Virus record (IMG/VR): IMGVR_UViG_3300047476_001428
Span: 1 to 56,190 of that record
Length of the DNA: 56,190 nucleotides
Strand: one strand, 5' to 3'
Origin: a virus
Taxonomy: Duplodnaviria; Caudoviricetes
Below are positions 1-56,190 of this stretch, in pieces (the stretch's first letter is position 1; each line of letters opens with the position of its first letter). The notes under the pieces are model-generated. The model had not been told where the DNA came from. It worked only from the letters and a program-made list of their open reading frames with translations, and searched no databases. A program made the position numbers and the translations under genes.

Positions 1-45
1 CATGTAGACAGTTAAGTCTGACAATATCTTTTGTGATGCGTCCAT
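1..45 (-). CDS. nrdJ: Ribonucleotide reductase, probably class II (B12-dependent); N-terminal fragment running off the window edge
   Basis: Hand translation from the ATG at 45 gives MDASQKILSDLTVYM, resembling the 'ILSDITVYMKY' start of monomeric class II RNRs; lies downstream of the helicase. Only 15 codons are visible. Confidence 0.55.
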   Translation of the reverse strand, partial: MDASQKILSDLTVYM

Positions 46-72
46 TTTGTTTAATTATAATTTTTTTGTTTG

Positions 73-1458
73 TTAATTCAAGTTAGTTTCTTGCTCCTTT
101 TGTTTTCTTCGTTCCATCAATTCTTTAATTCTATCTCGTTTTTGTTCTTCTTTCTTTTCTTCAAATCCTAAGAAAGTAACCGAACTTTCAGTATCAATTT
201 CGAGAAGCTCATTATCGAATTTACAGTTTTCAAATACAACCCCGTCTTTACCCAAACGTGATTTGGTAATAGCGATGGTTGCTAAGTTCATTTCTTTTTG
301 TTGTAAAGTTTTAGCCACGGAAATGATAACGTGTCCAACTTGTGCCTTTTTAATAGAACCACCCATTTGGTCGGTGGTTACAACCTCAGAAGATATAGAG
401 CTTCTGTTACCCTGTGTTGCGGTCCAACCCACAACTCCTAGTTCGTGACATAACGCCTCAAACCCTCTCATAACTGAACCTTCACTTTTCCATTCATCAC
501 CCAAGTTTTTATCGGGTACAACACAATCGATATAGTCCATAACTATCATGTCGATATTATGACCATCAGCAATCATCTTACGAATCATGTTTTTGATTTG
601 GGTCATAGTGTGTTGGTCTGAAGGTAATTTTTTTAGAAATAACTTATTTGTCATTTCTTCTCTTACCACACGTGCCTTTTCTAAAACTTCTTCTCTATGT
701 AGTGGTAATAAATCAGGAGCAATACCCGTCCACATAGTGAAGTGTTTTCTTTGAATTACTTTTGGATTGTCTTCAAAAAACAACTGTAATACATCGTATC
801 CATTGTTAAATGCCGTATTAGCAATTTTAGAAAGAACCGTAGTTTTACCTACCCCAGTTGGTGCCAAGATTACACCGAGTTCTCCCTTTGCTAATCCACC
901 TTTAAGAAGTTTATCAATCCCTGTAATTCCCATAGGAATTGGATGACGGAAGTCTTCATTTAATACGTCATCTAAATTTGTAAATACGTCCTCAATTTTG
1001 TTATTGTTTTCACCGACTTGTAATGCGGTTCTAACCAACTCCTCAAGTTTGTCATAGTTTTCAAATTCACCATTGTCAAGAATTTTTTGTGATTTTGTAA
1101 TCGCCTTCTGTAACTCTTGTTGTTTACAGAACTTAAGAGATTTCTCTTGTACGAAAGACGCTCCTTCAGTCGGTGCGTCTTTTACTTGTTTAATGGTATC
1201 GTTAAGAATTTTTAACATTAACTCTTGAGGAAACTCACTCTTCACCATTTGTGAAAGAGTTTCAAAAGAGGGAGTACAGTCATACTTCACATAATACTCC
1301 TTTATGAGTTGGAGTAATGTTTTGAAGTATCTGTTTTCAAAGTGTGATGGTTCAATTACGTCAATGATAGAATGTGCGAAATCTTTGTCTAAAATGATTT
1401 GATTTAGTAGTTGAAGTTGAAATGTATTACCTAGATATTCGAAGTTCTTGTTTGACAT
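73..1458 (-). CDS. dnaB: Replicative DNA helicase (T4 gp41/DnaB-like)
   Basis: Walker A APTGVGKT, Walker B IVMDYID, 'TATQGNR' and 'KSRLG' SF4 helicase motifs. Confidence 0.9.
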   Translation of the reverse strand: MSNKNFEYLGNTFQLQLLNQIILDKDFAHSIIDVIEPSHFENRYFKTLLQLIKEYYVKYDCTPSFETLSQMVKSEFPQELMLKILNDTIKQVKDAPTEGASFVQEKSLKFCKQQELQKAITKSQKILDNGEFENYDKLEELVRTALQVGENNNKIEDVFTNLDDVLNEDFRHPIPMGITGIDKLLKGGLAKGELGVILAPTGVGKTTVLSKIANTAFNNGYDVLQLFFEDNPKVIQRKHFTMWTGIAPDLLPLHREEVLEKARVVREEMTNKLFLKKLPSDQHTMTQIKNMIRKMIADGHNIDMIVMDYIDCVVPDKNLGDEWKSEGSVMRGFEALCHELGVVGWTATQGNRSSISSEVVTTDQMGGSIKKAQVGHVIISVAKTLQQKEMNLATIAITKSRLGKDGVVFENCKFDNELLEIDTESSVTFLGFEEKKEEQKRDRIKELMERRKQKEQETNLN

Positions 1459-1495
1459 AATTTTTTATTCCTTTTACTGGTCTTGATAAATACTA

Positions 1496-1945
1496 TTATA
1501 CCAAGCTATAATTCATGTAAGTTGTAACAAAATTTTCACCTGAAAAAATGTCAGTCAAGTCCTTTAATACACTTTTTACTTGCTGGCGTATGTCTACGGT
1601 GTATCTTATTTTAGGTGGTAAAATTTTGGCGTTTAATATTCTATGACAAATTGTCTGTTCACCGACTTTAATATAAAAATTAAAAATTTCGGGACCACTA
1701 GTATTTGACGTTTCTAGAACATTTGGGTCTTCAGAAATTTGTTCTTGGTTCTCTAAAAGATAGACAACTGAACGCATTTTTTGGTCGTACTCAAATTGAG
1801 CAACGAAGTCTTTTAGGTAGTAGGATACATTCAACGAGTTCTTAGCAATCGGATTGTACCCACGGACATTGAAATACCTTTGAATAACAATGTTGTCATT
1901 CAGAGTGATAAGGAATTCCATTTTAATTACATCTGTTTCTTTCAT
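1496..1945 (-). CDS. Hypothetical protein in the replication operon
   Basis: 149-aa ORF, co-oriented and tightly packed; no motif recognised. Confidence 0.7.
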   Translation of the reverse strand: MKETDVIKMEFLITLNDNIVIQRYFNVRGYNPIAKNSLNVSYYLKDFVAQFEYDQKMRSVVYLLENQEQISEDPNVLETSNTSGPEIFNFYIKVGEQTICHRILNAKILPPKIRYTVDIRQQVKSVLKDLTDIFSGENFVTTYMNYSLV

Positions 1946-1965
1946 ATTTTTTTTATTATAGTGTG

Positions 1966-2970
1966 TTATTTGTCTTCTCTAAATTTTCTTTTTTCTTTTC
2001 TTGTAAGTTTCATAAACGGTTGGATAAATCTCAAAAACTCATCGTCACTTTTTCCAAGGTACTTGAAGAACCCGTCATTTGTCATCATACGTATTAAGTT
2101 TTTGTAACCCCTACCTTCAGGGTCTAAAGTGTCGGCATAATATTGTTCAACAACTCCTTTACCCTCATCAGAAATGATTGGGTTTTGTAGGTCCACAATT
2201 TTTTCATTAATCTGAAAAAATTTCTCTCCGAGTATTCCGTCTTTTGTTTTTCCACTAACTAAGTTTTTAAGTGCCGTGTTTTTTTCGTCTTCTTTCAGCA
2301 GTTGTTCTGCCTTTAGTAAAATATCACTAATCTTGACAGGTTTGTCAAGGAACTCAGGAAAATATTTGATTAATGTTTTTTCACCGAAATAATATATTCC
2401 GTTAATATTATCGGACTTATCACCAGTTATGATTTTATATGGTAAAATATTACAAGACGGCATTTCATATGTACCAATCTTTACCTTCTTACCGTGTGTA
2501 TAGAATACTTTAGCAATTGGAGAATATATGGTTGTGTTTTCATCCACCAACTGTAGTAAGTCTTTATCAGCAGATAGTATCGTTTTTTTCTCGTCTACAG
2601 CTATTTTACAGTAGTGGGCTATCAAGTCATCAGACTCATTCTTATCTACTCTTACCTGACGAATAAAACACTCCTCAATGTATTCTTTAACTCGTGCTTT
2701 TTGGCTATGATATGATTCGAGTTTGTACTCGTTCATATCTTGTCTTCTATTTAATTTGTAATTAGGATATAATTCACGACGCACGGATGCGTTGTCGTCA
2801 CCGTCCCAAAATACGAGAACTTTGTCGTAGTTGTGTTCATCAATTTGTTTTCGTAATGTGTTAATAAAGTGGAAGACACCCCCAATGTGGTTACCTTCTA
2901 CAAATAAGTCTCTAACTCCATGAAACCCAATCTTAAATAGGTTATCACCATCAACTAAAAGTGTCTTCAC
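1966..2970 (-). CDS. 5'-3' exonuclease / flap endonuclease (T4 RNase H, PolI N-terminal-like)
   Basis: LLVDGDN, FWDG, ESDDLIA, SADKDLLQL and GDKSDNI motifs. The start is probably the GTG at 2970, because the 3003 start overlaps the upstream gene. Confidence 0.9.
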   Translation of the reverse strand: MKTLLVDGDNLFKIGFHGVRDLFVEGNHIGGVFHFINTLRKQIDEHNYDKVLVFWDGDDNASVRRELYPNYKLNRRQDMNEYKLESYHSQKARVKEYIEECFIRQVRVDKNESDDLIAHYCKIAVDEKKTILSADKDLLQLVDENTTIYSPIAKVFYTHGKKVKIGTYEMPSCNILPYKIITGDKSDNINGIYYFGEKTLIKYFPEFLDKPVKISDILLKAEQLLKEDEKNTALKNLVSGKTKDGILGEKFFQINEKIVDLQNPIISDEGKGVVEQYYADTLDPEGRGYKNLIRMMTNDGFFKYLGKSDDEFLRFIQPFMKLTRKEKRKFREDK

Positions 2971-2980
2971 ATTTATTTTA

Positions 2981-3985
2981 TTATGCCAATTCGGCAGATT
3001 CACTTAATTCAAAATCACCATCAACACCAATTATTTCTTTCCAATAATCAGCATGTTCTTTCTTGTAAGCCTCAATCGAAGCCTTCTCTTCAGTCGCATC
3101 TTTCCCTGCCAAGAAACCGTGGGGGGTAACAATAATTTTACCATCCTCATATCCCAAACCATTAATGTGGTTTTTCATAACAGAAACTTTTGTACGGATT
3201 GCAAACTTAACAGTTCGTTTGTCTTTGGTTGCAGAAATTTTGTTTGTACCAGCACCTTTTTGATTTCCAAATAAGAACACCAAAGATGAGTTCAACCAAA
3301 TCGCTTCACCACCTTTTGCTTTAATCTTTGGTTGACCAAATGGATTATCAGGTAATTCAACCCAAGGTTGATTGATAATGATTAAAGTATTCTCGTGTTT
3401 TGAATCTGATTTTCTTGAACCTGAAATACGTTGGTTAATACCCATACCAATCTTGTCAGCAAGAACTGCTGCGTTGTGTTGTTTACCACCTTTACCTTCG
3501 TAAGTCATCTTACAAGGAACTGAACCAACTGAATCCCAAATAAAACATAAACTGTAATCCAATTCACCTTTTTCTTGAGCATCTAATAATTCATTAATGT
3601 AATCCGTAATCTGTTCAATGTAACTAAAGTTATTATTGAAGATGAAGAATCCATCCCAATCCGCCTCACCTGTTGATTCATCAACAACTTCTTCACATTC
3701 AAAACCCATAAGTTTTGCGTGTTCAAAACTCCATTTTTGTTCAGTAATAATAAACACAGGAAGGATATTCTGTTTTTGTGCTGACACGGCTGATTTTACT
3801 GCAGCAGTTGTTTTTCCTGTATCAGAGTGACCCAAGAACATATTCAAGTGTCCAATAGCTGGACCTGGTAATCCTACAGCATCTAAGAAATCCGTTCCCA
3901 ACTCCAAAAAACGTTGTGGTTTATATTTTGCTGAAGTAGAAAATTTTTTCTTTATTGAACTGAAATCGTTTTTTTTAATTGCCAT
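2981..3985 (-). CDS. uvsX: RecA/UvsX-like recombinase
   Basis: Walker A GHSDTGKTT, IWDSVGS, IINQ and KGGEA motifs of the RecA fold. Confidence 0.88.
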   Translation of the reverse strand: MAIKKNDFSSIKKKFSTSAKYKPQRFLELGTDFLDAVGLPGPAIGHLNMFLGHSDTGKTTAAVKSAVSAQKQNILPVFIITEQKWSFEHAKLMGFECEEVVDESTGEADWDGFFIFNNNFSYIEQITDYINELLDAQEKGELDYSLCFIWDSVGSVPCKMTYEGKGGKQHNAAVLADKIGMGINQRISGSRKSDSKHENTLIIINQPWVELPDNPFGQPKIKAKGGEAIWLNSSLVFLFGNQKGAGTNKISATKDKRTVKFAIRTKVSVMKNHINGLGYEDGKIIVTPHGFLAGKDATEEKASIEAYKKEHADYWKEIIGVDGDFELSESAELA

Positions 3986-4010
3986 TGTCTATGTGTTGTT
4001 TGTTTTTTTT

Positions 4011-4059
4011 ATTAAAAAATAAGAGCATGGACACTATGTCTATGTAAGTGTCCATGCTC
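4011..4059 (-). terminator. Intrinsic terminator after the SSB gene
   Basis: Perfect 13-bp stem GAGCATGGACACT (4023-4035) / AGTGTCCATGCTC (4047-4059), followed on the minus strand by TTATTTTTT. Confidence 0.8.
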
Positions 4060-4066
4060 AATATAA

Positions 4067-4921
4067 TTAGAATGGTAGGTCCTCGTCAGGTTCAGCGTTA
4101 ATCTGAGGGTCTGAGTGGAATGGACTTGGAGTGTTTGTTTTAGCACCACCCATGGTCATTACACCTTCATCACCATAAAGGTATTTTCCTGTTTCAGAAT
4201 CCCAACGTGGTTCTTCTCCACGAGAAAGAGCTTCCAAATACTCAACAGGTTTCTTAGAGTAAACATCTGCCCAAGTCAAAGGGTCTTTTAACCACTCGTC
4301 TTTAGTTGCTGCATCATCATGAAGAGATGATGGGTCATCATGCATGATTGTTTGGATTGATGTGTAATCCTTACCAGCAGGTGTCTTAGATTTTACTAAC
4401 TGTACGATAAGGTCTCTACCTTTATCAGGGTCGGTAATATCACCCTTTTGTCTCCAAATAGGAATGATTTTGTCCAAGATACCATCGTTCTTGTAATTGT
4501 GTTTGAAACGCCAGAATTTTACACCTTCTTCTTCAGCATCACGGTCAATAACTTTTACGATGTAAAATTTACGTGATTTGTATTGTTTTGCTAATTCTTT
4601 GTCAGATTCTTTACCTGTTGACATAAGTTCTTCATGAACTTCATTCAAAGGTGAACGCTCGTTATCATTCTTACCTGGGTCATAAAATTTTTGCCATTTA
4701 CCACCAACTTGTAATTCATGGTACCATACTTCTTTGAAAGGTGAAGAACCATCTGGTGTTGGAAGGATTCGGACTCTACGTTGTCCTTGTGCTTGACCTT
4801 GTGGAAGGATACAAGCGAAATACTTTTTCATTCTTTCCTCTTGAGACATTTTGTTAGAATCTCCGAAAGATTGTGTGTTTTTTTCGTACTGTGAAAGTAC
4901 CGCGTCAAGTGAGCTCATCAT
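4067..4921 (-). CDS. Single-stranded DNA-binding protein (T4 gp32-like)
   Basis: Adjacent to UvsX; 'RVRILP..PF..VWYH' and 'DITDPDKGRDL' gp32-type segments; acidic tail ending DEDLPF. Confidence 0.8.
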   Translation of the reverse strand: MMSSLDAVLSQYEKNTQSFGDSNKMSQEERMKKYFACILPQGQAQGQRRVRILPTPDGSSPFKEVWYHELQVGGKWQKFYDPGKNDNERSPLNEVHEELMSTGKESDKELAKQYKSRKFYIVKVIDRDAEEEGVKFWRFKHNYKNDGILDKIIPIWRQKGDITDPDKGRDLIVQLVKSKTPAGKDYTSIQTIMHDDPSSLHDDAATKDEWLKDPLTWADVYSKKPVEYLEALSRGEEPRWDSETGKYLYGDEGVMTMGGAKTNTPSPFHSDPQINAEPDEDLPF

Positions 4922-4946
4922 AATTTTGTTTTTGTTTTGTTAGTTA

Positions 4947-4975
4947 ATTATAGGTTATGTTTTTTAATTCGTCAA
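4947..4975 (-). promoter_or_regulatory. Sigma70-type promoter for the SSB/UvsX operon
   Basis: Minus strand reads TTGACG-N17-TATAAT, 25 nt upstream of the SSB start. Confidence 0.75.
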
Positions 4976-4985
4976 ATTATTCGCC

Positions 4986-5011
4986 AATAAAAAAGGGTCA
5001 CAATGTGACCC
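4986..5011 (-). terminator. Intrinsic terminator after the 5040..5720 gene
   Basis: GGGTCAC-att-GTGACCC stem followed by TTTTTTATT on the minus strand. Confidence 0.7.
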
Positions 5012-5039
5012 CTAAAGTATAGTAAAATTTTCACAAAAA

Positions 5040-5720
5040 TCAACCCATCTTAAATGTTGATTGGGTTGGTTCGTCTCCGTAATTGTCAAAGGTTTTTTTA
5101 ATTTCTGATGGAACAATTTGTTCTACTTCGTCAGATGTTAATACATATTCGTTCTTCCCTGACTTTTCCATGTCCTCTTGTTTGTCATCAAAAAAACTTG
5201 AAAGTTTTTGATTAAATGGACCACTATCAAGAGTTCTTAGTTCTAATTTTTCTTGAGCAGTTTTTGGTCTGTATTTTTCAATCTTATCTTCCATTGAATT
5301 TAATTTCTCAAATACTTGGTCCATTGAATTTAATTTACTTTGCATGTCCTCAATTTGTTTGAACATCATGTCAAAATATTCTTGTTGTTTTGTTTCAATA
5401 TTTTTTTGAGAGTTAACTAACTCAGTAATGTCCAATTCTTCGCTGTCTGAACTACTTTCAGATTCTTCAGATTTTCCGGCAGAATCAATTTTCTCAACTT
5501 CAGTATCTGTAGTAGTATCGATTACTTGTGGTTCAACAGGTGCAGCAGCATCTAATGTTGGGTCAGCAGGGGCTGCAGCATCCAATGCTGGGTCAGCGGG
5601 TGCCGCCGCATCAGGTGCTGGTGGAATATCACCAAGCCCTGCAGCGTCTTGCTCCATAATATAAGAATTTATCTTATTATGTCTTTTAATCTCTTCAATG
5701 ATTTTTCTATCTATAGCCAT
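5040..5720 (-). CDS. Acidic, Ala/Pro-repeat hypothetical protein (possible head/internal or scaffold-like protein)
   Basis: 226 aa; DAAAPADPxL-type repeats, an acidic linker and a predicted coiled coil. Confidence 0.65.
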   Translation of the reverse strand: MAIDRKIIEEIKRHNKINSYIMEQDAAGLGDIPPAPDAAAPADPALDAAAPADPTLDAAAPVEPQVIDTTTDTEVEKIDSAGKSEESESSSDSEELDITELVNSQKNIETKQQEYFDMMFKQIEDMQSKLNSMDQVFEKLNSMEDKIEKYRPKTAQEKLELRTLDSGPFNQKLSSFFDDKQEDMEKSGKNEYVLTSDEVEQIVPSEIKKTFDNYGDEPTQSTFKMG

Positions 5721-5725
5721 TTGAA

Positions 5726-5950
5726 TTATCCGTTTAATAATTGTTTAACACCATGTGGTGTCTCAACTTGAACTCGTCTATTTGTTTTAAGAGTGTTATC
5801 GACTCTTTCAATAAGACCGTCTCTATCTCTTACAGTGTAGCAACTTCCACTATCTAAGTCGCAAACCTCGGTATAACCATTACCTGTATTTTTTTCAGTG
5901 TATCTTGAATTTTTACCAAGATAGTTGTCTAAATGTTGTTTAATATCCAT
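5726..5950 (-). CDS. Small hypothetical protein
   Basis: 74 aa, co-oriented, preceded by TATTTAT (5964-5970). Confidence 0.65.
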   Translation of the reverse strand: MDIKQHLDNYLGKNSRYTEKNTGNGYTEVCDLDSGSCYTVRDRDGLIERVDNTLKTNRRVQVETPHGVKQLLNG

Positions 5951-5974
5951 AATATTTTTCTTAATAAATATATC

Positions 5975-8900
5975 TTAAAGGGTAAATAGTTTATAAACCT
6001 CACATATATGTAAAGCCTCATCCGCCGCTTTTATAATATCGGTAAAAGTACTGTCATTAGATTTAATCCAATTATCTCGTTCTTCAGGAGTTTGAAATCT
6101 TTTTGTTGGCCAATTATTAATCCAAAGCGCAACCATATATTTTGTAATTGTATCTCTATCTAAATTATCCCACTTTCGACCATCGGCATATATTAAACTA
6201 CTACTTGGTTTTGATTTGTTATAATAATAATCAGATATGAATCTAACTGAGTTTTCAAAATTAGAAAAGACCGCGTAAGGTGTTGTTTGTCCAAAATTAG
6301 ATTTACAAGCATATTGGTTTGTTAAATATGTATTTCTACCCGCATAAGATATTTGTGGGAAAGGAATACCACCTAATGGCGTTCCACCTAAATCATGGTT
6401 AAATGAATATATTGTCTTATCATCATGTCCATTAACATACATAGTAAAGAATGTCATAAGTCTTGCAACATTATTTGGTACTATAGATTTAATTGTTTTA
6501 CTAATATCAGCAATTGACACATTAGTAACAACGTTTTCAATACCATTAAACTTTTGATATGCCGTATTTGCGTCTTGTATGTCTTTTAAGCAATAAATTG
6601 ATGGTGATGCCGTATATTTGGCGTTTAATTGGACACCGTTTCCTATTGTAATTATATTAACAGCTGGTTGAGCGGTAGTTGTTGCAGTTTCTTTGAGCCT
6701 ATAAATTGATTGTACTAAATCATTTAACAAATTTTGATTGATTGACATGATTTGTTTACTAATCAATGGAAGTGAATAAACAGGCATTCTAGTACCAGTA
6801 AAGAATGTTTTGAAACTACCCGAGTCAATAACGTGTTCAACAGACTGAATCATGTATGGACCTCTAAACATTGGTACATGTCTTAAGTTGAAATACATAG
6901 TTGGTTGTATCATCACATTTCCTAACGATTCAACTCTACATTCATAACTTCTATTTTTATATAAATTATACAAACTAACACTTTGTGTGTTAACTTTTCT
7001 ACCTGAAGCCCCCATAGCCATGTCTGTCATGACTTTATTACCTTCAGTCGTTGCGGCAGCCGGATTTTGGTCTAACTGAATACTATAGAAAATACCTTGG
7101 TTTCTTGTTCCAAAATCTACGTTAAACGCAACAACTTTGTTTGATGTTGCCCAATCTGTTTTACCTTGTAACTTTGAAACTATTGGATTATCAGAACTTC
7201 TTGTTAAATCAAAAGCATCTGTTCTCCATCTATAATCAGCATTATCTCTCATATCCAAGTGTTCACTTGGTTTACCAGCGTAGTAACAAACTAATTTTGG
7301 TTGTGAACTTCTATAATCAACATCTAAAAAGGTTCCAAATAAGGAATTTGCTAATGATTCTGACGATTCGGCATTAGGTGTAACGCCTTGTTTTACTTCT
7401 CCAACACCCCAAAAATTTATATATGCCGGTAATGGCATCATTTGGAATTGGTTATCAGCAATAATTTTACTAACAAAATCAATAACCCTCGTATCCATAG
7501 ATGTGGTTCCTGAAAAGAAATTAATTAATTTGAATACGTCCACTAATATTTTGTCACCAATATCTCTGTTAGCTCTATCTAAAAATAAAACATCTGAAAA
7601 TAATGTTTTATCAGTATATTCGGTACCAGCAATCCACTTATCATTAAATGTCTTAAACGATTCATAAAATTCTAATTTAGGTTGTGTACCATCAACAGCC
7701 GATAATATTGGTTTTTCAACTGTTTCGGTAACATCAGGTAATGTTTTTTGTAATGAAAAAAACAATTGTCCTAAAATTTCATTTGTGTTATTATTTTTTT
7801 CAGTAAGGTATTCATTTAATCCGTCTATAAAATTAGTCTTAGTATAAATTGTTGCCGATGATTCGTTTTTGAGTTTCTGTGTTCCAAAAATTTTAATTAA
7901 TGGGGCGAAATTAACAACATTCTGTTGTGTAAATTCAATATTCATTGTTGGGAAGAAATCAGTAAAATAACTTCCATTATCAGTATATGTCATACCTGAC
8001 TGAGTACCAAATCCAACATAAGTATACATGGCCTTCCATGCTGATGTATTGTTTGTATAAGATTGTAGGTATGTTGTTGTACCACCCTGTGTTGGTAATG
8101 TATTAGGAACATACGGATTGTATGTATAACCATCAATTACTTTACTAGGTGGTAATGGTAATGTTGTAAATGTACCGTACAATTTACGGTTAAAATTACT
8201 TGGGTTACCATATCTAAATGTTTTATAATAATTTAAGAATCCATTGATAGTATTACCAATGTTTTTCATTTGTTCTGTAGAACATCTACTAACATAATCA
8301 TTCGCATTGATTTTATTATCAACCTCAGGAATAAATAAAAGGTTTGTCATCAACGCTTGGAAATTCTTATTTGAATCTGAAGTATTGGCAACATCATCAT
8401 GTGTTAAATCAAGATAAGATTTTGAGAAATTTAAGAATTCTGTTTCAAACGAATCTAAAATATCTTTCTTGAATGTTCCAAATATATCTTCAATTTTTGA
8501 ATATCTTTGTCCTAATTTGAACGCATCTTGATTTGTTTTATCATTATAAATTTGTTTTAGATATTCATTGTAATCAGGTTTTTTAATACTTTGTAATTCA
8601 AAATAACCGTAGTTTGGTGCCGTCCAAAATGTACGAACAGAACCATTTTGAATTGCCTTGTTATTAAACACTTCTTGAGTAATTGTTGTACCAGTGGCTT
8701 GTGTTGTAAAACACTCATCTTTTACTTGGTTCACCAATGAACCAAAAGATGGTATAACCATCGTAGTATTATTCTTAAATCTATCTTTTATTTGAACAGA
8801 ATTATTACCAAAATTAAATGTCGCATACCAAGTGTTTATATTTAACACTCTATTTGGATTGGTTTTATCAAATCCTAATGGTAAAGAAATTTGTGATTTT

Positions 8901-11900
8901 TGAATATTATCCAAATTCAATCCTTTAGAAATTCCTGATTGTATTTGACTATTGGTATACCCCGTAAATAAGTCTAAACCAGTTGCCATATAATAAACAT
9001 CATTTATGACTTTAGGATAGAAACCTATATTCATAGTTGATGATGTAATATTTGTACCACCAGGACTTGTGCTAACAACCGACTCTTGACCAACAACTTC
9101 AAATGTTTTTGATTGTTGATTTGTAAATGTATATTTTGTTTTTAAGTCTGATGTTGTTGGGTCATAAAGATTTGCAACATTAACATTTGTCCAAGTACTA
9201 TCTAATATATCAATGTTGTCTTCAATATATTTCTTATATCTGTACCAAATCGAACCGTACTTAAGAATCCAAGCATATGGTAATCTATGAACACCACCAA
9301 ATTTTGTTAGAGTTGCAAAAATATAATCCAAATCTTTTTCTAAAGATTTATCAGTCGCAGATGGTATATCTTTATATCTTTCCCTTAATGTTCCCAAAGG
9401 TAGTGAATTTAAGAACAAGTAAGCCGATTTAACATATGGATATAGGGTACCGTCAATTCTACTTAGATTGATAGATTCCAATAACGCATTTGTAAATATT
9501 GGTGTGTTAAGTAATGATGTGGTTTGTTCCGCAGTTACATTTCCTGAGTTATTAGCGTAAGACACTGGACCCTCAGTCACCAAATATTTTTCAGAAATAG
9601 TTCGACTATTATAAAATGCTGAAAAGTCGTTTGATGGTAATGGTTCTGTTAAATTTGAAAATAACCCATTAACAAATGGAACATTTTCTTTTTCATTGTA
9701 CGGCTTGTAATTACTAATGAATTTTTTATCAGTATTTAATACCAAACTTTTTGTTGTTTCATATCTATTACCATTTTTAGTGAAACCAGCCAAGTTTTGT
9801 GCCGACCAAATATCACTGGTAAATGGATATAAATCAGTAAAATCAGTTGTTGTCGATAATGAACTCTTGATGTATTGGTCAATATTAGTTAACGACTCAA
9901 CATTTTTAGATGTACTTGGTGATGTCGGTGTTAAATAATCAAAATCTAAAATACTATAATCTTGATTTGTAACCGTTTTCAAATATTCCGAAGTAAATTC
10001 ACCACGAATAAATTGTTGCCAACTAGGTCCTGTTCCATCATTTGAAATATTTCTTAATAACACTAAAATATCCGTAGGTGTTAATGTAAGACTTTTTAAT
10101 ATTCTTACAAGACTAGGACTGGTACTATTAAGAGCCGTTGTAATATTACTTGTTTCTAAATCAGAAATTGTTTTATAAACCGAAAGTTGTGACGAATTTG
10201 GTCTTGACAGTCTATCGTAATAAACAGACATTATTACTCTTTCATAAATTTCATATATAAACTTAACAATTTCATAGTTAGAGTATGGTAAATTTGTCAT
10301 TGGGAAATCAACAGCGTTTACCGATATTCTTGCAATTGTTTTTCCCTCGTTATTATCACCTGAAGCATTTGCAGTATCACTAGCCGATTGGCTTTTTATA
10401 ATACCTTTTAGATATTCTTCAACAAACTGAACCTCAGGCCATACTTCGAAATTATTTCCACGAGTTCTTGATATTTCTTTAGAATCACCAGGATATCTTA
10501 ATTCAAACTGTTCACCATCAGGTGAATTTGTTTCAACATAATATAATGGCCAAGGATAAACCGGAATGTTGGCTAAAGAATTAGTATTGGTTGTTTGTAC
10601 CAAATTTTTACTATCAGGCGTTACACTTGTTTTTGCACCATCAAATACCGCTCGTTTTCTTATTGGATTCAATCTTTGTGACCAAGCATCTCTATGAACG
10701 TCATCCATCATTAGATAAAACGCTTCAACAGACGCAAATATCATACCCATGATATTTCTCATTGTTGGTTTGAATCCTAAACCGTTTGGTCCCTCAATTT
10801 TCTTTTCTAAAAATTCACTAAGAGCCAAGACTAATTTTTCTTTTTGTTTTGATACTTCAGCGAATGTCTTATCAATTAAACTATTGAATGACGGTACACC
10901 GAAATAAGTACCATCAAATATAAAATTGTATGTTGGAACTAAAACATCGTTTTCGGTTTTTTGATATGTTGGTCTAAAAAATTGAGATTCTTGAGCAGCT
11001 AACAACGCAACTTCAGCATCGGTTCCAACTCTACTATTTCTAACTTGGAATGTTTGTTTCCAATCAATATCTTGAGGGCTTAACGCTTTTCTAAATGTAT
11101 CAGGTATTGCAACTTCTTTTACACTTGGTGCAACAAACAACGCATTAAGTGTAGATATTTGTGATTGGTATTTAACACCATCAACGGTAAAGTTACCATT
11201 TAATCCTAATGTTTTATTTTCATCTAAAATCTTTTTATATTCAACAATTAACTTTCTTAATTGATTATAAGCATTAACAGCCGACTGATTACTTTTATCA
11301 GTTCTAATATTGTTGTTATAAATCCAAGTTGTTATTGTTTCACCACTTGTTTTATTTGTATCTAAAATAAATGGTTTATTTTGGTCAATATATTTAACAA
11401 ACCAAGAGTTTGGGTCATTTGATGTTATATCATCACGTAATTTTGTTAGAGTTTCCGAATAAGTGTTAACATCACTTAATGGTGTAAACTCAGCCTGACC
11501 AAAACTTTTATTTAGATTAGACTCCAAAGTATATAACCTAATCCTTAATTCAGGTACTGATAATTCAGGTAAGTCTGTAGGTATTAAACCCTCAGCTTTA
11601 TACTTTTTGTAAACATTTTTTATTTTTTCCATTCCTTTGGAAGTCCTAACATTCGCTGTTAAACTTGTAGTATTTCCATTGGATGCCAATGCCGCATTTA
11701 CAGCACCTGTTTGAGCCGCAGTTGCACTGATTTTATAGTTTGTTGAATACATGTACGGTGTCGCAAACAATGCACCAACTTGTGTTTCGGCAAGTACTGT
11801 ATATTTGTAAGAATAAAATTTTAGACTAATTCTATAGTTTCCCGTGTTTCCTTCAAAGGCTGCCGAAAAATTTGTAAGAATTAATTGATATCTAATAGCT

Positions 11901-12499
11901 TTACCATAATAACCTTTAAGTGTTAAATAAAATGTTGGGTATGGTAAGTTAAAGAAACAGGCGTATTCAGAGTTTTCACCCTTCTCAAACAAAGCTCTAC
12001 CTTGAGTATCAATCAAAGTCATCTCAACCGTAGGTGTCATACTACGAGTATTTCTAACCCTAATGGATTCGATACCTAATAAACCAGTATCAGAACTGTT
12101 TATTGTATTTTGTTTAATGTAGAATTCGTTTGTTTTATTTTGTTGTTGGATATTATCTTTAGATGGTTGATTTGTTCCTCTACCACTAACAGAATTTAAT
12201 CCTGTTATTTCATCTAAATAATCATTTGTTAAGTTTGTTTTTCCACCAGGTCTTAAAAAATTAATCGATGCAATTGGTGTCGTTTGAACCGAATCTAATA
12301 AATTTGCACCAACAGCAAGTTTTGTTCTTGGTAACATTTTTGCTTCCAAGTTGGCATACATAACCAAATTTTCATGATGAATTTGTCTCTCTTGTACCGT
12401 TCCGTCAAGGTTTACCGTTTTATTCGGGTCAACCAACACAACGTTTTGATAGTCAAAGTCAACTAATATATTGTCATTTGTCTGAAAGTTATCTGCCAT
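5975..12499 (-). CDS. Very large baseplate hub-like virion protein (gp27/GpD-like elements)
   Basis: 2174 aa in the tail module. The segment 'CRVESLGNVMIQPTMYFNL..FRGPYMIQSVEHVI' resembles the last barrel of gp27/GpD hubs. Confidence 0.6.
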   Translation of the reverse strand: MADNFQTNDNILVDFDYQNVVLVDPNKTVNLDGTVQERQIHHENLVMYANLEAKMLPRTKLAVGANLLDSVQTTPIASINFLRPGGKTNLTNDYLDEITGLNSVSGRGTNQPSKDNIQQQNKTNEFYIKQNTINSSDTGLLGIESIRVRNTRSMTPTVEMTLIDTQGRALFEKGENSEYACFFNLPYPTFYLTLKGYYGKAIRYQLILTNFSAAFEGNTGNYRISLKFYSYKYTVLAETQVGALFATPYMYSTNYKISATAAQTGAVNAALASNGNTTSLTANVRTSKGMEKIKNVYKKYKAEGLIPTDLPELSVPELRIRLYTLESNLNKSFGQAEFTPLSDVNTYSETLTKLRDDITSNDPNSWFVKYIDQNKPFILDTNKTSGETITTWIYNNNIRTDKSNQSAVNAYNQLRKLIVEYKKILDENKTLGLNGNFTVDGVKYQSQISTLNALFVAPSVKEVAIPDTFRKALSPQDIDWKQTFQVRNSRVGTDAEVALLAAQESQFFRPTYQKTENDVLVPTYNFIFDGTYFGVPSFNSLIDKTFAEVSKQKEKLVLALSEFLEKKIEGPNGLGFKPTMRNIMGMIFASVEAFYLMMDDVHRDAWSQRLNPIRKRAVFDGAKTSVTPDSKNLVQTTNTNSLANIPVYPWPLYYVETNSPDGEQFELRYPGDSKEISRTRGNNFEVWPEVQFVEEYLKGIIKSQSASDTANASGDNNEGKTIARISVNAVDFPMTNLPYSNYEIVKFIYEIYERVIMSVYYDRLSRPNSSQLSVYKTISDLETSNITTALNSTSPSLVRILKSLTLTPTDILVLLRNISNDGTGPSWQQFIRGEFTSEYLKTVTNQDYSILDFDYLTPTSPSTSKNVESLTNIDQYIKSSLSTTTDFTDLYPFTSDIWSAQNLAGFTKNGNRYETTKSLVLNTDKKFISNYKPYNEKENVPFVNGLFSNLTEPLPSNDFSAFYNSRTISEKYLVTEGPVSYANNSGNVTAEQTTSLLNTPIFTNALLESINLSRIDGTLYPYVKSAYLFLNSLPLGTLRERYKDIPSATDKSLEKDLDYIFATLTKFGGVHRLPYAWILKYGSIWYRYKKYIEDNIDILDSTWTNVNVANLYDPTTSDLKTKYTFTNQQSKTFEVVGQESVVSTSPGGTNITSSTMNIGFYPKVINDVYYMATGLDLFTGYTNSQIQSGISKGLNLDNIQKSQISLPLGFDKTNPNRVLNINTWYATFNFGNNSVQIKDRFKNNTTMVIPSFGSLVNQVKDECFTTQATGTTITQEVFNNKAIQNGSVRTFWTAPNYGYFELQSIKKPDYNEYLKQIYNDKTNQDAFKLGQRYSKIEDIFGTFKKDILDSFETEFLNFSKSYLDLTHDDVANTSDSNKNFQALMTNLLFIPEVDNKINANDYVSRCSTEQMKNIGNTINGFLNYYKTFRYGNPSNFNRKLYGTFTTLPLPPSKVIDGYTYNPYVPNTLPTQGGTTTYLQSYTNNTSAWKAMYTYVGFGTQSGMTYTDNGSYFTDFFPTMNIEFTQQNVVNFAPLIKIFGTQKLKNESSATIYTKTNFIDGLNEYLTEKNNNTNEILGQLFFSLQKTLPDVTETVEKPILSAVDGTQPKLEFYESFKTFNDKWIAGTEYTDKTLFSDVLFLDRANRDIGDKILVDVFKLINFFSGTTSMDTRVIDFVSKIIADNQFQMMPLPAYINFWGVGEVKQGVTPNAESSESLANSLFGTFLDVDYRSSQPKLVCYYAGKPSEHLDMRDNADYRWRTDAFDLTRSSDNPIVSKLQGKTDWATSNKVVAFNVDFGTRNQGIFYSIQLDQNPAAATTEGNKVMTDMAMGASGRKVNTQSVSLYNLYKNRSYECRVESLGNVMIQPTMYFNLRHVPMFRGPYMIQSVEHVIDSGSFKTFFTGTRMPVYSLPLISKQIMSINQNLLNDLVQSIYRLKETATTTAQPAVNIITIGNGVQLNAKYTASPSIYCLKDIQDANTAYQKFNGIENVVTNVSIADISKTIKSIVPNNVARLMTFFTMYVNGHDDKTIYSFNHDLGGTPLGGIPFPQISYAGRNTYLTNQYACKSNFGQTTPYAVFSNFENSVRFISDYYYNKSKPSSSLIYADGRKWDNLDRDTITKYMVALWINNWPTKRFQTPEERDNWIKSNDSTFTDIIKAADEALHICEVYKLFTL

Positions 12500-12809
12500 A
12501 ATAATAGAAATAGTTGTCTAAACCATTTTTGTAGTCTTGTAATGAAGATACAAGTGGATATGGTATAGTCAATACAGAGTTATTAGGGATGTTCCATTCT
12601 AAACCCCCAAATTGAGGGTTAGCTTGTAGTATCAACCAACCAAAAAATGGTGTTCCGTAATATTCCTGTGAAACTTTATCCAATCTACTAAAACCAGTTC
12701 TATAAACGTATCTTTGGTCAGATGTTTTTGAAGGTAGTGGCACAAATGGAACCACAGTTTGTTCACCGTTAATCAAAAATTGTTGGTATCGGTTGTAATA
12801 TGCGTCCAT
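12489..12809 (-). CDS. Baseplate wedge / LysM-like protein (gp53/gpX-like)
   Basis: 'RLDKVSQEYYG...WLILQANP...IP....LTIP' pattern, size and position. Confidence 0.7.
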   Translation of the reverse strand: MDAYYNRYQQFLINGEQTVVPFVPLPSKTSDQRYVYRTGFSRLDKVSQEYYGTPFFGWLILQANPQFGGLEWNIPNNSVLTIPYPLVSSLQDYKNGLDNYFYYYGR

Positions 12810-15800
12810 TATAAGAATTTACGTTTGAAGTTGTATGGGTTTTTATCACTATTATTATTCTTATTTGAATAGATATTTTGAAGTGTTTGTTTACTTGAAC
12901 TTGGTGGTACCAAATCTTCAGAAAATACTGTAACTCTTTTTTGTGTGGTACCAAAACTTGGTGTATATTTGATATACGATTTTGCAGTATCACTAGTATT
13001 ATAATCACTTAACAATTCTAACCCACCTTTATTTGCCAAATCCCATTGAACTCTTACCGATACGTTACTTGTATCATAAAAGAACTTAACCGCATTTGTT
13101 GTCGCTTGGTCTAAGTTGTTAACCAATGCGTTAATGAAACCTTCTTTCAAATCTTTTTGTAATAAAGCTCTACTCATTAATGTATACTCTCTTTGTCTAT
13201 ATTGAGTTAAAGATACATAGTCAAATTTATCTGAAGGTGATGTCCAAGTACCAGGTGTTTTAGGTACATAAGCTGTTGTAACATAAAGTTTTGAATTTGT
13301 TAAACCCGATAAAAATGAATTATTACTATTCCCAATAGAAATATAATCATTTCTCAAAGATGTTAAACTATCAATTGTTGTACCGTTAACATCTTCAGGT
13401 GTTCCACTTATTTTATAAAGAATTGCAATGTTTTTGTTATTTAATTTACCATCATAACTAAATGATGAACCTGAAGCAATAAAGTTCATTCTATCAACGT
13501 TAAACACATATTCTTGTTGTATTGTTGATAATGTATTAACAGGCGTTGTTAAACTATTTAAGAATGTTGTACGATATGTTTGAACATAATTTGTGTAGTT
13601 TTTCTTAAATAATCTTTTTTGAGCCGCAGTTATTATTGGATTAGTGAATTCATAACTACTGAATATTTCTAAATTTCCGTCATCAATATCTTTTAATAAC
13701 TGTCTAAATGTTTCGTCAACATATGTCTGTGTGTTTTGTGGCTTACCATACAATGAAACATCCAAATCAGTTGTTGAGTTGAATTTACCTGTATTATAAG
13801 CTTGGTTTTTATCACCATAATTTAACATTGACAAAATACCATAATTGTAATTTGTCAATACACTATCAAACATATTAAGTGTTGAGTTGTAATATTCTTG
13901 TGTTTGTGTAACAAGATTATTCATAAACGTACCATAGGTTAAAGTACCTGTTTGACCACTTGCAGTCGTTCCTGTTGACACGAATACACCAATAGTATTA
14001 CCACCACTATTACTAATGGTATTATCAACATTTGATACCCCCACTGTTGGGTTTTGGTTTATAATACCTTGAATAACTTGTTTGTCTAACTTACTTGTAT
14101 CTTCAGTAGCCTCAGCTCTTTCATCATACATTTCAGTATTGGCGTAGTAGTTAAATGATAAAGCATTTTGTAATGTATCGATTGGGTTTTTCAATCCCAT
14201 ACCACCAACTAAGTTGAAACTTAAATTAACTTCAACAATCATTGGTTGGAAACCAATACCTTCAGGATTCATATCCCATGTCTTATCATAAGCAAAGTTT
14301 ATACCTGTTGGTATTATTTTAGTGTTAAAGAAATCACCGACCCTCAATACTAATACTGGGGGTGCTCCAAATGATGTGTTTAACGCATCATTGTAAAGTT
14401 TCTCACCATTTGGTCCAATCGTAGGAATTGTTTCACCAGGTCTTGCACATTGTTGTAAGAACGTTAATCTTGAGTTCAAACCTTCAGGTGTCATAGAGTG
14501 AAACGCTGGTTGGAAGTACTTTAACTTTTCTTTAATTGAATCGTAAATAAATGGATTGTCGGCTTTAAGAACCTCAAAGTAATCACACTCATTCAACAAA
14601 TATCTTAATAACTTTTTAGACGCTCCTTTATATAAATCTTGTGTTGGTTGTACTTGTGGTGGTGTTGGTTTTTTTGGTTCCAACTTTTGTCCATTCTCCA
14701 AAGTAGTTTGTTGAGCAGCATCGTTATTTGGTTGTGGGTTTGGTTGTTCAGGTATTACCACAACCTCAGTCAAAATAACCGCTCTACAAGACATTGCATC
14801 TGTAGAGTAGGTTCTATCCTTACCCGTAGTATCTTTGGTACAATCAGCAGAACCCCAAGCCTTTTTATCAGATTGGATTGGTGTGATATTATTCAACTCC
14901 TCACCAACAGCATTTTGTGCTATTAATATTTTTGTTCCGACTAAATCACCTAAACTATTTGTTCCGTCAAATTTATATGTCTTCAAAAATTGTGTAACAG
15001 AATCAATTCTTCTTGCAGATAATTTAAGGTTATATTCCTTCTCAGCTGGCGGTGACGCACTACCTTGTAATCTTAATACAACTTGCGATGCTTGTTTTTG
15101 TGCAAATAAATTATATAACTCTCCAACAAGTTTTTGTAAACTTGTGTAGTTATCCTCTACAACACTTGTAAAGAATTTTTGAGTTTGTCCTGAAGTTGCT
15201 GGATTGTCAGCAATATATTTTTGTTTGTTTGCAACTGATGTGTAAGCTGCATATGCGGTTTGGAAATCAGTTGATGTTGTTAATTGTGGGTTAGTACCAG
15301 GAACATTATTATCGAAATAAAAACCTAAGTTAATAAACTCATCAAATGTTTTTTGTGGTGTAGCATCAGTTTGATTACCACCGGTTGTTGGACCTGTTCC
15401 ACCAACTGGTTGTATATTATCAACCGCTTCTTTGAATTGTTCTTGAGTAACTTGTGGGTTATTAATAACTTCTTGCCAAGCCTGTAATTCAGTCAATGGA
15501 ACCGTGTTGTAAATTTGAGCTAAGTCGTATAAGTCATATTTTTTACATCCGGCAAAGAATGAATTAATAATTGAATCAGCCTTTTGTCTGTCACCTTCGT
15601 TAGCCAAAACTCTATTAACAATCAAATCCATAATAGAAGGATGGTCAACAATCATCTTCCACTTTAATGTTCCACTTCTTGATGTGTTTCTATAAGTGTA
15701 AATTGGTTCAGGTCTTCCTAAAAATACGTTCTCGTTAAATTGTGGTCTTGTATCCTCAGTGATTGCGATATCATATGGGGGGAACCACATAATTCTACCA

Positions 15801-17713
15801 CCATTTGGACCTTGTTCACACGCTGGTAAATCACTTACACGGTAACCGGCTCTATGTCCTGTTCTCCACGCTAAGTTCTCAATAGAGAATAAATATTTTT
15901 TAACCTTACCTTGAGTTATTCCATTTATACTTCCTGTCGTAACCACACTATCACCACCTTTTTCAGGAGCGATGTTTAAGTTATATGTAGAATCTAAAAC
16001 TGAATAACTAAATTTACGAATATTACCTTCTTTCTTTTGTAAATCATTAAATGAATAGTATGGTGTGTCTTTGGTAAACACACGACAATATTCAATACCT
16101 ACATTGGCTTGTCCATCACTATACTTAATAACTTGTGAACCTTTCGTAATTTCTTTGTATCCATCAAAGAATACTTTAGATGTTTGGTCAATAGCATTTC
16201 CAACGTGTCCAAAACGAGCTCCTGAAGTTGGTTGGGAATCAATTAATCGTTGGGTATTATCTAAAATAGAACCTGGTTTGAATTCGTAATTTACCGACTC
16301 CGTTGATATAACTTGGTCGGAAATTGATTGCCAATCAGGACTTTCAGTACCGTAATCTCCACCCGGCCTTTGTCTTCTACCAGCATTTGGAGCCCATTTA
16401 CCACTTACCCATGTAAATCCACCTGTAATATTACCATCATCTTCAAACGCTCTACCCGCTAAACCAAATTTGAAGTTTTTGTCAACACCTTCATACTCTT
16501 TACCTAAAATATCAGGACCATAAACAGGTGCGTTTACTTGAGCGCCGTATTGGTCGATAGGTACTTGACCCGCTGGTGATGTTAAGTACTCAGGTTCTCT
16601 TGAAGGACTACCAACATAGTAATTACCTTGACTCATATCTTGAGAGAAGGCCGCGGTGATTGCATTTCCAATAGAAGAAATAATACCCCCACCACCTGTA
16701 TTGTATTTAGGTCTATATTTGTTGGTATCTAAATTGTTAGTAAGTTGTTCTCTTTGACCTGAACCAGTATAATCTAAAAATAATTGTGAAGGTGATGTTG
16801 GTCTTGAACCAAATAACCCAAATAAACCACCACGTTTACCATTACCTGCCGCAGCAGTTGCTGATTGTGATGAATTATAATCTCTATATTGATAATAACT
16901 TCCCGGTATTGGTGAAAATGGTAATGTAAAACCGGCAATTCTTTCAACAATATCTTGTCCTTGTGATAATATGTTTCCACCACCTGAGGTAATTTTATAG
17001 TCACGAGCGATTAATGGACGTTTACCCGCAATAATCATTGCAAGTTGTACAGGGTCTTGTAGACCATTAAGAATATTAACTCTTCCTAATGTTTGAGATA
17101 AAACACTTTGGTTAACTCTTTCTTGAAAAGAATATTTTCCACGTTCAACACCAATTTGAGCAAGTTTTGAATCCGCAGAAACTGGTCCGTTATCACCTGT
17201 TGGGTCTGCTTGTAATAAAACAGAGTATGGTGAATAAGATGAAGGTCTGAAACTTGGTGGGTCCCAATAAGACGCATTCTTTTGAACATTGATAACATCA
17301 CCGATATCATAATATCTGAATACTTTATCGTTTGGACTATAGGCATTTTTTACATAAACTTTCTGTTGGAATGAAACAGAATAGTCTTGTAAAGCATTTG
17401 TATATGGTGGAAAAGCACCATATGGTCCTTGATTTGAAGTAACTTGTTGGGTATTGATTAAACCATTAATGTTTTTATTATACCCACCATTTGGACCAAA
17501 AATATTGTTGGTATACAATATATCAGCAAATGGGTCGTTATCAATTAACGCATCAGGTGAATCAATAACAGCGTAATCATTTTGAACTAAATCACCAGGC
17601 GCTGGTGAAGAAGTTGGGGTATACACGCCAGGTTTTGTATAAGGTGTTAAATTCCTTACTAAAAGTTTGTTTCTTAAAAGTTGTGTAGCACTAAAACTTA
17701 ACGGACTTGGCAT
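12809..17713 (-). CDS. Large baseplate/tail-associated protein with an internal OmpA-like domain
   Basis: 1634 aa between the tape measure and the LysM-like gene; contains 'FYFDN...LQGSAS...YNLKLSARRIDSVTQFL'. Confidence 0.6.
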   Translation of the reverse strand: MPSPLSFSATQLLRNKLLVRNLTPYTKPGVYTPTSSPAPGDLVQNDYAVIDSPDALIDNDPFADILYTNNIFGPNGGYNKNINGLINTQQVTSNQGPYGAFPPYTNALQDYSVSFQQKVYVKNAYSPNDKVFRYYDIGDVINVQKNASYWDPPSFRPSSYSPYSVLLQADPTGDNGPVSADSKLAQIGVERGKYSFQERVNQSVLSQTLGRVNILNGLQDPVQLAMIIAGKRPLIARDYKITSGGGNILSQGQDIVERIAGFTLPFSPIPGSYYQYRDYNSSQSATAAAGNGKRGGLFGLFGSRPTSPSQLFLDYTGSGQREQLTNNLDTNKYRPKYNTGGGGIISSIGNAITAAFSQDMSQGNYYVGSPSREPEYLTSPAGQVPIDQYGAQVNAPVYGPDILGKEYEGVDKNFKFGLAGRAFEDDGNITGGFTWVSGKWAPNAGRRQRPGGDYGTESPDWQSISDQVISTESVNYEFKPGSILDNTQRLIDSQPTSGARFGHVGNAIDQTSKVFFDGYKEITKGSQVIKYSDGQANVGIEYCRVFTKDTPYYSFNDLQKKEGNIRKFSYSVLDSTYNLNIAPEKGGDSVVTTGSINGITQGKVKKYLFSIENLAWRTGHRAGYRVSDLPACEQGPNGGRIMWFPPYDIAITEDTRPQFNENVFLGRPEPIYTYRNTSRSGTLKWKMIVDHPSIMDLIVNRVLANEGDRQKADSIINSFFAGCKKYDLYDLAQIYNTVPLTELQAWQEVINNPQVTQEQFKEAVDNIQPVGGTGPTTGGNQTDATPQKTFDEFINLGFYFDNNVPGTNPQLTTSTDFQTAYAAYTSVANKQKYIADNPATSGQTQKFFTSVVEDNYTSLQKLVGELYNLFAQKQASQVVLRLQGSASPPAEKEYNLKLSARRIDSVTQFLKTYKFDGTNSLGDLVGTKILIAQNAVGEELNNITPIQSDKKAWGSADCTKDTTGKDRTYSTDAMSCRAVILTEVVVIPEQPNPQPNNDAAQQTTLENGQKLEPKKPTPPQVQPTQDLYKGASKKLLRYLLNECDYFEVLKADNPFIYDSIKEKLKYFQPAFHSMTPEGLNSRLTFLQQCARPGETIPTIGPNGEKLYNDALNTSFGAPPVLVLRVGDFFNTKIIPTGINFAYDKTWDMNPEGIGFQPMIVEVNLSFNLVGGMGLKNPIDTLQNALSFNYYANTEMYDERAEATEDTSKLDKQVIQGIINQNPTVGVSNVDNTISNSGGNTIGVFVSTGTTASGQTGTLTYGTFMNNLVTQTQEYYNSTLNMFDSVLTNYNYGILSMLNYGDKNQAYNTGKFNSTTDLDVSLYGKPQNTQTYVDETFRQLLKDIDDGNLEIFSSYEFTNPIITAAQKRLFKKNYTNYVQTYRTTFLNSLTTPVNTLSTIQQEYVFNVDRMNFIASGSSFSYDGKLNNKNIAILYKISGTPEDVNGTTIDSLTSLRNDYISIGNSNNSFLSGLTNSKLYVTTAYVPKTPGTWTSPSDKFDYVSLTQYRQREYTLMSRALLQKDLKEGFINALVNNLDQATTNAVKFFYDTSNVSVRVQWDLANKGGLELLSDYNTSDTAKSYIKYTPSFGTTQKRVTVFSEDLVPPSSSKQTLQNIYSNKNNNSDKNPYNFKRKFL

Positions 17714-17755
17714 GTTATTTTGTTTCCTCTATAAATAGAAGTTAGTTTATTTTTT

Positions 17756-19615
17756 TTAGTATCCACCCGATTTACTTGGCATATTTGGGTAAGTTCCTTG
17801 TGCTTGCATATCCTTAAACATTTTTTGAATTGTTTTTTGGAACTCAGCACTATTAATCACTTGTTGTACTTGGTCTTGTGTTAATTTAATTGTTGACCCG
17901 TCAGGACTTTTCATATTAAAATTAACTTCACCTTCTACTTTTAATGGATTAAAAGCTACATTTGTCGTTTGTTGTACATTAGTTTGTTTTTCAACCTCAG
18001 GTTTTTTTGTTGGTCCACCACTAAACATCGCCTCAGCCTTTTTTCCTAAACTTGTTAAACCGTTATAGGCGGCACCGGCAGCTTCAGCAATTTTGTTTCC
18101 TGATGAAATATATGGTTTTCCAGCACTTTCAAAATCAAATTTTGAAAAAGAATCGGCCATTTTCTTAATACCACTTTCAACATCACTTCCACCTTTTTTC
18201 ATGACTTCAGCCAATTTATCTAAACCACCTTTACCTGACATCACATCAATTAAACTTTGCCCAGTTTCTTCATAAAATTTGTTGGCACCCCCAATTCCAC
18301 CTCTAACATTACCCCCACTTTCACGAGCTGCTTTACCACCAGCAACAATAGTTCCTCTAAGAACTTCTCGTAAATCTGCAGGTGCTCTTGAACCCGCGGC
18401 AGTCGCTTGTAAAGTAGCTTTGATTTCACCAAGTGTTCTTGTTTGTAACTCAGATTCAGTAAGTTGTTCACGAGCCAAATCTTCAAGTGAAACAGGTGAT
18501 TGTGCTTCTTTTAATTCTTTTAAGTCATTAGTATTTAATTGAGATACTAACTTTTGTTCTCCACTAACTTTAACAGTAAATCCACCTTTTTCTTTACTAT
18601 ATGTCGCAACATTGGCTATAAATTGTTTTGACTCTTCATCAATTCCTGGTAACTTAAAGTCTTTGGCAATCATACTCATTTTTTGACTTGCCGTTGACAT
18701 TTTAATCAACTCTTCATAACTAATACCTGTTTGTTGAGCGATTTCTCTTAAATCACGTTTAGCATTTGGGAATACCTTAAATTCTTTTGTTTTTTCATCA
18801 AAGTATGTGAATTTTTCGGTCATCTTAACAACTTGTTTCTGTAGTTCTTCAGTATCTTCTGAAGCCAAATACATCAATCTAAATGGGTCTGCCAAGTCAC
18901 CTGCAGCAACGCCCATTCTTTGAAATGCTGAAACCATTTCAACAGCACCTTCAGGATTAAACACCCTTTCAGCAAATCCAAAAATTTCCTGCATGTTAAT
19001 ACGTAATCCCGCAGCTTGTGCCGACATTCTTGCCAATCCTTCAACACCACCTTGAAATCCGTATTTATTAATGGTTGATAAATTCTGTTCAACATTTTTG
19101 AACACGGCACTTGTGTTAACACCAACCCTACGAGCAATGTCCACCGTAGACTGCATGTTATCTTTAATGTTCGCAGTTTGAATACCAGCGCTTTGAAAAC
19201 CTTCAACAACTCTACCAACTTCATTACTTGATAGACCAACAGCTTTAGCCCCCGCAAATAATCCACTAACAGTCTCACCTAAGGTTATAACATTAGTTCC
19301 TAATTGTTGAGCAATTCCTTGTTGAATTGTTTGAACATCCGCAAATTCACCCCCAAGTCCGACAATTGTTGGGTAAGCAATAGCTGCTTCTTGTCTTAAT
19401 CCAGTAATAGCTCTTTGAGTTTGACCCAAAGTACCAGCCATACTTGCGTTAAGATTGGCTAATTGTTTTTCTAATAATACAGTTCCGTCAAGAAGATTGT
19501 CATAAACCTTATTAACCTCTTCTTTCAATCCCTTAAGCATTTCACTAACAGAATTAATACTGTTAGATAACCCTGAAGTGTTCGGTGTATTTGGATTTGG
19601 CGGTGTCGCTTGCAT
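17756..19615 (-). CDS. Tail tape measure protein
   Basis: 619 aa, Ala/Gly/Gln-rich helical composition, follows the tube and chaperone genes. Confidence 0.65.
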   Translation of the reverse strand: MQATPPNPNTPNTSGLSNSINSVSEMLKGLKEEVNKVYDNLLDGTVLLEKQLANLNASMAGTLGQTQRAITGLRQEAAIAYPTIVGLGGEFADVQTIQQGIAQQLGTNVITLGETVSGLFAGAKAVGLSSNEVGRVVEGFQSAGIQTANIKDNMQSTVDIARRVGVNTSAVFKNVEQNLSTINKYGFQGGVEGLARMSAQAAGLRINMQEIFGFAERVFNPEGAVEMVSAFQRMGVAAGDLADPFRLMYLASEDTEELQKQVVKMTEKFTYFDEKTKEFKVFPNAKRDLREIAQQTGISYEELIKMSTASQKMSMIAKDFKLPGIDEESKQFIANVATYSKEKGGFTVKVSGEQKLVSQLNTNDLKELKEAQSPVSLEDLAREQLTESELQTRTLGEIKATLQATAAGSRAPADLREVLRGTIVAGGKAARESGGNVRGGIGGANKFYEETGQSLIDVMSGKGGLDKLAEVMKKGGSDVESGIKKMADSFSKFDFESAGKPYISSGNKIAEAAGAAYNGLTSLGKKAEAMFSGGPTKKPEVEKQTNVQQTTNVAFNPLKVEGEVNFNMKSPDGSTIKLTQDQVQQVINSAEFQKTIQKMFKDMQAQGTYPNMPSKSGGY

Positions 19616-19643
19616 AATTAGTTATTCTAATAAATAGAAACTA

Positions 19644-19829
19644 TTATGTTTTTGAAAAACTTTCAATAATTTTGTCAATCAAATATCTACGAGCAAATGT
19701 AGGTATCTGATGATACTCAGTCCAAGAAATATTCAAATTCTTGTTTAGAATATAAAATTCGTCTAATTGGTATTTTTTATAATCAGAAGAAAACCCGAAA
19801 AAACTCCACCCCGAAGGCGATGTCAACAT
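19644..19829 (-). CDS. Tail assembly chaperone C-terminal extension ('T'-like ORF), probably reached by frameshift
   Basis: Overlaps the 3' end of the upstream gene in the +1 frame; 'ISWTEYHQIPTFARRYLI' resembles the small helical ORFs found before tape measure genes. Confidence 0.6.
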   Translation of the reverse strand: MLTSPSGWSFFGFSSDYKKYQLDEFYILNKNLNISWTEYHQIPTFARRYLIDKIIESFSKT

Positions 19830-20532
19830 CTACCTTTTCTCCTGACGGGGTCATAACTGTTTTTCTTAAATCTAATTGGGGTTCATTTTCATTAATAAAG
19901 TTCCTTATAAACTTGGAATCCATAATTGGTAAACCTTCAACAAATTTGTTAATTGTACCTTGGTCACCGTCACCCTCGACAGATACAATTTGTTTTTGAA
20001 GTTTCCAAGTAACCTTTGGAGCTACTCTACCAACAGGATAACTTTCACCCAATTTATTAATATCTTGAATTTCTCTCCATGTTAATGGTTTAATTCTAAC
20101 ATTAACACCAGATTTTGGAAGTGTCACATCAAATGTTCCGTCTTCATTTGGTGGTACAGATGTTTTTTTGAAATCCAAAGCATCCAACATAATATCGGTT
20201 TGGAATCTCTTATTAGTTTGGGGGTCAATAACAGAAATCTTATATTCAGGACCAAAAGAAGTGTTTCTTAAAAAAATTAACAATGCTTCAATGTCACCAT
20301 TTAACATGTCTTCAGGTCTCAAATCCGGTTCATAAACTTTACTACGGAGTAAAGTCATAATCATGTCATCTCCATTGGAAGCCATGATTGTATTTTCATC
20401 AGCCGCAGTTAAGTATCCAACTTTAACCGACTTCTTTTTTGATTTGTAGAATTTACCTTCAGATGGAAGTTTAACCACATCGTGTGGTAAGTTAAATTCT
20501 TGTTGACCATATTTCATTAAATTTTCATCCAT
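19783..20532 (-). CDS. T4 gp26-like baseplate hub assembly protein / tail assembly chaperone
   Basis: 'VKLPSEGKFY', 'LTAADE', 'GDIEALLIFLR..SFG' and terminal 'EFF' pattern; between tube and tape measure. Confidence 0.7.
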   Translation of the reverse strand: MDENLMKYGQQEFNLPHDVVKLPSEGKFYKSKKKSVKVGYLTAADENTIMASNGDDMIMTLLRSKVYEPDLRPEDMLNGDIEALLIFLRNTSFGPEYKISVIDPQTNKRFQTDIMLDALDFKKTSVPPNEDGTFDVTLPKSGVNVRIKPLTWREIQDINKLGESYPVGRVAPKVTWKLQKQIVSVEGDGDQGTINKFVEGLPIMDSKFIRNFINENEPQLDLRKTVMTPSGEKVDVDIAFGVEFFRVFF

Positions 20533-20563
20533 AAAAAAAACACAGGGAATTAGTCCCTGTGTT
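20533..20563 (-). terminator. Terminator-like hairpin after the tail tube gene, abutting the next start codon
   Basis: 10-bp stem AACACAGGGA/TCCCTGTGTT with a 5-nt loop, then a T-tract running directly into the ATG at 20532. Confidence 0.7.
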
Positions 20564-20611
20564 AAATATACCTTAGATTAAATATTAATCAATATAAAAG
20601 TAAACACTATA

Positions 20612-21100
20612 TTAGTAAACCAAGATACAACGGTCCATTTGTAATGTAACATCTAATCCTGCTAATTTGTCATCACTATATGCTACGTTGTCCCAAGCAG
20701 CTTTAGTAATCATACATCCGTCCAAAATCCATTTTTCTACAACAACACCAGTTGGGTCTAACATTTCAAGGTCAACATTTTTCTTGTAACCTGCAGCATA
20801 ACCCATACGACCTGTAACAGATTCAGCATGTAAACGAACCCACTCCATAAGAGCCTGAGTCGCTGATGGACCAATTGGGTCACGGAATTTAACAGAAATT
20901 GGGTTCCATTTGAAACGACCTGCTACGAATGTAGAAGTATTCAAAAATTGTATTTCTGTAGAGTTGATGTCAATAGATGGTCTTCCTGATGATTCTACGA
21001 ACCATTCATTAATACCTAAAGTTGTGTCGAATCTCAATATAAATCGGTTCGCTCTTTTTGGTTCGTAAGGAACCGGCATTTTCATTAATAAATCAGCCAT
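20612..21100 (-). CDS. Tail tube protein (T4 gp19-like)
   Basis: 'YEPKRANRF', 'GRFKWNPISV', 'GYKKNV.LEMLDPTG.VVEKW.L.G' tube signature. Confidence 0.88.
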   Translation of the reverse strand: MADLLMKMPVPYEPKRANRFILRFDTTLGINEWFVESSGRPSIDINSTEIQFLNTSTFVAGRFKWNPISVKFRDPIGPSATQALMEWVRLHAESVTGRMGYAAGYKKNVDLEMLDPTGVVVEKWILDGCMITKAAWDNVAYSDDKLAGLDVTLQMDRCILVY

Positions 21101-21203
21101 GGTATATTTGTTTTTTTACTTTTGTTTTAGTTTATTTATATATAAATACATACTACTGGAAAATTTTTGTCTTTACTTTGTTTTTTTCAAAATTATACTC
21201 CCA

Positions 21204-22040
21204 TTAGTATCTAGTTTTAGCTCCTTTACCAGTATAGTAATTCTTTAACATTGGTTCATCTTCAAAACTCTTCTTCATTACTTCTACATTTCTAATATCA
21301 TCATCTGAAAAACCAATACTAGGAACAAAGTTATTTTTCACATCATTTTTAAGATATAATTTTTTACCTAATTGTTTTGCTTGAGATTTTACATAAGAAA
21401 TAAATTCCCTCATTGCGTCCACTTTTAATTGTTCAGGATTTCCCGCTCCTGTTGGGTCAAGAAAACTAACAGGGTAATATTTGTTCATATCTAAATAATC
21501 TTTTATTAACTCGACATCAGATTTGTCTTCCATACCTGCAATGTCTCTGTATTTTCTAAGATTCTTTAATAATAATTTTTTATTAATACCTTGATGGTCG
21601 GACACAATTAAATTATAAATCGCATCTTTAAGTGTATTTGGGTTGTGACCACGAGCGGTGATTATTGAAAAAATTGACCCGTTGTTGATTGCTTCCACAA
21701 AATCAGACCAAGCCGGACCGGTTTTTGCTTTCATAGCGTCAATCTTAAATTGTTTGTCACCACCTTCTCTAAAATTTCTATAAGGTTGGTCAGCATACCC
21801 AACAATTTTATGTCCATTATAATCAAACTCTTCTTTACCGATTTGGTGTCTATGTTCCGCAAAATCCTCAGTAGACATTGGAACTTCATTACCTTCTTCA
21901 TCCCTTAAAATAATTTTTGTTGGCATGTACATTAAGTTGTCATCCCAATCAAAAGCGTAATACTTTAAGTCTGGCGTACCAGCATCATCGAAACCTTCAC
22001 GTAACGATGATACTGGATTATTTTTTTTGTTTTTCAACAT
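21204..22040 (-). CDS. HAD-superfamily phosphatase-like protein
   Basis: Motif I 'AFDWDDNL', motif II 'ITARG', a Lys in 'QLK', and motif IV 'GFSDDD'. Confidence 0.6.
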   Translation of the reverse strand: MLKNKKNNPVSSLREGFDDAGTPDLKYYAFDWDDNLMYMPTKIILRDEEGNEVPMSTEDFAEHRHQIGKEEFDYNGHKIVGYADQPYRNFREGGDKQFKIDAMKAKTGPAWSDFVEAINNGSIFSIITARGHNPNTLKDAIYNLIVSDHQGINKKLLLKNLRKYRDIAGMEDKSDVELIKDYLDMNKYYPVSFLDPTGAGNPEQLKVDAMREFISYVKSQAKQLGKKLYLKNDVKNNFVPSIGFSDDDIRNVEVMKKSFEDEPMLKNYYTGKGAKTRY

Positions 22041-22046
22041 AAATTA

Positions 22047-25000
22047 TTAGATGTTTTCAAACGATGCTCCTGTTGGAGTTATTAAGAAATCAATTTCAAT
22101 GAATTCCAACGCTTTTGTTGGTTTCAAATAAATTTTTCCTGTCATTGTATTTCTATCTAAGTCTTCTGGTGAGTTACTTACAGTAACACGGAAGTCGTAT
22201 AAACCTCTGTCTCTTCTAATAGCATCTAAGATAGGGTTAACCGCATCTAAGAAGTCTTGTCTTACTTTAGCGTCGTTTTGTTCAAACAACAATCTTACAG
22301 AAACAGCCGAAATCAACTTACGAGCTTGTAATAACAATCTTCTTACGTTAATTCTGTTTAATGCCGAATCAGCGATTTGAAGTGTTTTGTTACCCCAAAT
22401 TACAGTTCCAACATCAGAGAATGTTGCGATAGGGTTAATTCTACCTTGATACAATGTATCTCTATCTTGTTGTGTAAGTTTCTTACGAGCCTTAACTGAG
22501 TTAACCAAACCTCTTGTGTAACCCGCAGTTGCAAACCATGGGAATGAAATGTTATCTGTCAAAGCCAAGTTTCTACAAACTTCACCTGTTGGTGGTAAGT
22601 AGATTTGTGTGTTATTAACAGTATCTCTTACCAAAATCCAAGGGTAATAAGTTGCTGTGTAGTTAGAGTCAATTCCTGTATTTACTAAGTTGTCAACAGC
22701 TTCTGTTGGGTAAATGAAGTTTCCTGTCTGAACAGGGATATTCAAGTTACAATCAGGTGTTGTACAGATGTAGATAGAATCAGCTCTGTCATATGTAACC
22801 ATTGAGATAGCATCTTCAACTAAGTTTGAGTTATTCACATAATCAATACCTGGTGTTGCAAATACGTTAATAGTAGTTGCTTCAGGGTTAGCGAATGTAC
22901 TAATACCTAACAAGTATGCGTAGTAATCAGTGTTTGCATAATCAGTGAAGTTATCGATTGCGATTGGTTTGAATGCTCCCCAACCAGTTGCGTTTGGATA
23001 TCTTGTTGTTGAACATGCACCTTTTTGGTAACCCGCTCCACCTAATTGGAATCTATCAGTGTTTGTTCTTTTTTCTGTGTATATGTCCCAACCATCAAAA
23101 CCTTTTTGAACCAAGAATGTGAATTTTCTTGCTTGGATTTGGTAGTAAGGGTTTGCTGGAGTTTCAGGGTCAGATTGGAACGATGCATCACCAACTTCAA
23201 ACGCTGATGTTCCTGATGTTGGACCAAATGCGATTGTTACAACAGTCGCTCCTGAATCCATGTGGAAACCTTTTGTTTGATAGTTCCAAGGTAACGCAGG
23301 GTCTTCAACACACAAGTCGTTTGGTTTTTGAACACCTTTGAACATAAAGAAGTCAGGGTCATAACCAATTTGTGATGAGATACCTAAGTAAGATGTTCTT
23401 ACTCTATCACCAGCACTTTGTACTGTGTTGTCACCAGCTGTTGTACCAAATGGTGGGTTATAAATAATTTCACTTGGGTAGTTATATGATGTCTTGTAAA
23501 CTGGGAATGGAGGAGTTGCGTTAGCGTATTCTCTAATTTCATATCCTTCAAATCCACAAGGTAATGAATCAGGGTTAGCATCCTCATTCATTTCCAACAT
23601 GATGTATTTTGAATTCAAAGCGTATTCACCATCAGCAGTACCAACTTTAACAGCGATGTAACTATTAGAAGCTGGGTCTAAACTACAGTTAGTGTATTTT
23701 TCAATAACTACAGGGTTTGAGTCAGTATCGTAGAATGAACGAACAGCCAAATCAAATGTACCATTAGTAAATGAGATATTTTGAATTGAAATTTTAATTT
23801 GTAAGTTTGCCGAGTCACCGTCACAAACAGTGATTATCTTAAACAATCTTTGTACTGTATTACCACGAAGTTGAGAAACAACCCAAGGTGATTCAGCAGA
23901 TTTGTAAGGAACCAAATAATCAGCAATAGTATCAGTAGTTGAAGTATATCTTACACCTGGTAAAGCCACGAAGTCAGAATTAATACCTCTGATGTAACCT
24001 TTGTTATAAGAGTAATTTAATAAGTTAGAGAATTTTTCTTCAACAAACAAAGGAACTTCAGTTCTTAATTTACCAAAGTTTGTTTGACCAAACACTTTAG
24101 TAATGTAGTTTGTATCTGAAGTATTCAATGAAGTCATGAAACTAAAGTCAGTTCCATCTGCAGTTTGACCTGAAATCGCAAATTCCGCAAATGGGTTTTG
24201 TGTAATAGCCGAATAAGTTCCTGAGTTGTTAATGATAACACTAGTTAAACCTGTTACTGTGTAATCAGGACCTGTATTAGCACCAGCATATGTTGCAATA
24301 CCTCTTGAACGTAGTGTAGCTGCAACCATATTATTGTATTCTGTATATGCTGTTCCTGAGTAGTAATAAACCGAACCTGAAGCAGTTCCTGAGAAATTTC
24401 CTGAACCTAAATCAGTTAATGATGAAACTACTGAGAACCAAGAGTAACCTGTATAAGCATCTCCTGATGAAATGTTGAAGTTTGCATAGTACCAAGCGTC
24501 GTTAGTTGATGCTGAATAGTTAGCATCCGCGGTAGTTACTCCCGAAACTTGATATACGTTTGTTGATGCTGTATACGCTGATACACTTGGGGTGATAGCC
24601 GATGAAACAGTACCGTAATAATAAATCGTAGTAGCTGATGTTGCAGAACTTGCGATTACACCACTCAATTCAGCATCAATTTGGTCTCTTAAAGTACTAG
24701 TACTTCCGTCAAATTGAGTAAATGGTACATCCAAATTATTTTGAATGATACTTGGGAATGATGTTAAGAAGTTTACAGTACCGCCAGTATTACCCGAGAA
24801 ATTCACTGTATATGCTTGAGGTGAACCACTGAAACCTATTGTTCCTGGGTCAACGTTTGCAATTGTGGTAATTGACCAAGATGGACCCGCATCGTAACCC
24901 GAAAGACCCAAAACTCTGGTAACAAACAATTGGTTAGATTGTTGTAGATAAGATTTAGCAATGTACGCCAATTCGTACTTTGGAATTTGTGTGTTCACAA

Positions 25001-25199
25001 ATTTTTCTGGGATTGTACCTCCGAAATATGCTTCAAAGTCACTGTAGTTTGTGATGAAGATAGGTTCAAAAGCTGGACCTGTTTGTGTTTCACCCACAAC
25101 ACCCAAAGTTGTAACACCGACACTTTGAGCAACATAACTTAAGTCATATTCAGATGTATAGACACCTGGAGAAACGAAAATTTTATTTGATACTGCCAT
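22047..25199 (-). CDS. Tail sheath protein (gp18-like) with a large Ser/Thr/Gly-rich insertion
   Basis: 'SPGVYTSEYDLS', 'YYPW', 'PWFATAGYTRG', 'INPI..F...G..IWGNKT' and 'RINVRRLL' motifs; 1050 aa. Confidence 0.93.
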   Translation of the reverse strand: MAVSNKIFVSPGVYTSEYDLSYVAQSVGVTTLGVVGETQTGPAFEPIFITNYSDFEAYFGGTIPEKFVNTQIPKYELAYIAKSYLQQSNQLFVTRVLGLSGYDAGPSWSITTIANVDPGTIGFSGSPQAYTVNFSGNTGGTVNFLTSFPSIIQNNLDVPFTQFDGSTSTLRDQIDAELSGVIASSATSATTIYYYGTVSSAITPSVSAYTASTNVYQVSGVTTADANYSASTNDAWYYANFNISSGDAYTGYSWFSVVSSLTDLGSGNFSGTASGSVYYYSGTAYTEYNNMVAATLRSRGIATYAGANTGPDYTVTGLTSVIINNSGTYSAITQNPFAEFAISGQTADGTDFSFMTSLNTSDTNYITKVFGQTNFGKLRTEVPLFVEEKFSNLLNYSYNKGYIRGINSDFVALPGVRYTSTTDTIADYLVPYKSAESPWVVSQLRGNTVQRLFKIITVCDGDSANLQIKISIQNISFTNGTFDLAVRSFYDTDSNPVVIEKYTNCSLDPASNSYIAVKVGTADGEYALNSKYIMLEMNEDANPDSLPCGFEGYEIREYANATPPFPVYKTSYNYPSEIIYNPPFGTTAGDNTVQSAGDRVRTSYLGISSQIGYDPDFFMFKGVQKPNDLCVEDPALPWNYQTKGFHMDSGATVVTIAFGPTSGTSAFEVGDASFQSDPETPANPYYQIQARKFTFLVQKGFDGWDIYTEKRTNTDRFQLGGAGYQKGACSTTRYPNATGWGAFKPIAIDNFTDYANTDYYAYLLGISTFANPEATTINVFATPGIDYVNNSNLVEDAISMVTYDRADSIYICTTPDCNLNIPVQTGNFIYPTEAVDNLVNTGIDSNYTATYYPWILVRDTVNNTQIYLPPTGEVCRNLALTDNISFPWFATAGYTRGLVNSVKARKKLTQQDRDTLYQGRINPIATFSDVGTVIWGNKTLQIADSALNRINVRRLLLQARKLISAVSVRLLFEQNDAKVRQDFLDAVNPILDAIRRDRGLYDFRVTVSNSPEDLDRNTMTGKIYLKPTKALEFIEIDFLITPTGASFENI

Positions 25200-25318
25200 T
25201 TTGTTTGATATTGTTCATGTTTTATTTATAACATAAATATTCAGTATTTTTAGAAAAACTTTACTTTCCAATATCTATTTATAAAATGGGCAGACTATTT
25301 TCTGCCTTTATTCTGACT

Positions 25319-25474
25319 ATGGAAAAGAAAATTAAAAATCTTAAGATATCGATAGAGTCACACACAATTTTGAAAAACTACTGTGACAAACGAGGTATCA
25401 AAATGTATAAGTTTTTGGAAAACTTAATCAAAGAAAAATGTTCTGAAAAAAAGGATATATACGGAGAAGATTAA
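25319..25474 (+). CDS. Small ribbon-helix-helix-like DNA-binding protein
   Basis: MEKKIKNLKISIESHTILKNYC...MYKFLENLI has an alternating strand followed by two helices; probable start is the second ATG (25319). Confidence 0.6.
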   Translation: MEKKIKNLKISIESHTILKNYCDKRGIKMYKFLENLIKEKCSEKKDIYGED

Positions 25475-26559
25475 ATGTATGGAATTGCAGGTGGTTCCAA
25501 AACAATTTGATAACTTAATGATGCAACCTGACCTGGTGTTGTCTTAGTAATTTCAAAACGAAGTGTATCGTTGGTATTAACTTGTATTACAGGAACATCA
25601 GTTCCGTAAAAATCAAAAGTTAAAGAACCTTGTGGTTTAATATAAACATCAATACCATTTTCATTATCAATATTGGTATTACCCATTAAAGAAAAATTTC
25701 CTGTATAATCGGCAATAATATCTTTTGTCGTTTCAGACACACCAAAGTTCAAGGTATAATCAAATGATGATGGATTTTCGGGGAACTTTCTTCTTTTTGG
25801 TGGTGGAATATTTCCAACAACCTCAAAAGTATTGAAAACTCTTGATACCGCAGGTGCCACTTCAAATTCGTCAGGGTCTAATAAAAACCCTAACATTGTG
25901 AATTCATAATTTTGAATGTAAAATCTTCTTTTTTCCACCTCAATAACAGATTCATCTGAAATGTTACCCATGATGATTGGAATATAATGACCCTCAATTT
26001 TTCTATAGGCTTGACGAGATGCAAAAGTTTGAATCACATTTTTATTGAACTCGTTTAACTCTCTCATTCTATTACAAACAATTTTAACATTGTAAGTAAT
26101 ATCAACAGGAACAGGTTGTGGAATTTTGTAGATATCCATACCTTTAATGTTTCCATTCCATGTTGGGACTGCGGCATAATAAAACTCTTTTCTATTTGGA
26201 ATATTCCAAAGAAGTGCCGGATTACTACCGTACTTTACTTCAGGTTGACGGACAACAGTTATGAATGGTGGATTTGGATTACCATTCAAATCATTAAAGT
26301 CCCAAGTTTCAGTAAACTGAGACCAGTTCTGTGTTGTAATAATAATATCAACCATTGGAATTATCTTTCCTGCAACAATAGTTTCCAAATCTTCTTTTAC
26401 AAAATCTAAAAACCCCCTATCTAATTCAGGGTGTAATAATTGTTTTGGTAAATAAGTTCCGTCTTCTGTAATATAACTAAGCAATTGTTCTCTTCTCTGA
26501 AGAAGTGTCTTTTCAGGTGTAAGATTAATTGTTGGTATAACTTTTTTAGGATAACCCAT
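25471..26559 (-). CDS. Tail terminator / sheath stabiliser-like protein (gp15-like)
   Basis: 'PVPVDITYNVKI' pattern and position between neck and sheath genes. Confidence 0.55.
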   Translation of the reverse strand: MGYPKKVIPTINLTPEKTLLQRREQLLSYITEDGTYLPKQLLHPELDRGFLDFVKEDLETIVAGKIIPMVDIIITTQNWSQFTETWDFNDLNGNPNPPFITVVRQPEVKYGSNPALLWNIPNRKEFYYAAVPTWNGNIKGMDIYKIPQPVPVDITYNVKIVCNRMRELNEFNKNVIQTFASRQAYRKIEGHYIPIIMGNISDESVIEVEKRRFYIQNYEFTMLGFLLDPDEFEVAPAVSRVFNTFEVVGNIPPPKRRKFPENPSSFDYTLNFGVSETTKDIIADYTGNFSLMGNTNIDNENGIDVYIKPQGSLTFDFYGTDVPVIQVNTNDTLRFEITKTTPGQVASLSYQIVLEPPAIPYI

Positions 26560-27074
26560 TAGATTCCATTAAATTCGTTTTCACTTACAGGTGTTGCAAT
26601 GTATGAAACATAAAATGGTTTATAACCACCATAAGTGTGTTTATTGTCAAAGTTAGGAACACCAGCATTTACCACTGAATAATATCTAACTTGTGATTCT
26701 GTTATCCAATAACCAATATAGTCACCCAATTTAATATTCATTTCCAAATCAATTAAATCTTGGTTATATATTGCAAATTTCAAATTACCAGGTTCGTTCT
26801 GTAATACCTTAGAACTACCCAAGAATCTTTCTTCAGGTTGTAAAATCTGAACGTAGGCTTTTACAGATACTGGGGGTAAGAATTGAATACCTTGTGGTAA
26901 TACCTCACCATAAACATCATCGTTAACAGTTTTAGTTCTATCAACACGATAAACTACAATAGTGAAATTCATATCACCGTCTAACCATTCTCTACCCATA
27001 GAGATGTCTAAGTTGTAATCTTCACCACCGAAGAATTTACCTAATCTTGTTATTGGAACTAATTTTTGTGACAT
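26559..27074 (-). CDS. Head-closure / neck protein (gp14-like)
   Basis: 'DDVYGE' and 'IKLGDYI' pattern, size and position. Confidence 0.55.
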   Translation of the reverse strand: MSQKLVPITRLGKFFGGEDYNLDISMGREWLDGDMNFTIVVYRVDRTKTVNDDVYGEVLPQGIQFLPPVSVKAYVQILQPEERFLGSSKVLQNEPGNLKFAIYNQDLIDLEMNIKLGDYIGYWITESQVRYYSVVNAGVPNFDNKHTYGGYKPFYVSYIATPVSENEFNGI

Positions 27075-27123
27075 ATCAATACCTTATTGATAAATACTTA
27101 GTTTTTGATTATCTTTTACAAGA

Positions 27124-28893
27124 TTGGAAAATGTTGAGAACATAAGTAATGTATCAGTCTTGGAAAGGAAGGCTCTTGACTTGTTGGAAACCTACTCAGG
27201 CGCCAACAATTACATTATGCGCTTAAGACAAAAACAAATTGATAATAAAAAGTTTTATCCAACAAGAGCTCAAGCCGAATATATTGTAAATTACTTTAAT
27301 ACAACACCAAAGGTTGCCAAGAAGTGGGTTGATTTGGATGAATATTTTTCCAAAAAAATTTCTGACGAAAAATTATTTACCAAAATTGCGACCAAAGTTT
27401 ATGTTGAAAAACTTTTGATTGAAAAAGATACTTCTTACCATATTTGGGGGAAATTCTTTGATAGTCAGGAACTTCATGACTTTTGGTTACCTAAAGTTGC
27501 GTTACTTAAAAACAATAAGGTTGAGAACGTTGTTATTGATTACGAGAAGTATTCACACCGTCCACCACTTGACCACCAAAAAGAAGCAATTCAAAAATTG
27601 GTGGAGAATAAAAAATTCATTTTGGCTGATGATATGGGTTTGGGTAAAACTACTTCAACCATTATTGCCGCTTTGGAGACGGGAGCTAAGAAAGTTTTAA
27701 TCATTTGTCCAGCATCTTTGAAGATTAACTGGCAACGTGAGATTGAAAACTATTCTCAGAGAACGACAAGTATTATTGAAGGAAAAAAATGGGACGATGC
27801 CGACTTTGTAATTATCAATTATGATATTATTAAAAATTTCCATGACGATAAAAAGAAAGACGCATCAACAATCGTTAATTCAAAGTTTGATTTAGTAATT
27901 GTTGATGAAGCACATTATATTCAGAACTCACAAGCACAACGAACCAAGTTAATTAATGACATTGGAAAGAAAGTTGACCGTGTTTGGTTGTTGACTGGTA
28001 CTCCAATCACATCAAGACCAATAAACTACTACAACTTATTGAACTTAATTGATTCACCTGTTGCTCAGAATTGGATGGCATTTGTAAAAAGGTATTGTAA
28101 CGGGTTTCAGTTCCAAGCAGGAAGACGTAAAATATGGAATGTTAGTGGAGCATCCAATTTGGAAGAGTTAAGAGACCGTACCGCACCACTTGTCCTTCGT
28201 AGATTAAAGGAGAACGTATTGGATTTACCTGAAAAAATAATTACACCCGTTTATTTGAGGTTGAAATCAAAAGAGTATGAAGAACTTATGGGTGAATACT
28301 ACGATTGGTACGATAAAAGTGGTGAGGCAGATTCATTAACCCTTCAATTTACCAAGTTAACCAAAGTTCGTCAGGTAATTGCCGATGAAAAAACAAAGGC
28401 AACCATCGAATTATGTGAAAATATTATCGAACAAGGTAAAAAAGTTATTGTGTTTACTAACTTTACAAAAAGTTTAGAACTTATCTTGGAACATTTTGGT
28501 AAAAAAGCAGTAAGACTTGACGGACAAATGTCTCAAAAAGAAAGACAATTATCTGTTGACCGTTTTCAGACTGAAGAGGATGTTATGGTTTTCGTTGGAA
28601 ACATTAAAGCTGCTGGTGTTGGTATCACATTGACTGCCGCTGAAGCCGTTGTGATGAATGACTTATCGTTTTTACCTTCTGACCACTCACAAGCTGAAGA
28701 CCGTAGTTACCGTTATGGACAAAAAAATAACGTATTAGTTTATTACCCGATTTTTGACAATACAGTTGAAGGAATTATCTACGACATACTCAAAAAGAAG
28801 AAAAACATCTTTGAGACAATCATGGGTGACAATGCAAATTCAATGGATTCTGTCGAAGAAATCATGAATTTAATTAATGAAATGAGAAGATAA
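27124..28893 (+). CDS. SNF2-family helicase (SMARCAL1/HARP-like)
   Basis: LADDMGLGKT, ICPASL, DEAH, LTGTP, GITLT and QAEDR motifs; TTG start. Confidence 0.9.
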   Translation: MENVENISNVSVLERKALDLLETYSGANNYIMRLRQKQIDNKKFYPTRAQAEYIVNYFNTTPKVAKKWVDLDEYFSKKISDEKLFTKIATKVYVEKLLIEKDTSYHIWGKFFDSQELHDFWLPKVALLKNNKVENVVIDYEKYSHRPPLDHQKEAIQKLVENKKFILADDMGLGKTTSTIIAALETGAKKVLIICPASLKINWQREIENYSQRTTSIIEGKKWDDADFVIINYDIIKNFHDDKKKDASTIVNSKFDLVIVDEAHYIQNSQAQRTKLINDIGKKVDRVWLLTGTPITSRPINYYNLLNLIDSPVAQNWMAFVKRYCNGFQFQAGRRKIWNVSGASNLEELRDRTAPLVLRRLKENVLDLPEKIITPVYLRLKSKEYEELMGEYYDWYDKSGEADSLTLQFTKLTKVRQVIADEKTKATIELCENIIEQGKKVIVFTNFTKSLELILEHFGKKAVRLDGQMSQKERQLSVDRFQTEEDVMVFVGNIKAAGVGITLTAAEAVVMNDLSFLPSDHSQAEDRSYRYGQKNNVLVYYPIFDNTVEGIIYDILKKKKNIFETIMGDNANSMDSVEEIMNLINEMRR

Positions 28894-28896
28894 TCA

Positions 28897-28939
28897 AAGT
28901 TCGGCTTATTTATAATTAATAAAAACAAAAGCCGAACTT
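28897..28939 (+). promoter_or_regulatory. Translation-blocking hairpin with the late-promoter motif at the start of its loop
   Basis: Perfect 11-bp inverted repeat AAGTTCGGCTT (28897-28907) / AAGCCGAACTT (28929-28939), ending 1 nt before the ATG at 28940; TATTTAT at 28907-28913. Confidence 0.7.
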
Positions 28940-30493
28940 ATGAAAAATCTCAAGAACAGAATAGAAGTTTTGGAAGAACAATTAGAGAAGAAAGAACAAA
29001 AAAGACAACAAGATGTTAAACATAGAAAAGTTGTTGAAGAAGCCCAAAAAATTAGTGTAGAAAAATTACCTTACGCATATTCGGCACTTAAACAGTTCAT
29101 TGACCCCGAGACAATGAACGTACATTACAACAAACATTACAAAGGTTATGTAGATAAGTTGAACGCCGCATTAGGTGATAAAGACTACGGTGACTTAAGT
29201 TTGGAAGAAATTGTAAAAACAATTGAACGATTCAACAAGTTTATTAGAAACCAAGCGGGTGGAGCATTTAACCACCAATTGTTTTGGAAAATGTTATCTC
29301 CAAAGACAATGACACCAAAAGGTTTAATATTAAAGAAACTTAATCAAAACTTTGGTTCATTCGCTGCGTTCAAGAAAAAATTTGATGGTCAAGCAAAAGA
29401 CAGATTTGGTTCAGGATGGTGTTGGTTAGTATTAACCAAACGTGGAACCTTAAAAATTATGACCACACCAAATCAAGACAATCCATTAATGGATGTTGTT
29501 GAACAAGGTGGTTATCCATTGTTGGGATTAGACTTATGGGAACATGCCTATTACTTAAGATATAGAAATAGAAAAGAAGAATATATCAAAAACTTTTGGA
29601 AAGTTGTGAATTGGGACTACGTTGAAGACGTATTGAAAAAACAACTTGACAAGACTATTAAAGAGAGTGAACAAGCAAAAGAATTCTTAACCGAAGCTGT
29701 TAAAAGTGAACCTTGTTCATCTGCCGACAGAATGGCATCAAAACAATTCTTCAATCAAAACCGTGATGCGTTGAATGTTTACAAAAACGCAATTATGCAA
29801 ATCTTAAAAGAGGTATTCCCTGAAAGATATTATGGTAGAGATGAATACTCACCAGGAACAATGTCGGGAATTTACAACTTGGAAGGTGAAGGTAGGTCAA
29901 TTATCAATTATTTGAATACAAATTATTCAGCATTTTGTGTGTTGAAAAAAGACTTAAACAAATATCTTGAAAAGATTAATAAACCTTTAATCGACTTCAA
30001 CAATAAAACTCCAAAAGAACAAGTTGATGAAATGGTTAGGATGTTAAAGGTTCTTAATCATGTTAAATTTAGAGTATTTAATACAGAATCAGAAACACTT
30101 AAGACAATGATGAGTGTCATGGGTGCGTCATCTAAAAAAGGTGGACAAACTGAAGATGCTGTTGTTGTTAAATTGAAAAAACAATTTGGTGATGACAATG
30201 TGATTCAAATTGGTGAACTTGGTTCCAAAGAAGATATGTTAAAAGGTGTTGATGTTAAAATCATTGTTGATGGTAAAGAACATACCGCACAAGTTAAACC
30301 ATTTAGTCATATTACAAAAACAGAAAGTGATATGTACAAAGTGGATGGAACAGCAAATGTTAAAAAATACCAAACTGATTGGATGATTTTTATGAAAAAT
30401 CTTGGTGACATGGTCATCTTTGATAATAAGAATTCAAGAATATTTGACGGAGTTTATTACTTTCCGATTGACGCTAAATTGTATCAATTGTAA
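28940..30493 (+). CDS. sodA: Mn/Fe superoxide dismutase fused to a C-terminal domain with PD-(D/E)xK-like motifs
   Basis: LPYAYSAL, HYNKHY, GGAFNH, FGSGW, NQDNP and DLWEHAYY give all four metal ligands; the GG and Q residues suggest Mn-type. About 280 extra C-terminal residues. Confidence 0.85.
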   Translation: MKNLKNRIEVLEEQLEKKEQKRQQDVKHRKVVEEAQKISVEKLPYAYSALKQFIDPETMNVHYNKHYKGYVDKLNAALGDKDYGDLSLEEIVKTIERFNKFIRNQAGGAFNHQLFWKMLSPKTMTPKGLILKKLNQNFGSFAAFKKKFDGQAKDRFGSGWCWLVLTKRGTLKIMTTPNQDNPLMDVVEQGGYPLLGLDLWEHAYYLRYRNRKEEYIKNFWKVVNWDYVEDVLKKQLDKTIKESEQAKEFLTEAVKSEPCSSADRMASKQFFNQNRDALNVYKNAIMQILKEVFPERYYGRDEYSPGTMSGIYNLEGEGRSIINYLNTNYSAFCVLKKDLNKYLEKINKPLIDFNNKTPKEQVDEMVRMLKVLNHVKFRVFNTESETLKTMMSVMGASSKKGGQTEDAVVVKLKKQFGDDNVIQIGELGSKEDMLKGVDVKIIVDGKEHTAQVKPFSHITKTESDMYKVDGTANVKKYQTDWMIFMKNLGDMVIFDNKNSRIFDGVYYFPIDAKLYQL

Positions 30494-30520
30494 TTGATTG
30501 ATATTTATTAAGAAAAAACT

Positions 30521-31636
30521 ATGGCAGTTATTGCAGAACCAGAAAGAACCAGACTTTATAATCGTATCCTAAATCAATTGGGAGCTCCTTTAAGAGCAGT
30601 TGAGTTGGATATGGAACAGATGGATTCCTTAATGGAATTATCTATTGGTGACTACACACAATACATCTATGATTGGTTGATTGAAAGTCAATGGACTAGT
30701 TTGTATGGTATGGATTTGGCAACTCAATCTGTCGCAAATGCTTTAGTTAGAAGAACGTTAGATTGGGAAACTCAATATACCTACGCATATTCTAAAATTG
30801 TAGGTTTACAAAACTCAGGTCCTTGGGTTTTGAAAAAAGACTTTTTTAAGTTAGAACAAAATGTTCAAATATATGAAATTCCTGCAGGTCGTGAAATTAA
30901 CGAATTGCTTTGGTACTCACCCGCAGAAGAAAATAGTCTTCTTTATGACCCTTGGTCATTTGGTGGATTTGGTGGACCTGGTATTGGGGGTGCTGGTGGA
31001 TACGCACAACCTGGATGGGGTGGTGGTGGATACTTTATGTTCTCGGCTTATGATGCACTTGCACGTATGCAGGACGTAAACATTAAAAGAAGAATCATCC
31101 AACCTGATGTTAGTTATCGTGTAACGGCTTTACCAAATGGTAAAAGAGCCATCATGTTATACAACACACCAGGTGGTAAGTTTGACTTTGGTAATAATGA
31201 ATTAATGAGAGGTCAGGTTTGGTATTGGTATTATGATACCACAGACGCTGACCGTGACCAATGTCTAAAAGATAATCCTGATATCGTAAAATTACCTTCC
31301 GATATCCCATTAGATGCTCTTAACTGGCAGGACTTAAATGACCCTGCACAACAATGGGTAAGAAGATGGTTTACAGCCTATTGTAAAGAAACTTTAGCAA
31401 GAGTTAGAGGTAAGTTCAGTGGTAACTTAAAAACACCTGATAGTGAACTTATTATGGATTATCAGTCATTATCGACTGAGGCTAAAGATGAAAAAGTAAC
31501 TTTGGTTACTGAACTTAAAGAAAGGTTGGAACGTCTTCGTCCTGAAAAACAAATGGAAAAAGAAGCGTTAATTGCTGAAAATTTGAACAAACAGTTGAAA
31601 TTTAGAGCAATGCCTATACCAATTACAGTAGTATAA
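30521..31636 (+). CDS. Neck / head-tail adaptor protein (T4 gp13-like)
   Basis: 'ILNQLGAPLRAVEL..EQ' N-terminus and 'WVRRW..A..KE.L..VRGKF' C-terminus. Confidence 0.75.
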   Translation: MAVIAEPERTRLYNRILNQLGAPLRAVELDMEQMDSLMELSIGDYTQYIYDWLIESQWTSLYGMDLATQSVANALVRRTLDWETQYTYAYSKIVGLQNSGPWVLKKDFFKLEQNVQIYEIPAGREINELLWYSPAEENSLLYDPWSFGGFGGPGIGGAGGYAQPGWGGGGYFMFSAYDALARMQDVNIKRRIIQPDVSYRVTALPNGKRAIMLYNTPGGKFDFGNNELMRGQVWYWYYDTTDADRDQCLKDNPDIVKLPSDIPLDALNWQDLNDPAQQWVRRWFTAYCKETLARVRGKFSGNLKTPDSELIMDYQSLSTEAKDEKVTLVTELKERLERLRPEKQMEKEALIAENLNKQLKFRAMPIPITVV

Positions 31637-31637
31637 T

Positions 31638-31973
31638 ATGTCTATAATAAAATCAATTCCCATCGAAAAAATCATCAATGGTTACAGAATAAGAACTTCT
31701 GACTATTGTGTAGTGTCTGAACCTGAATATAAAACAAGTGGTGAATACGCCATTGTTATTACAGGTGTTCCTAATTGTAAATTAAAATTGGATTCAACAA
31801 CTACCGACAGGGTAAAAATCAAAGCAATGACTAATGTTTTGATAATACCCGATATCGGTTCTGTTGATGAAGAATGGGATGAAATATCAATCGATAAAGG
31901 TGCTTGTGTTGAATTTGTATTCATCAACAAGTGTTGGTATATATTATCTTCAGACGGTTTGAAGATTTGGTAA
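31638..31973 (+). CDS. Hypothetical protein (probably virion-associated)
   Basis: 111 aa, starts 2 nt after the neck gene, beta-rich. Confidence 0.6.
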   Translation: MSIIKSIPIEKIINGYRIRTSDYCVVSEPEYKTSGEYAIVITGVPNCKLKLDSTTTDRVKIKAMTNVLIIPDIGSVDEEWDEISIDKGACVEFVFINKCWYILSSDGLKIW

Positions 31974-34766
31974 ACCTGTGATTTGACTTTCCCAACCCTC
32001 TTCAGCATTTTCATAAATGTAGAATGGTTCCAAACCACGTTTTCCCCAATATAACATTTCTTGTTCTGAAATTGTTAATACATCACCCAAATCATCTTGG
32101 TCACCTTCACCTAATGGATTTCCATTAATCAATTCACATTGTGCGGTTGTAAAGATTCCTCTGTCTTCAGGGTTATCAACAATCAAACCTGCTCTAACTT
32201 CATCTTTGAACACTACCATTAGTGGTTCAATACGTTTGTTAAAAGTTGATATTGCTCTTGGTACATTGTACTCACCTGTCATGTCAGGATTTTCCTCCAA
32301 ATCAGATGGATTCAACATATAACAATTAATTCTAACCATTGATTCCATGGCATCACTAGGTGCTTTTCCATTTGCCGCCATGTAATAATCTAAATCATCT
32401 TTTCTCCAACCACTTTTTAATTTGTTAACTTTTTGAACATCACCGTGTGATGCCTTAGTTCCGTTATTTACATAAAGAATTACATCTCCAAGATTGACTG
32501 CCAATTTGTTATGAATTGCAAGTTCCATATGAGCTTGACGAGACATTAACGAACCAGCTTTTGTTGTTTGGGTACAACGAACCTGATAATCTTTCAAACT
32601 TTGTTTTACTTTAGCTCTTTGAGCAATCTTAGCCAAAGGAACTTTTTGGTCATATATCTTTTGAAGATATTCATAGTAATATTCGATAAATTCTTTACCC
32701 TGACCGTTCAATAACATCTTAATTCCTTTATCCAAGAACTCTTCAATATAACCTGGTAGTTTTTTTGATTTGATAGTATTACCAACCAATTTAATTTTAC
32801 CTTTATCCGTCATCAAAGCGTAGTTCTTACGAGCCAAATTAATACATGATGGCCAAACACCATCGTTATCTAACGCCATCTCACCTCTCATGAATATGTC
32901 ATTATATTCGGCAATATCGGCAGCTGCACCTGTATATTCTTTACCCGCTTTAACTTTCCAATTCAAACCACGACCAATGTATGTACGTTCATGGACATTT
33001 GGTGGTGATGAAAAGTTCACACCGTCCGTATCCATAACCAATGGTTCGTATCCACGTTTCATAAAGAAACCAATCATCTGACGTAAGTATTGTCTACCCG
33101 TACAAGTAATCTGTTCCCCCATGTACATATCACCCCAATGGAACACTTGAGGTGCTGACAAAGCTCCGAACATCGAGTTAATAAAGATTTTAATAGGTAA
33201 CTGTTTACGGTCATAAGACTTTGATTTCTTAGGGTCGGTCTTTTCAAACTTTTCAGCCAATTCTTTGTACATGATACGTGAACTTCTAAAGAAACCCAAC
33301 AAACCTTTCATCGCCCCTGTCACATCACACTCGGGGAATACATCATGTACCAACTGAATAGATGGATAAAGTGAACTAAAGTCCAATTTCAACACGTTTG
33401 TTGAATATCCAACTTTAATCAAACGAGAAAGACCACCAACGAAATCCGTCTTACCTTGTTTTTCAGGAATTGCCAAGTTGTACTTGTAAGACCAAGCCAA
33501 CATAATCATCTTCCACAAAGTTGCAGTACCCATAGTACTTACACGTTCATAAGTTGTGGGAACCAACGAAGCCAAAAGAAACGAACCTTGGTTGAACTCG
33601 TCATCCACACGTAGGGTTTCATCTAAGTCATCGTCAAGATACTGTTCTACAATTTTATCACCTGTAGTTTTGATATATGTACCAGGAAATCTTTCATCAA
33701 GATTATCAAATTGGGGGTTGTCAGCCTTTTTGTACTTTCCGTTTTTAACATTTAACCAATAATCTTCCTTTTTTGAATACATAGGACCGATTTCTGTGTG
33801 GTCAATGTATACACGGTCTTCATCTTCGATTTCCAAATATTGAGTTATGTATTTCAAACCCGCGGACTTAATGTTTGAGTTAATCGCTTGGGCTCTACGA
33901 ACCGAATGTAAGATATCAATGATGTTATATCCCCACATTGATGTTTGTGGGTATCTTTCTACCTCGTTGGCAAGCTTCAACATTTGTTCCTTCTGTGTTA
34001 TCGGTCTTTCAGGGTTGAGTGACTTAGATATCTTTCTAATGTCCAATCCAAGTGCTTTAGCTCGTTCAAATATCCAAAACCAGTCAAAGTTAAATGAGTT
34101 ATAACCACCGATGATACTTGGTTTAAGTTCGTCAATTGTCTTAAAGAATTCAACAAGACCCAACTTTTCAGTTTCAGGGGTATCACACTCAATTACTTTG
34201 TGGAACCCTTTGTTTGTTTTCATTCCAATCATGAATATACGACCATCCTTTGGTTCAAGTGAGGTCGTTTCTAAGTCGAATACAAACCTTGTTATGTCGT
34301 TGTATTCTTCAAATCCTTTGAATAATCGTTTTTCTTTTTGAATAAGATATTGTTCTACGGGTGGTAACATCAAGAATAACTCTTTTGATTTTTCACCCCA
34401 CGGGTCAATACCACCATCACGGAAAAACTGAACTAACTCACGATATCCCGCAAGTGATTTAACCATATAGGTCAAACCTTTTTCTAATCTCTCATTTCCA
34501 TGTGTTTCTAATTTGTCAATAACAATCTTGTGTTTTGACATTGCTTCTTTTTGAAGGGCTTTTGAACCTTGATAAAAATTCAAACCCTTTAGGTCACCAA
34601 CCCAAGCAAATGGAATAAAATGGTCTTTTTGGATTGATTTCCCTTTACCGGGAATTTCTTTAATTTTGTAGATTGAGTTGGTTACATAGTCAAACTCGAT
34701 GGCGACTATGAATTGTTCTGGGTCATTACCCTCTAAGAACGACTTAATTTCTTCGTTAGTTATCAT
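31950..34766 (-). CDS. polB: DNA polymerase, family B
   Basis: Exonuclease motifs FDLETT and YNSFNFD; polymerase motifs LDFSSLYPSI, KIFINSMFG, MDTDG and KNYA. Confidence 0.95.
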   Translation of the reverse strand: MITNEEIKSFLEGNDPEQFIVAIEFDYVTNSIYKIKEIPGKGKSIQKDHFIPFAWVGDLKGLNFYQGSKALQKEAMSKHKIVIDKLETHGNERLEKGLTYMVKSLAGYRELVQFFRDGGIDPWGEKSKELFLMLPPVEQYLIQKEKRLFKGFEEYNDITRFVFDLETTSLEPKDGRIFMIGMKTNKGFHKVIECDTPETEKLGLVEFFKTIDELKPSIIGGYNSFNFDWFWIFERAKALGLDIRKISKSLNPERPITQKEQMLKLANEVERYPQTSMWGYNIIDILHSVRRAQAINSNIKSAGLKYITQYLEIEDEDRVYIDHTEIGPMYSKKEDYWLNVKNGKYKKADNPQFDNLDERFPGTYIKTTGDKIVEQYLDDDLDETLRVDDEFNQGSFLLASLVPTTYERVSTMGTATLWKMIMLAWSYKYNLAIPEKQGKTDFVGGLSRLIKVGYSTNVLKLDFSSLYPSIQLVHDVFPECDVTGAMKGLLGFFRSSRIMYKELAEKFEKTDPKKSKSYDRKQLPIKIFINSMFGALSAPQVFHWGDMYMGEQITCTGRQYLRQMIGFFMKRGYEPLVMDTDGVNFSSPPNVHERTYIGRGLNWKVKAGKEYTGAAADIAEYNDIFMRGEMALDNDGVWPSCINLARKNYALMTDKGKIKLVGNTIKSKKLPGYIEEFLDKGIKMLLNGQGKEFIEYYYEYLQKIYDQKVPLAKIAQRAKVKQSLKDYQVRCTQTTKAGSLMSRQAHMELAIHNKLAVNLGDVILYVNNGTKASHGDVQKVNKLKSGWRKDDLDYYMAANGKAPSDAMESMVRINCYMLNPSDLEENPDMTGEYNVPRAISTFNKRIEPLMVVFKDEVRAGLIVDNPEDRGIFTTAQCELINGNPLGEGDQDDLGDVLTISEQEMLYWGKRGLEPFYIYENAEEGWESQITGLPNLQTV

Positions 34767-34862
34767 TTTGTATAATATTAGCCGAGTGACGTATTATCTT
34801 CCGTAGTATACGGAGTTTGTCTTACTCATTACCAATAAATATATACGTTAGATTTGGTCCCG

Positions 34863-35243
34863 TCAACAACAGGGTGATTTTACTACAAAACTTTCTTGGA
34901 TATAAATTGTCAACTCTTCTCTGATTGGTAAAATCAAATCACCAGTATCATTATGGATTAAAAACTGACCTGTATACACACCGACTTGGTTTGTATCCCT
35001 TTCAGTAAATCTATAATAAACATAATATTCAGGTAAGGCATTTACGTCAAGATTTGTTAAAGTTGTAATATAACATGGTTTGGCCACAATTTTTGGAATA
35101 CCTGTAGCACTATTAATCATAGTAAATGTGATTGTAGCGGTTTCTAATGAATCCATAAATTGTTGGTATTCACTTCTACCATCCTTAACCACTTGCATCT
35201 TCAAAAGTGGTAATGTCGCATTTTTCTTGATGTAAAAATCCAT
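34863..35243 (-). CDS. BppU-N-like virion structural protein
   Basis: 'FYIKKNATLP.L' start and 'Y.F...DT...G.Y.GQF' pattern; has its own TATTTAT motif. Confidence 0.55.
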   Translation of the reverse strand: MDFYIKKNATLPLLKMQVVKDGRSEYQQFMDSLETATITFTMINSATGIPKIVAKPCYITTLTNLDVNALPEYYVYYRFTERDTNQVGVYTGQFLIHNDTGDLILPIREELTIYIQESFVVKSPCC

Positions 35244-35265
35244 TTGTTTTTACTAATAAATACCA

Positions 35266-36939
35266 TTAAGATTCTTTTCTTAATGAACCATCGTAAAATT
35301 CGAACCTATCGTGTTCAGTTGGGGTCATAAGTAGTAGTCCCGGATTGATTTTTCCCTTGATAGTTTCTTGAAAAATAAAACTCATCCATGTCTGTTCAAA
35401 TGGGTGTGCCCATTTTGTTTCTAAGAACATTTTCTTATTACCATGACGGGTTACAACTTGAGGCCAGTTACAATAATAAACCTCACCAGATACAAATGGA
35501 ATACCATTATGTGTCCTTATATGTTTGAATTTTGTTCTTGGAGCATTTGGGTCTTGACCATGAACAGGTAAGTTTGGTTTTTCGGGCCAATGTTCTACTC
35601 TAAAGTTTTGAGGAACATTATACCAAGACCATTGGGTACCATTATCACCATAAAACTCACTATAATTAAACTTTAAGAAATCAAAATGATTCTTTTTTGT
35701 TATTTCTAATGTGTTCTTATATAAATTTGGAACGTATCTATTAAATCCATTTCTACATACTTCTCCTTTTTGGGGGTAAAAGAACATATCATCCTCAAAA
35801 AAGAAATGAAAATCAAAACCATTTTCTTCCGCATGTTCTGCAACCCATTGTCTACCACCACAAATACCTAAATTGTCTTTCTTAATATGTTCAAAACCAT
35901 ATTCCTTACAAAGTTCCGAGTATTTCTCGGTAGTTGATAAATCGGATGAGTTATCTAATAAAAACTTTTTTGGTTTATCCAAAAAATCTTTATCATAGAG
36001 GGTCATCGAATTAAGTAATGTTTCGAATTGTTTTGGACTATTAAATGTGATTACATACAAAGCCGTATTATCAAGGTTTAAGTCATCGTTAATTGGAATA
36101 AAACCTTGTTTGTTTTTTCGTTCTAACGTGTCATTTTTTAAGTCCTCAAAAAACTTACCAAACAAACCGTTAGAGTCAATTTCAAAATAATCAATTACGT
36201 CTGAATGTTTGTAACACATAATTGAAAATATTGACTCCTCAGTCCCCATAAGTCCTCGAGACAACGTAGATGATAACAAGTTGTAATAAATCCCGTTAAT
36301 ATCACCTATTGTGTGTTTTGGACCACCAAAGAACCCTCCACGAGCAACCATTTCTACCTTTTCACCTACAATTCCATTAATCTGATTAAAATTAAATCCG
36401 TGAATCTCATTTTCGGCTTGGTATGGGAAACAAACAAAAGAAAATTTATTAATATAGTTTGGTAATTTATCTAAAACTTTATCGTGTGTAAAATAACCAG
36501 GGTGAACGGTATTTGTTAATCCGGCATCAATCCAAAACATCATATCTGAATTAAATGGGTCCATAATTTTGGCATCATTTAACAAAAATACCTTTGACAT
36601 AACCAAAGGATTGTACATTTCTAATCTTGCCTGTGTTGATTGTGGTAACCAACCTGCTTGATTATACCAATCAGGGTTTGTTCTGATTGTTTGTATTTTG
36701 TCATAAAATTCATTTTTGAACCATTCTTGACTACGAGAGATAAACATTGTATTATCTTTATTTCTCCTTTCAAAAACGAATGATTCTAAATCAGAATCAC
36801 CAAAAATTATCATTGGATTATCAACCTTTAATAGTTGGTCAAACTTATCCAAATAATGTTGGAATGAACGAGACCAACCTTCTTGTAGTTCATCACGTTT
36901 AATATTCCAAAGTCCCGTTACCAATGTTATTTTAGACAT
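35266..36939 (-). CDS. Two-domain glycosyltransferase (HtrL/YibB-like plus GT-A/GT2-like)
   Basis: 'ITLVTGLWNI.R', 'MSKVFLL', FWIDAG, GGFFGG and GTEE in the N-terminal half; 'NLGICGGR..FFEDD' in the C-terminal half. Confidence 0.7.
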   Translation of the reverse strand: MSKITLVTGLWNIKRDELQEGWSRSFQHYLDKFDQLLKVDNPMIIFGDSDLESFVFERRNKDNTMFISRSQEWFKNEFYDKIQTIRTNPDWYNQAGWLPQSTQARLEMYNPLVMSKVFLLNDAKIMDPFNSDMMFWIDAGLTNTVHPGYFTHDKVLDKLPNYINKFSFVCFPYQAENEIHGFNFNQINGIVGEKVEMVARGGFFGGPKHTIGDINGIYYNLLSSTLSRGLMGTEESIFSIMCYKHSDVIDYFEIDSNGLFGKFFEDLKNDTLERKNKQGFIPINDDLNLDNTALYVITFNSPKQFETLLNSMTLYDKDFLDKPKKFLLDNSSDLSTTEKYSELCKEYGFEHIKKDNLGICGGRQWVAEHAEENGFDFHFFFEDDMFFYPQKGEVCRNGFNRYVPNLYKNTLEITKKNHFDFLKFNYSEFYGDNGTQWSWYNVPQNFRVEHWPEKPNLPVHGQDPNAPRTKFKHIRTHNGIPFVSGEVYYCNWPQVVTRHGNKKMFLETKWAHPFEQTWMSFIFQETIKGKINPGLLLMTPTEHDRFEFYDGSLRKES

Positions 36940-37798
36940 TTAATTCTTCTAATATTTTGTAAAAACTTTTATTCTGTTCAAAAAACTCTTTGGTTCCTTC
37001 TTTATGATTATCTTCGTGCCACCAAATATCGAAGTTTAATGTCTTAAACCAATCTTTATGGTTTTGATACATTAATGACATGTAATGCTCTTCATAAAAC
37101 AATTTCTTTTGTTCAGGAATAATAAGTCTAACATAATCATCAAATTGTTTAACTACTTTATCCCATAGTTCAGTTTTTCCACCAAAGAAACCACCAATTA
37201 CATGGACACTATTGTCATATGTTGTATAGAACTTAGGGTCAACAGTACCTTCCCAAAAATTCCTTGAGTTTTCTTTTGCAACCATTACAAATTTATCACC
37301 AGCATACTCAATCAAATTATCTAAAAATTTATCATTGAATAATGATGCTTCATAATAAAATCTATAACCTGGTGCTGATAAATATTTGTCAGGAATTAAA
37401 CCTGTGTGTGATAAACCTGCATCAAACCAAAAATAATAGTCGTAAGATTTATCTTCGTTTTTGAACCAAGAAAACTTGGAGTATTGGATTTCATAACACC
37501 TATCAGATTTTTTTATTTGTTCAATATCCTTAACACCATTAATTAATTCGGCATACTCATTTTGAGACAACTCAAATAAAACAAACTTTAATCTATCTTC
37601 AGAAATATTATGTGTTTTATAAAAAAAATCTTTTAAGTCATCAACCTCTCTTTCAGAAGTATAACAGATAAAATCTGCTTGTGTCATCTTTAATAAAGAC
37701 AACAAACTAAATCTATAATGGTCTTTTCTACCAGGTCTTCCACCTAATTCAGAACCATAAAGGTCTGAATAAATACTTGTCATTATTTTAACTCTCAT
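36932..37798 (-). CDS. HtrL/YibB-like putative glycosyltransferase
   Basis: FWFDAGL, GGFFGG and 'EE..MSLMY' motifs; paralogous to the neighbour's N-terminal domain. Confidence 0.6.
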   Translation of the reverse strand: MRVKIMTSIYSDLYGSELGGRPGRKDHYRFSLLSLLKMTQADFICYTSEREVDDLKDFFYKTHNISEDRLKFVLFELSQNEYAELINGVKDIEQIKKSDRCYEIQYSKFSWFKNEDKSYDYYFWFDAGLSHTGLIPDKYLSAPGYRFYYEASLFNDKFLDNLIEYAGDKFVMVAKENSRNFWEGTVDPKFYTTYDNSVHVIGGFFGGKTELWDKVVKQFDDYVRLIIPEQKKLFYEEHYMSLMYQNHKDWFKTLNFDIWWHEDNHKEGTKEFFEQNKSFYKILEELNV

Positions 37799-38516
37799 TG
37801 TTGTTTCTTAGTTCTATACATTTATCGTAGTCCATATATTTTCCATCAATTTTATCGGGAAAATATACATTCCAATTATATGTCATTACATAAAAATTTG
37901 AATCGATTGTTTGGTTAATATCAGAATAATCTCGTTTTTGAACCACTAACGGTAATTTAGCCGAAAAAGATTGTATATTAGGATAGACTGCCCTATCTAA
38001 AAATTCATCAATTGGAATTTGCATATGACTATTCTCAATAATGTCATTGGTATTCCATTTAACAATATATTCACAAGCCTTTCTTGTTAGAATAAATCCT
38101 GAAGTACCAAAAATACCTCTATGTCTATTAAGGTCTTTTGGTGGTAATGTTGTTAAATCAATTAAGTTTTCTGAGAATCTATTTAACGGTCTATGAATTG
38201 ATGGTGCCAAATGAAAAAAATACCATTCATTATTATTCAACTCTTCTTCAATCATTGGAATAAGATTTTTGGTATATGGCATAAAGAAAATGTCATCTTC
38301 AAATACCATGGCATATTCATATCCTCCATCTAAAATCATTTGTGCAATTTTTTGATGGGAATAAGCACAACCCTCATAACTATTTGTATCAATTGCGTTG
38401 AACCTTTCAAAAGTCCAACCCATATATTCAAATTCTTTTGTAACATCTTTTAACCTATCAGGCCTTCTTTCAAGATTGACTACAAATTTTGGTATTTCAT
38501 TAAAATTAATTTTCAT
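37788..38516 (-). CDS. Glycosyltransferase family 25-like
   Basis: 'VVNLERRPDRL', 'GCAYSH', 'VFEDD' and 'PIDEF' GT25 motifs. Confidence 0.8.
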   Translation of the reverse strand: MKINFNEIPKFVVNLERRPDRLKDVTKEFEYMGWTFERFNAIDTNSYEGCAYSHQKIAQMILDGGYEYAMVFEDDIFFMPYTKNLIPMIEEELNNNEWYFFHLAPSIHRPLNRFSENLIDLTTLPPKDLNRHRGIFGTSGFILTRKACEYIVKWNTNDIIENSHMQIPIDEFLDRAVYPNIQSFSAKLPLVVQKRDYSDINQTIDSNFYVMTYNWNVYFPDKIDGKYMDYDKCIELRNNNES

Positions 38517-39267
38517 ATATTAAATTTTGTCTGTTTTCATATCCTCGTCTATGAACAAAAATAACCGCATTATTTTCCATTGCGGTTTGATAATTTCTAT
38601 TTGTGTCAGTCCAATAACCAAAAATATCGATGTTTTGTTTTGGACAAGAGTATCTTGACGCTAAAATTGATAAAACACTTTGGTCATTTCTATGGTTTTC
38701 TTCCTGACCAATAGTACATCCTTGTAAAGCGTATTGATAAGCCTTTTCAAATAAATGGTCGAATTTACCACCTTTTTTATATCCTATAATACCAGCTGAT
38801 AGTTGAGTGTCATTCATTTCAGATTCAGTTGCTTCCATAATAGTTGAACATGTTTTATGAGTATAGTTTCTATTCAAATGAATATCACCAACCATAAAAA
38901 TTTCATCTTTTTCAATTAATTCATAAATGACACACATATTGTTAATTGGTGCTGCACCAGCATCTAACCAAAAAATGTTTTCAGCAAAATTCTTACAATA
39001 GGTTAAACAGAATAATTTATACATATAACTTTTTGGTACCAAAGAATGTTCGTGACTATCAATATAATCTTGTGGATAATCAACAACACTAACATTCTTC
39101 AAAGATTTCAAAGTGTTAATTTCTGAAATATCTAAACCCAAATTAAATACGTAAATTTGTTCTACACAATCAAGACCAAAAGTGTGTACCCCACTAATCA
39201 ATGTTAATAAAGAATAGTAGTAGGCACTATTTGCTGTTGTAACTAAAATATTCTTATAAATTTGCAT
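38506..39267 (-). CDS. Putative GT-A glycosyltransferase (DUF1647-like)
   Basis: 'LVTTANS.Y', 'FNLGL', FWLDAG and 'HRNDQSVLSIL' motifs. Confidence 0.6.
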   Translation of the reverse strand: MQIYKNILVTTANSAYYYSLLTLISGVHTFGLDCVEQIYVFNLGLDISEINTLKSLKNVSVVDYPQDYIDSHEHSLVPKSYMYKLFCLTYCKNFAENIFWLDAGAAPINNMCVIYELIEKDEIFMVGDIHLNRNYTHKTCSTIMEATESEMNDTQLSAGIIGYKKGGKFDHLFEKAYQYALQGCTIGQEENHRNDQSVLSILASRYSCPKQNIDIFGYWTDTNRNYQTAMENNAVIFVHRRGYENRQNLIYEN

Positions 39268-40063
39268 TCAAAAAATTATTAATGATTATTTCAGGGTGCA
39301 TATATTGTTTGGCAATATCAAAATTCTTTTTAATCGATTCCATTTTTGATTGGTAAAGTTCATCTGTTAGTTTTTCCAAGATGTTTGGTAAATCTTCATC
39401 ACCCTCAAAGTGTATAATACCGTTTTCATCAAAATAATCGTTCACCGATTTTGAACCAACATAGATTGGAATGGTACCTGATAAGAAACAATCAAGTAAT
39501 TTTTCGGTGAAATACCCATTTTCAATACTATTTTCAATAACGATTGAGAACTTATAATCTTTTAACGATTCGATTTTATATTCAATAGGTTTTTCACATC
39601 CTGTTCCATAGAAATCAACACGAGTATCATCTTTTAATCTATCGTAAACACGGAATCTCATTCTGTGATATGGGTTCCATTGTTTCCATGAAAAAACACA
39701 ACTAACCAACTTACTTTTATCGTGAATACCAATATCTTCAGTTCTTAACCAAGTTCCACCGTGTGGAATAAAAATAATATTTGAGTCATCTGAAACAATA
39801 TTTTTATGATGTGTAAAAATATATTTGAAATTGTCCTTTTCTTTAACAATATTAATATAGTTTTCACCGTTTATAATTGGTGGTTCTATTAACCAAGCAC
39901 AATTTGTTTTACTACCATCCTTTGGTTGAGTAAAACACATTCTATCGACATAGATACCAACATCATATGTTTCAGGTTCACGTTCCCAATTACTTTGGGG
40001 GTCTATATATCTTGATAATCCTGGTTGTCCAACCAAGTTCTCATCAAATAATTTTACATTCAT
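39254..40063 (-). CDS. Glycosyltransferase family 10 (alpha-1,3-fucosyltransferase-like)
   Basis: 'YKFSIVIENS...YFTEKLLDCFLSGTIPIYVG' matches the GT10 signature. Confidence 0.8.
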   Translation of the reverse strand: MNVKLFDENLVGQPGLSRYIDPQSNWEREPETYDVGIYVDRMCFTQPKDGSKTNCAWLIEPPIINGENYINIVKEKDNFKYIFTHHKNIVSDDSNIIFIPHGGTWLRTEDIGIHDKSKLVSCVFSWKQWNPYHRMRFRVYDRLKDDTRVDFYGTGCEKPIEYKIESLKDYKFSIVIENSIENGYFTEKLLDCFLSGTIPIYVGSKSVNDYFDENGIIHFEGDEDLPNILEKLTDELYQSKMESIKKNFDIAKQYMHPEIIINNFLNANL

Positions 40064-40802
40064 TTTTTTGTTCCATTAAATAAATTAAATTGTTTATTTG
40101 TTGTTTGTATTGATTATAAGGTCTCAATGAGTGACAGTCGTAATAGTATTCTTCTAAAACTAAATTAAAATCATGTGAACCCCAATTACCTCTATCAATT
40201 CTTTTTGTGGCATAACCAGTTCCAAAACCTCTTTGTAATTTTACAATTTTTTCTCTGTTCGATTGTTCCCATTCAAAAACACACGAACCAAAAAATATTT
40301 CATCAGTGTCCCACCCAAGTCCAAGGGTGTTTAACTTAATAGCAAAATCTTGAAATGATGAATCTATATTCATGATTTCCTTAAATGTTTTACTTGTTGC
40401 TAAATTATAACACATTGGATATCTTTTTTGGTCTTGATATCCGTAAGCGTCTGATGTGTAGATTAATAAACTATCATTACTTACACCTTTTGCATTATCT
40501 ACAAAATATGTTTTTGATAATGGAATCATATCCAAATCAGAAATTAAACAAGTTTTTTCACCAAATAGTGATGATACGTACAATCTAGCAATTTGAGATT
40601 GTAAACCTGTGTTAATACCATCAACTTTTTTGTAACTTACTAAGACATGTTCTTTAGTCTCTTCAAAACTATCTTCATCACCGATGGTAACTAATATTGG
40701 TTTTACACCAATAATTTTGTTCCAACAACCTTTAACTAAATCCCAAAAACCATCATATAATTGATTACCATCGGTAGAAACTATAGCATAGTCAATATTC
40801 AT
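40044..40802 (-). CDS. Putative glycosyltransferase (DxD-type)
   Basis: 'SDLDMIPL' DxD motif and 'WDTDE' motif; embedded in the GT array. Confidence 0.5.
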   Translation of the reverse strand: MNIDYAIVSTDGNQLYDGFWDLVKGCWNKIIGVKPILVTIGDEDSFEETKEHVLVSYKKVDGINTGLQSQIARLYVSSLFGEKTCLISDLDMIPLSKTYFVDNAKGVSNDSLLIYTSDAYGYQDQKRYPMCYNLATSKTFKEIMNIDSSFQDFAIKLNTLGLGWDTDEIFFGSCVFEWEQSNREKIVKLQRGFGTGYATKRIDRGNWGSHDFNLVLEEYYYDCHSLRPYNQYKQQINNLIYLMEQKNECKII

Positions 40803-40804
40803 AA

Positions 40805-42052
40805 TTATAAATTTCCTGTGATTCTATTACACCAGTCTTTAGAAACTGAGTGAGGCCAAACAACCCAATACTTTGGTTTATGTTCTGTTTGGAATTCTCT
40901 CCATACTTTACAGTAACCATCAGGGTCGTTCATCATTCTATTGATTTCATCTTTGTCAGCATCTTTTCTGAATAAGGTTTCATCATTTTCACCGTGGAAA
41001 GCGACAACCCAAAAATCATAATCTTTTTCAGGGACTTGTGAGAATCCAATATCGATACAATGTTTGAATACTTGAGCAAAATTTTTCTTCCATTCTTCTT
41101 CAGATTCAAAGTTATATGGATTTGGTGGGTAATTCTTATCTAACGTATACTGTTGAACCGCTCTCTTTTCAAATAAAAGACCTGAATATTTTTCATAATC
41201 TCGTAATGTTCTAACAGGTCCAAAACCATAAGGTCCATCATGACCTTCTTGTTTTTCACCATCCATACCAAATAATTTTCTATTGGTAAAATGTGAATGA
41301 CTATTTTTTTCACCCCAAGATTTATCGTCATCCCATTGTTTTGTTCTACCTTTACGAGTATATTCGTGCCAAATCAAAACTTTATGTGGGTGGAACAAAT
41401 CATAACCCCAAGTGTAAGCTCTTGCGGCAATTGATATTTCTTCACCGTGAAAATAATATTCAGGATTGTGTTGCACTTCTGTTGAGAATTGTCCCAAAGT
41501 AAAACAATAATGTGCTGAATAGAAACGAGAGGTAATTGGTTCGGTCATATCTCTCCAACCTGGTATTGTTTCAGGTAAGAAGAATACCGCACCTTCAGGA
41601 ATGAATCTATCAAACACCATTCTCCAAGGTTCTTGCATTCTACCTTGAGGGTCATTATCTGGGTCAAACGAAGAAACATAACCCGTTAACAATGGTTTTT
41701 CATGTCCTTTCTTTTGAAGTTGTTTAATCATCTTAATCATTTCATCATCCCAATTGGGTGCGAATCTCATATGTGAATCGATTTGAAGTGTATACTCTTC
41801 ACCTTGATACAATTGTTGGACTTGGTGTCTTGCCCAACAAACACCTTTTGATTCTTGATAAGGAATGTTAAGGATTCTAAATCTTTTATCGTTTTCGTAT
41901 TCTGACATGTTATCAAACCCGTCTTCAGGGTGAAACTGTCTTGCAATACCAATTCTTAAATTTTTTGGTTTTTTGGCATTCTCAATCATGTTTTTGATTG
42001 TGTGAACCAACTGAGGGTCACGATAAGAAGCAATTTGAACAAATATTTTCAT
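40805..42052 (-). CDS. GT60-like UDP-GlcNAc:polypeptide/hydroxyproline GlcNAc-transferase
   Basis: 'IFVQIASYRDP', 'SKGVCWAR', 'LQIDSHMRF..NWD', 'FHGEEI..AARAYT.GYD' and 'WHEY.R' match the Gnt1/GT60 pattern. Confidence 0.82.
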   Translation of the reverse strand: MKIFVQIASYRDPQLVHTIKNMIENAKKPKNLRIGIARQFHPEDGFDNMSEYENDKRFRILNIPYQESKGVCWARHQVQQLYQGEEYTLQIDSHMRFAPNWDDEMIKMIKQLQKKGHEKPLLTGYVSSFDPDNDPQGRMQEPWRMVFDRFIPEGAVFFLPETIPGWRDMTEPITSRFYSAHYCFTLGQFSTEVQHNPEYYFHGEEISIAARAYTWGYDLFHPHKVLIWHEYTRKGRTKQWDDDKSWGEKNSHSHFTNRKLFGMDGEKQEGHDGPYGFGPVRTLRDYEKYSGLLFEKRAVQQYTLDKNYPPNPYNFESEEEWKKNFAQVFKHCIDIGFSQVPEKDYDFWVVAFHGENDETLFRKDADKDEINRMMNDPDGYCKVWREFQTEHKPKYWVVWPHSVSKDWCNRITGNL

Positions 42053-42106
42053 GAAAATAGTTTTTCAAAAAAATATCAAAGGAATTGAAAAAGTTAATAG
42101 GAAAAA

Positions 42107-43282
42107 TTAAGTAAATGTCAATTTCCAATTCACTAACTCGTGGTTATCATTTGAACCACCTGTGGCGGCACCAAATCCCATATAGTAACTTGTTGAATCA
42201 AATGTAAATCCTGTGTAGGTAAATTGAGACGAGCCAGGTTTTGTACTTGTTGTTGAAATGTATAAATTGGCCGTTGAAGTTGCATGATTATAATCCAACC
42301 AGTAATACAATGTTTGTCTCCAACTTGTTCCATAAGATTGACTACCTTGAGAAACGCTACTTTCCCACCATGTTACATCATTATTACCAAATGTCGTAAA
42401 ACTAAGAGCATTTATTGTTGATAAAGAATCTATTCTACTAACACCTCCACCAGCGAGTCCTGTTGAATTATTTGTTGTTGTCCACTGAACACAATATCCG
42501 TCAGCGCCAGTTCCTCCACCAATAATGAACTCCCATTGAGCTGAGAAATTTCTATTATATTGGATTGCACTTGTTCTATAGACATTACCCGATTGACCAT
42601 TTGTATTTGTTGTTAAATAAAGAATGTTTGATGATAATGTTGTACTACCAACAGAAACCGTATCTGCTGTTGATGCGAAGTTTGTATAATCAAATCCTTG
42701 TAAATTTGGTGTGTTTGTTGGGGTTGGTGTTGGTGTTTCTGTTGGTGTTTCTGTTACCGTAGGTGTTGGAGTTCCTGTTGGTGTTTCTGTTACCGTAGGT
42801 GTTGGAGTTCCTGTTGGTGTTTCTGTTACCGTAGGTGTTGGAGTTCCTGTTGGTGTTTCTGTTACCGTAGGTGTTGGCGTTTCTGTTGGTGTTTCTGTTA
42901 CCGTAGGTGTTGGCGTTTCTGTTGGTGTTTGAGTAGGAGTTTCGGTATATGTAGGTGTTACAGTTAGAGTTGGTGTTGGTGATTCAGTAACTGTTGGTGT
43001 AATGGTAGGCGTTACCGTTAGACTTGGTGTTGGAGTTATAGTTGGTGTTAATGTAGGTGTTGGTGTTGGACACGCACCGCTAACAATTAATGGATATGTT
43101 GTGTCACTCCCTGAGAAATACATAAAATAACTCCCCTGTGGAGTTCCATCTGCAGGAAAAAATGTAAACGGGATAGTTTCTTCACCCAACAAATATGTTA
43201 GATTAGTTCCATCTTCCAAAAAAGTCACTTGACAAGTTTGTCCTGAAAATTTAACACTTGAAATTAATACACCACAAGCCAT
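42107..43282 (-). CDS. Virion surface-like protein: N-terminal domain, Pro/Thr mucin-like linker, legume (L-type) lectin domain
   Basis: About 120 aa of TP/PT repeats; C-terminal 'LYLT......GNVY', 'GADG', '[22 protein letters not shown]' L-lectin signature. Confidence 0.8.
42739..42930. repeat. 36-bp coding tandem repeat, about 5.3 copies
   Basis: Unit CTGTTGGTGTTTCTGTTACCGTAGGTGTTGG(A/C)GTT(C/T) at 42739, 42775, 42811, 42847 and 42883; encodes TPT(G/E)TPTPTVTE on the minus strand. Confidence 0.95.
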
Positions 43283-43284
43283 TT

Positions 43285-45438
43285 TTAATAAATATATTGG
43301 TAAGTAAAGTCACCCTCTATATTAACATCACAGTTCTTACAGTATGGGTTTAATAGTTTATATTTGTTTTTCAACACTCTTGCGTTGTGCTGTATTTCAG
43401 GAACCGACAATGGTTTGGCATATAGACTAAATGTTGAAATACCCCCATCAAAAGTTCCCGCAAAATTTTGTTCAATTAATATATTAGTTGTTAAAGCGCT
43501 TAAACTTGTTCCACTTAAAATATTTGGTGGGAATAATTCAGGGTCTTGTATATACTCGTTATAAAGTGATGAAGGTAATCCACTGAAAACTAAATTTTCG
43601 TGTAAACCTTGTGTTCCACCACCCCAAGAAATATTAAACGGTACCCCAACTTGTGTTTCTTTTGGTCCATATAATCCACGAGGAATAATTTCTTCAAAAT
43701 CATCAAATGTAACAAAATGTTTTCCATTCACATAAATTTTTAATTTACCTTTACGGTAATCTTTTTCTAACAGCCAATTATTGTTTAAGTCAACCAATTC
43801 AATAACTGGTGGGATTAATTGGTAATGTGTTATTGGTGGTGATATCAACGAAACAGAGTTTTGGTCTGTAGATGCGGTGTATGGAACTGATGTTATTACA
43901 CCTAATCCTCCACGATAAACCAAATCACAAGTATCAAACCAAGTGTATCGTTCAAATACAACATCAACTAACACCCAATGTTCTTGGTTATCATATGTCG
44001 TACCACTACAATCATCGTATATTCCTTTGGTAGAACAATAATTGTTAATAGAATAACCTGTAACCGATTCTCTACCTAATGTTTCACACGCTCCTGTAAA
44101 AATACAATCACCTGTAAATGTTAATGTTCTTGCACAAATTTTTGGATTACGTGGGTCACCACTAAATTTAATCGCTAAGGCGTTTGACATTGAATCGTAC
44201 CATGTGTTCAAATCGTCCACCCAATCTTGAGGTCCTGTACAACATGGTGTATTGGTATAATGATAATTTGTCGTACCTGTTGGGGGGTAAACAGGATAAC
44301 AGTTTGAAACAGCATATTCTAAAAAGTCTGGTTTGTCTACCAGCCAAAACTCAAATTCTGATGGGTGTACTCGTTCGGTTACTGTAAACCCTATATATCC
44401 TGTGGACGCTGTGTAACCAGTAACGGTACCAATAACATAACTTTCAAAATCGTGATAAACCAATATGTCGTCACCCGTCATCCATGATAAGTTTGGAGTA
44501 ATCCAAAGATTACCACTTGATGTGTACATGTCAAAATACGTGGTCGATGATGATGTATAACCAGGGTTTAAGTCTTTACACATACAAGTTGTTTCACCTG
44601 TTAATGTTTCTGTCACACGAGTGTAGGCTGTATACCCTGAATTTGAACCGTTTGCATGGTGCCAATATTTGTTTTCAGCACGTGTTCCCATATAAAAGAA
44701 AATCCCTGCGTTATCAGGATAATAATCATTTAATGTTGTTTGACCCGATTGAGGTAAATACTCATCGTATAATCTTGGCTTTAATGTTAATTCAACGGAC
44801 CAACCTTTATGATATCTTTCAGGTAAGATTTGGTAATCATACCCAAACAATTCATAAAATCCTTGATAAAAACCACCATATAATTCGTGATAAATTCCAA
44901 CATCTGCAGCATTATATGAAACAACTTCATACATTGTTCCTGCGGTAACACCTGAAAATCTATGATTTGGGTTCCAAGTATAACCTGTTACTTGGTGCAT
45001 TTTTAATCGTCTATCAAACTTTTTTCTATCAAATTTGTCAACATCTGGTAATAATCCATTTGTGAATGTAATCGTCTCACCCGTCATTTGTGTTACCAAA
45101 CCATTATCAGTACCTGTAAGTCCAATATCACAAATTGTTTTTGATGAAAAACAACTTAAATCTAACTGTAAGTCATTATAATAATTTTCTGAAATAATAA
45201 TATTTTCAGGTACGTATTCACCATAATTCAAAATATATCCTTCACTTGAACCCGAACTATTTAAGTTCATTTTTACAGGTAAAACATTACCATCGTTAAC
45301 ACCAATAATGAATGGTGAGAACACAACTTCTTCGTTATATTCACGTTCATCGTTGGATAATGATAGGTCTTCAACTTGCTGAACAGGTTGTAAATACCAC
45401 TTATTATAGACATATTGATTAATGTTCTGATAAGACAT
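43285..45438 (-). CDS. Virion structural protein with a LamG/concanavalin A-like fold
   Basis: '[10 protein letters not shown]' and '[23 protein letters not shown]' LamG-type ending; Cys-rich inserts. Confidence 0.6.
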
Positions 45439-45443
45439 ATAAC

Positions 45444-45469
45444 ATAAATACCTTTGACGCAGTATTTAT
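45444..45469. promoter_or_regulatory. Back-to-back TATTTAT motifs (divergent putative late promoters)
   Basis: ATAAATA at 45444-45450 (TATTTAT on the minus strand) and TATTTAT at 45463-45469, between divergent genes. Confidence 0.65.
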
Positions 45470-45484
45470 AGTAAAAAAATAATC

Positions 45485-46291
45485 ATGATTGATTTTGGTA
45501 AAGAATATTATTCAGACAACACCTACTTCTTTCTAAAGAAAAGAACAAAGAATATTGATGTCTATTTTTCAGTTGGAGATACTTTAACTGAGGCGAGAAA
45601 CATTGATGAGTTAATTTCTCTTCCTTTAAGTGCCGAATCCAATATTAAAAGATTGGTGGAAAAAGTTATAAAATCTAAAAAGAAATTTTCTAAATCAGAT
45701 ATTAGAAATTTAATTAAAAAAGTTTCACCTGAAAAAAAGGAAAAAGAAGAGATTGAAGAATTAATTGATTTTGACGGAACATTAAACAATTCCAAAATTC
45801 CAATTCACGACCCAACATTGTCTCCAATAAACACTATGGACACAATTGTAAGAGCAACTAGACAACCAAGTAATCCATTAACTCGTGGTTATAGAATTTA
45901 TTATGGTGAGAGTGTTCAAAGAGAAGAGGATATGTCAAAAGCTTTTGGTTATGAAGAAACTAAAGATTTACCGCCAGATGAAACAATTAAAGTTTTAGCT
46001 GATATGGGAGTTGAAGACCCTGAAGGTAGAGCAATGGAATTTGGTAAAGACCCAAAATTTGATAAGAAAAAGAAAAAAGGGGCTGATATGAGAATTTTAA
46101 CATTGGAAAGAGAAAAAATGATTAAGGTTCTTGAGGATATCTTAACCAAAAAAAGTAAAGATACTGATGTCCAATCAAAAGAAATAAACGCATCTAAATT
46201 ACTTATGAAAAACTTAAAGACATTGAAAAAAATGGCTGAAAAAGAAGGTTTAAGTAATTCGGATATTATGAAACTAATGAAAAGTGAATAA
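45485..46291 (+). CDS. Hypothetical protein
   Basis: 268-aa Lys/Glu-rich ORF, first gene of the rightward operon. Confidence 0.7.
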   Translation: MIDFGKEYYSDNTYFFLKKRTKNIDVYFSVGDTLTEARNIDELISLPLSAESNIKRLVEKVIKSKKKFSKSDIRNLIKKVSPEKKEKEEIEELIDFDGTLNNSKIPIHDPTLSPINTMDTIVRATRQPSNPLTRGYRIYYGESVQREEDMSKAFGYEETKDLPPDETIKVLADMGVEDPEGRAMEFGKDPKFDKKKKKGADMRILTLEREKMIKVLEDILTKKSKDTDVQSKEINASKLLMKNLKTLKKMAEKEGLSNSDIMKLMKSE

Positions 46292-46754
46292 TCAACTTTA
46301 CGATAAAGTTTGGCAGTTTCCACAACATATGCAACAACATATGAGAATATGTTTTGCTAAAGTTAAAAATGCCGATGCTAATGTTGAAGGATACAATCGT
46401 AATAGAAGATTACAAACAGCAACTCAAGTTGGATACCCTGAATTAAAAAGAATAAAGAATTTTTTTGATTCATATTCTGGAAATCCACAAGACGCACCAT
46501 TCATATTAAATGGTGAGAACAAAATGAAAGATTTTGTAAACTCAGTATTATCAGGAGCAAGACAATCTTTATCTACCTCGAAGGACATTAGAAATAATAC
46601 GGGCATGACTGGTACAAAACCTGAATTGGCTGACCCTAATGTTAATTTGAATATTTCTCAAGATACCGCAAATAAAAGTACTATTGAAAAGTATGACTTA
46701 CAAGTAACTGAAAGCCTTAAAAGGATAAATGAATTAATAACAAAAATTTTATAA
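46284..46754 (+). CDS. Hypothetical protein
   Basis: 156 aa, GTG start overlapping the previous gene; 'YPELKRIKNFF' segment. Confidence 0.65.
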   Translation: MNNQLYDKVWQFPQHMQQHMRICFAKVKNADANVEGYNRNRRLQTATQVGYPELKRIKNFFDSYSGNPQDAPFILNGENKMKDFVNSVLSGARQSLSTSKDIRNNTGMTGTKPELADPNVNLNISQDTANKSTIEKYDLQVTESLKRINELITKIL

Positions 46755-46756
46755 CT

Positions 46757-47047
46757 ATGGAAAAATTACCTTTAGATTTTTCACAACCAGCTAACAGATT
46801 AACTGCAATTGCTGATACTGAAAGAAAAAAGAATCTTGTTAAAAATGACTATAAACAACAAGGAAATGAATACTCATCAACTAATCCTGATGCCATGGGT
46901 GATGGTGATACTTTAGGTCGTGGTACTGGTTCGTTCTTAGATGTTTACAATGGTTTAGCGGGAACTTCAGTTGATATTACTGAAAGAAAAAATGAAATCA
47001 AAATCAATAAATACCAACCAAACAAACCATACAAGGTAGAAGGTTAA
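46757..47047 (+). CDS. Hypothetical protein
   Basis: 96 aa, tightly coupled in the operon. Confidence 0.65.
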   Translation: MEKLPLDFSQPANRLTAIADTERKKNLVKNDYKQQGNEYSSTNPDAMGDGDTLGRGTGSFLDVYNGLAGTSVDITERKNEIKINKYQPNKPYKVEG

Positions 47048-47048
47048 C

Positions 47049-47444
47049 ATGAAACTTTTAGGTTCGTTAAAATCATTAATAACTGAGGCAGCATCAATTG
47101 ACGATATCAAAAAATCAATTGAGCAAAGACAAGTATGCTCGATTTATTATGAGGGTGATGAACCAGGTGGTAGAGGTTTAAGAGAAATAGAACCTGTTGC
47201 TTTAGGTCGTTCAAAAGCAGGTAACTTAGTGTTAAGAGCTTGGGATAAAGAAGGTTCTTCTCATACCGCTTATAAAGGTGAACAACCGCTCCCATCTTGG
47301 AGATTATTTCGTGTTGATAAAATAACTATGTATAAACCTTTACGTGATATCTTTACAGAACCTAAACCAGGCTATAACTTTAACGGTGATAAGAGTATGA
47401 CCCAAGTTATAGTTATCGCTAAATTCCCAACACAAACAGTTTAA
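47049..47444 (+). CDS. Stand-alone WYL-domain protein
   Basis: 'SIYY.......REIEPVALG......VLRAW.....WRLFRVDKI' WYL signature; no HTH domain. Confidence 0.8.
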   Translation: MKLLGSLKSLITEAASIDDIKKSIEQRQVCSIYYEGDEPGGRGLREIEPVALGRSKAGNLVLRAWDKEGSSHTAYKGEQPLPSWRLFRVDKITMYKPLRDIFTEPKPGYNFNGDKSMTQVIVIAKFPTQTV

Positions 47445-47446
47445 TT

Positions 47447-48037
47447 ATGAATAACGAATTAATGCAAAAATTAGTAGTCGCTAAAAAAATAATGGATGTA
47501 CATAACGGTACACCAAGAGGAAGTGCAAGAAATATATCTATGCCTGAGTTGCAAAATTATGACGCACCTCCAGCAAATTATAATATACCACAAGAATATT
47601 TGTCTGAGGTACAACAGCCTGTTGCTCAAACACAAAATCAATTACCAACAAGAGACAAAATATTAAATTCAAAATTACCAAACGAAATAAAACAATTAAT
47701 GATGGAACATCCAATAGAACAACCTGCAGGTTTTGGTGGACCAACATTATCAAATGAAGTAGTTGAAGCCGCGGCAAGATTAATGAAAACTGATGCTAGA
47801 GGTAACGTACAAGAATCTAACACTCAAAGACAATCTCAAGGACAACCTCAAGGACAATATGTCCCTGGTATTGATTATAGTTTATTAAAATCAATCATCA
47901 GAGACACAATAACCGAAGTTTTAACTGAAAAAGGTTTAGTTGCTGAAAGTTCATCTAAAACAAAAGAGCAAATTAGTTTCAGAGTTGGTCAACACGTATT
48001 TGAAGGTGTTGTAACAAAAATTAAAAAGATGAAATAA
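47447..48037 (+). CDS. Hypothetical protein
   Basis: 196 aa, Gln/Pro-rich middle, 'FRVGQHVFEG' C-terminus. Confidence 0.7.
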   Translation: MNNELMQKLVVAKKIMDVHNGTPRGSARNISMPELQNYDAPPANYNIPQEYLSEVQQPVAQTQNQLPTRDKILNSKLPNEIKQLMMEHPIEQPAGFGGPTLSNEVVEAAARLMKTDARGNVQESNTQRQSQGQPQGQYVPGIDYSLLKSIIRDTITEVLTEKGLVAESSSKTKEQISFRVGQHVFEGVVTKIKKMK

Positions 48038-48086
48038 TACTTTTTTTTATGTGATAAACTTACTATACTTTAGTAAAAGTTTATCT

Positions 48087-49298
48087 ATGTCAAAAATAAA
48101 AATATTAGTATTACCATCCGACAGAACAGGAGTTGGTAAGTTTCGTTCAATTGACCCACACATTTTCTTACAGAATTTATACCCAAATGATTTCCACGTG
48201 GATATCGTTTATGACCCTCCAATGGAGGATATGAACTTTTGGAAAGAATATCCAATTGTACATTTTCATAGAACTATTGGTTTAGATTACGATAAATCAA
48301 AATCATTTATCGAAAAACTAAATGATATGGGTATCATCACCGTTATGGATTTAGATGACTATTGGTTACCAACCAAAGACCACCCAATTCATGATTTGGT
48401 AGTTGTTAATAAAATACACGAAAAAATTATGGCTAACTTAAAAGTTGCCAAGTATGTAATAACAACTACAAGTGTATTTGCAGATGAAATTCGTAAATTA
48501 AATAAAAATGTTGTAGTTTTTCCAAACGCAATTAACCCAAAAGAACCACAGTTTTGTGAAAAGACTGAAAAATCGGACAAATTAAGATTTGGTTGGTTAG
48601 GCGGTTCATCACACTTACATGATTTAACAATCTTAAATGATTTATTTCAAAGAATGGAACCATATAAAGACAAGTCACAAGTTTATCTTTGTGGTTTTGA
48701 TATTAGAGGTACTGTTACTGAGATTAATTCTCAAACTAAAGAACAAACTAGAAGAGATATTAAACCTCATGAAACAGTGTGGTACCAGTTTGAAAATATT
48801 TTCACCGATAAGTTCAAATTGATTAGTCCTGAATACCGAGAATTCTTGGAAAAATTCAAAGAAATGGATGATTCAAATTTTAAGGATGAGTTTTATCACA
48901 GAGTATGGACAAGACCCGTACAATCTTATGCTAAAAATTATGCAAAATTTGATGTATCTTTGGCACCATTGAAAAATCACATTTTTAATAAAGTAAAATC
49001 ACAATTGAAAGTAATTGAGGCAGGTTTCTATAAGAAAGCGTTGATTGCTAGTAATATCGGTCCTTATACTATTGATTTGAAACACTCACTTAACCAAGGT
49101 AATTTTGTTGATGGTAACGCTTTGTTAGTTGATGAAAGTAGAAACCATAGTGATTGGTTCAAATACGTTAAGAAATTAATTGATAACCCGACTTGGGCTG
49201 AAGATTTAGGTGAAAGATTATACGAAACTGTAAAAGACAAGTATGATTTGAATGTTGTTACACACACAAGAGCAGAATTTTATAAATCACTATTATGA
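48087..49298 (+). CDS. GT-B (GT4-like) glycosyltransferase
   Basis: 'DLDDYW', 'FGWLGGSSH..D' and 'DVSLAPL....FNKVKSQLKVIEAG.....IAS...PY'; probable start is the ATG at 48087. Confidence 0.78.
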   Translation: MSKIKILVLPSDRTGVGKFRSIDPHIFLQNLYPNDFHVDIVYDPPMEDMNFWKEYPIVHFHRTIGLDYDKSKSFIEKLNDMGIITVMDLDDYWLPTKDHPIHDLVVVNKIHEKIMANLKVAKYVITTTSVFADEIRKLNKNVVVFPNAINPKEPQFCEKTEKSDKLRFGWLGGSSHLHDLTILNDLFQRMEPYKDKSQVYLCGFDIRGTVTEINSQTKEQTRRDIKPHETVWYQFENIFTDKFKLISPEYREFLEKFKEMDDSNFKDEFYHRVWTRPVQSYAKNYAKFDVSLAPLKNHIFNKVKSQLKVIEAGFYKKALIASNIGPYTIDLKHSLNQGNFVDGNALLVDESRNHSDWFKYVKKLIDNPTWAEDLGERLYETVKDKYDLNVVTHTRAEFYKSLL

Positions 49299-49996
49299 TA
49301 CAACCAGCATTAACTAAAGTTTTATTCTTTGACATTGAAACTGTCGGAATAACAAAAGATTTTCCCGAACTTGAGGAAAAGTACCCCGCATTGGCCAAAC
49401 AATTCCACAATTATTTTGATTGGTTTTTGAAAAGGTTTCCTGAAGACCAAGGATTGACACCTGGTGAGGTTTTTGTAAATAGAGCGGCATTGGTGCCTGA
49501 ATTTTCAAAAATAGTTTGTGCTAGTTTTGCGTTTGTTGGACCTGATGGAAAAACACACGCACAAACTTTTTCAGGTGACAACGAAAAAGAAGTTTTGTCA
49601 GGTATTAATGGGCTTTTAACCAAAGTATTCAAATTAGATTTTTGGTTGTGTGGACATAATATTAAAATGTTTGATATACCAGTATTAAGTAAACGTATGG
49701 TTATCAATGGAATAAAACCATCACCATTATTACCTTCTTACGATACAAAACCATGGGAAATTAAAGCAATTGACACTATGGATGTATGGAAAATGGGTAA
49801 TAACTTTGCATTATCATCGTTGGAACTTATGTGTGCCGCAATGGGTGTAAAATCACCTAAAGAAGGTGAGGTTACAGGTAACCGTGTTCATGAAGCTTAT
49901 TATGACTTTAATCAGCTTGACTTGATTGTTGAGTATTGTGAAAGAGATGTAATGGTACTAATTGACATAATTAAAAAATTAAAAGAACTACAATAA
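49295..49996 (+). CDS. Stand-alone PolB-like 3'-5' exonuclease (DEDDy)
   Basis: FFDIET, GHNIKMFDIP and YCERDV motifs. Confidence 0.85.
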   Translation: MIQPALTKVLFFDIETVGITKDFPELEEKYPALAKQFHNYFDWFLKRFPEDQGLTPGEVFVNRAALVPEFSKIVCASFAFVGPDGKTHAQTFSGDNEKEVLSGINGLLTKVFKLDFWLCGHNIKMFDIPVLSKRMVINGIKPSPLLPSYDTKPWEIKAIDTMDVWKMGNNFALSSLELMCAAMGVKSPKEGEVTGNRVHEAYYDFNQLDLIVEYCERDVMVLIDIIKKLKELQ

Positions 49997-49997
49997 T

Positions 49998-50591
49998 ATG
50001 AGCGAAGAAATTGATTTATTAAGAGACGAATTAAGTAAAATTCTAAAACAACTTCAAGAAGAATCTGAAGGCGAAACTAAGTATGAAATTGAAGAAATTG
50101 CTGGTGTTAATTTGAAAGAACTTGAAAAAGCATTTGACAATCAACAACCTAAAATGACTTTGGAGTTTATTAAAATTCATCCAGATGCTGTAAGTCCAAA
50201 ATATAATTACCCAACAGACTCAGGTTTTGATTTACACTCAACTGAAGGTGTTGGTATCCCACCACAATCAAGAATGATTGTTGGTACAGGTTTGAAATTT
50301 AATATTAAAGATGGTTTTGAAATGCAAGTAAGACCTAAAAGTGGGTTAGCATTAAAACAAGGATTGACGGTTTTGAATACACCTGGTACTGTTGATTCAG
50401 GATATGACGGAGAAGTTAAAGTTATTCTATATAATTCATCACATGACACCGTTTACATTGAAAGAGGTCAGAAAATTGCTCAGGCATGTATTTGTCCTGT
50501 AGTAAATGGTAAATGGATTCAAACAAAAGAAGTAACAGAAATTAGTGGAAAAGATAGAGGTGATAATGGTTTTGGTTCAACAGGAATATGA
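49998..50591 (+). CDS. dut: Trimeric dUTPase with an acidic N-terminal extension
   Basis: DSGFDL, RPKSG, GTVDSGYDG, KIAQ and RGDNGFGSTG motifs. Confidence 0.93.
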   Translation: MSEEIDLLRDELSKILKQLQEESEGETKYEIEEIAGVNLKELEKAFDNQQPKMTLEFIKIHPDAVSPKYNYPTDSGFDLHSTEGVGIPPQSRMIVGTGLKFNIKDGFEMQVRPKSGLALKQGLTVLNTPGTVDSGYDGEVKVILYNSSHDTVYIERGQKIAQACICPVVNGKWIQTKEVTEISGKDRGDNGFGSTGI

Positions 50592-52018
50592 TTACAATAG
50601 GCTTTAGTACAAGAAAAATTGACGAAAATTACATCACATTACTTGAAAAAAGTTGTGGAAATAAAAACGTACAAATAATACCAATAGAAAACAATGGCGA
50701 ATACTCATTGTCTGAGGTATATAATAAGATTTTAGACCAAGCAGAAAACGACATTGTTGTTTTATGTCACGATGACTTAAAGTTTGATACAACAGGTTGG
50801 GTTTATAAATTAAAATCTCATTTTGAGAAAAACCCTGAATATGGTATTATCGGTTTAGCGGGTTCCAAATACATGCCAAAGTCTGGTATGTGGTGGGAAG
50901 TACAATCAACGATGTATGGTATTGTAAACCATGAACACGAAGGTAAGAAATGGGAATCAAAATACTCAAAAGAAATTGGTAATAAACTTGAACCAACTGT
51001 TATGGTAGATGGTTTATTCTTTGCGGTTCACAAACAAAGAATCAAAAAGAATTTTGACGAAACAGTTAAAGGATTTCATTTTTATGATGTAACATTTTCA
51101 TTCCAAAACTATTTGGAAGGTGTTAAAGTTGGTGTTTGTACTGACATACGTGTAACCCACTTGTCTATTGGTCAAACAAACGAACAATGGGAATCAAACA
51201 GAGTCGAATTTGCAAAGAAATTTGAAGATGTATTACCAGTTGATAACACAATTTCAGATAAAACGTTAAAAACCTTTATTTTTGTTCACGACCAAGATTT
51301 GGTTGAGTTGTTTGAAGAGAACAATAAATTCAAAGGTTTCAATGATTATACTTATGTGTTTGTTGGAAACAGACCTTGTAATAAAATTGAGAATTTATCA
51401 AATGTTATTATTTCAAGAAACTATGAAGGTCACTTGGAAGATTACCCTAAGTTAACATCATTTAGTGGTTGGTACACATTGTGGAAACACAAGTTAATTG
51501 ATACTGAATATGTAAACTTATTTGAGTATGACGTAAACTACGTACCTGATTTCTTACCACAGATTTCAAAAATGTTATATGATAAACAAGATATGATTGG
51601 ATATATTCCATTTCCAGCACCTCATCAAATGTTTATTCAACACCCACCATTCATTGATACCTTATTCAGAACAATCAGAAAGACATACCATCTTGATATT
51701 CAAAGATTGTTGATGAACGCAATTAATGAGGGTAAAATGGCCTACTGGTCATCAACATCTAACACAACATTTAGAAAGAGTGTCTTTGACCAATACATGA
51801 ATTGGATGTCACCTATGGTAGATGAAATTAAAGTCGACCCAAATGCAGGTCACTTACATGAAAGGTCAATTACTATCTTTGCATCAATGAAAAATAAAAA
51901 ATTGATACTTACAAATGGTTTCTTAAAACATTATCAAATGGATTCACATAAAACACAAGGACATTATGTGGATGAAAAAAGTTCAATAAACCAACTTTTA
52001 GAAAATAAAGTACAATAA
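50588..52018 (+). CDS. Two-domain glycosyltransferase (GT2-like plus a second GT-like domain)
   Basis: 'SLSEVYN', 'VLCHDD', 'VDGLF' and 'FHFYD' in the N-terminal domain; 'FEYD' and 'HLHER' in the C-terminal domain. Confidence 0.72.
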   Translation: MITIGFSTRKIDENYITLLEKSCGNKNVQIIPIENNGEYSLSEVYNKILDQAENDIVVLCHDDLKFDTTGWVYKLKSHFEKNPEYGIIGLAGSKYMPKSGMWWEVQSTMYGIVNHEHEGKKWESKYSKEIGNKLEPTVMVDGLFFAVHKQRIKKNFDETVKGFHFYDVTFSFQNYLEGVKVGVCTDIRVTHLSIGQTNEQWESNRVEFAKKFEDVLPVDNTISDKTLKTFIFVHDQDLVELFEENNKFKGFNDYTYVFVGNRPCNKIENLSNVIISRNYEGHLEDYPKLTSFSGWYTLWKHKLIDTEYVNLFEYDVNYVPDFLPQISKMLYDKQDMIGYIPFPAPHQMFIQHPPFIDTLFRTIRKTYHLDIQRLLMNAINEGKMAYWSSTSNTTFRKSVFDQYMNWMSPMVDEIKVDPNAGHLHERSITIFASMKNKKLILTNGFLKHYQMDSHKTQGHYVDEKSSINQLLENKVQ

Positions 52019-52677
52019 TGAATTATGTGAGTTTCAGTTTGTGGGGTAACCAACCAATTTATAACGTTGGTGCTATCAGAAATGCAGAACTTATGAAAAC
52101 AATCTATCCTGATTGGAAAATGATTGTTTATTATGACAACACAGTCCCAACTGAAACAATTGAAAAATTGAATGAGTTGGGTGTTGTTGTTAAAGATATG
52201 ACAGGTACGGATATCTATGGTATGTTTTGGAGATTTTTTGCTCATGATGAATCTGATTGTCAATATTCCGTTTTCAGGGATGCTGATGCCAGAATAACTG
52301 AAAGAGAAAAACTTGCTGTAGATGAATGGATTAATAGTGGAAAATCAATCCACGTAATGAGAGACCATCCCGCACACCAAATTCCATATGGAAATAATTC
52401 ATTAGGAATACTTGGTGGTATGTGGGGAATTAAATCAGGTGTTATTCCACTAACGGATTTAATACGAAGATTTCCAAAATCTAAAGAACTCCAATATGGT
52501 AATGACCAAACATTCTTAAAGACCATATACTCAATTTTTCAAGATGATAGATGTACTCATGATGAATTTTTTGAGAATAAACCTTTCCCTATCAAAAGAA
52601 ACCCTGGTGAGTTTATTGGAAGTCGTATTGACCAAAATGATAAACCATTTGGGACCGACCACTTGGCCGTATCGTAA
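52018..52677 (+). CDS. Putative glycosyltransferase (DxD-type)
   Basis: 'SFSLWG...Y..GA..NA', 'MFWRF', RDADAR, 'MRDHP.H', GGMWG and 'DQ.FL' motifs. Confidence 0.6.
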   Translation: MNYVSFSLWGNQPIYNVGAIRNAELMKTIYPDWKMIVYYDNTVPTETIEKLNELGVVVKDMTGTDIYGMFWRFFAHDESDCQYSVFRDADARITEREKLAVDEWINSGKSIHVMRDHPAHQIPYGNNSLGILGGMWGIKSGVIPLTDLIRRFPKSKELQYGNDQTFLKTIYSIFQDDRCTHDEFFENKPFPIKRNPGEFIGSRIDQNDKPFGTDHLAVS

Positions 52678-52688
52678 AAAATATTACA

Positions 52689-53420
52689 ATGACAAAAAAA
52701 ATTTTAGTCTTAGTTCAAGAACATGACACAACAGATGAGGTATTTTTAACATATAAAAAAACTTGGTTAAAAATAATTCAATATATTAAGGATAAAAAAA
52801 TACCTATGGACGTATTATTCTTAAATACAAATGAGAGTATTAATGAAGAATATGAAATCATTGACAATACAATTTACAGTAAATACGAAGAAAATTATTG
52901 GGACGCGTTATTGATAAAAGTCATGAACGGGTTTGATTTTTTTATGAAAAACGATTATGACTTAGTCTTCAAAACTAACTTGTCGACAATAATAAATGTA
53001 GAATTATTTTATAATTTTTGTAATGAACGATATAATAATGATGAAATTGTTTATGATGGTTTTGTCGGTCATCACAATGATTTTGCATTTTGTTCAGGTG
53101 CCGGAATGTTGTTAAATAAAAATTGTGTAAACATACTTATAGACAATAAAGATAAAATAAGTAAGGAATGGACTGATGATATTTTTTTTGGATATGTTTT
53201 GAATAAATTAAACTCTATATCCCCGAATAATCGTGGGTTATCAAGATTTGACATATTGTCTGACATAAATTTAACAAATAACATTAAAAATTTCACACAC
53301 ATTCGTATAAAAATAAGAAATAATAATAAAGACATTCATTATACTAATGAGGTCTACAATATACTTTTCACTGAAGATGAATATAGGATTATCAACAATG
53401 ACCAAAAACCAAGGATGTAG
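52689..53420 (+). CDS. GT31/galactosyltransferase-like protein
   Basis: 'YDLVFKTNLST', 'FCSGAGMLL' and 'WTDDIFFG' parallel the GT31 motifs. Confidence 0.55.
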   Translation: MTKKILVLVQEHDTTDEVFLTYKKTWLKIIQYIKDKKIPMDVLFLNTNESINEEYEIIDNTIYSKYEENYWDALLIKVMNGFDFFMKNDYDLVFKTNLSTIINVELFYNFCNERYNNDEIVYDGFVGHHNDFAFCSGAGMLLNKNCVNILIDNKDKISKEWTDDIFFGYVLNKLNSISPNNRGLSRFDILSDINLTNNIKNFTHIRIKIRNNNKDIHYTNEVYNILFTEDEYRIINNDQKPRM

Positions 53421-54087
53421 GTTAAAAGAATGGGTCACATATCATAAAAATTTAGGTCACGATAAATTTATTATTTTTTTAGACAATTGTACTGACAATT
53501 CTGAAGAAGTATTAACTGAATTGAAATCAACAGGAATCGATATTGATTTTTTTTTGACTAAAGATTTTGAACTTACAATTCCAGACGCCGAGTGGGTTAG
53601 AAGGTCTCATAAAATGTACGATTTTGTACTTGAGAATTATTCTCATTTAGATTGGATATCATTTATTGAAGTTGATGAATTTATTTTTCCTCAGAAAGAG
53701 GATTTTCCATTTAGAGAATTTTTATCAGGAATTAACACTAATTGTCTGTATATTAACTCTTGGGATTTCAAACCACCATTTGATGAAACTAAAGAAATTT
53801 TAGGACAATCATATCATGTTTGGACCGACTCACAAAGATTTCACTCACCATATAGATGGAGAGGTAAATCGGTCATTAAACCAAAAGAATTTATTGAGTG
53901 TGTTGATGCACATCATTTTAGACAAAAAAATGGTGATGTGTCAAATGAATTAAAATGTGAACATGAAAATTATACACAAAAATTCTATGGAGATGAAGTT
54001 ATAATGGATGATACACTATTAAGAATTTATCATTTCCGTAATCATACAGAACCTACTCTAAACGAATATCAAGAAATAAAGTATTGA
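53377..54087 (+). CDS. GT92/GT2-like glycosyltransferase
   Basis: 'LKEWVTYH..LG', 'DNCTDNS', 'WISFIEVDEF', 'KSVI' and 'IYHF'; probable start at 53377. Confidence 0.72.
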   Translation: MNIGLSTMTKNQGCRLKEWVTYHKNLGHDKFIIFLDNCTDNSEEVLTELKSTGIDIDFFLTKDFELTIPDAEWVRRSHKMYDFVLENYSHLDWISFIEVDEFIFPQKEDFPFREFLSGINTNCLYINSWDFKPPFDETKEILGQSYHVWTDSQRFHSPYRWRGKSVIKPKEFIECVDAHHFRQKNGDVSNELKCEHENYTQKFYGDEVIMDDTLLRIYHFRNHTEPTLNEYQEIKY

Positions 54088-54088
54088 T

Positions 54089-55078
54089 ATGAAGATTGCA
54101 ATTATAGGTGGTGGATGGGTTGGTTGTCATTTGGCCAGCAAGTTAAAAAATGACCATGACATTACCTTGTTTGAAAAAAATAAATCTATTTTTGGTGAAA
54201 CATCAAGTAAAAACCAAAACAGGGTCCATGAAGGTTATCACTATGCAAGAAGTTTTAACACAAGAGAATTATGTAAAACTACAATCAATAAATTTACCGA
54301 TGAATATGGTTTTGCAATAAACAATGTTGACAAAAACTACTATTGTGTTCCCGAACATAAATCAATTGTTGATTATAAAACATACCTTCAAATTTTTAAT
54401 GGTTTTGATTTTATTGAAACTAATCATAATCTTAACAATTTAGAAGGTTGTATCTTAACATCAGAAAAACACATTGATTTTAATAAGATAAAAAATTATT
54501 TTGAAGAAAATCTTTCGGACATAATTGTAAAAAAAGAAATTAATAAAAAAGATTTATCTGACTTATCTGAAAATTTTGATTTAGTCATTAATTGTACCAA
54601 TAATCAATTAAACAATTACCATGACGATGATTTTTTTTATGAATTAACAATCTCTCTTATTTATCAAAAAATTAATGAAACTGAATTTGATTCCTTAACA
54701 ATGGTTGATGGAAAATTCTTTTCAATTTACCCATACAAAGATGATTTGTTTACATTAACTGATGTTGAACACACCCCCATTAAGAAATTCAAAAAATATA
54801 AGACACTTAAAGATTTTGAAAAAAATATCAACCCCAAAAAAGTTTCCAAAATCAAAGAAAAAATGGAACAAAAAGTTTTGGAGTACTTTCCACAGTTTAC
54901 CGATAATTTCAAATATCAAAATTATTTCTTGGCGGTAAAATCAAAGATTAACGATACCTCAGATACCCGATATCCCATCATTACTCATCAAAATAATGTA
55001 ATTAATTGTATTACAGGTAAAATACAAGGAATTTATATTATTGAAGATTATATTAATGATGTTATATTGAAGAAATGA
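54089..55078 (+). CDS. FAD-dependent oxidoreductase
   Basis: GGGWVG Rossmann motif, 'LFEK', 'NQNRVHEGYHYARS' and 'GKI'. Confidence 0.8.
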   Translation: MKIAIIGGGWVGCHLASKLKNDHDITLFEKNKSIFGETSSKNQNRVHEGYHYARSFNTRELCKTTINKFTDEYGFAINNVDKNYYCVPEHKSIVDYKTYLQIFNGFDFIETNHNLNNLEGCILTSEKHIDFNKIKNYFEENLSDIIVKKEINKKDLSDLSENFDLVINCTNNQLNNYHDDDFFYELTISLIYQKINETEFDSLTMVDGKFFSIYPYKDDLFTLTDVEHTPIKKFKKYKTLKDFEKNINPKKVSKIKEKMEQKVLEYFPQFTDNFKYQNYFLAVKSKINDTSDTRYPIITHQNNVINCITGKIQGIYIIEDYINDVILKK

Positions 55079-55836
55079 GAGTATTAATAGGTTCAACGGG
55101 TTTAGTAGGGTCAACGTTAAAAGAAAGTATAGAATTTGACTACGAATTTAACTCAAAGAATATTCACACATTTGAACAAGTGGTTCCTGATGGGTGTGAA
55201 TTATGGTTGTCATGTTTACCAGCGACAAAGTGGTTGGTAAATAAAAATCTAAAACAAGATATGGAGAATATCATGAGGATTCTAACCATAATCAAACACA
55301 AGACATACAGTAGAGTAATTCTTATCTCTACGATAGATGTTTATAACGAATCACCAATGTTATCTAATGAAGATTATAAACCAAATTTTGGGGGATTAAG
55401 TTATGGTAACAACAGATTATTATTTGAATACTTGATTGACAAGTTCTTAACCAAAGATGATTATAAAGTTTACAGATTACCAGCATTGTTTAATAATAAA
55501 ATTAAAAAGAATATTTTATTTGATTTAATGAACGACAATAATGTTGAATCGATTAATCGTAGTTCTTATTTTCAATGGTATAACTTAGACAATCTTCACA
55601 AATTCATTTCAGAAACTTGTGATATGGAACGTTGTGTTTTCAATGTATTTACTGAACCATTAAGAAGTTTGGAAATTATCGAATTGTTTCCACAACACAA
55701 AGACAAAATACCTTACACACCAGGTGGGGTTGTATATGATTACACAACTAATTTAACAGAATCTGGTTATGTACAAACTGCACAAGAAGTATTAAATGAA
55801 ATTAAACAATTAGTTGATGAATTTAGCCGTAAGTAA
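55075..55836 (+). CDS. NAD(P)-dependent epimerase/dehydratase-like protein (SDR)
   Basis: GSTGLVG, ISTIDVY, YGNNR and RLPALF motifs. Confidence 0.75.
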   Translation: MRVLIGSTGLVGSTLKESIEFDYEFNSKNIHTFEQVVPDGCELWLSCLPATKWLVNKNLKQDMENIMRILTIIKHKTYSRVILISTIDVYNESPMLSNEDYKPNFGGLSYGNNRLLFEYLIDKFLTKDDYKVYRLPALFNNKIKKNILFDLMNDNNVESINRSSYFQWYNLDNLHKFISETCDMERCVFNVFTEPLRSLEIIELFPQHKDKIPYTPGGVVYDYTTNLTESGYVQTAQEVLNEIKQLVDEFSRK

Positions 55837-56190
55837 TTTTGCTTGGGATTTTAATAATATTGACCACGTTGGTAAAATATTAAATGAAAATAACATCAAT
55901 CATATTGAATTGGTTTTTTCAAAATATAAAGATTGGTCTGAATTAAACGAATCTGAAATCCATAACTTAAAAGAATTATTAAATAAACATAACTTATCTT
56001 GTTTATCATCTCAATCATTATTCTTTAATATTGATTGTAACTCTATGGTCACTGAAAGTGAAAAATTCGTAAACCATTTTAGAACTTTAATTTCATACTC
56101 GAAAATATTAGGAATTAAAACATTGGTTTTTGGTTCACCAGGTTTAAGAAAAACTAATGATGTTATTTATTCTAATTTACATGAAACATT
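55817..56190 (+). CDS. Sugar-phosphate isomerase/epimerase (xylose isomerase-like TIM barrel), truncated by the window end
   Basis: Not in the ORF track. Hand translation: MNLAVSNFAW...HIEL...SSQSLFF...LGIKTLVFGSPGLR, open to the end of the window. Confidence 0.72.
   Translation, partial: MNLAVSNFAWDFNNIDHVGKILNENNINHIELVFSKYKDWSELNESEIHNLKELLNKHNLSCLSSQSLFFNIDCNSMVTESEKFVNHFRTLISYSKILGIKTLVFGSPGLRKTNDVIYSNLHET

Follow-up and report, generated by a model that had tools for sequence, protein, structure and literature searches.

A GT60-family glycosyltransferase beside a Pro/Thr-stalk, lectin-fold gene in a candidate protein-glycosylation island of an uncultured jumbo phage

What does a bacteriophage glycosylate with an enzyme of the GT60 family? 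The question is raised by a 56,190-nt stretch of DNA (hereafter the window) from an uncultured jumbo myovirus, which covers about 19% of the estimated genome and in which a GT60-like gene follows a gene for a protein with a proline/threonine (PT) tract and a lectin-like head. A giant eukaryotic virus as the source was rejected because the window encodes tail sheath, baseplate hub, DnaB-like and UvsX-like proteins and its IMG/VR relatives measure 200-320 kb. A sequence-only reading had taken the two genes for an apparent enzyme-substrate pair, with Thr as the likelier acceptor. To our knowledge, eukaryotes are the only organisms in which mucin-type initiation by GT60 and GT27 enzymes has been investigated, there are very few systems in which a phage glycosylates its own proteins, and our literature search found no paper describing the GT60/PT gene pattern. 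On balance, we lean towards the reading that the nine-gene island around the enzyme is a protein-glycosylation island, in which GT60 would initiate a sugar on Thr residues of phage PT stalks and a cassette of neighbouring enzymes would extend it.

The island consists of nine co-directional minus-strand genes running from p717 to p557 (Table 1), tightly packed: neighbouring genes are either 2 or 54 nt apart or overlap by 8-20 nt. The PT-lectin gene starts 2 nt after the end of p717 and ends 54 nt (42053-42106) before the GT60 gene, exactly as first described from the sequence; no terminator-like site was found in this 54-nt gap, and p252 starts 2 nt after the end of the GT60 gene. The island is located outside the recognised tail module, and neither p717 nor the PT-lectin protein has a structural PHROG match. 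NCBIfam named neither the enzyme nor six of its neighbours, a nucleotide search with the island returned no match in cultured phages, and a promoter scan was uninformative (63 sites versus 60.1 expected). The flanks and several cassette genes recur in relatives. Homologs of p717, all of which came from viral clusters (a ConA-like lead scored 0.87), lie upstream of GT60 in relatives at 45-73% identity, and in many of these p717 is fused to a PT linker and a ConA-like head, giving proteins of 942-1314 aa, one of which (locus L005) carries Laminin_G_3. Homologs of p253 that are 49-56% identical occur in the cassettes of related loci (including L010, L018, L022 and L051), p288 homologs occur in many relatives, and p557 has 596 relatives in IMG/VR.

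Table 1. Genes and features of the island, with positions on the window.
Feature	Position	Strand	Description
p717	43285..45438	-	717 aa; no significant match to a known family; conserved upstream flank of the island
PT-lectin gene	42107..43282	-	391 aa; N-domain 1-66, Thr/Pro linker 67-200, lectin-fold head 195-391
Thr/Pro linker region	42686..43075	-	predicted disordered; proposed O-glycosylation acceptor
Tandem DNA repeat	42726..42930	-	36-nt unit, 5.7 copies, 97% identity; encodes a 12-aa unit
Head domain	42110..42700	-	legume (L-type) lectin fold
GT60 / PF11397 glycosyltransferase	40805..42052	-	415 aa, soluble; D92-S-H94 and H229; proposed initiating polypeptide HexNAc-transferase
p252	40044..40802	-	no family match; lead only: nucleotide-diphospho-sugar transferase / GT8-like
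GT10-like (fucosyltransferase C-terminal domain) protein	39254..40063	-	269 aa; PF00852, E 1.1e-13
p253	38506..39267	-	no family match; inside the glycosyltransferase cassette
GT25-like glycosyltransferase	37788..38516	-	242 aa; PF01755, E 8.4e-18; phrog_2835
p288	36932..37798	-	putative glycosyltransferase; weak likeness to the HtrL/YibB-like half of p557 (BLASTP E 8e-4)
p557	35266..36939	-	conserved downstream flank; N-terminal half HtrL_YibB-like (PF09612, E 1.7e-16)

Judged by its sequence, the enzyme is clearly a true member of PF11397/GT60. It matched the Pfam 'GlcNAc' profile PF11397 at E 2.6e-66 (224.9 bits, cut-off 21) in two stretches, residues 1-43 and 53-294, so that the family assignment of the sequence-only reading withstood the HMM search, and it matched the PHROG phrog_24687 ('glycosyltransferase') at E 1.4e-164. 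The family is large, with 7290 proteins at E <=1e-5 in one library and 4544 clusters (50% identity) at E <=1e-3 in another. A PDB sequence search gave nothing meaningful. The AlphaFold model of the enzyme (pLDDT 95.8) supports a predicted fold closest to the mucin-type initiating GT27 enzymes: GT27 polypeptide GalNAc-transferases occupy the first 29 VIA-align rows (Z 19.0-22.4, 258-300 residues aligned, rmsd 3.2-3.8 A except in row 29, where it is 7.2 A), the next GT-A families follow at Z <=18.0, and Foldseek agrees. These matches cover model residues 1 to about 327 at a sequence identity of only 10-15%. The C-terminal part (about 330-415), mostly strands, was reached by few VIA-align alignments; the ricin-type lectin domain of GT27 enzymes was not recognised in this barely probed part. 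D92, H94 and H229 show no variation in an alignment of 55 sequences that reaches down to 34% identity. The D-x-H motif (local sequence QIDSHMRF) and the distal His are presumably metal ligands, as in GT27 structures. No N-terminal hydrophobic segment was found in the enzyme.

The neighbouring protein combines a Thr/Pro linker with a lectin-fold head. Within its PT tract, 59 of the 134 residues are Thr and 32 are Pro, and the 12-residue repeat noticed earlier corresponds to the tandem DNA repeat in Table 1. No further PT tract was found in any of the six frames across the 56-kb window. In the predicted model the linker has a pLDDT below 50 and the head a pLDDT of about 80-98. The earlier assignment of an L-type lectin domain held up, in that the head scored 28.6 bits against PF03388 (Lectin_leg-like, cut-off 24) and the best matches listed by Foldseek were to legume lectins or lectin-like proteins, 7elv, an archaeal legume-lectin domain, ERGIC-53 and VIP36 (E about 1e-11, TM 0.62-0.74 on target); against PF18483 (Lectin_L-type_dom) it scored 30.4 bits, under the cut-off of 78.3. 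L-type lectins bind sugar and metal through the Asp of an Ala-Asp-Gly loop, a Gly-Gly loop, an Asn, and a metal-binding Glu and Asp. The head has the fold of the legume-type lectins, among them the Methanocaldococcus jannaschii legume-lectin domain, ERGIC-53 and VIP36; the Ala-Asp-Gly loop and a C-terminal 'G.G..TG...DNH' strand are conserved, and residues A260-D261-G262 and G278-G280 vary little or not at all. In a single weak alignment to a legume lectin (E 0.34), Thr and Leu stand in place of the Mn/Ca-holding Glu and Asp of 'EFDT'. The model points to a legume-lectin fold, and the head may bind carbohydrate. Among the homologs listed, the PT tract precedes the lectin head in 94 of 120; one homolog, a bare 215-aa head without linker, comes from a 91%-complete viral record without PF11397. 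A tblastn search of cultured phages with the PT-lectin protein returned no match.

The comparison covers 80 related loci, of which 61 are non-redundant and 48 of these extend at least 1.5 kb upstream of GT60. A same-strand PT tract ends within 1.5 kb upstream of the GT60 start in 37 of the 48, the frequency drops with distance from GT60, and none of the first four kb downstream contained a tract (0 of 59 loci for each). Since the loci share descent, these counts are not independent events. GT60 was found in every relative fetched, at a fixed place, flanked on one side by hypervariable "anchor / PT linker / head" genes and on the other by a variable glycosyltransferase cassette. The upstream PT-tract genes vary in number, length and head domain. 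A search seeded on p557 revealed no relative without GT60: 21 of 79 loci showed none, each of which either had a short upstream stretch or belonged to a contig on which GT60 had been located at a distance of over 10 kb, and wherever the sequence allowed a decision GT60 was there. A strict PTPTPTPT DNA pattern was judged too narrow as a detector because it found nothing in one record (G004) although its locus L081 holds a PT-rich ORF. The idea of a dedicated pair did not survive this comparison, because GT60 is constant and the PT genes are swappable, in 11 of the 48 loci the 1.5 kb upstream are free of PT tracts (in eight of them the whole available upstream stretch is), and the complete relatives carry PT tracts elsewhere in their genomes. 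It is more likely that GT60 is a conserved initiator for whichever PT-stalk proteins a phage carries than the private enzyme of one substrate.

The co-occurrence raised by the sequence-only reading was also seen in other sets of loci. When IMG/VR loci were seeded on a (TP)6 DNA pattern only, GT60 was present in 9 of 120, compared with 0 of 119 loci seeded on (AP)6 (Fisher p 0.0033), where at least five of the nine are close kin of this clade and the two sets differ in G+C (PT 0.39, AP 0.50). Of 80 bacterial or MAG loci that contain a GT60 relative, 11 show a PT tract on the same strand no more than 3 kb upstream, 4 show one no more than 3 kb downstream and only 6 in the 14 kb beyond; 53 of the 80 have none in their flanks. 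The cultured phages XacN1 and Xoo-sp13 encode a 47%-identical GT60 homolog (46.6% for ORF334 of XacN1) and contain 7 and 5 PT-pattern matches, respectively, as against 0 in the controls; in XacN1 the tracts sit in giant ORFs. Cultured Stenotrophomonas phages bear GT60 as well. An association of GT60 with PT-tract genes is therefore supported across related phages, in PT-seeded viral loci relative to the control set and at some bacterial loci.

The same comparisons can be read differently, namely that GT60 glycosylates some other phage or host protein and the PT genes adjoin it as accessory fibre or adhesin genes of a hot spot that use PT linkers. The persistence of GT60 while PT genes come and go fits this explanation, as do the eight related loci with GT60 and no upstream tract, the 111 of 120 PT-seeded viral contigs without GT60 in the fetched stretch, and the finding that only 2 of 150 GT60 representatives have a P/T- or P/S/T-rich tract within the same protein. 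We nevertheless regard it as unlikely: it is opposed by the enrichment of GT60 in PT-seeded over AP-seeded loci and by the same-strand tracts directly upstream in bacterial loci of unrelated lineages, and the GT60 acceptors known so far are Thr-rich mucin-like peptides (PMC3769586).

About equally improbable, in our view, is a non-protein acceptor, be it a host lipo-oligosaccharide or other envelope glycan or hypermodified phage DNA, with the PT-lectin gene as unrelated cargo. The GT25, GT10 and HtrL/YibB families of the cassette are typical of LPS/LOS pathways. The second half of p557 scored 23.3 bits against TAGT (PF20691), under the cut-off of 27.5 and hence a resemblance rather than a family match, and p557 had a weak match (E 1.1e-5) to a beta-glucosyl-HMC alpha-glucosyltransferase PHROG; the gene for DNA polymerase follows two genes downstream of p557. 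The XacN1 GT60 homolog sits among replication genes beside a carbamoyltransferase, and a dUTPase / dCTP-deaminase-like gene is present in the window. Against such an acceptor stand the closeness of the GT60 catalytic domain to polypeptide GalNAc-transferases and the protein substrates of all characterised GT60 members (PMC8724618). A thymidylate-synthase / hydroxymethylase-family gene (PF00303) is absent from the closest complete relative; two of the three complete relatives have it, at distances from the island of about 100 kb and 177 kb. TET/JBP (PF12851) gave no match in the window or in the three complete relatives, a search in which the control genomes were silent too. A non-protein acceptor would moreover leave the PT association unexplained.

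Prolyl hydroxylation of the linker has also to be weighed, since the GT60 branch represented by Gnt1 acts on hydroxyproline (PMC8724618). The earlier observation that the window encodes no prolyl hydroxylase was borne out (a PF13640 search and Pfam scans of 28 ORFs found no such domain); as an argument for Thr it is weak, because the window represents just 19% or so of the genome, and two PF13640 prolyl-hydroxylase-type domains are encoded elsewhere in the closest complete relative, whose GT60 is 93% identical. In that relative they lie about 210 kb from GT60, next to further glycosyltransferases and a collagen-like tail fibre, in a cluster with no homolog in the window. PF13640 domains were not found in the other two of the three complete relatives, so that Thr is still favoured. 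That a phage or host prolyl 4-hydroxylase acts on linker prolines, which GT60 then modifies as Gnt1 does on Skp1, is thus very unlikely, all the more as Thr is almost twice as frequent as Pro in the linker.

We therefore return to the protein-glycosylation island, in which, from what the sequences suggest, the phage probably sugar-coats its own stalked proteins. The soluble GT60 would use a UDP-HexNAc donor, possibly UDP-GlcNAc by analogy with its family, with a metal held on D92-x-H94 and H229. It would attach the initial sugar to hydroxyl groups of Thr within the disordered Thr/Pro linkers that occur in modular proteins of the phage. This step would take place in the cytoplasm of the host, either ahead of assembly or in the course of it. 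The PT-lectin protein next door would be one target, others being encoded elsewhere in the genome. The cassette of p252, the GT10-like protein, p253, the GT25-like protein, p288 and p557 would then extend the sugar. Because the cassette differs between relatives, different phages may carry different glycans. The product may be an extended, protease-resistant and, as first proposed, stiff glycosylated stalk that would keep the lectin-fold head away from the anchor of the 66-aa N-domain, probably on the virion, where the head would be displayed.

This arrangement has counterparts among known systems. Characterised GT60 enzymes transfer alpha-GlcNAc onto Thr of mucin-like peptides and need Mn2+, and known members use UDP-GlcNAc on peptides such as KPPTTTTTTTTKPP (PMC3769586; PMC8724618). 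With the protist enzymes Gnt2/modB of Dictyostelium and TcOGNT-2 of Trypanosoma cruzi, the phage enzyme shares the Pfam family and the invariant DxH-type motif with a distal His, and a Thr-rich, Pro-containing repetitive candidate acceptor is encoded next door. Unlike them, it is soluble without a signal anchor, carries about 85 additional residues at its C-terminus and would act in the bacterial cytoplasm, not the Golgi. The structural match to animal and apicomplexan GT27 enzymes is in line with PMC8724618, which describes GT60 as related to GT27 and as having no C-terminal ricin-like domain of the GT27 type. The same text presents the Skp1-modifying Gnt1 of Dictyostelium and Toxoplasma as a soluble cytoplasmic enzyme of this family that is followed by soluble Gal- and Fuc-adding glycosyltransferases (PMC8724618), a layout similar to the one proposed here; Gnt1 differs in needing a prior prolyl hydroxylase and in serving a single protein target.

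Virion glycosylation also has precedents among phages. In mycobacteriophages, phage-encoded glycosyltransferases are reported to glycosylate virions at the C-termini of capsid and tail-tube subunits (Freeman et al. 2023, as cited in PMC12619734), unlike the PT stalks proposed here, and virions of the Xanthomonas jumbo phage XacN1 are described as containing 'at least two glycoproteins' (PMC5852040). In both, as in our reading, phage-encoded enzymes are thought to modify the phage's own proteins.

A more far-reaching picture, of a large and abundant freshwater jumbo phage clade with complete cytoplasmic mucin-type O-glycosylation on swappable, lectin-headed Pro-Thr stalks, is one that we offer only tentatively and consider rather doubtful in its entirety. 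In this picture a conserved GT60 initiator would be coupled to an exchangeable extender cassette, here the GT25-like and GT10-like pair, which could make a LacNAc- or Lewis-x-like O-glycan if the first sugar is GlcNAc. Cassette exchange at one locus would then vary the binding head as well as the glycan coat, and the phages and their bacterial relatives would constitute a prokaryotic reservoir of GT60/GT27 enzymes. If the narrower reading, glycosylation of PT stalks by the island, is right, abundant environmental phages make densely O-glycosylated stalks in the bacterial cytoplasm with a soluble, easily expressed initiator. This would provide a testable model for protease resistance and surface variation of phage appendages, a simple enzyme for producing mucin-like glycopeptides in E. 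coli, and a handle on the prokaryotic history of mucin-type initiating enzymes.

We consider it somewhat probable that nine co-directional genes of this phage, running from p717 to p557 (ORFs named by their length in amino acids), form an island for mucin-type O-glycosylation, in which GT60 would place the first sugar on the Thr/Pro stalks of lectin-headed proteins and a cassette of extender genes, differing between relatives, would build on it. Neighboring genes of the island are separated by 2 or 54 nt or overlap by 8-20 nt. The sequence-only reading had described a GT60-like ORF and a PT-repeat (Pro/Thr) lectin ORF on the minus strand, and both are confirmed, the former by PF11397 (E 2.6e-66, bearing out its assignment to GT60) and a phage glycosyltransferase PHROG (E 1.4e-164), the latter by a PF03388-type head. 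The GT60 ORF begins 54 nt beyond the end of the PT-lectin ORF, and no terminator-like hairpin was found in this gap. It is followed by p252, a GT10-like gene, p253, a GT25-like gene, p288, p557, a 126-aa ORF and the DNA polymerase gene. Including a second sugar-gene set, at least seven glycosyltransferase-like genes are present in 56 kb.

Features of the window, the proposed island and the prolyl-hydroxylase-type cluster of the closest complete relative
Feature	Coordinates	Strand	Description
GT60 enzyme gene	40805-42052	-	PF11397, PHROG glycosyltransferase
PT-lectin gene	42107-43282	-	391 aa; N-domain, linker, head
p252			GT8 or nucleotide-sugar transferase-like (lead only)
p288			Weak likeness to HtrL/YibB half of p557
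p557			HtrL_YibB-like; TAGT-like stretch below threshold
WYL-domain protein	47049-47444	+	Small; E 4.9e-5; just upstream of second sugar-gene set
Second sugar-gene set	48051-55078	+	Opposite strand; GT1-like (phrog_7162), GT2_5, GT92/GT2_4, FAD/NAD-binding oxidoreductase; interleaved exonuclease and dUTPase/dCTP-deaminase-like gene
Giant ORF	5975-12499	-	2174 aa; beside baseplate and tail-sheath genes; no PHROG match found
Giant ORF	12809-17713	-	1634 aa; beside baseplate and tail-sheath genes; no PHROG match found
Superoxide dismutase ORF	28940-30493	+	517 aa; first 230 residues a complete Fe/Mn superoxide dismutase (Sod_Fe_N E 2e-20, Sod_Fe_C E 2e-39), ~290 further residues behind
Hydroxylase cluster (L169, record G003)	285500-293500		Two prolyl-hydroxylase-type 2OG oxygenase domains, one fused to GT2-like and further C-terminal region; another GT2; beside collagen-like (Gly-x-x repeat) tail fibre, chaperone-like C-terminus

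The window belongs to the genome of an uncultured jumbo myovirus. This follows from its genes, which include those for a tail sheath of 1050 aa, a baseplate hub, DnaB-like and UvsX-like proteins and a DNA polymerase of family-B type, and from the size of its relatives (related records of 209-344 kb, three of them 98-100% complete). The window has a G+C of approximately 33% and covers an estimated 19% of the genome (IMG/VR viral record). The 'moraphages' of a 2025 study (PMC12619734) are aquatic jumbo phages of 200-307 kb; four orthogroups of glycosyltransferases belong to the core of this lineage. Outside IMG/VR, the GT60 enzyme has its closest relatives (69-72% identity) on contigs of low G+C (L089-L094, genome_contigs; one of 230 kb) that are binned into MAGs labeled Saprospiraceae (4/6), Bacteroidia (one) and Melainabacteria (one). 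These are probably phage contigs, and the labels are therefore at most a hint to the host group.

The best solved Foldseek matches of the GT60 model (AlphaFold, pLDDT 95.8) are nearly all GT27 polypeptide GalNAc-transferases. In VIA-align, GT27 enzymes took ranks 1-29 (Z 19.0-22.4, model residues 1 to ~327), and other GT-A families reached Z ≤18.0. The GT27-like fold of the model agrees with reviews presenting GT60 enzymes as GT27 relatives, in which alpha-GlcNAc on Thr is described as beginning mucin-type O-glycans in Dictyostelium and T. cruzi and one cytoplasmic GT60 branch as modifying Skp1 hydroxyproline (PMC8724618, PMC3769586). Residues ~330-415 form an additional, mostly beta part that was scarcely reached by structure searches. 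D92, H94 and H229 are invariant in an alignment of 55 GT60 relatives with identities down to 34%. No N-terminal hydrophobic anchor was found in the phage protein, which would therefore act in the cytoplasm. Among the environmental relatives there are many giant proteins, 800-2461 aa long, in which the GT60 domain occurs two to four times in tandem (listed proteins P0242-P0255 and others); a P/T- or P/S/T-rich tract within the enzyme relative itself occurs in 2/150 of those listed.

The PT-lectin protein consists of an N-domain of 66 residues, a linker of 134 residues with 59 Thr and 32 Pro, and a head (residues 195-391), with predicted-structure pLDDT values of 34-65, below 50 and ~80-98, respectively. 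The linker contains 5.7 copies of a 36-nt DNA unit (97% identity) and is the sole PT tract in the window in all frames. The C-terminal domain passes the Lectin_leg-like cut-off (28.6 versus 24 bits), and among solved structures Foldseek places the head closest to legume lectins, to a legume-lectin domain from an archaeon (TM 0.74 on target), and to ERGIC-53 and VIP36. In the predicted structure the head shows a lectin fold, and its Ala-Asp-Gly loop and the C-terminal strand common to VIP36 are conserved; its sugar binding is only putative because, in the single and weak alignment with a legume lectin, other residues stand in place of the Glu and Asp that bind metal. As a module the head is widespread: 201 proteins match it, and in 94 of the 120 matches listed a PT tract lies between it and a different N-terminal domain.

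Across 80 related IMG/VR loci (GT60 78-95% identical) the order is constant: p717 and a variable stretch come before GT60, and a glycosyltransferase cassette of variable content, p557, p126 and the polymerase come after it. In the variable stretch before GT60 there are one to four genes encoding PT-linker proteins, and the p717 homolog often continues into a PT linker and a ConA-like head within one fused protein. Of the 61 loci left after removal of redundancy, 48 reach 1.5 kb or more beyond the GT60 start on the upstream side, and in 37 of these a PT tract on the same strand ends no further than 1.5 kb from that start; as the loci share ancestry, such counts alone show conserved placement. 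The share with a PT tract drops steadily with upstream distance, and none was found in any of the first four kb downstream (0/59). The PT feature stays upstream of GT60 while the genes bearing it are swapped.

Beyond these loci, a GT60 gene was present in 9/120 viral loci found by a (TP)6 pattern versus 0/119 found by the Ala-Pro control (AP)6 (p 0.0033); five or more of the nine are closely related to this clade, and G+C differs between the (TP)6 and (AP)6 sets. Raw counts, from a set in which several loci are G+C-rich, place PT tracts in the flanks of 27 of the 80 bacterial/MAG loci with GT60 relatives (11 on the same strand and no more than 3 kb upstream, 4 no more than 3 kb downstream, and 6 in the 14 kb beyond). 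The cultured Xanthomonas jumbo phages XacN1 and Xoo-sp13 have a GT60 homolog (47% identical) and PT tracts in giant ORFs. Their homolog is directly followed by a 765-aa carbamoyltransferase gene, with DNA polymerase and RNase H a few genes off. In a single case, a 91%-complete record without PF11397, the lectin head stands alone as a protein of 215 aa that lacks a linker.

The co-occurrence that the sequence-only reading proposed as a check is seen in this clade, in the (TP)6 set and in some bacterial loci, but GT60 is missing from the vicinity of most viral PT tracts, and most bacterial GT60 loci have no nearby PT tract. Likewise, its enzyme-substrate view gains from the GT27-like fold and the PT association, but not as a private pair: 11 of the 48 loci have no PT tract within 1.5 kb upstream (eight have none in the examined upstream stretch), and complete relatives also carry PT tracts far from GT60. 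The sequence-only interpretation is partly supported; the likelier picture is therefore a conserved GT60 initiator that would act in trans on any PT-stalk proteins encoded in a genome.

We posit that the GT60 enzyme would start mucin-type O-glycans on phage proteins, that the cassette would extend them, and that the Thr/Pro stalks of modular, lectin-headed proteins would receive them. A non-protein acceptor for the island, either host envelope glycan or phage DNA, appears unlikely. Envelope glycans are a possible target of the cassette, because its extender families are suited to lipo-oligosaccharide work. Glycosylation of DNA is suggested by weak TAGT and HMC-glucosyltransferase similarities of p557 and by replication genes near the island, as also near the XacN1 homolog. 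However, a thymidylate-synthase/hydroxymethylase-family gene is absent from the closest complete relative and lies ~100 kb and 177 kb from the island in two relatives that have it, a search whose controls were also silent gave no TET/JBP match, and the modeled GT60 fold suggests polypeptide acceptors. Hydroxyproline is a highly improbable acceptor: the earlier preference for Thr, based on the lack of a prolyl hydroxylase in the window, is weakened by the roughly four-fifths of the genome that could still encode one and by two prolyl-hydroxylase-type domains in the closest complete relative, but these belong to a cluster of their own next to a collagen-like tail fibre, the cluster has no homolog in the window, and two other complete relatives lack such domains.

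Literature searches found no published account of a phage GT60 or of PT-stalk O-glycosylation in phages. The XacN1 paper names two glycosyltransferases, of which one is the GT60 homolog, and reports 'at least two glycoproteins' in the virion; it draws no connection between the enzymes and the glycoproteins (PMC5852040). Glycosylation of virion proteins by phage-encoded enzymes is reported for mycobacteriophages (cited in PMC12619734). A mucin-type O-glycosylation island would combine two known things, phage self-glycosylation and mucin-type initiation by GT60.
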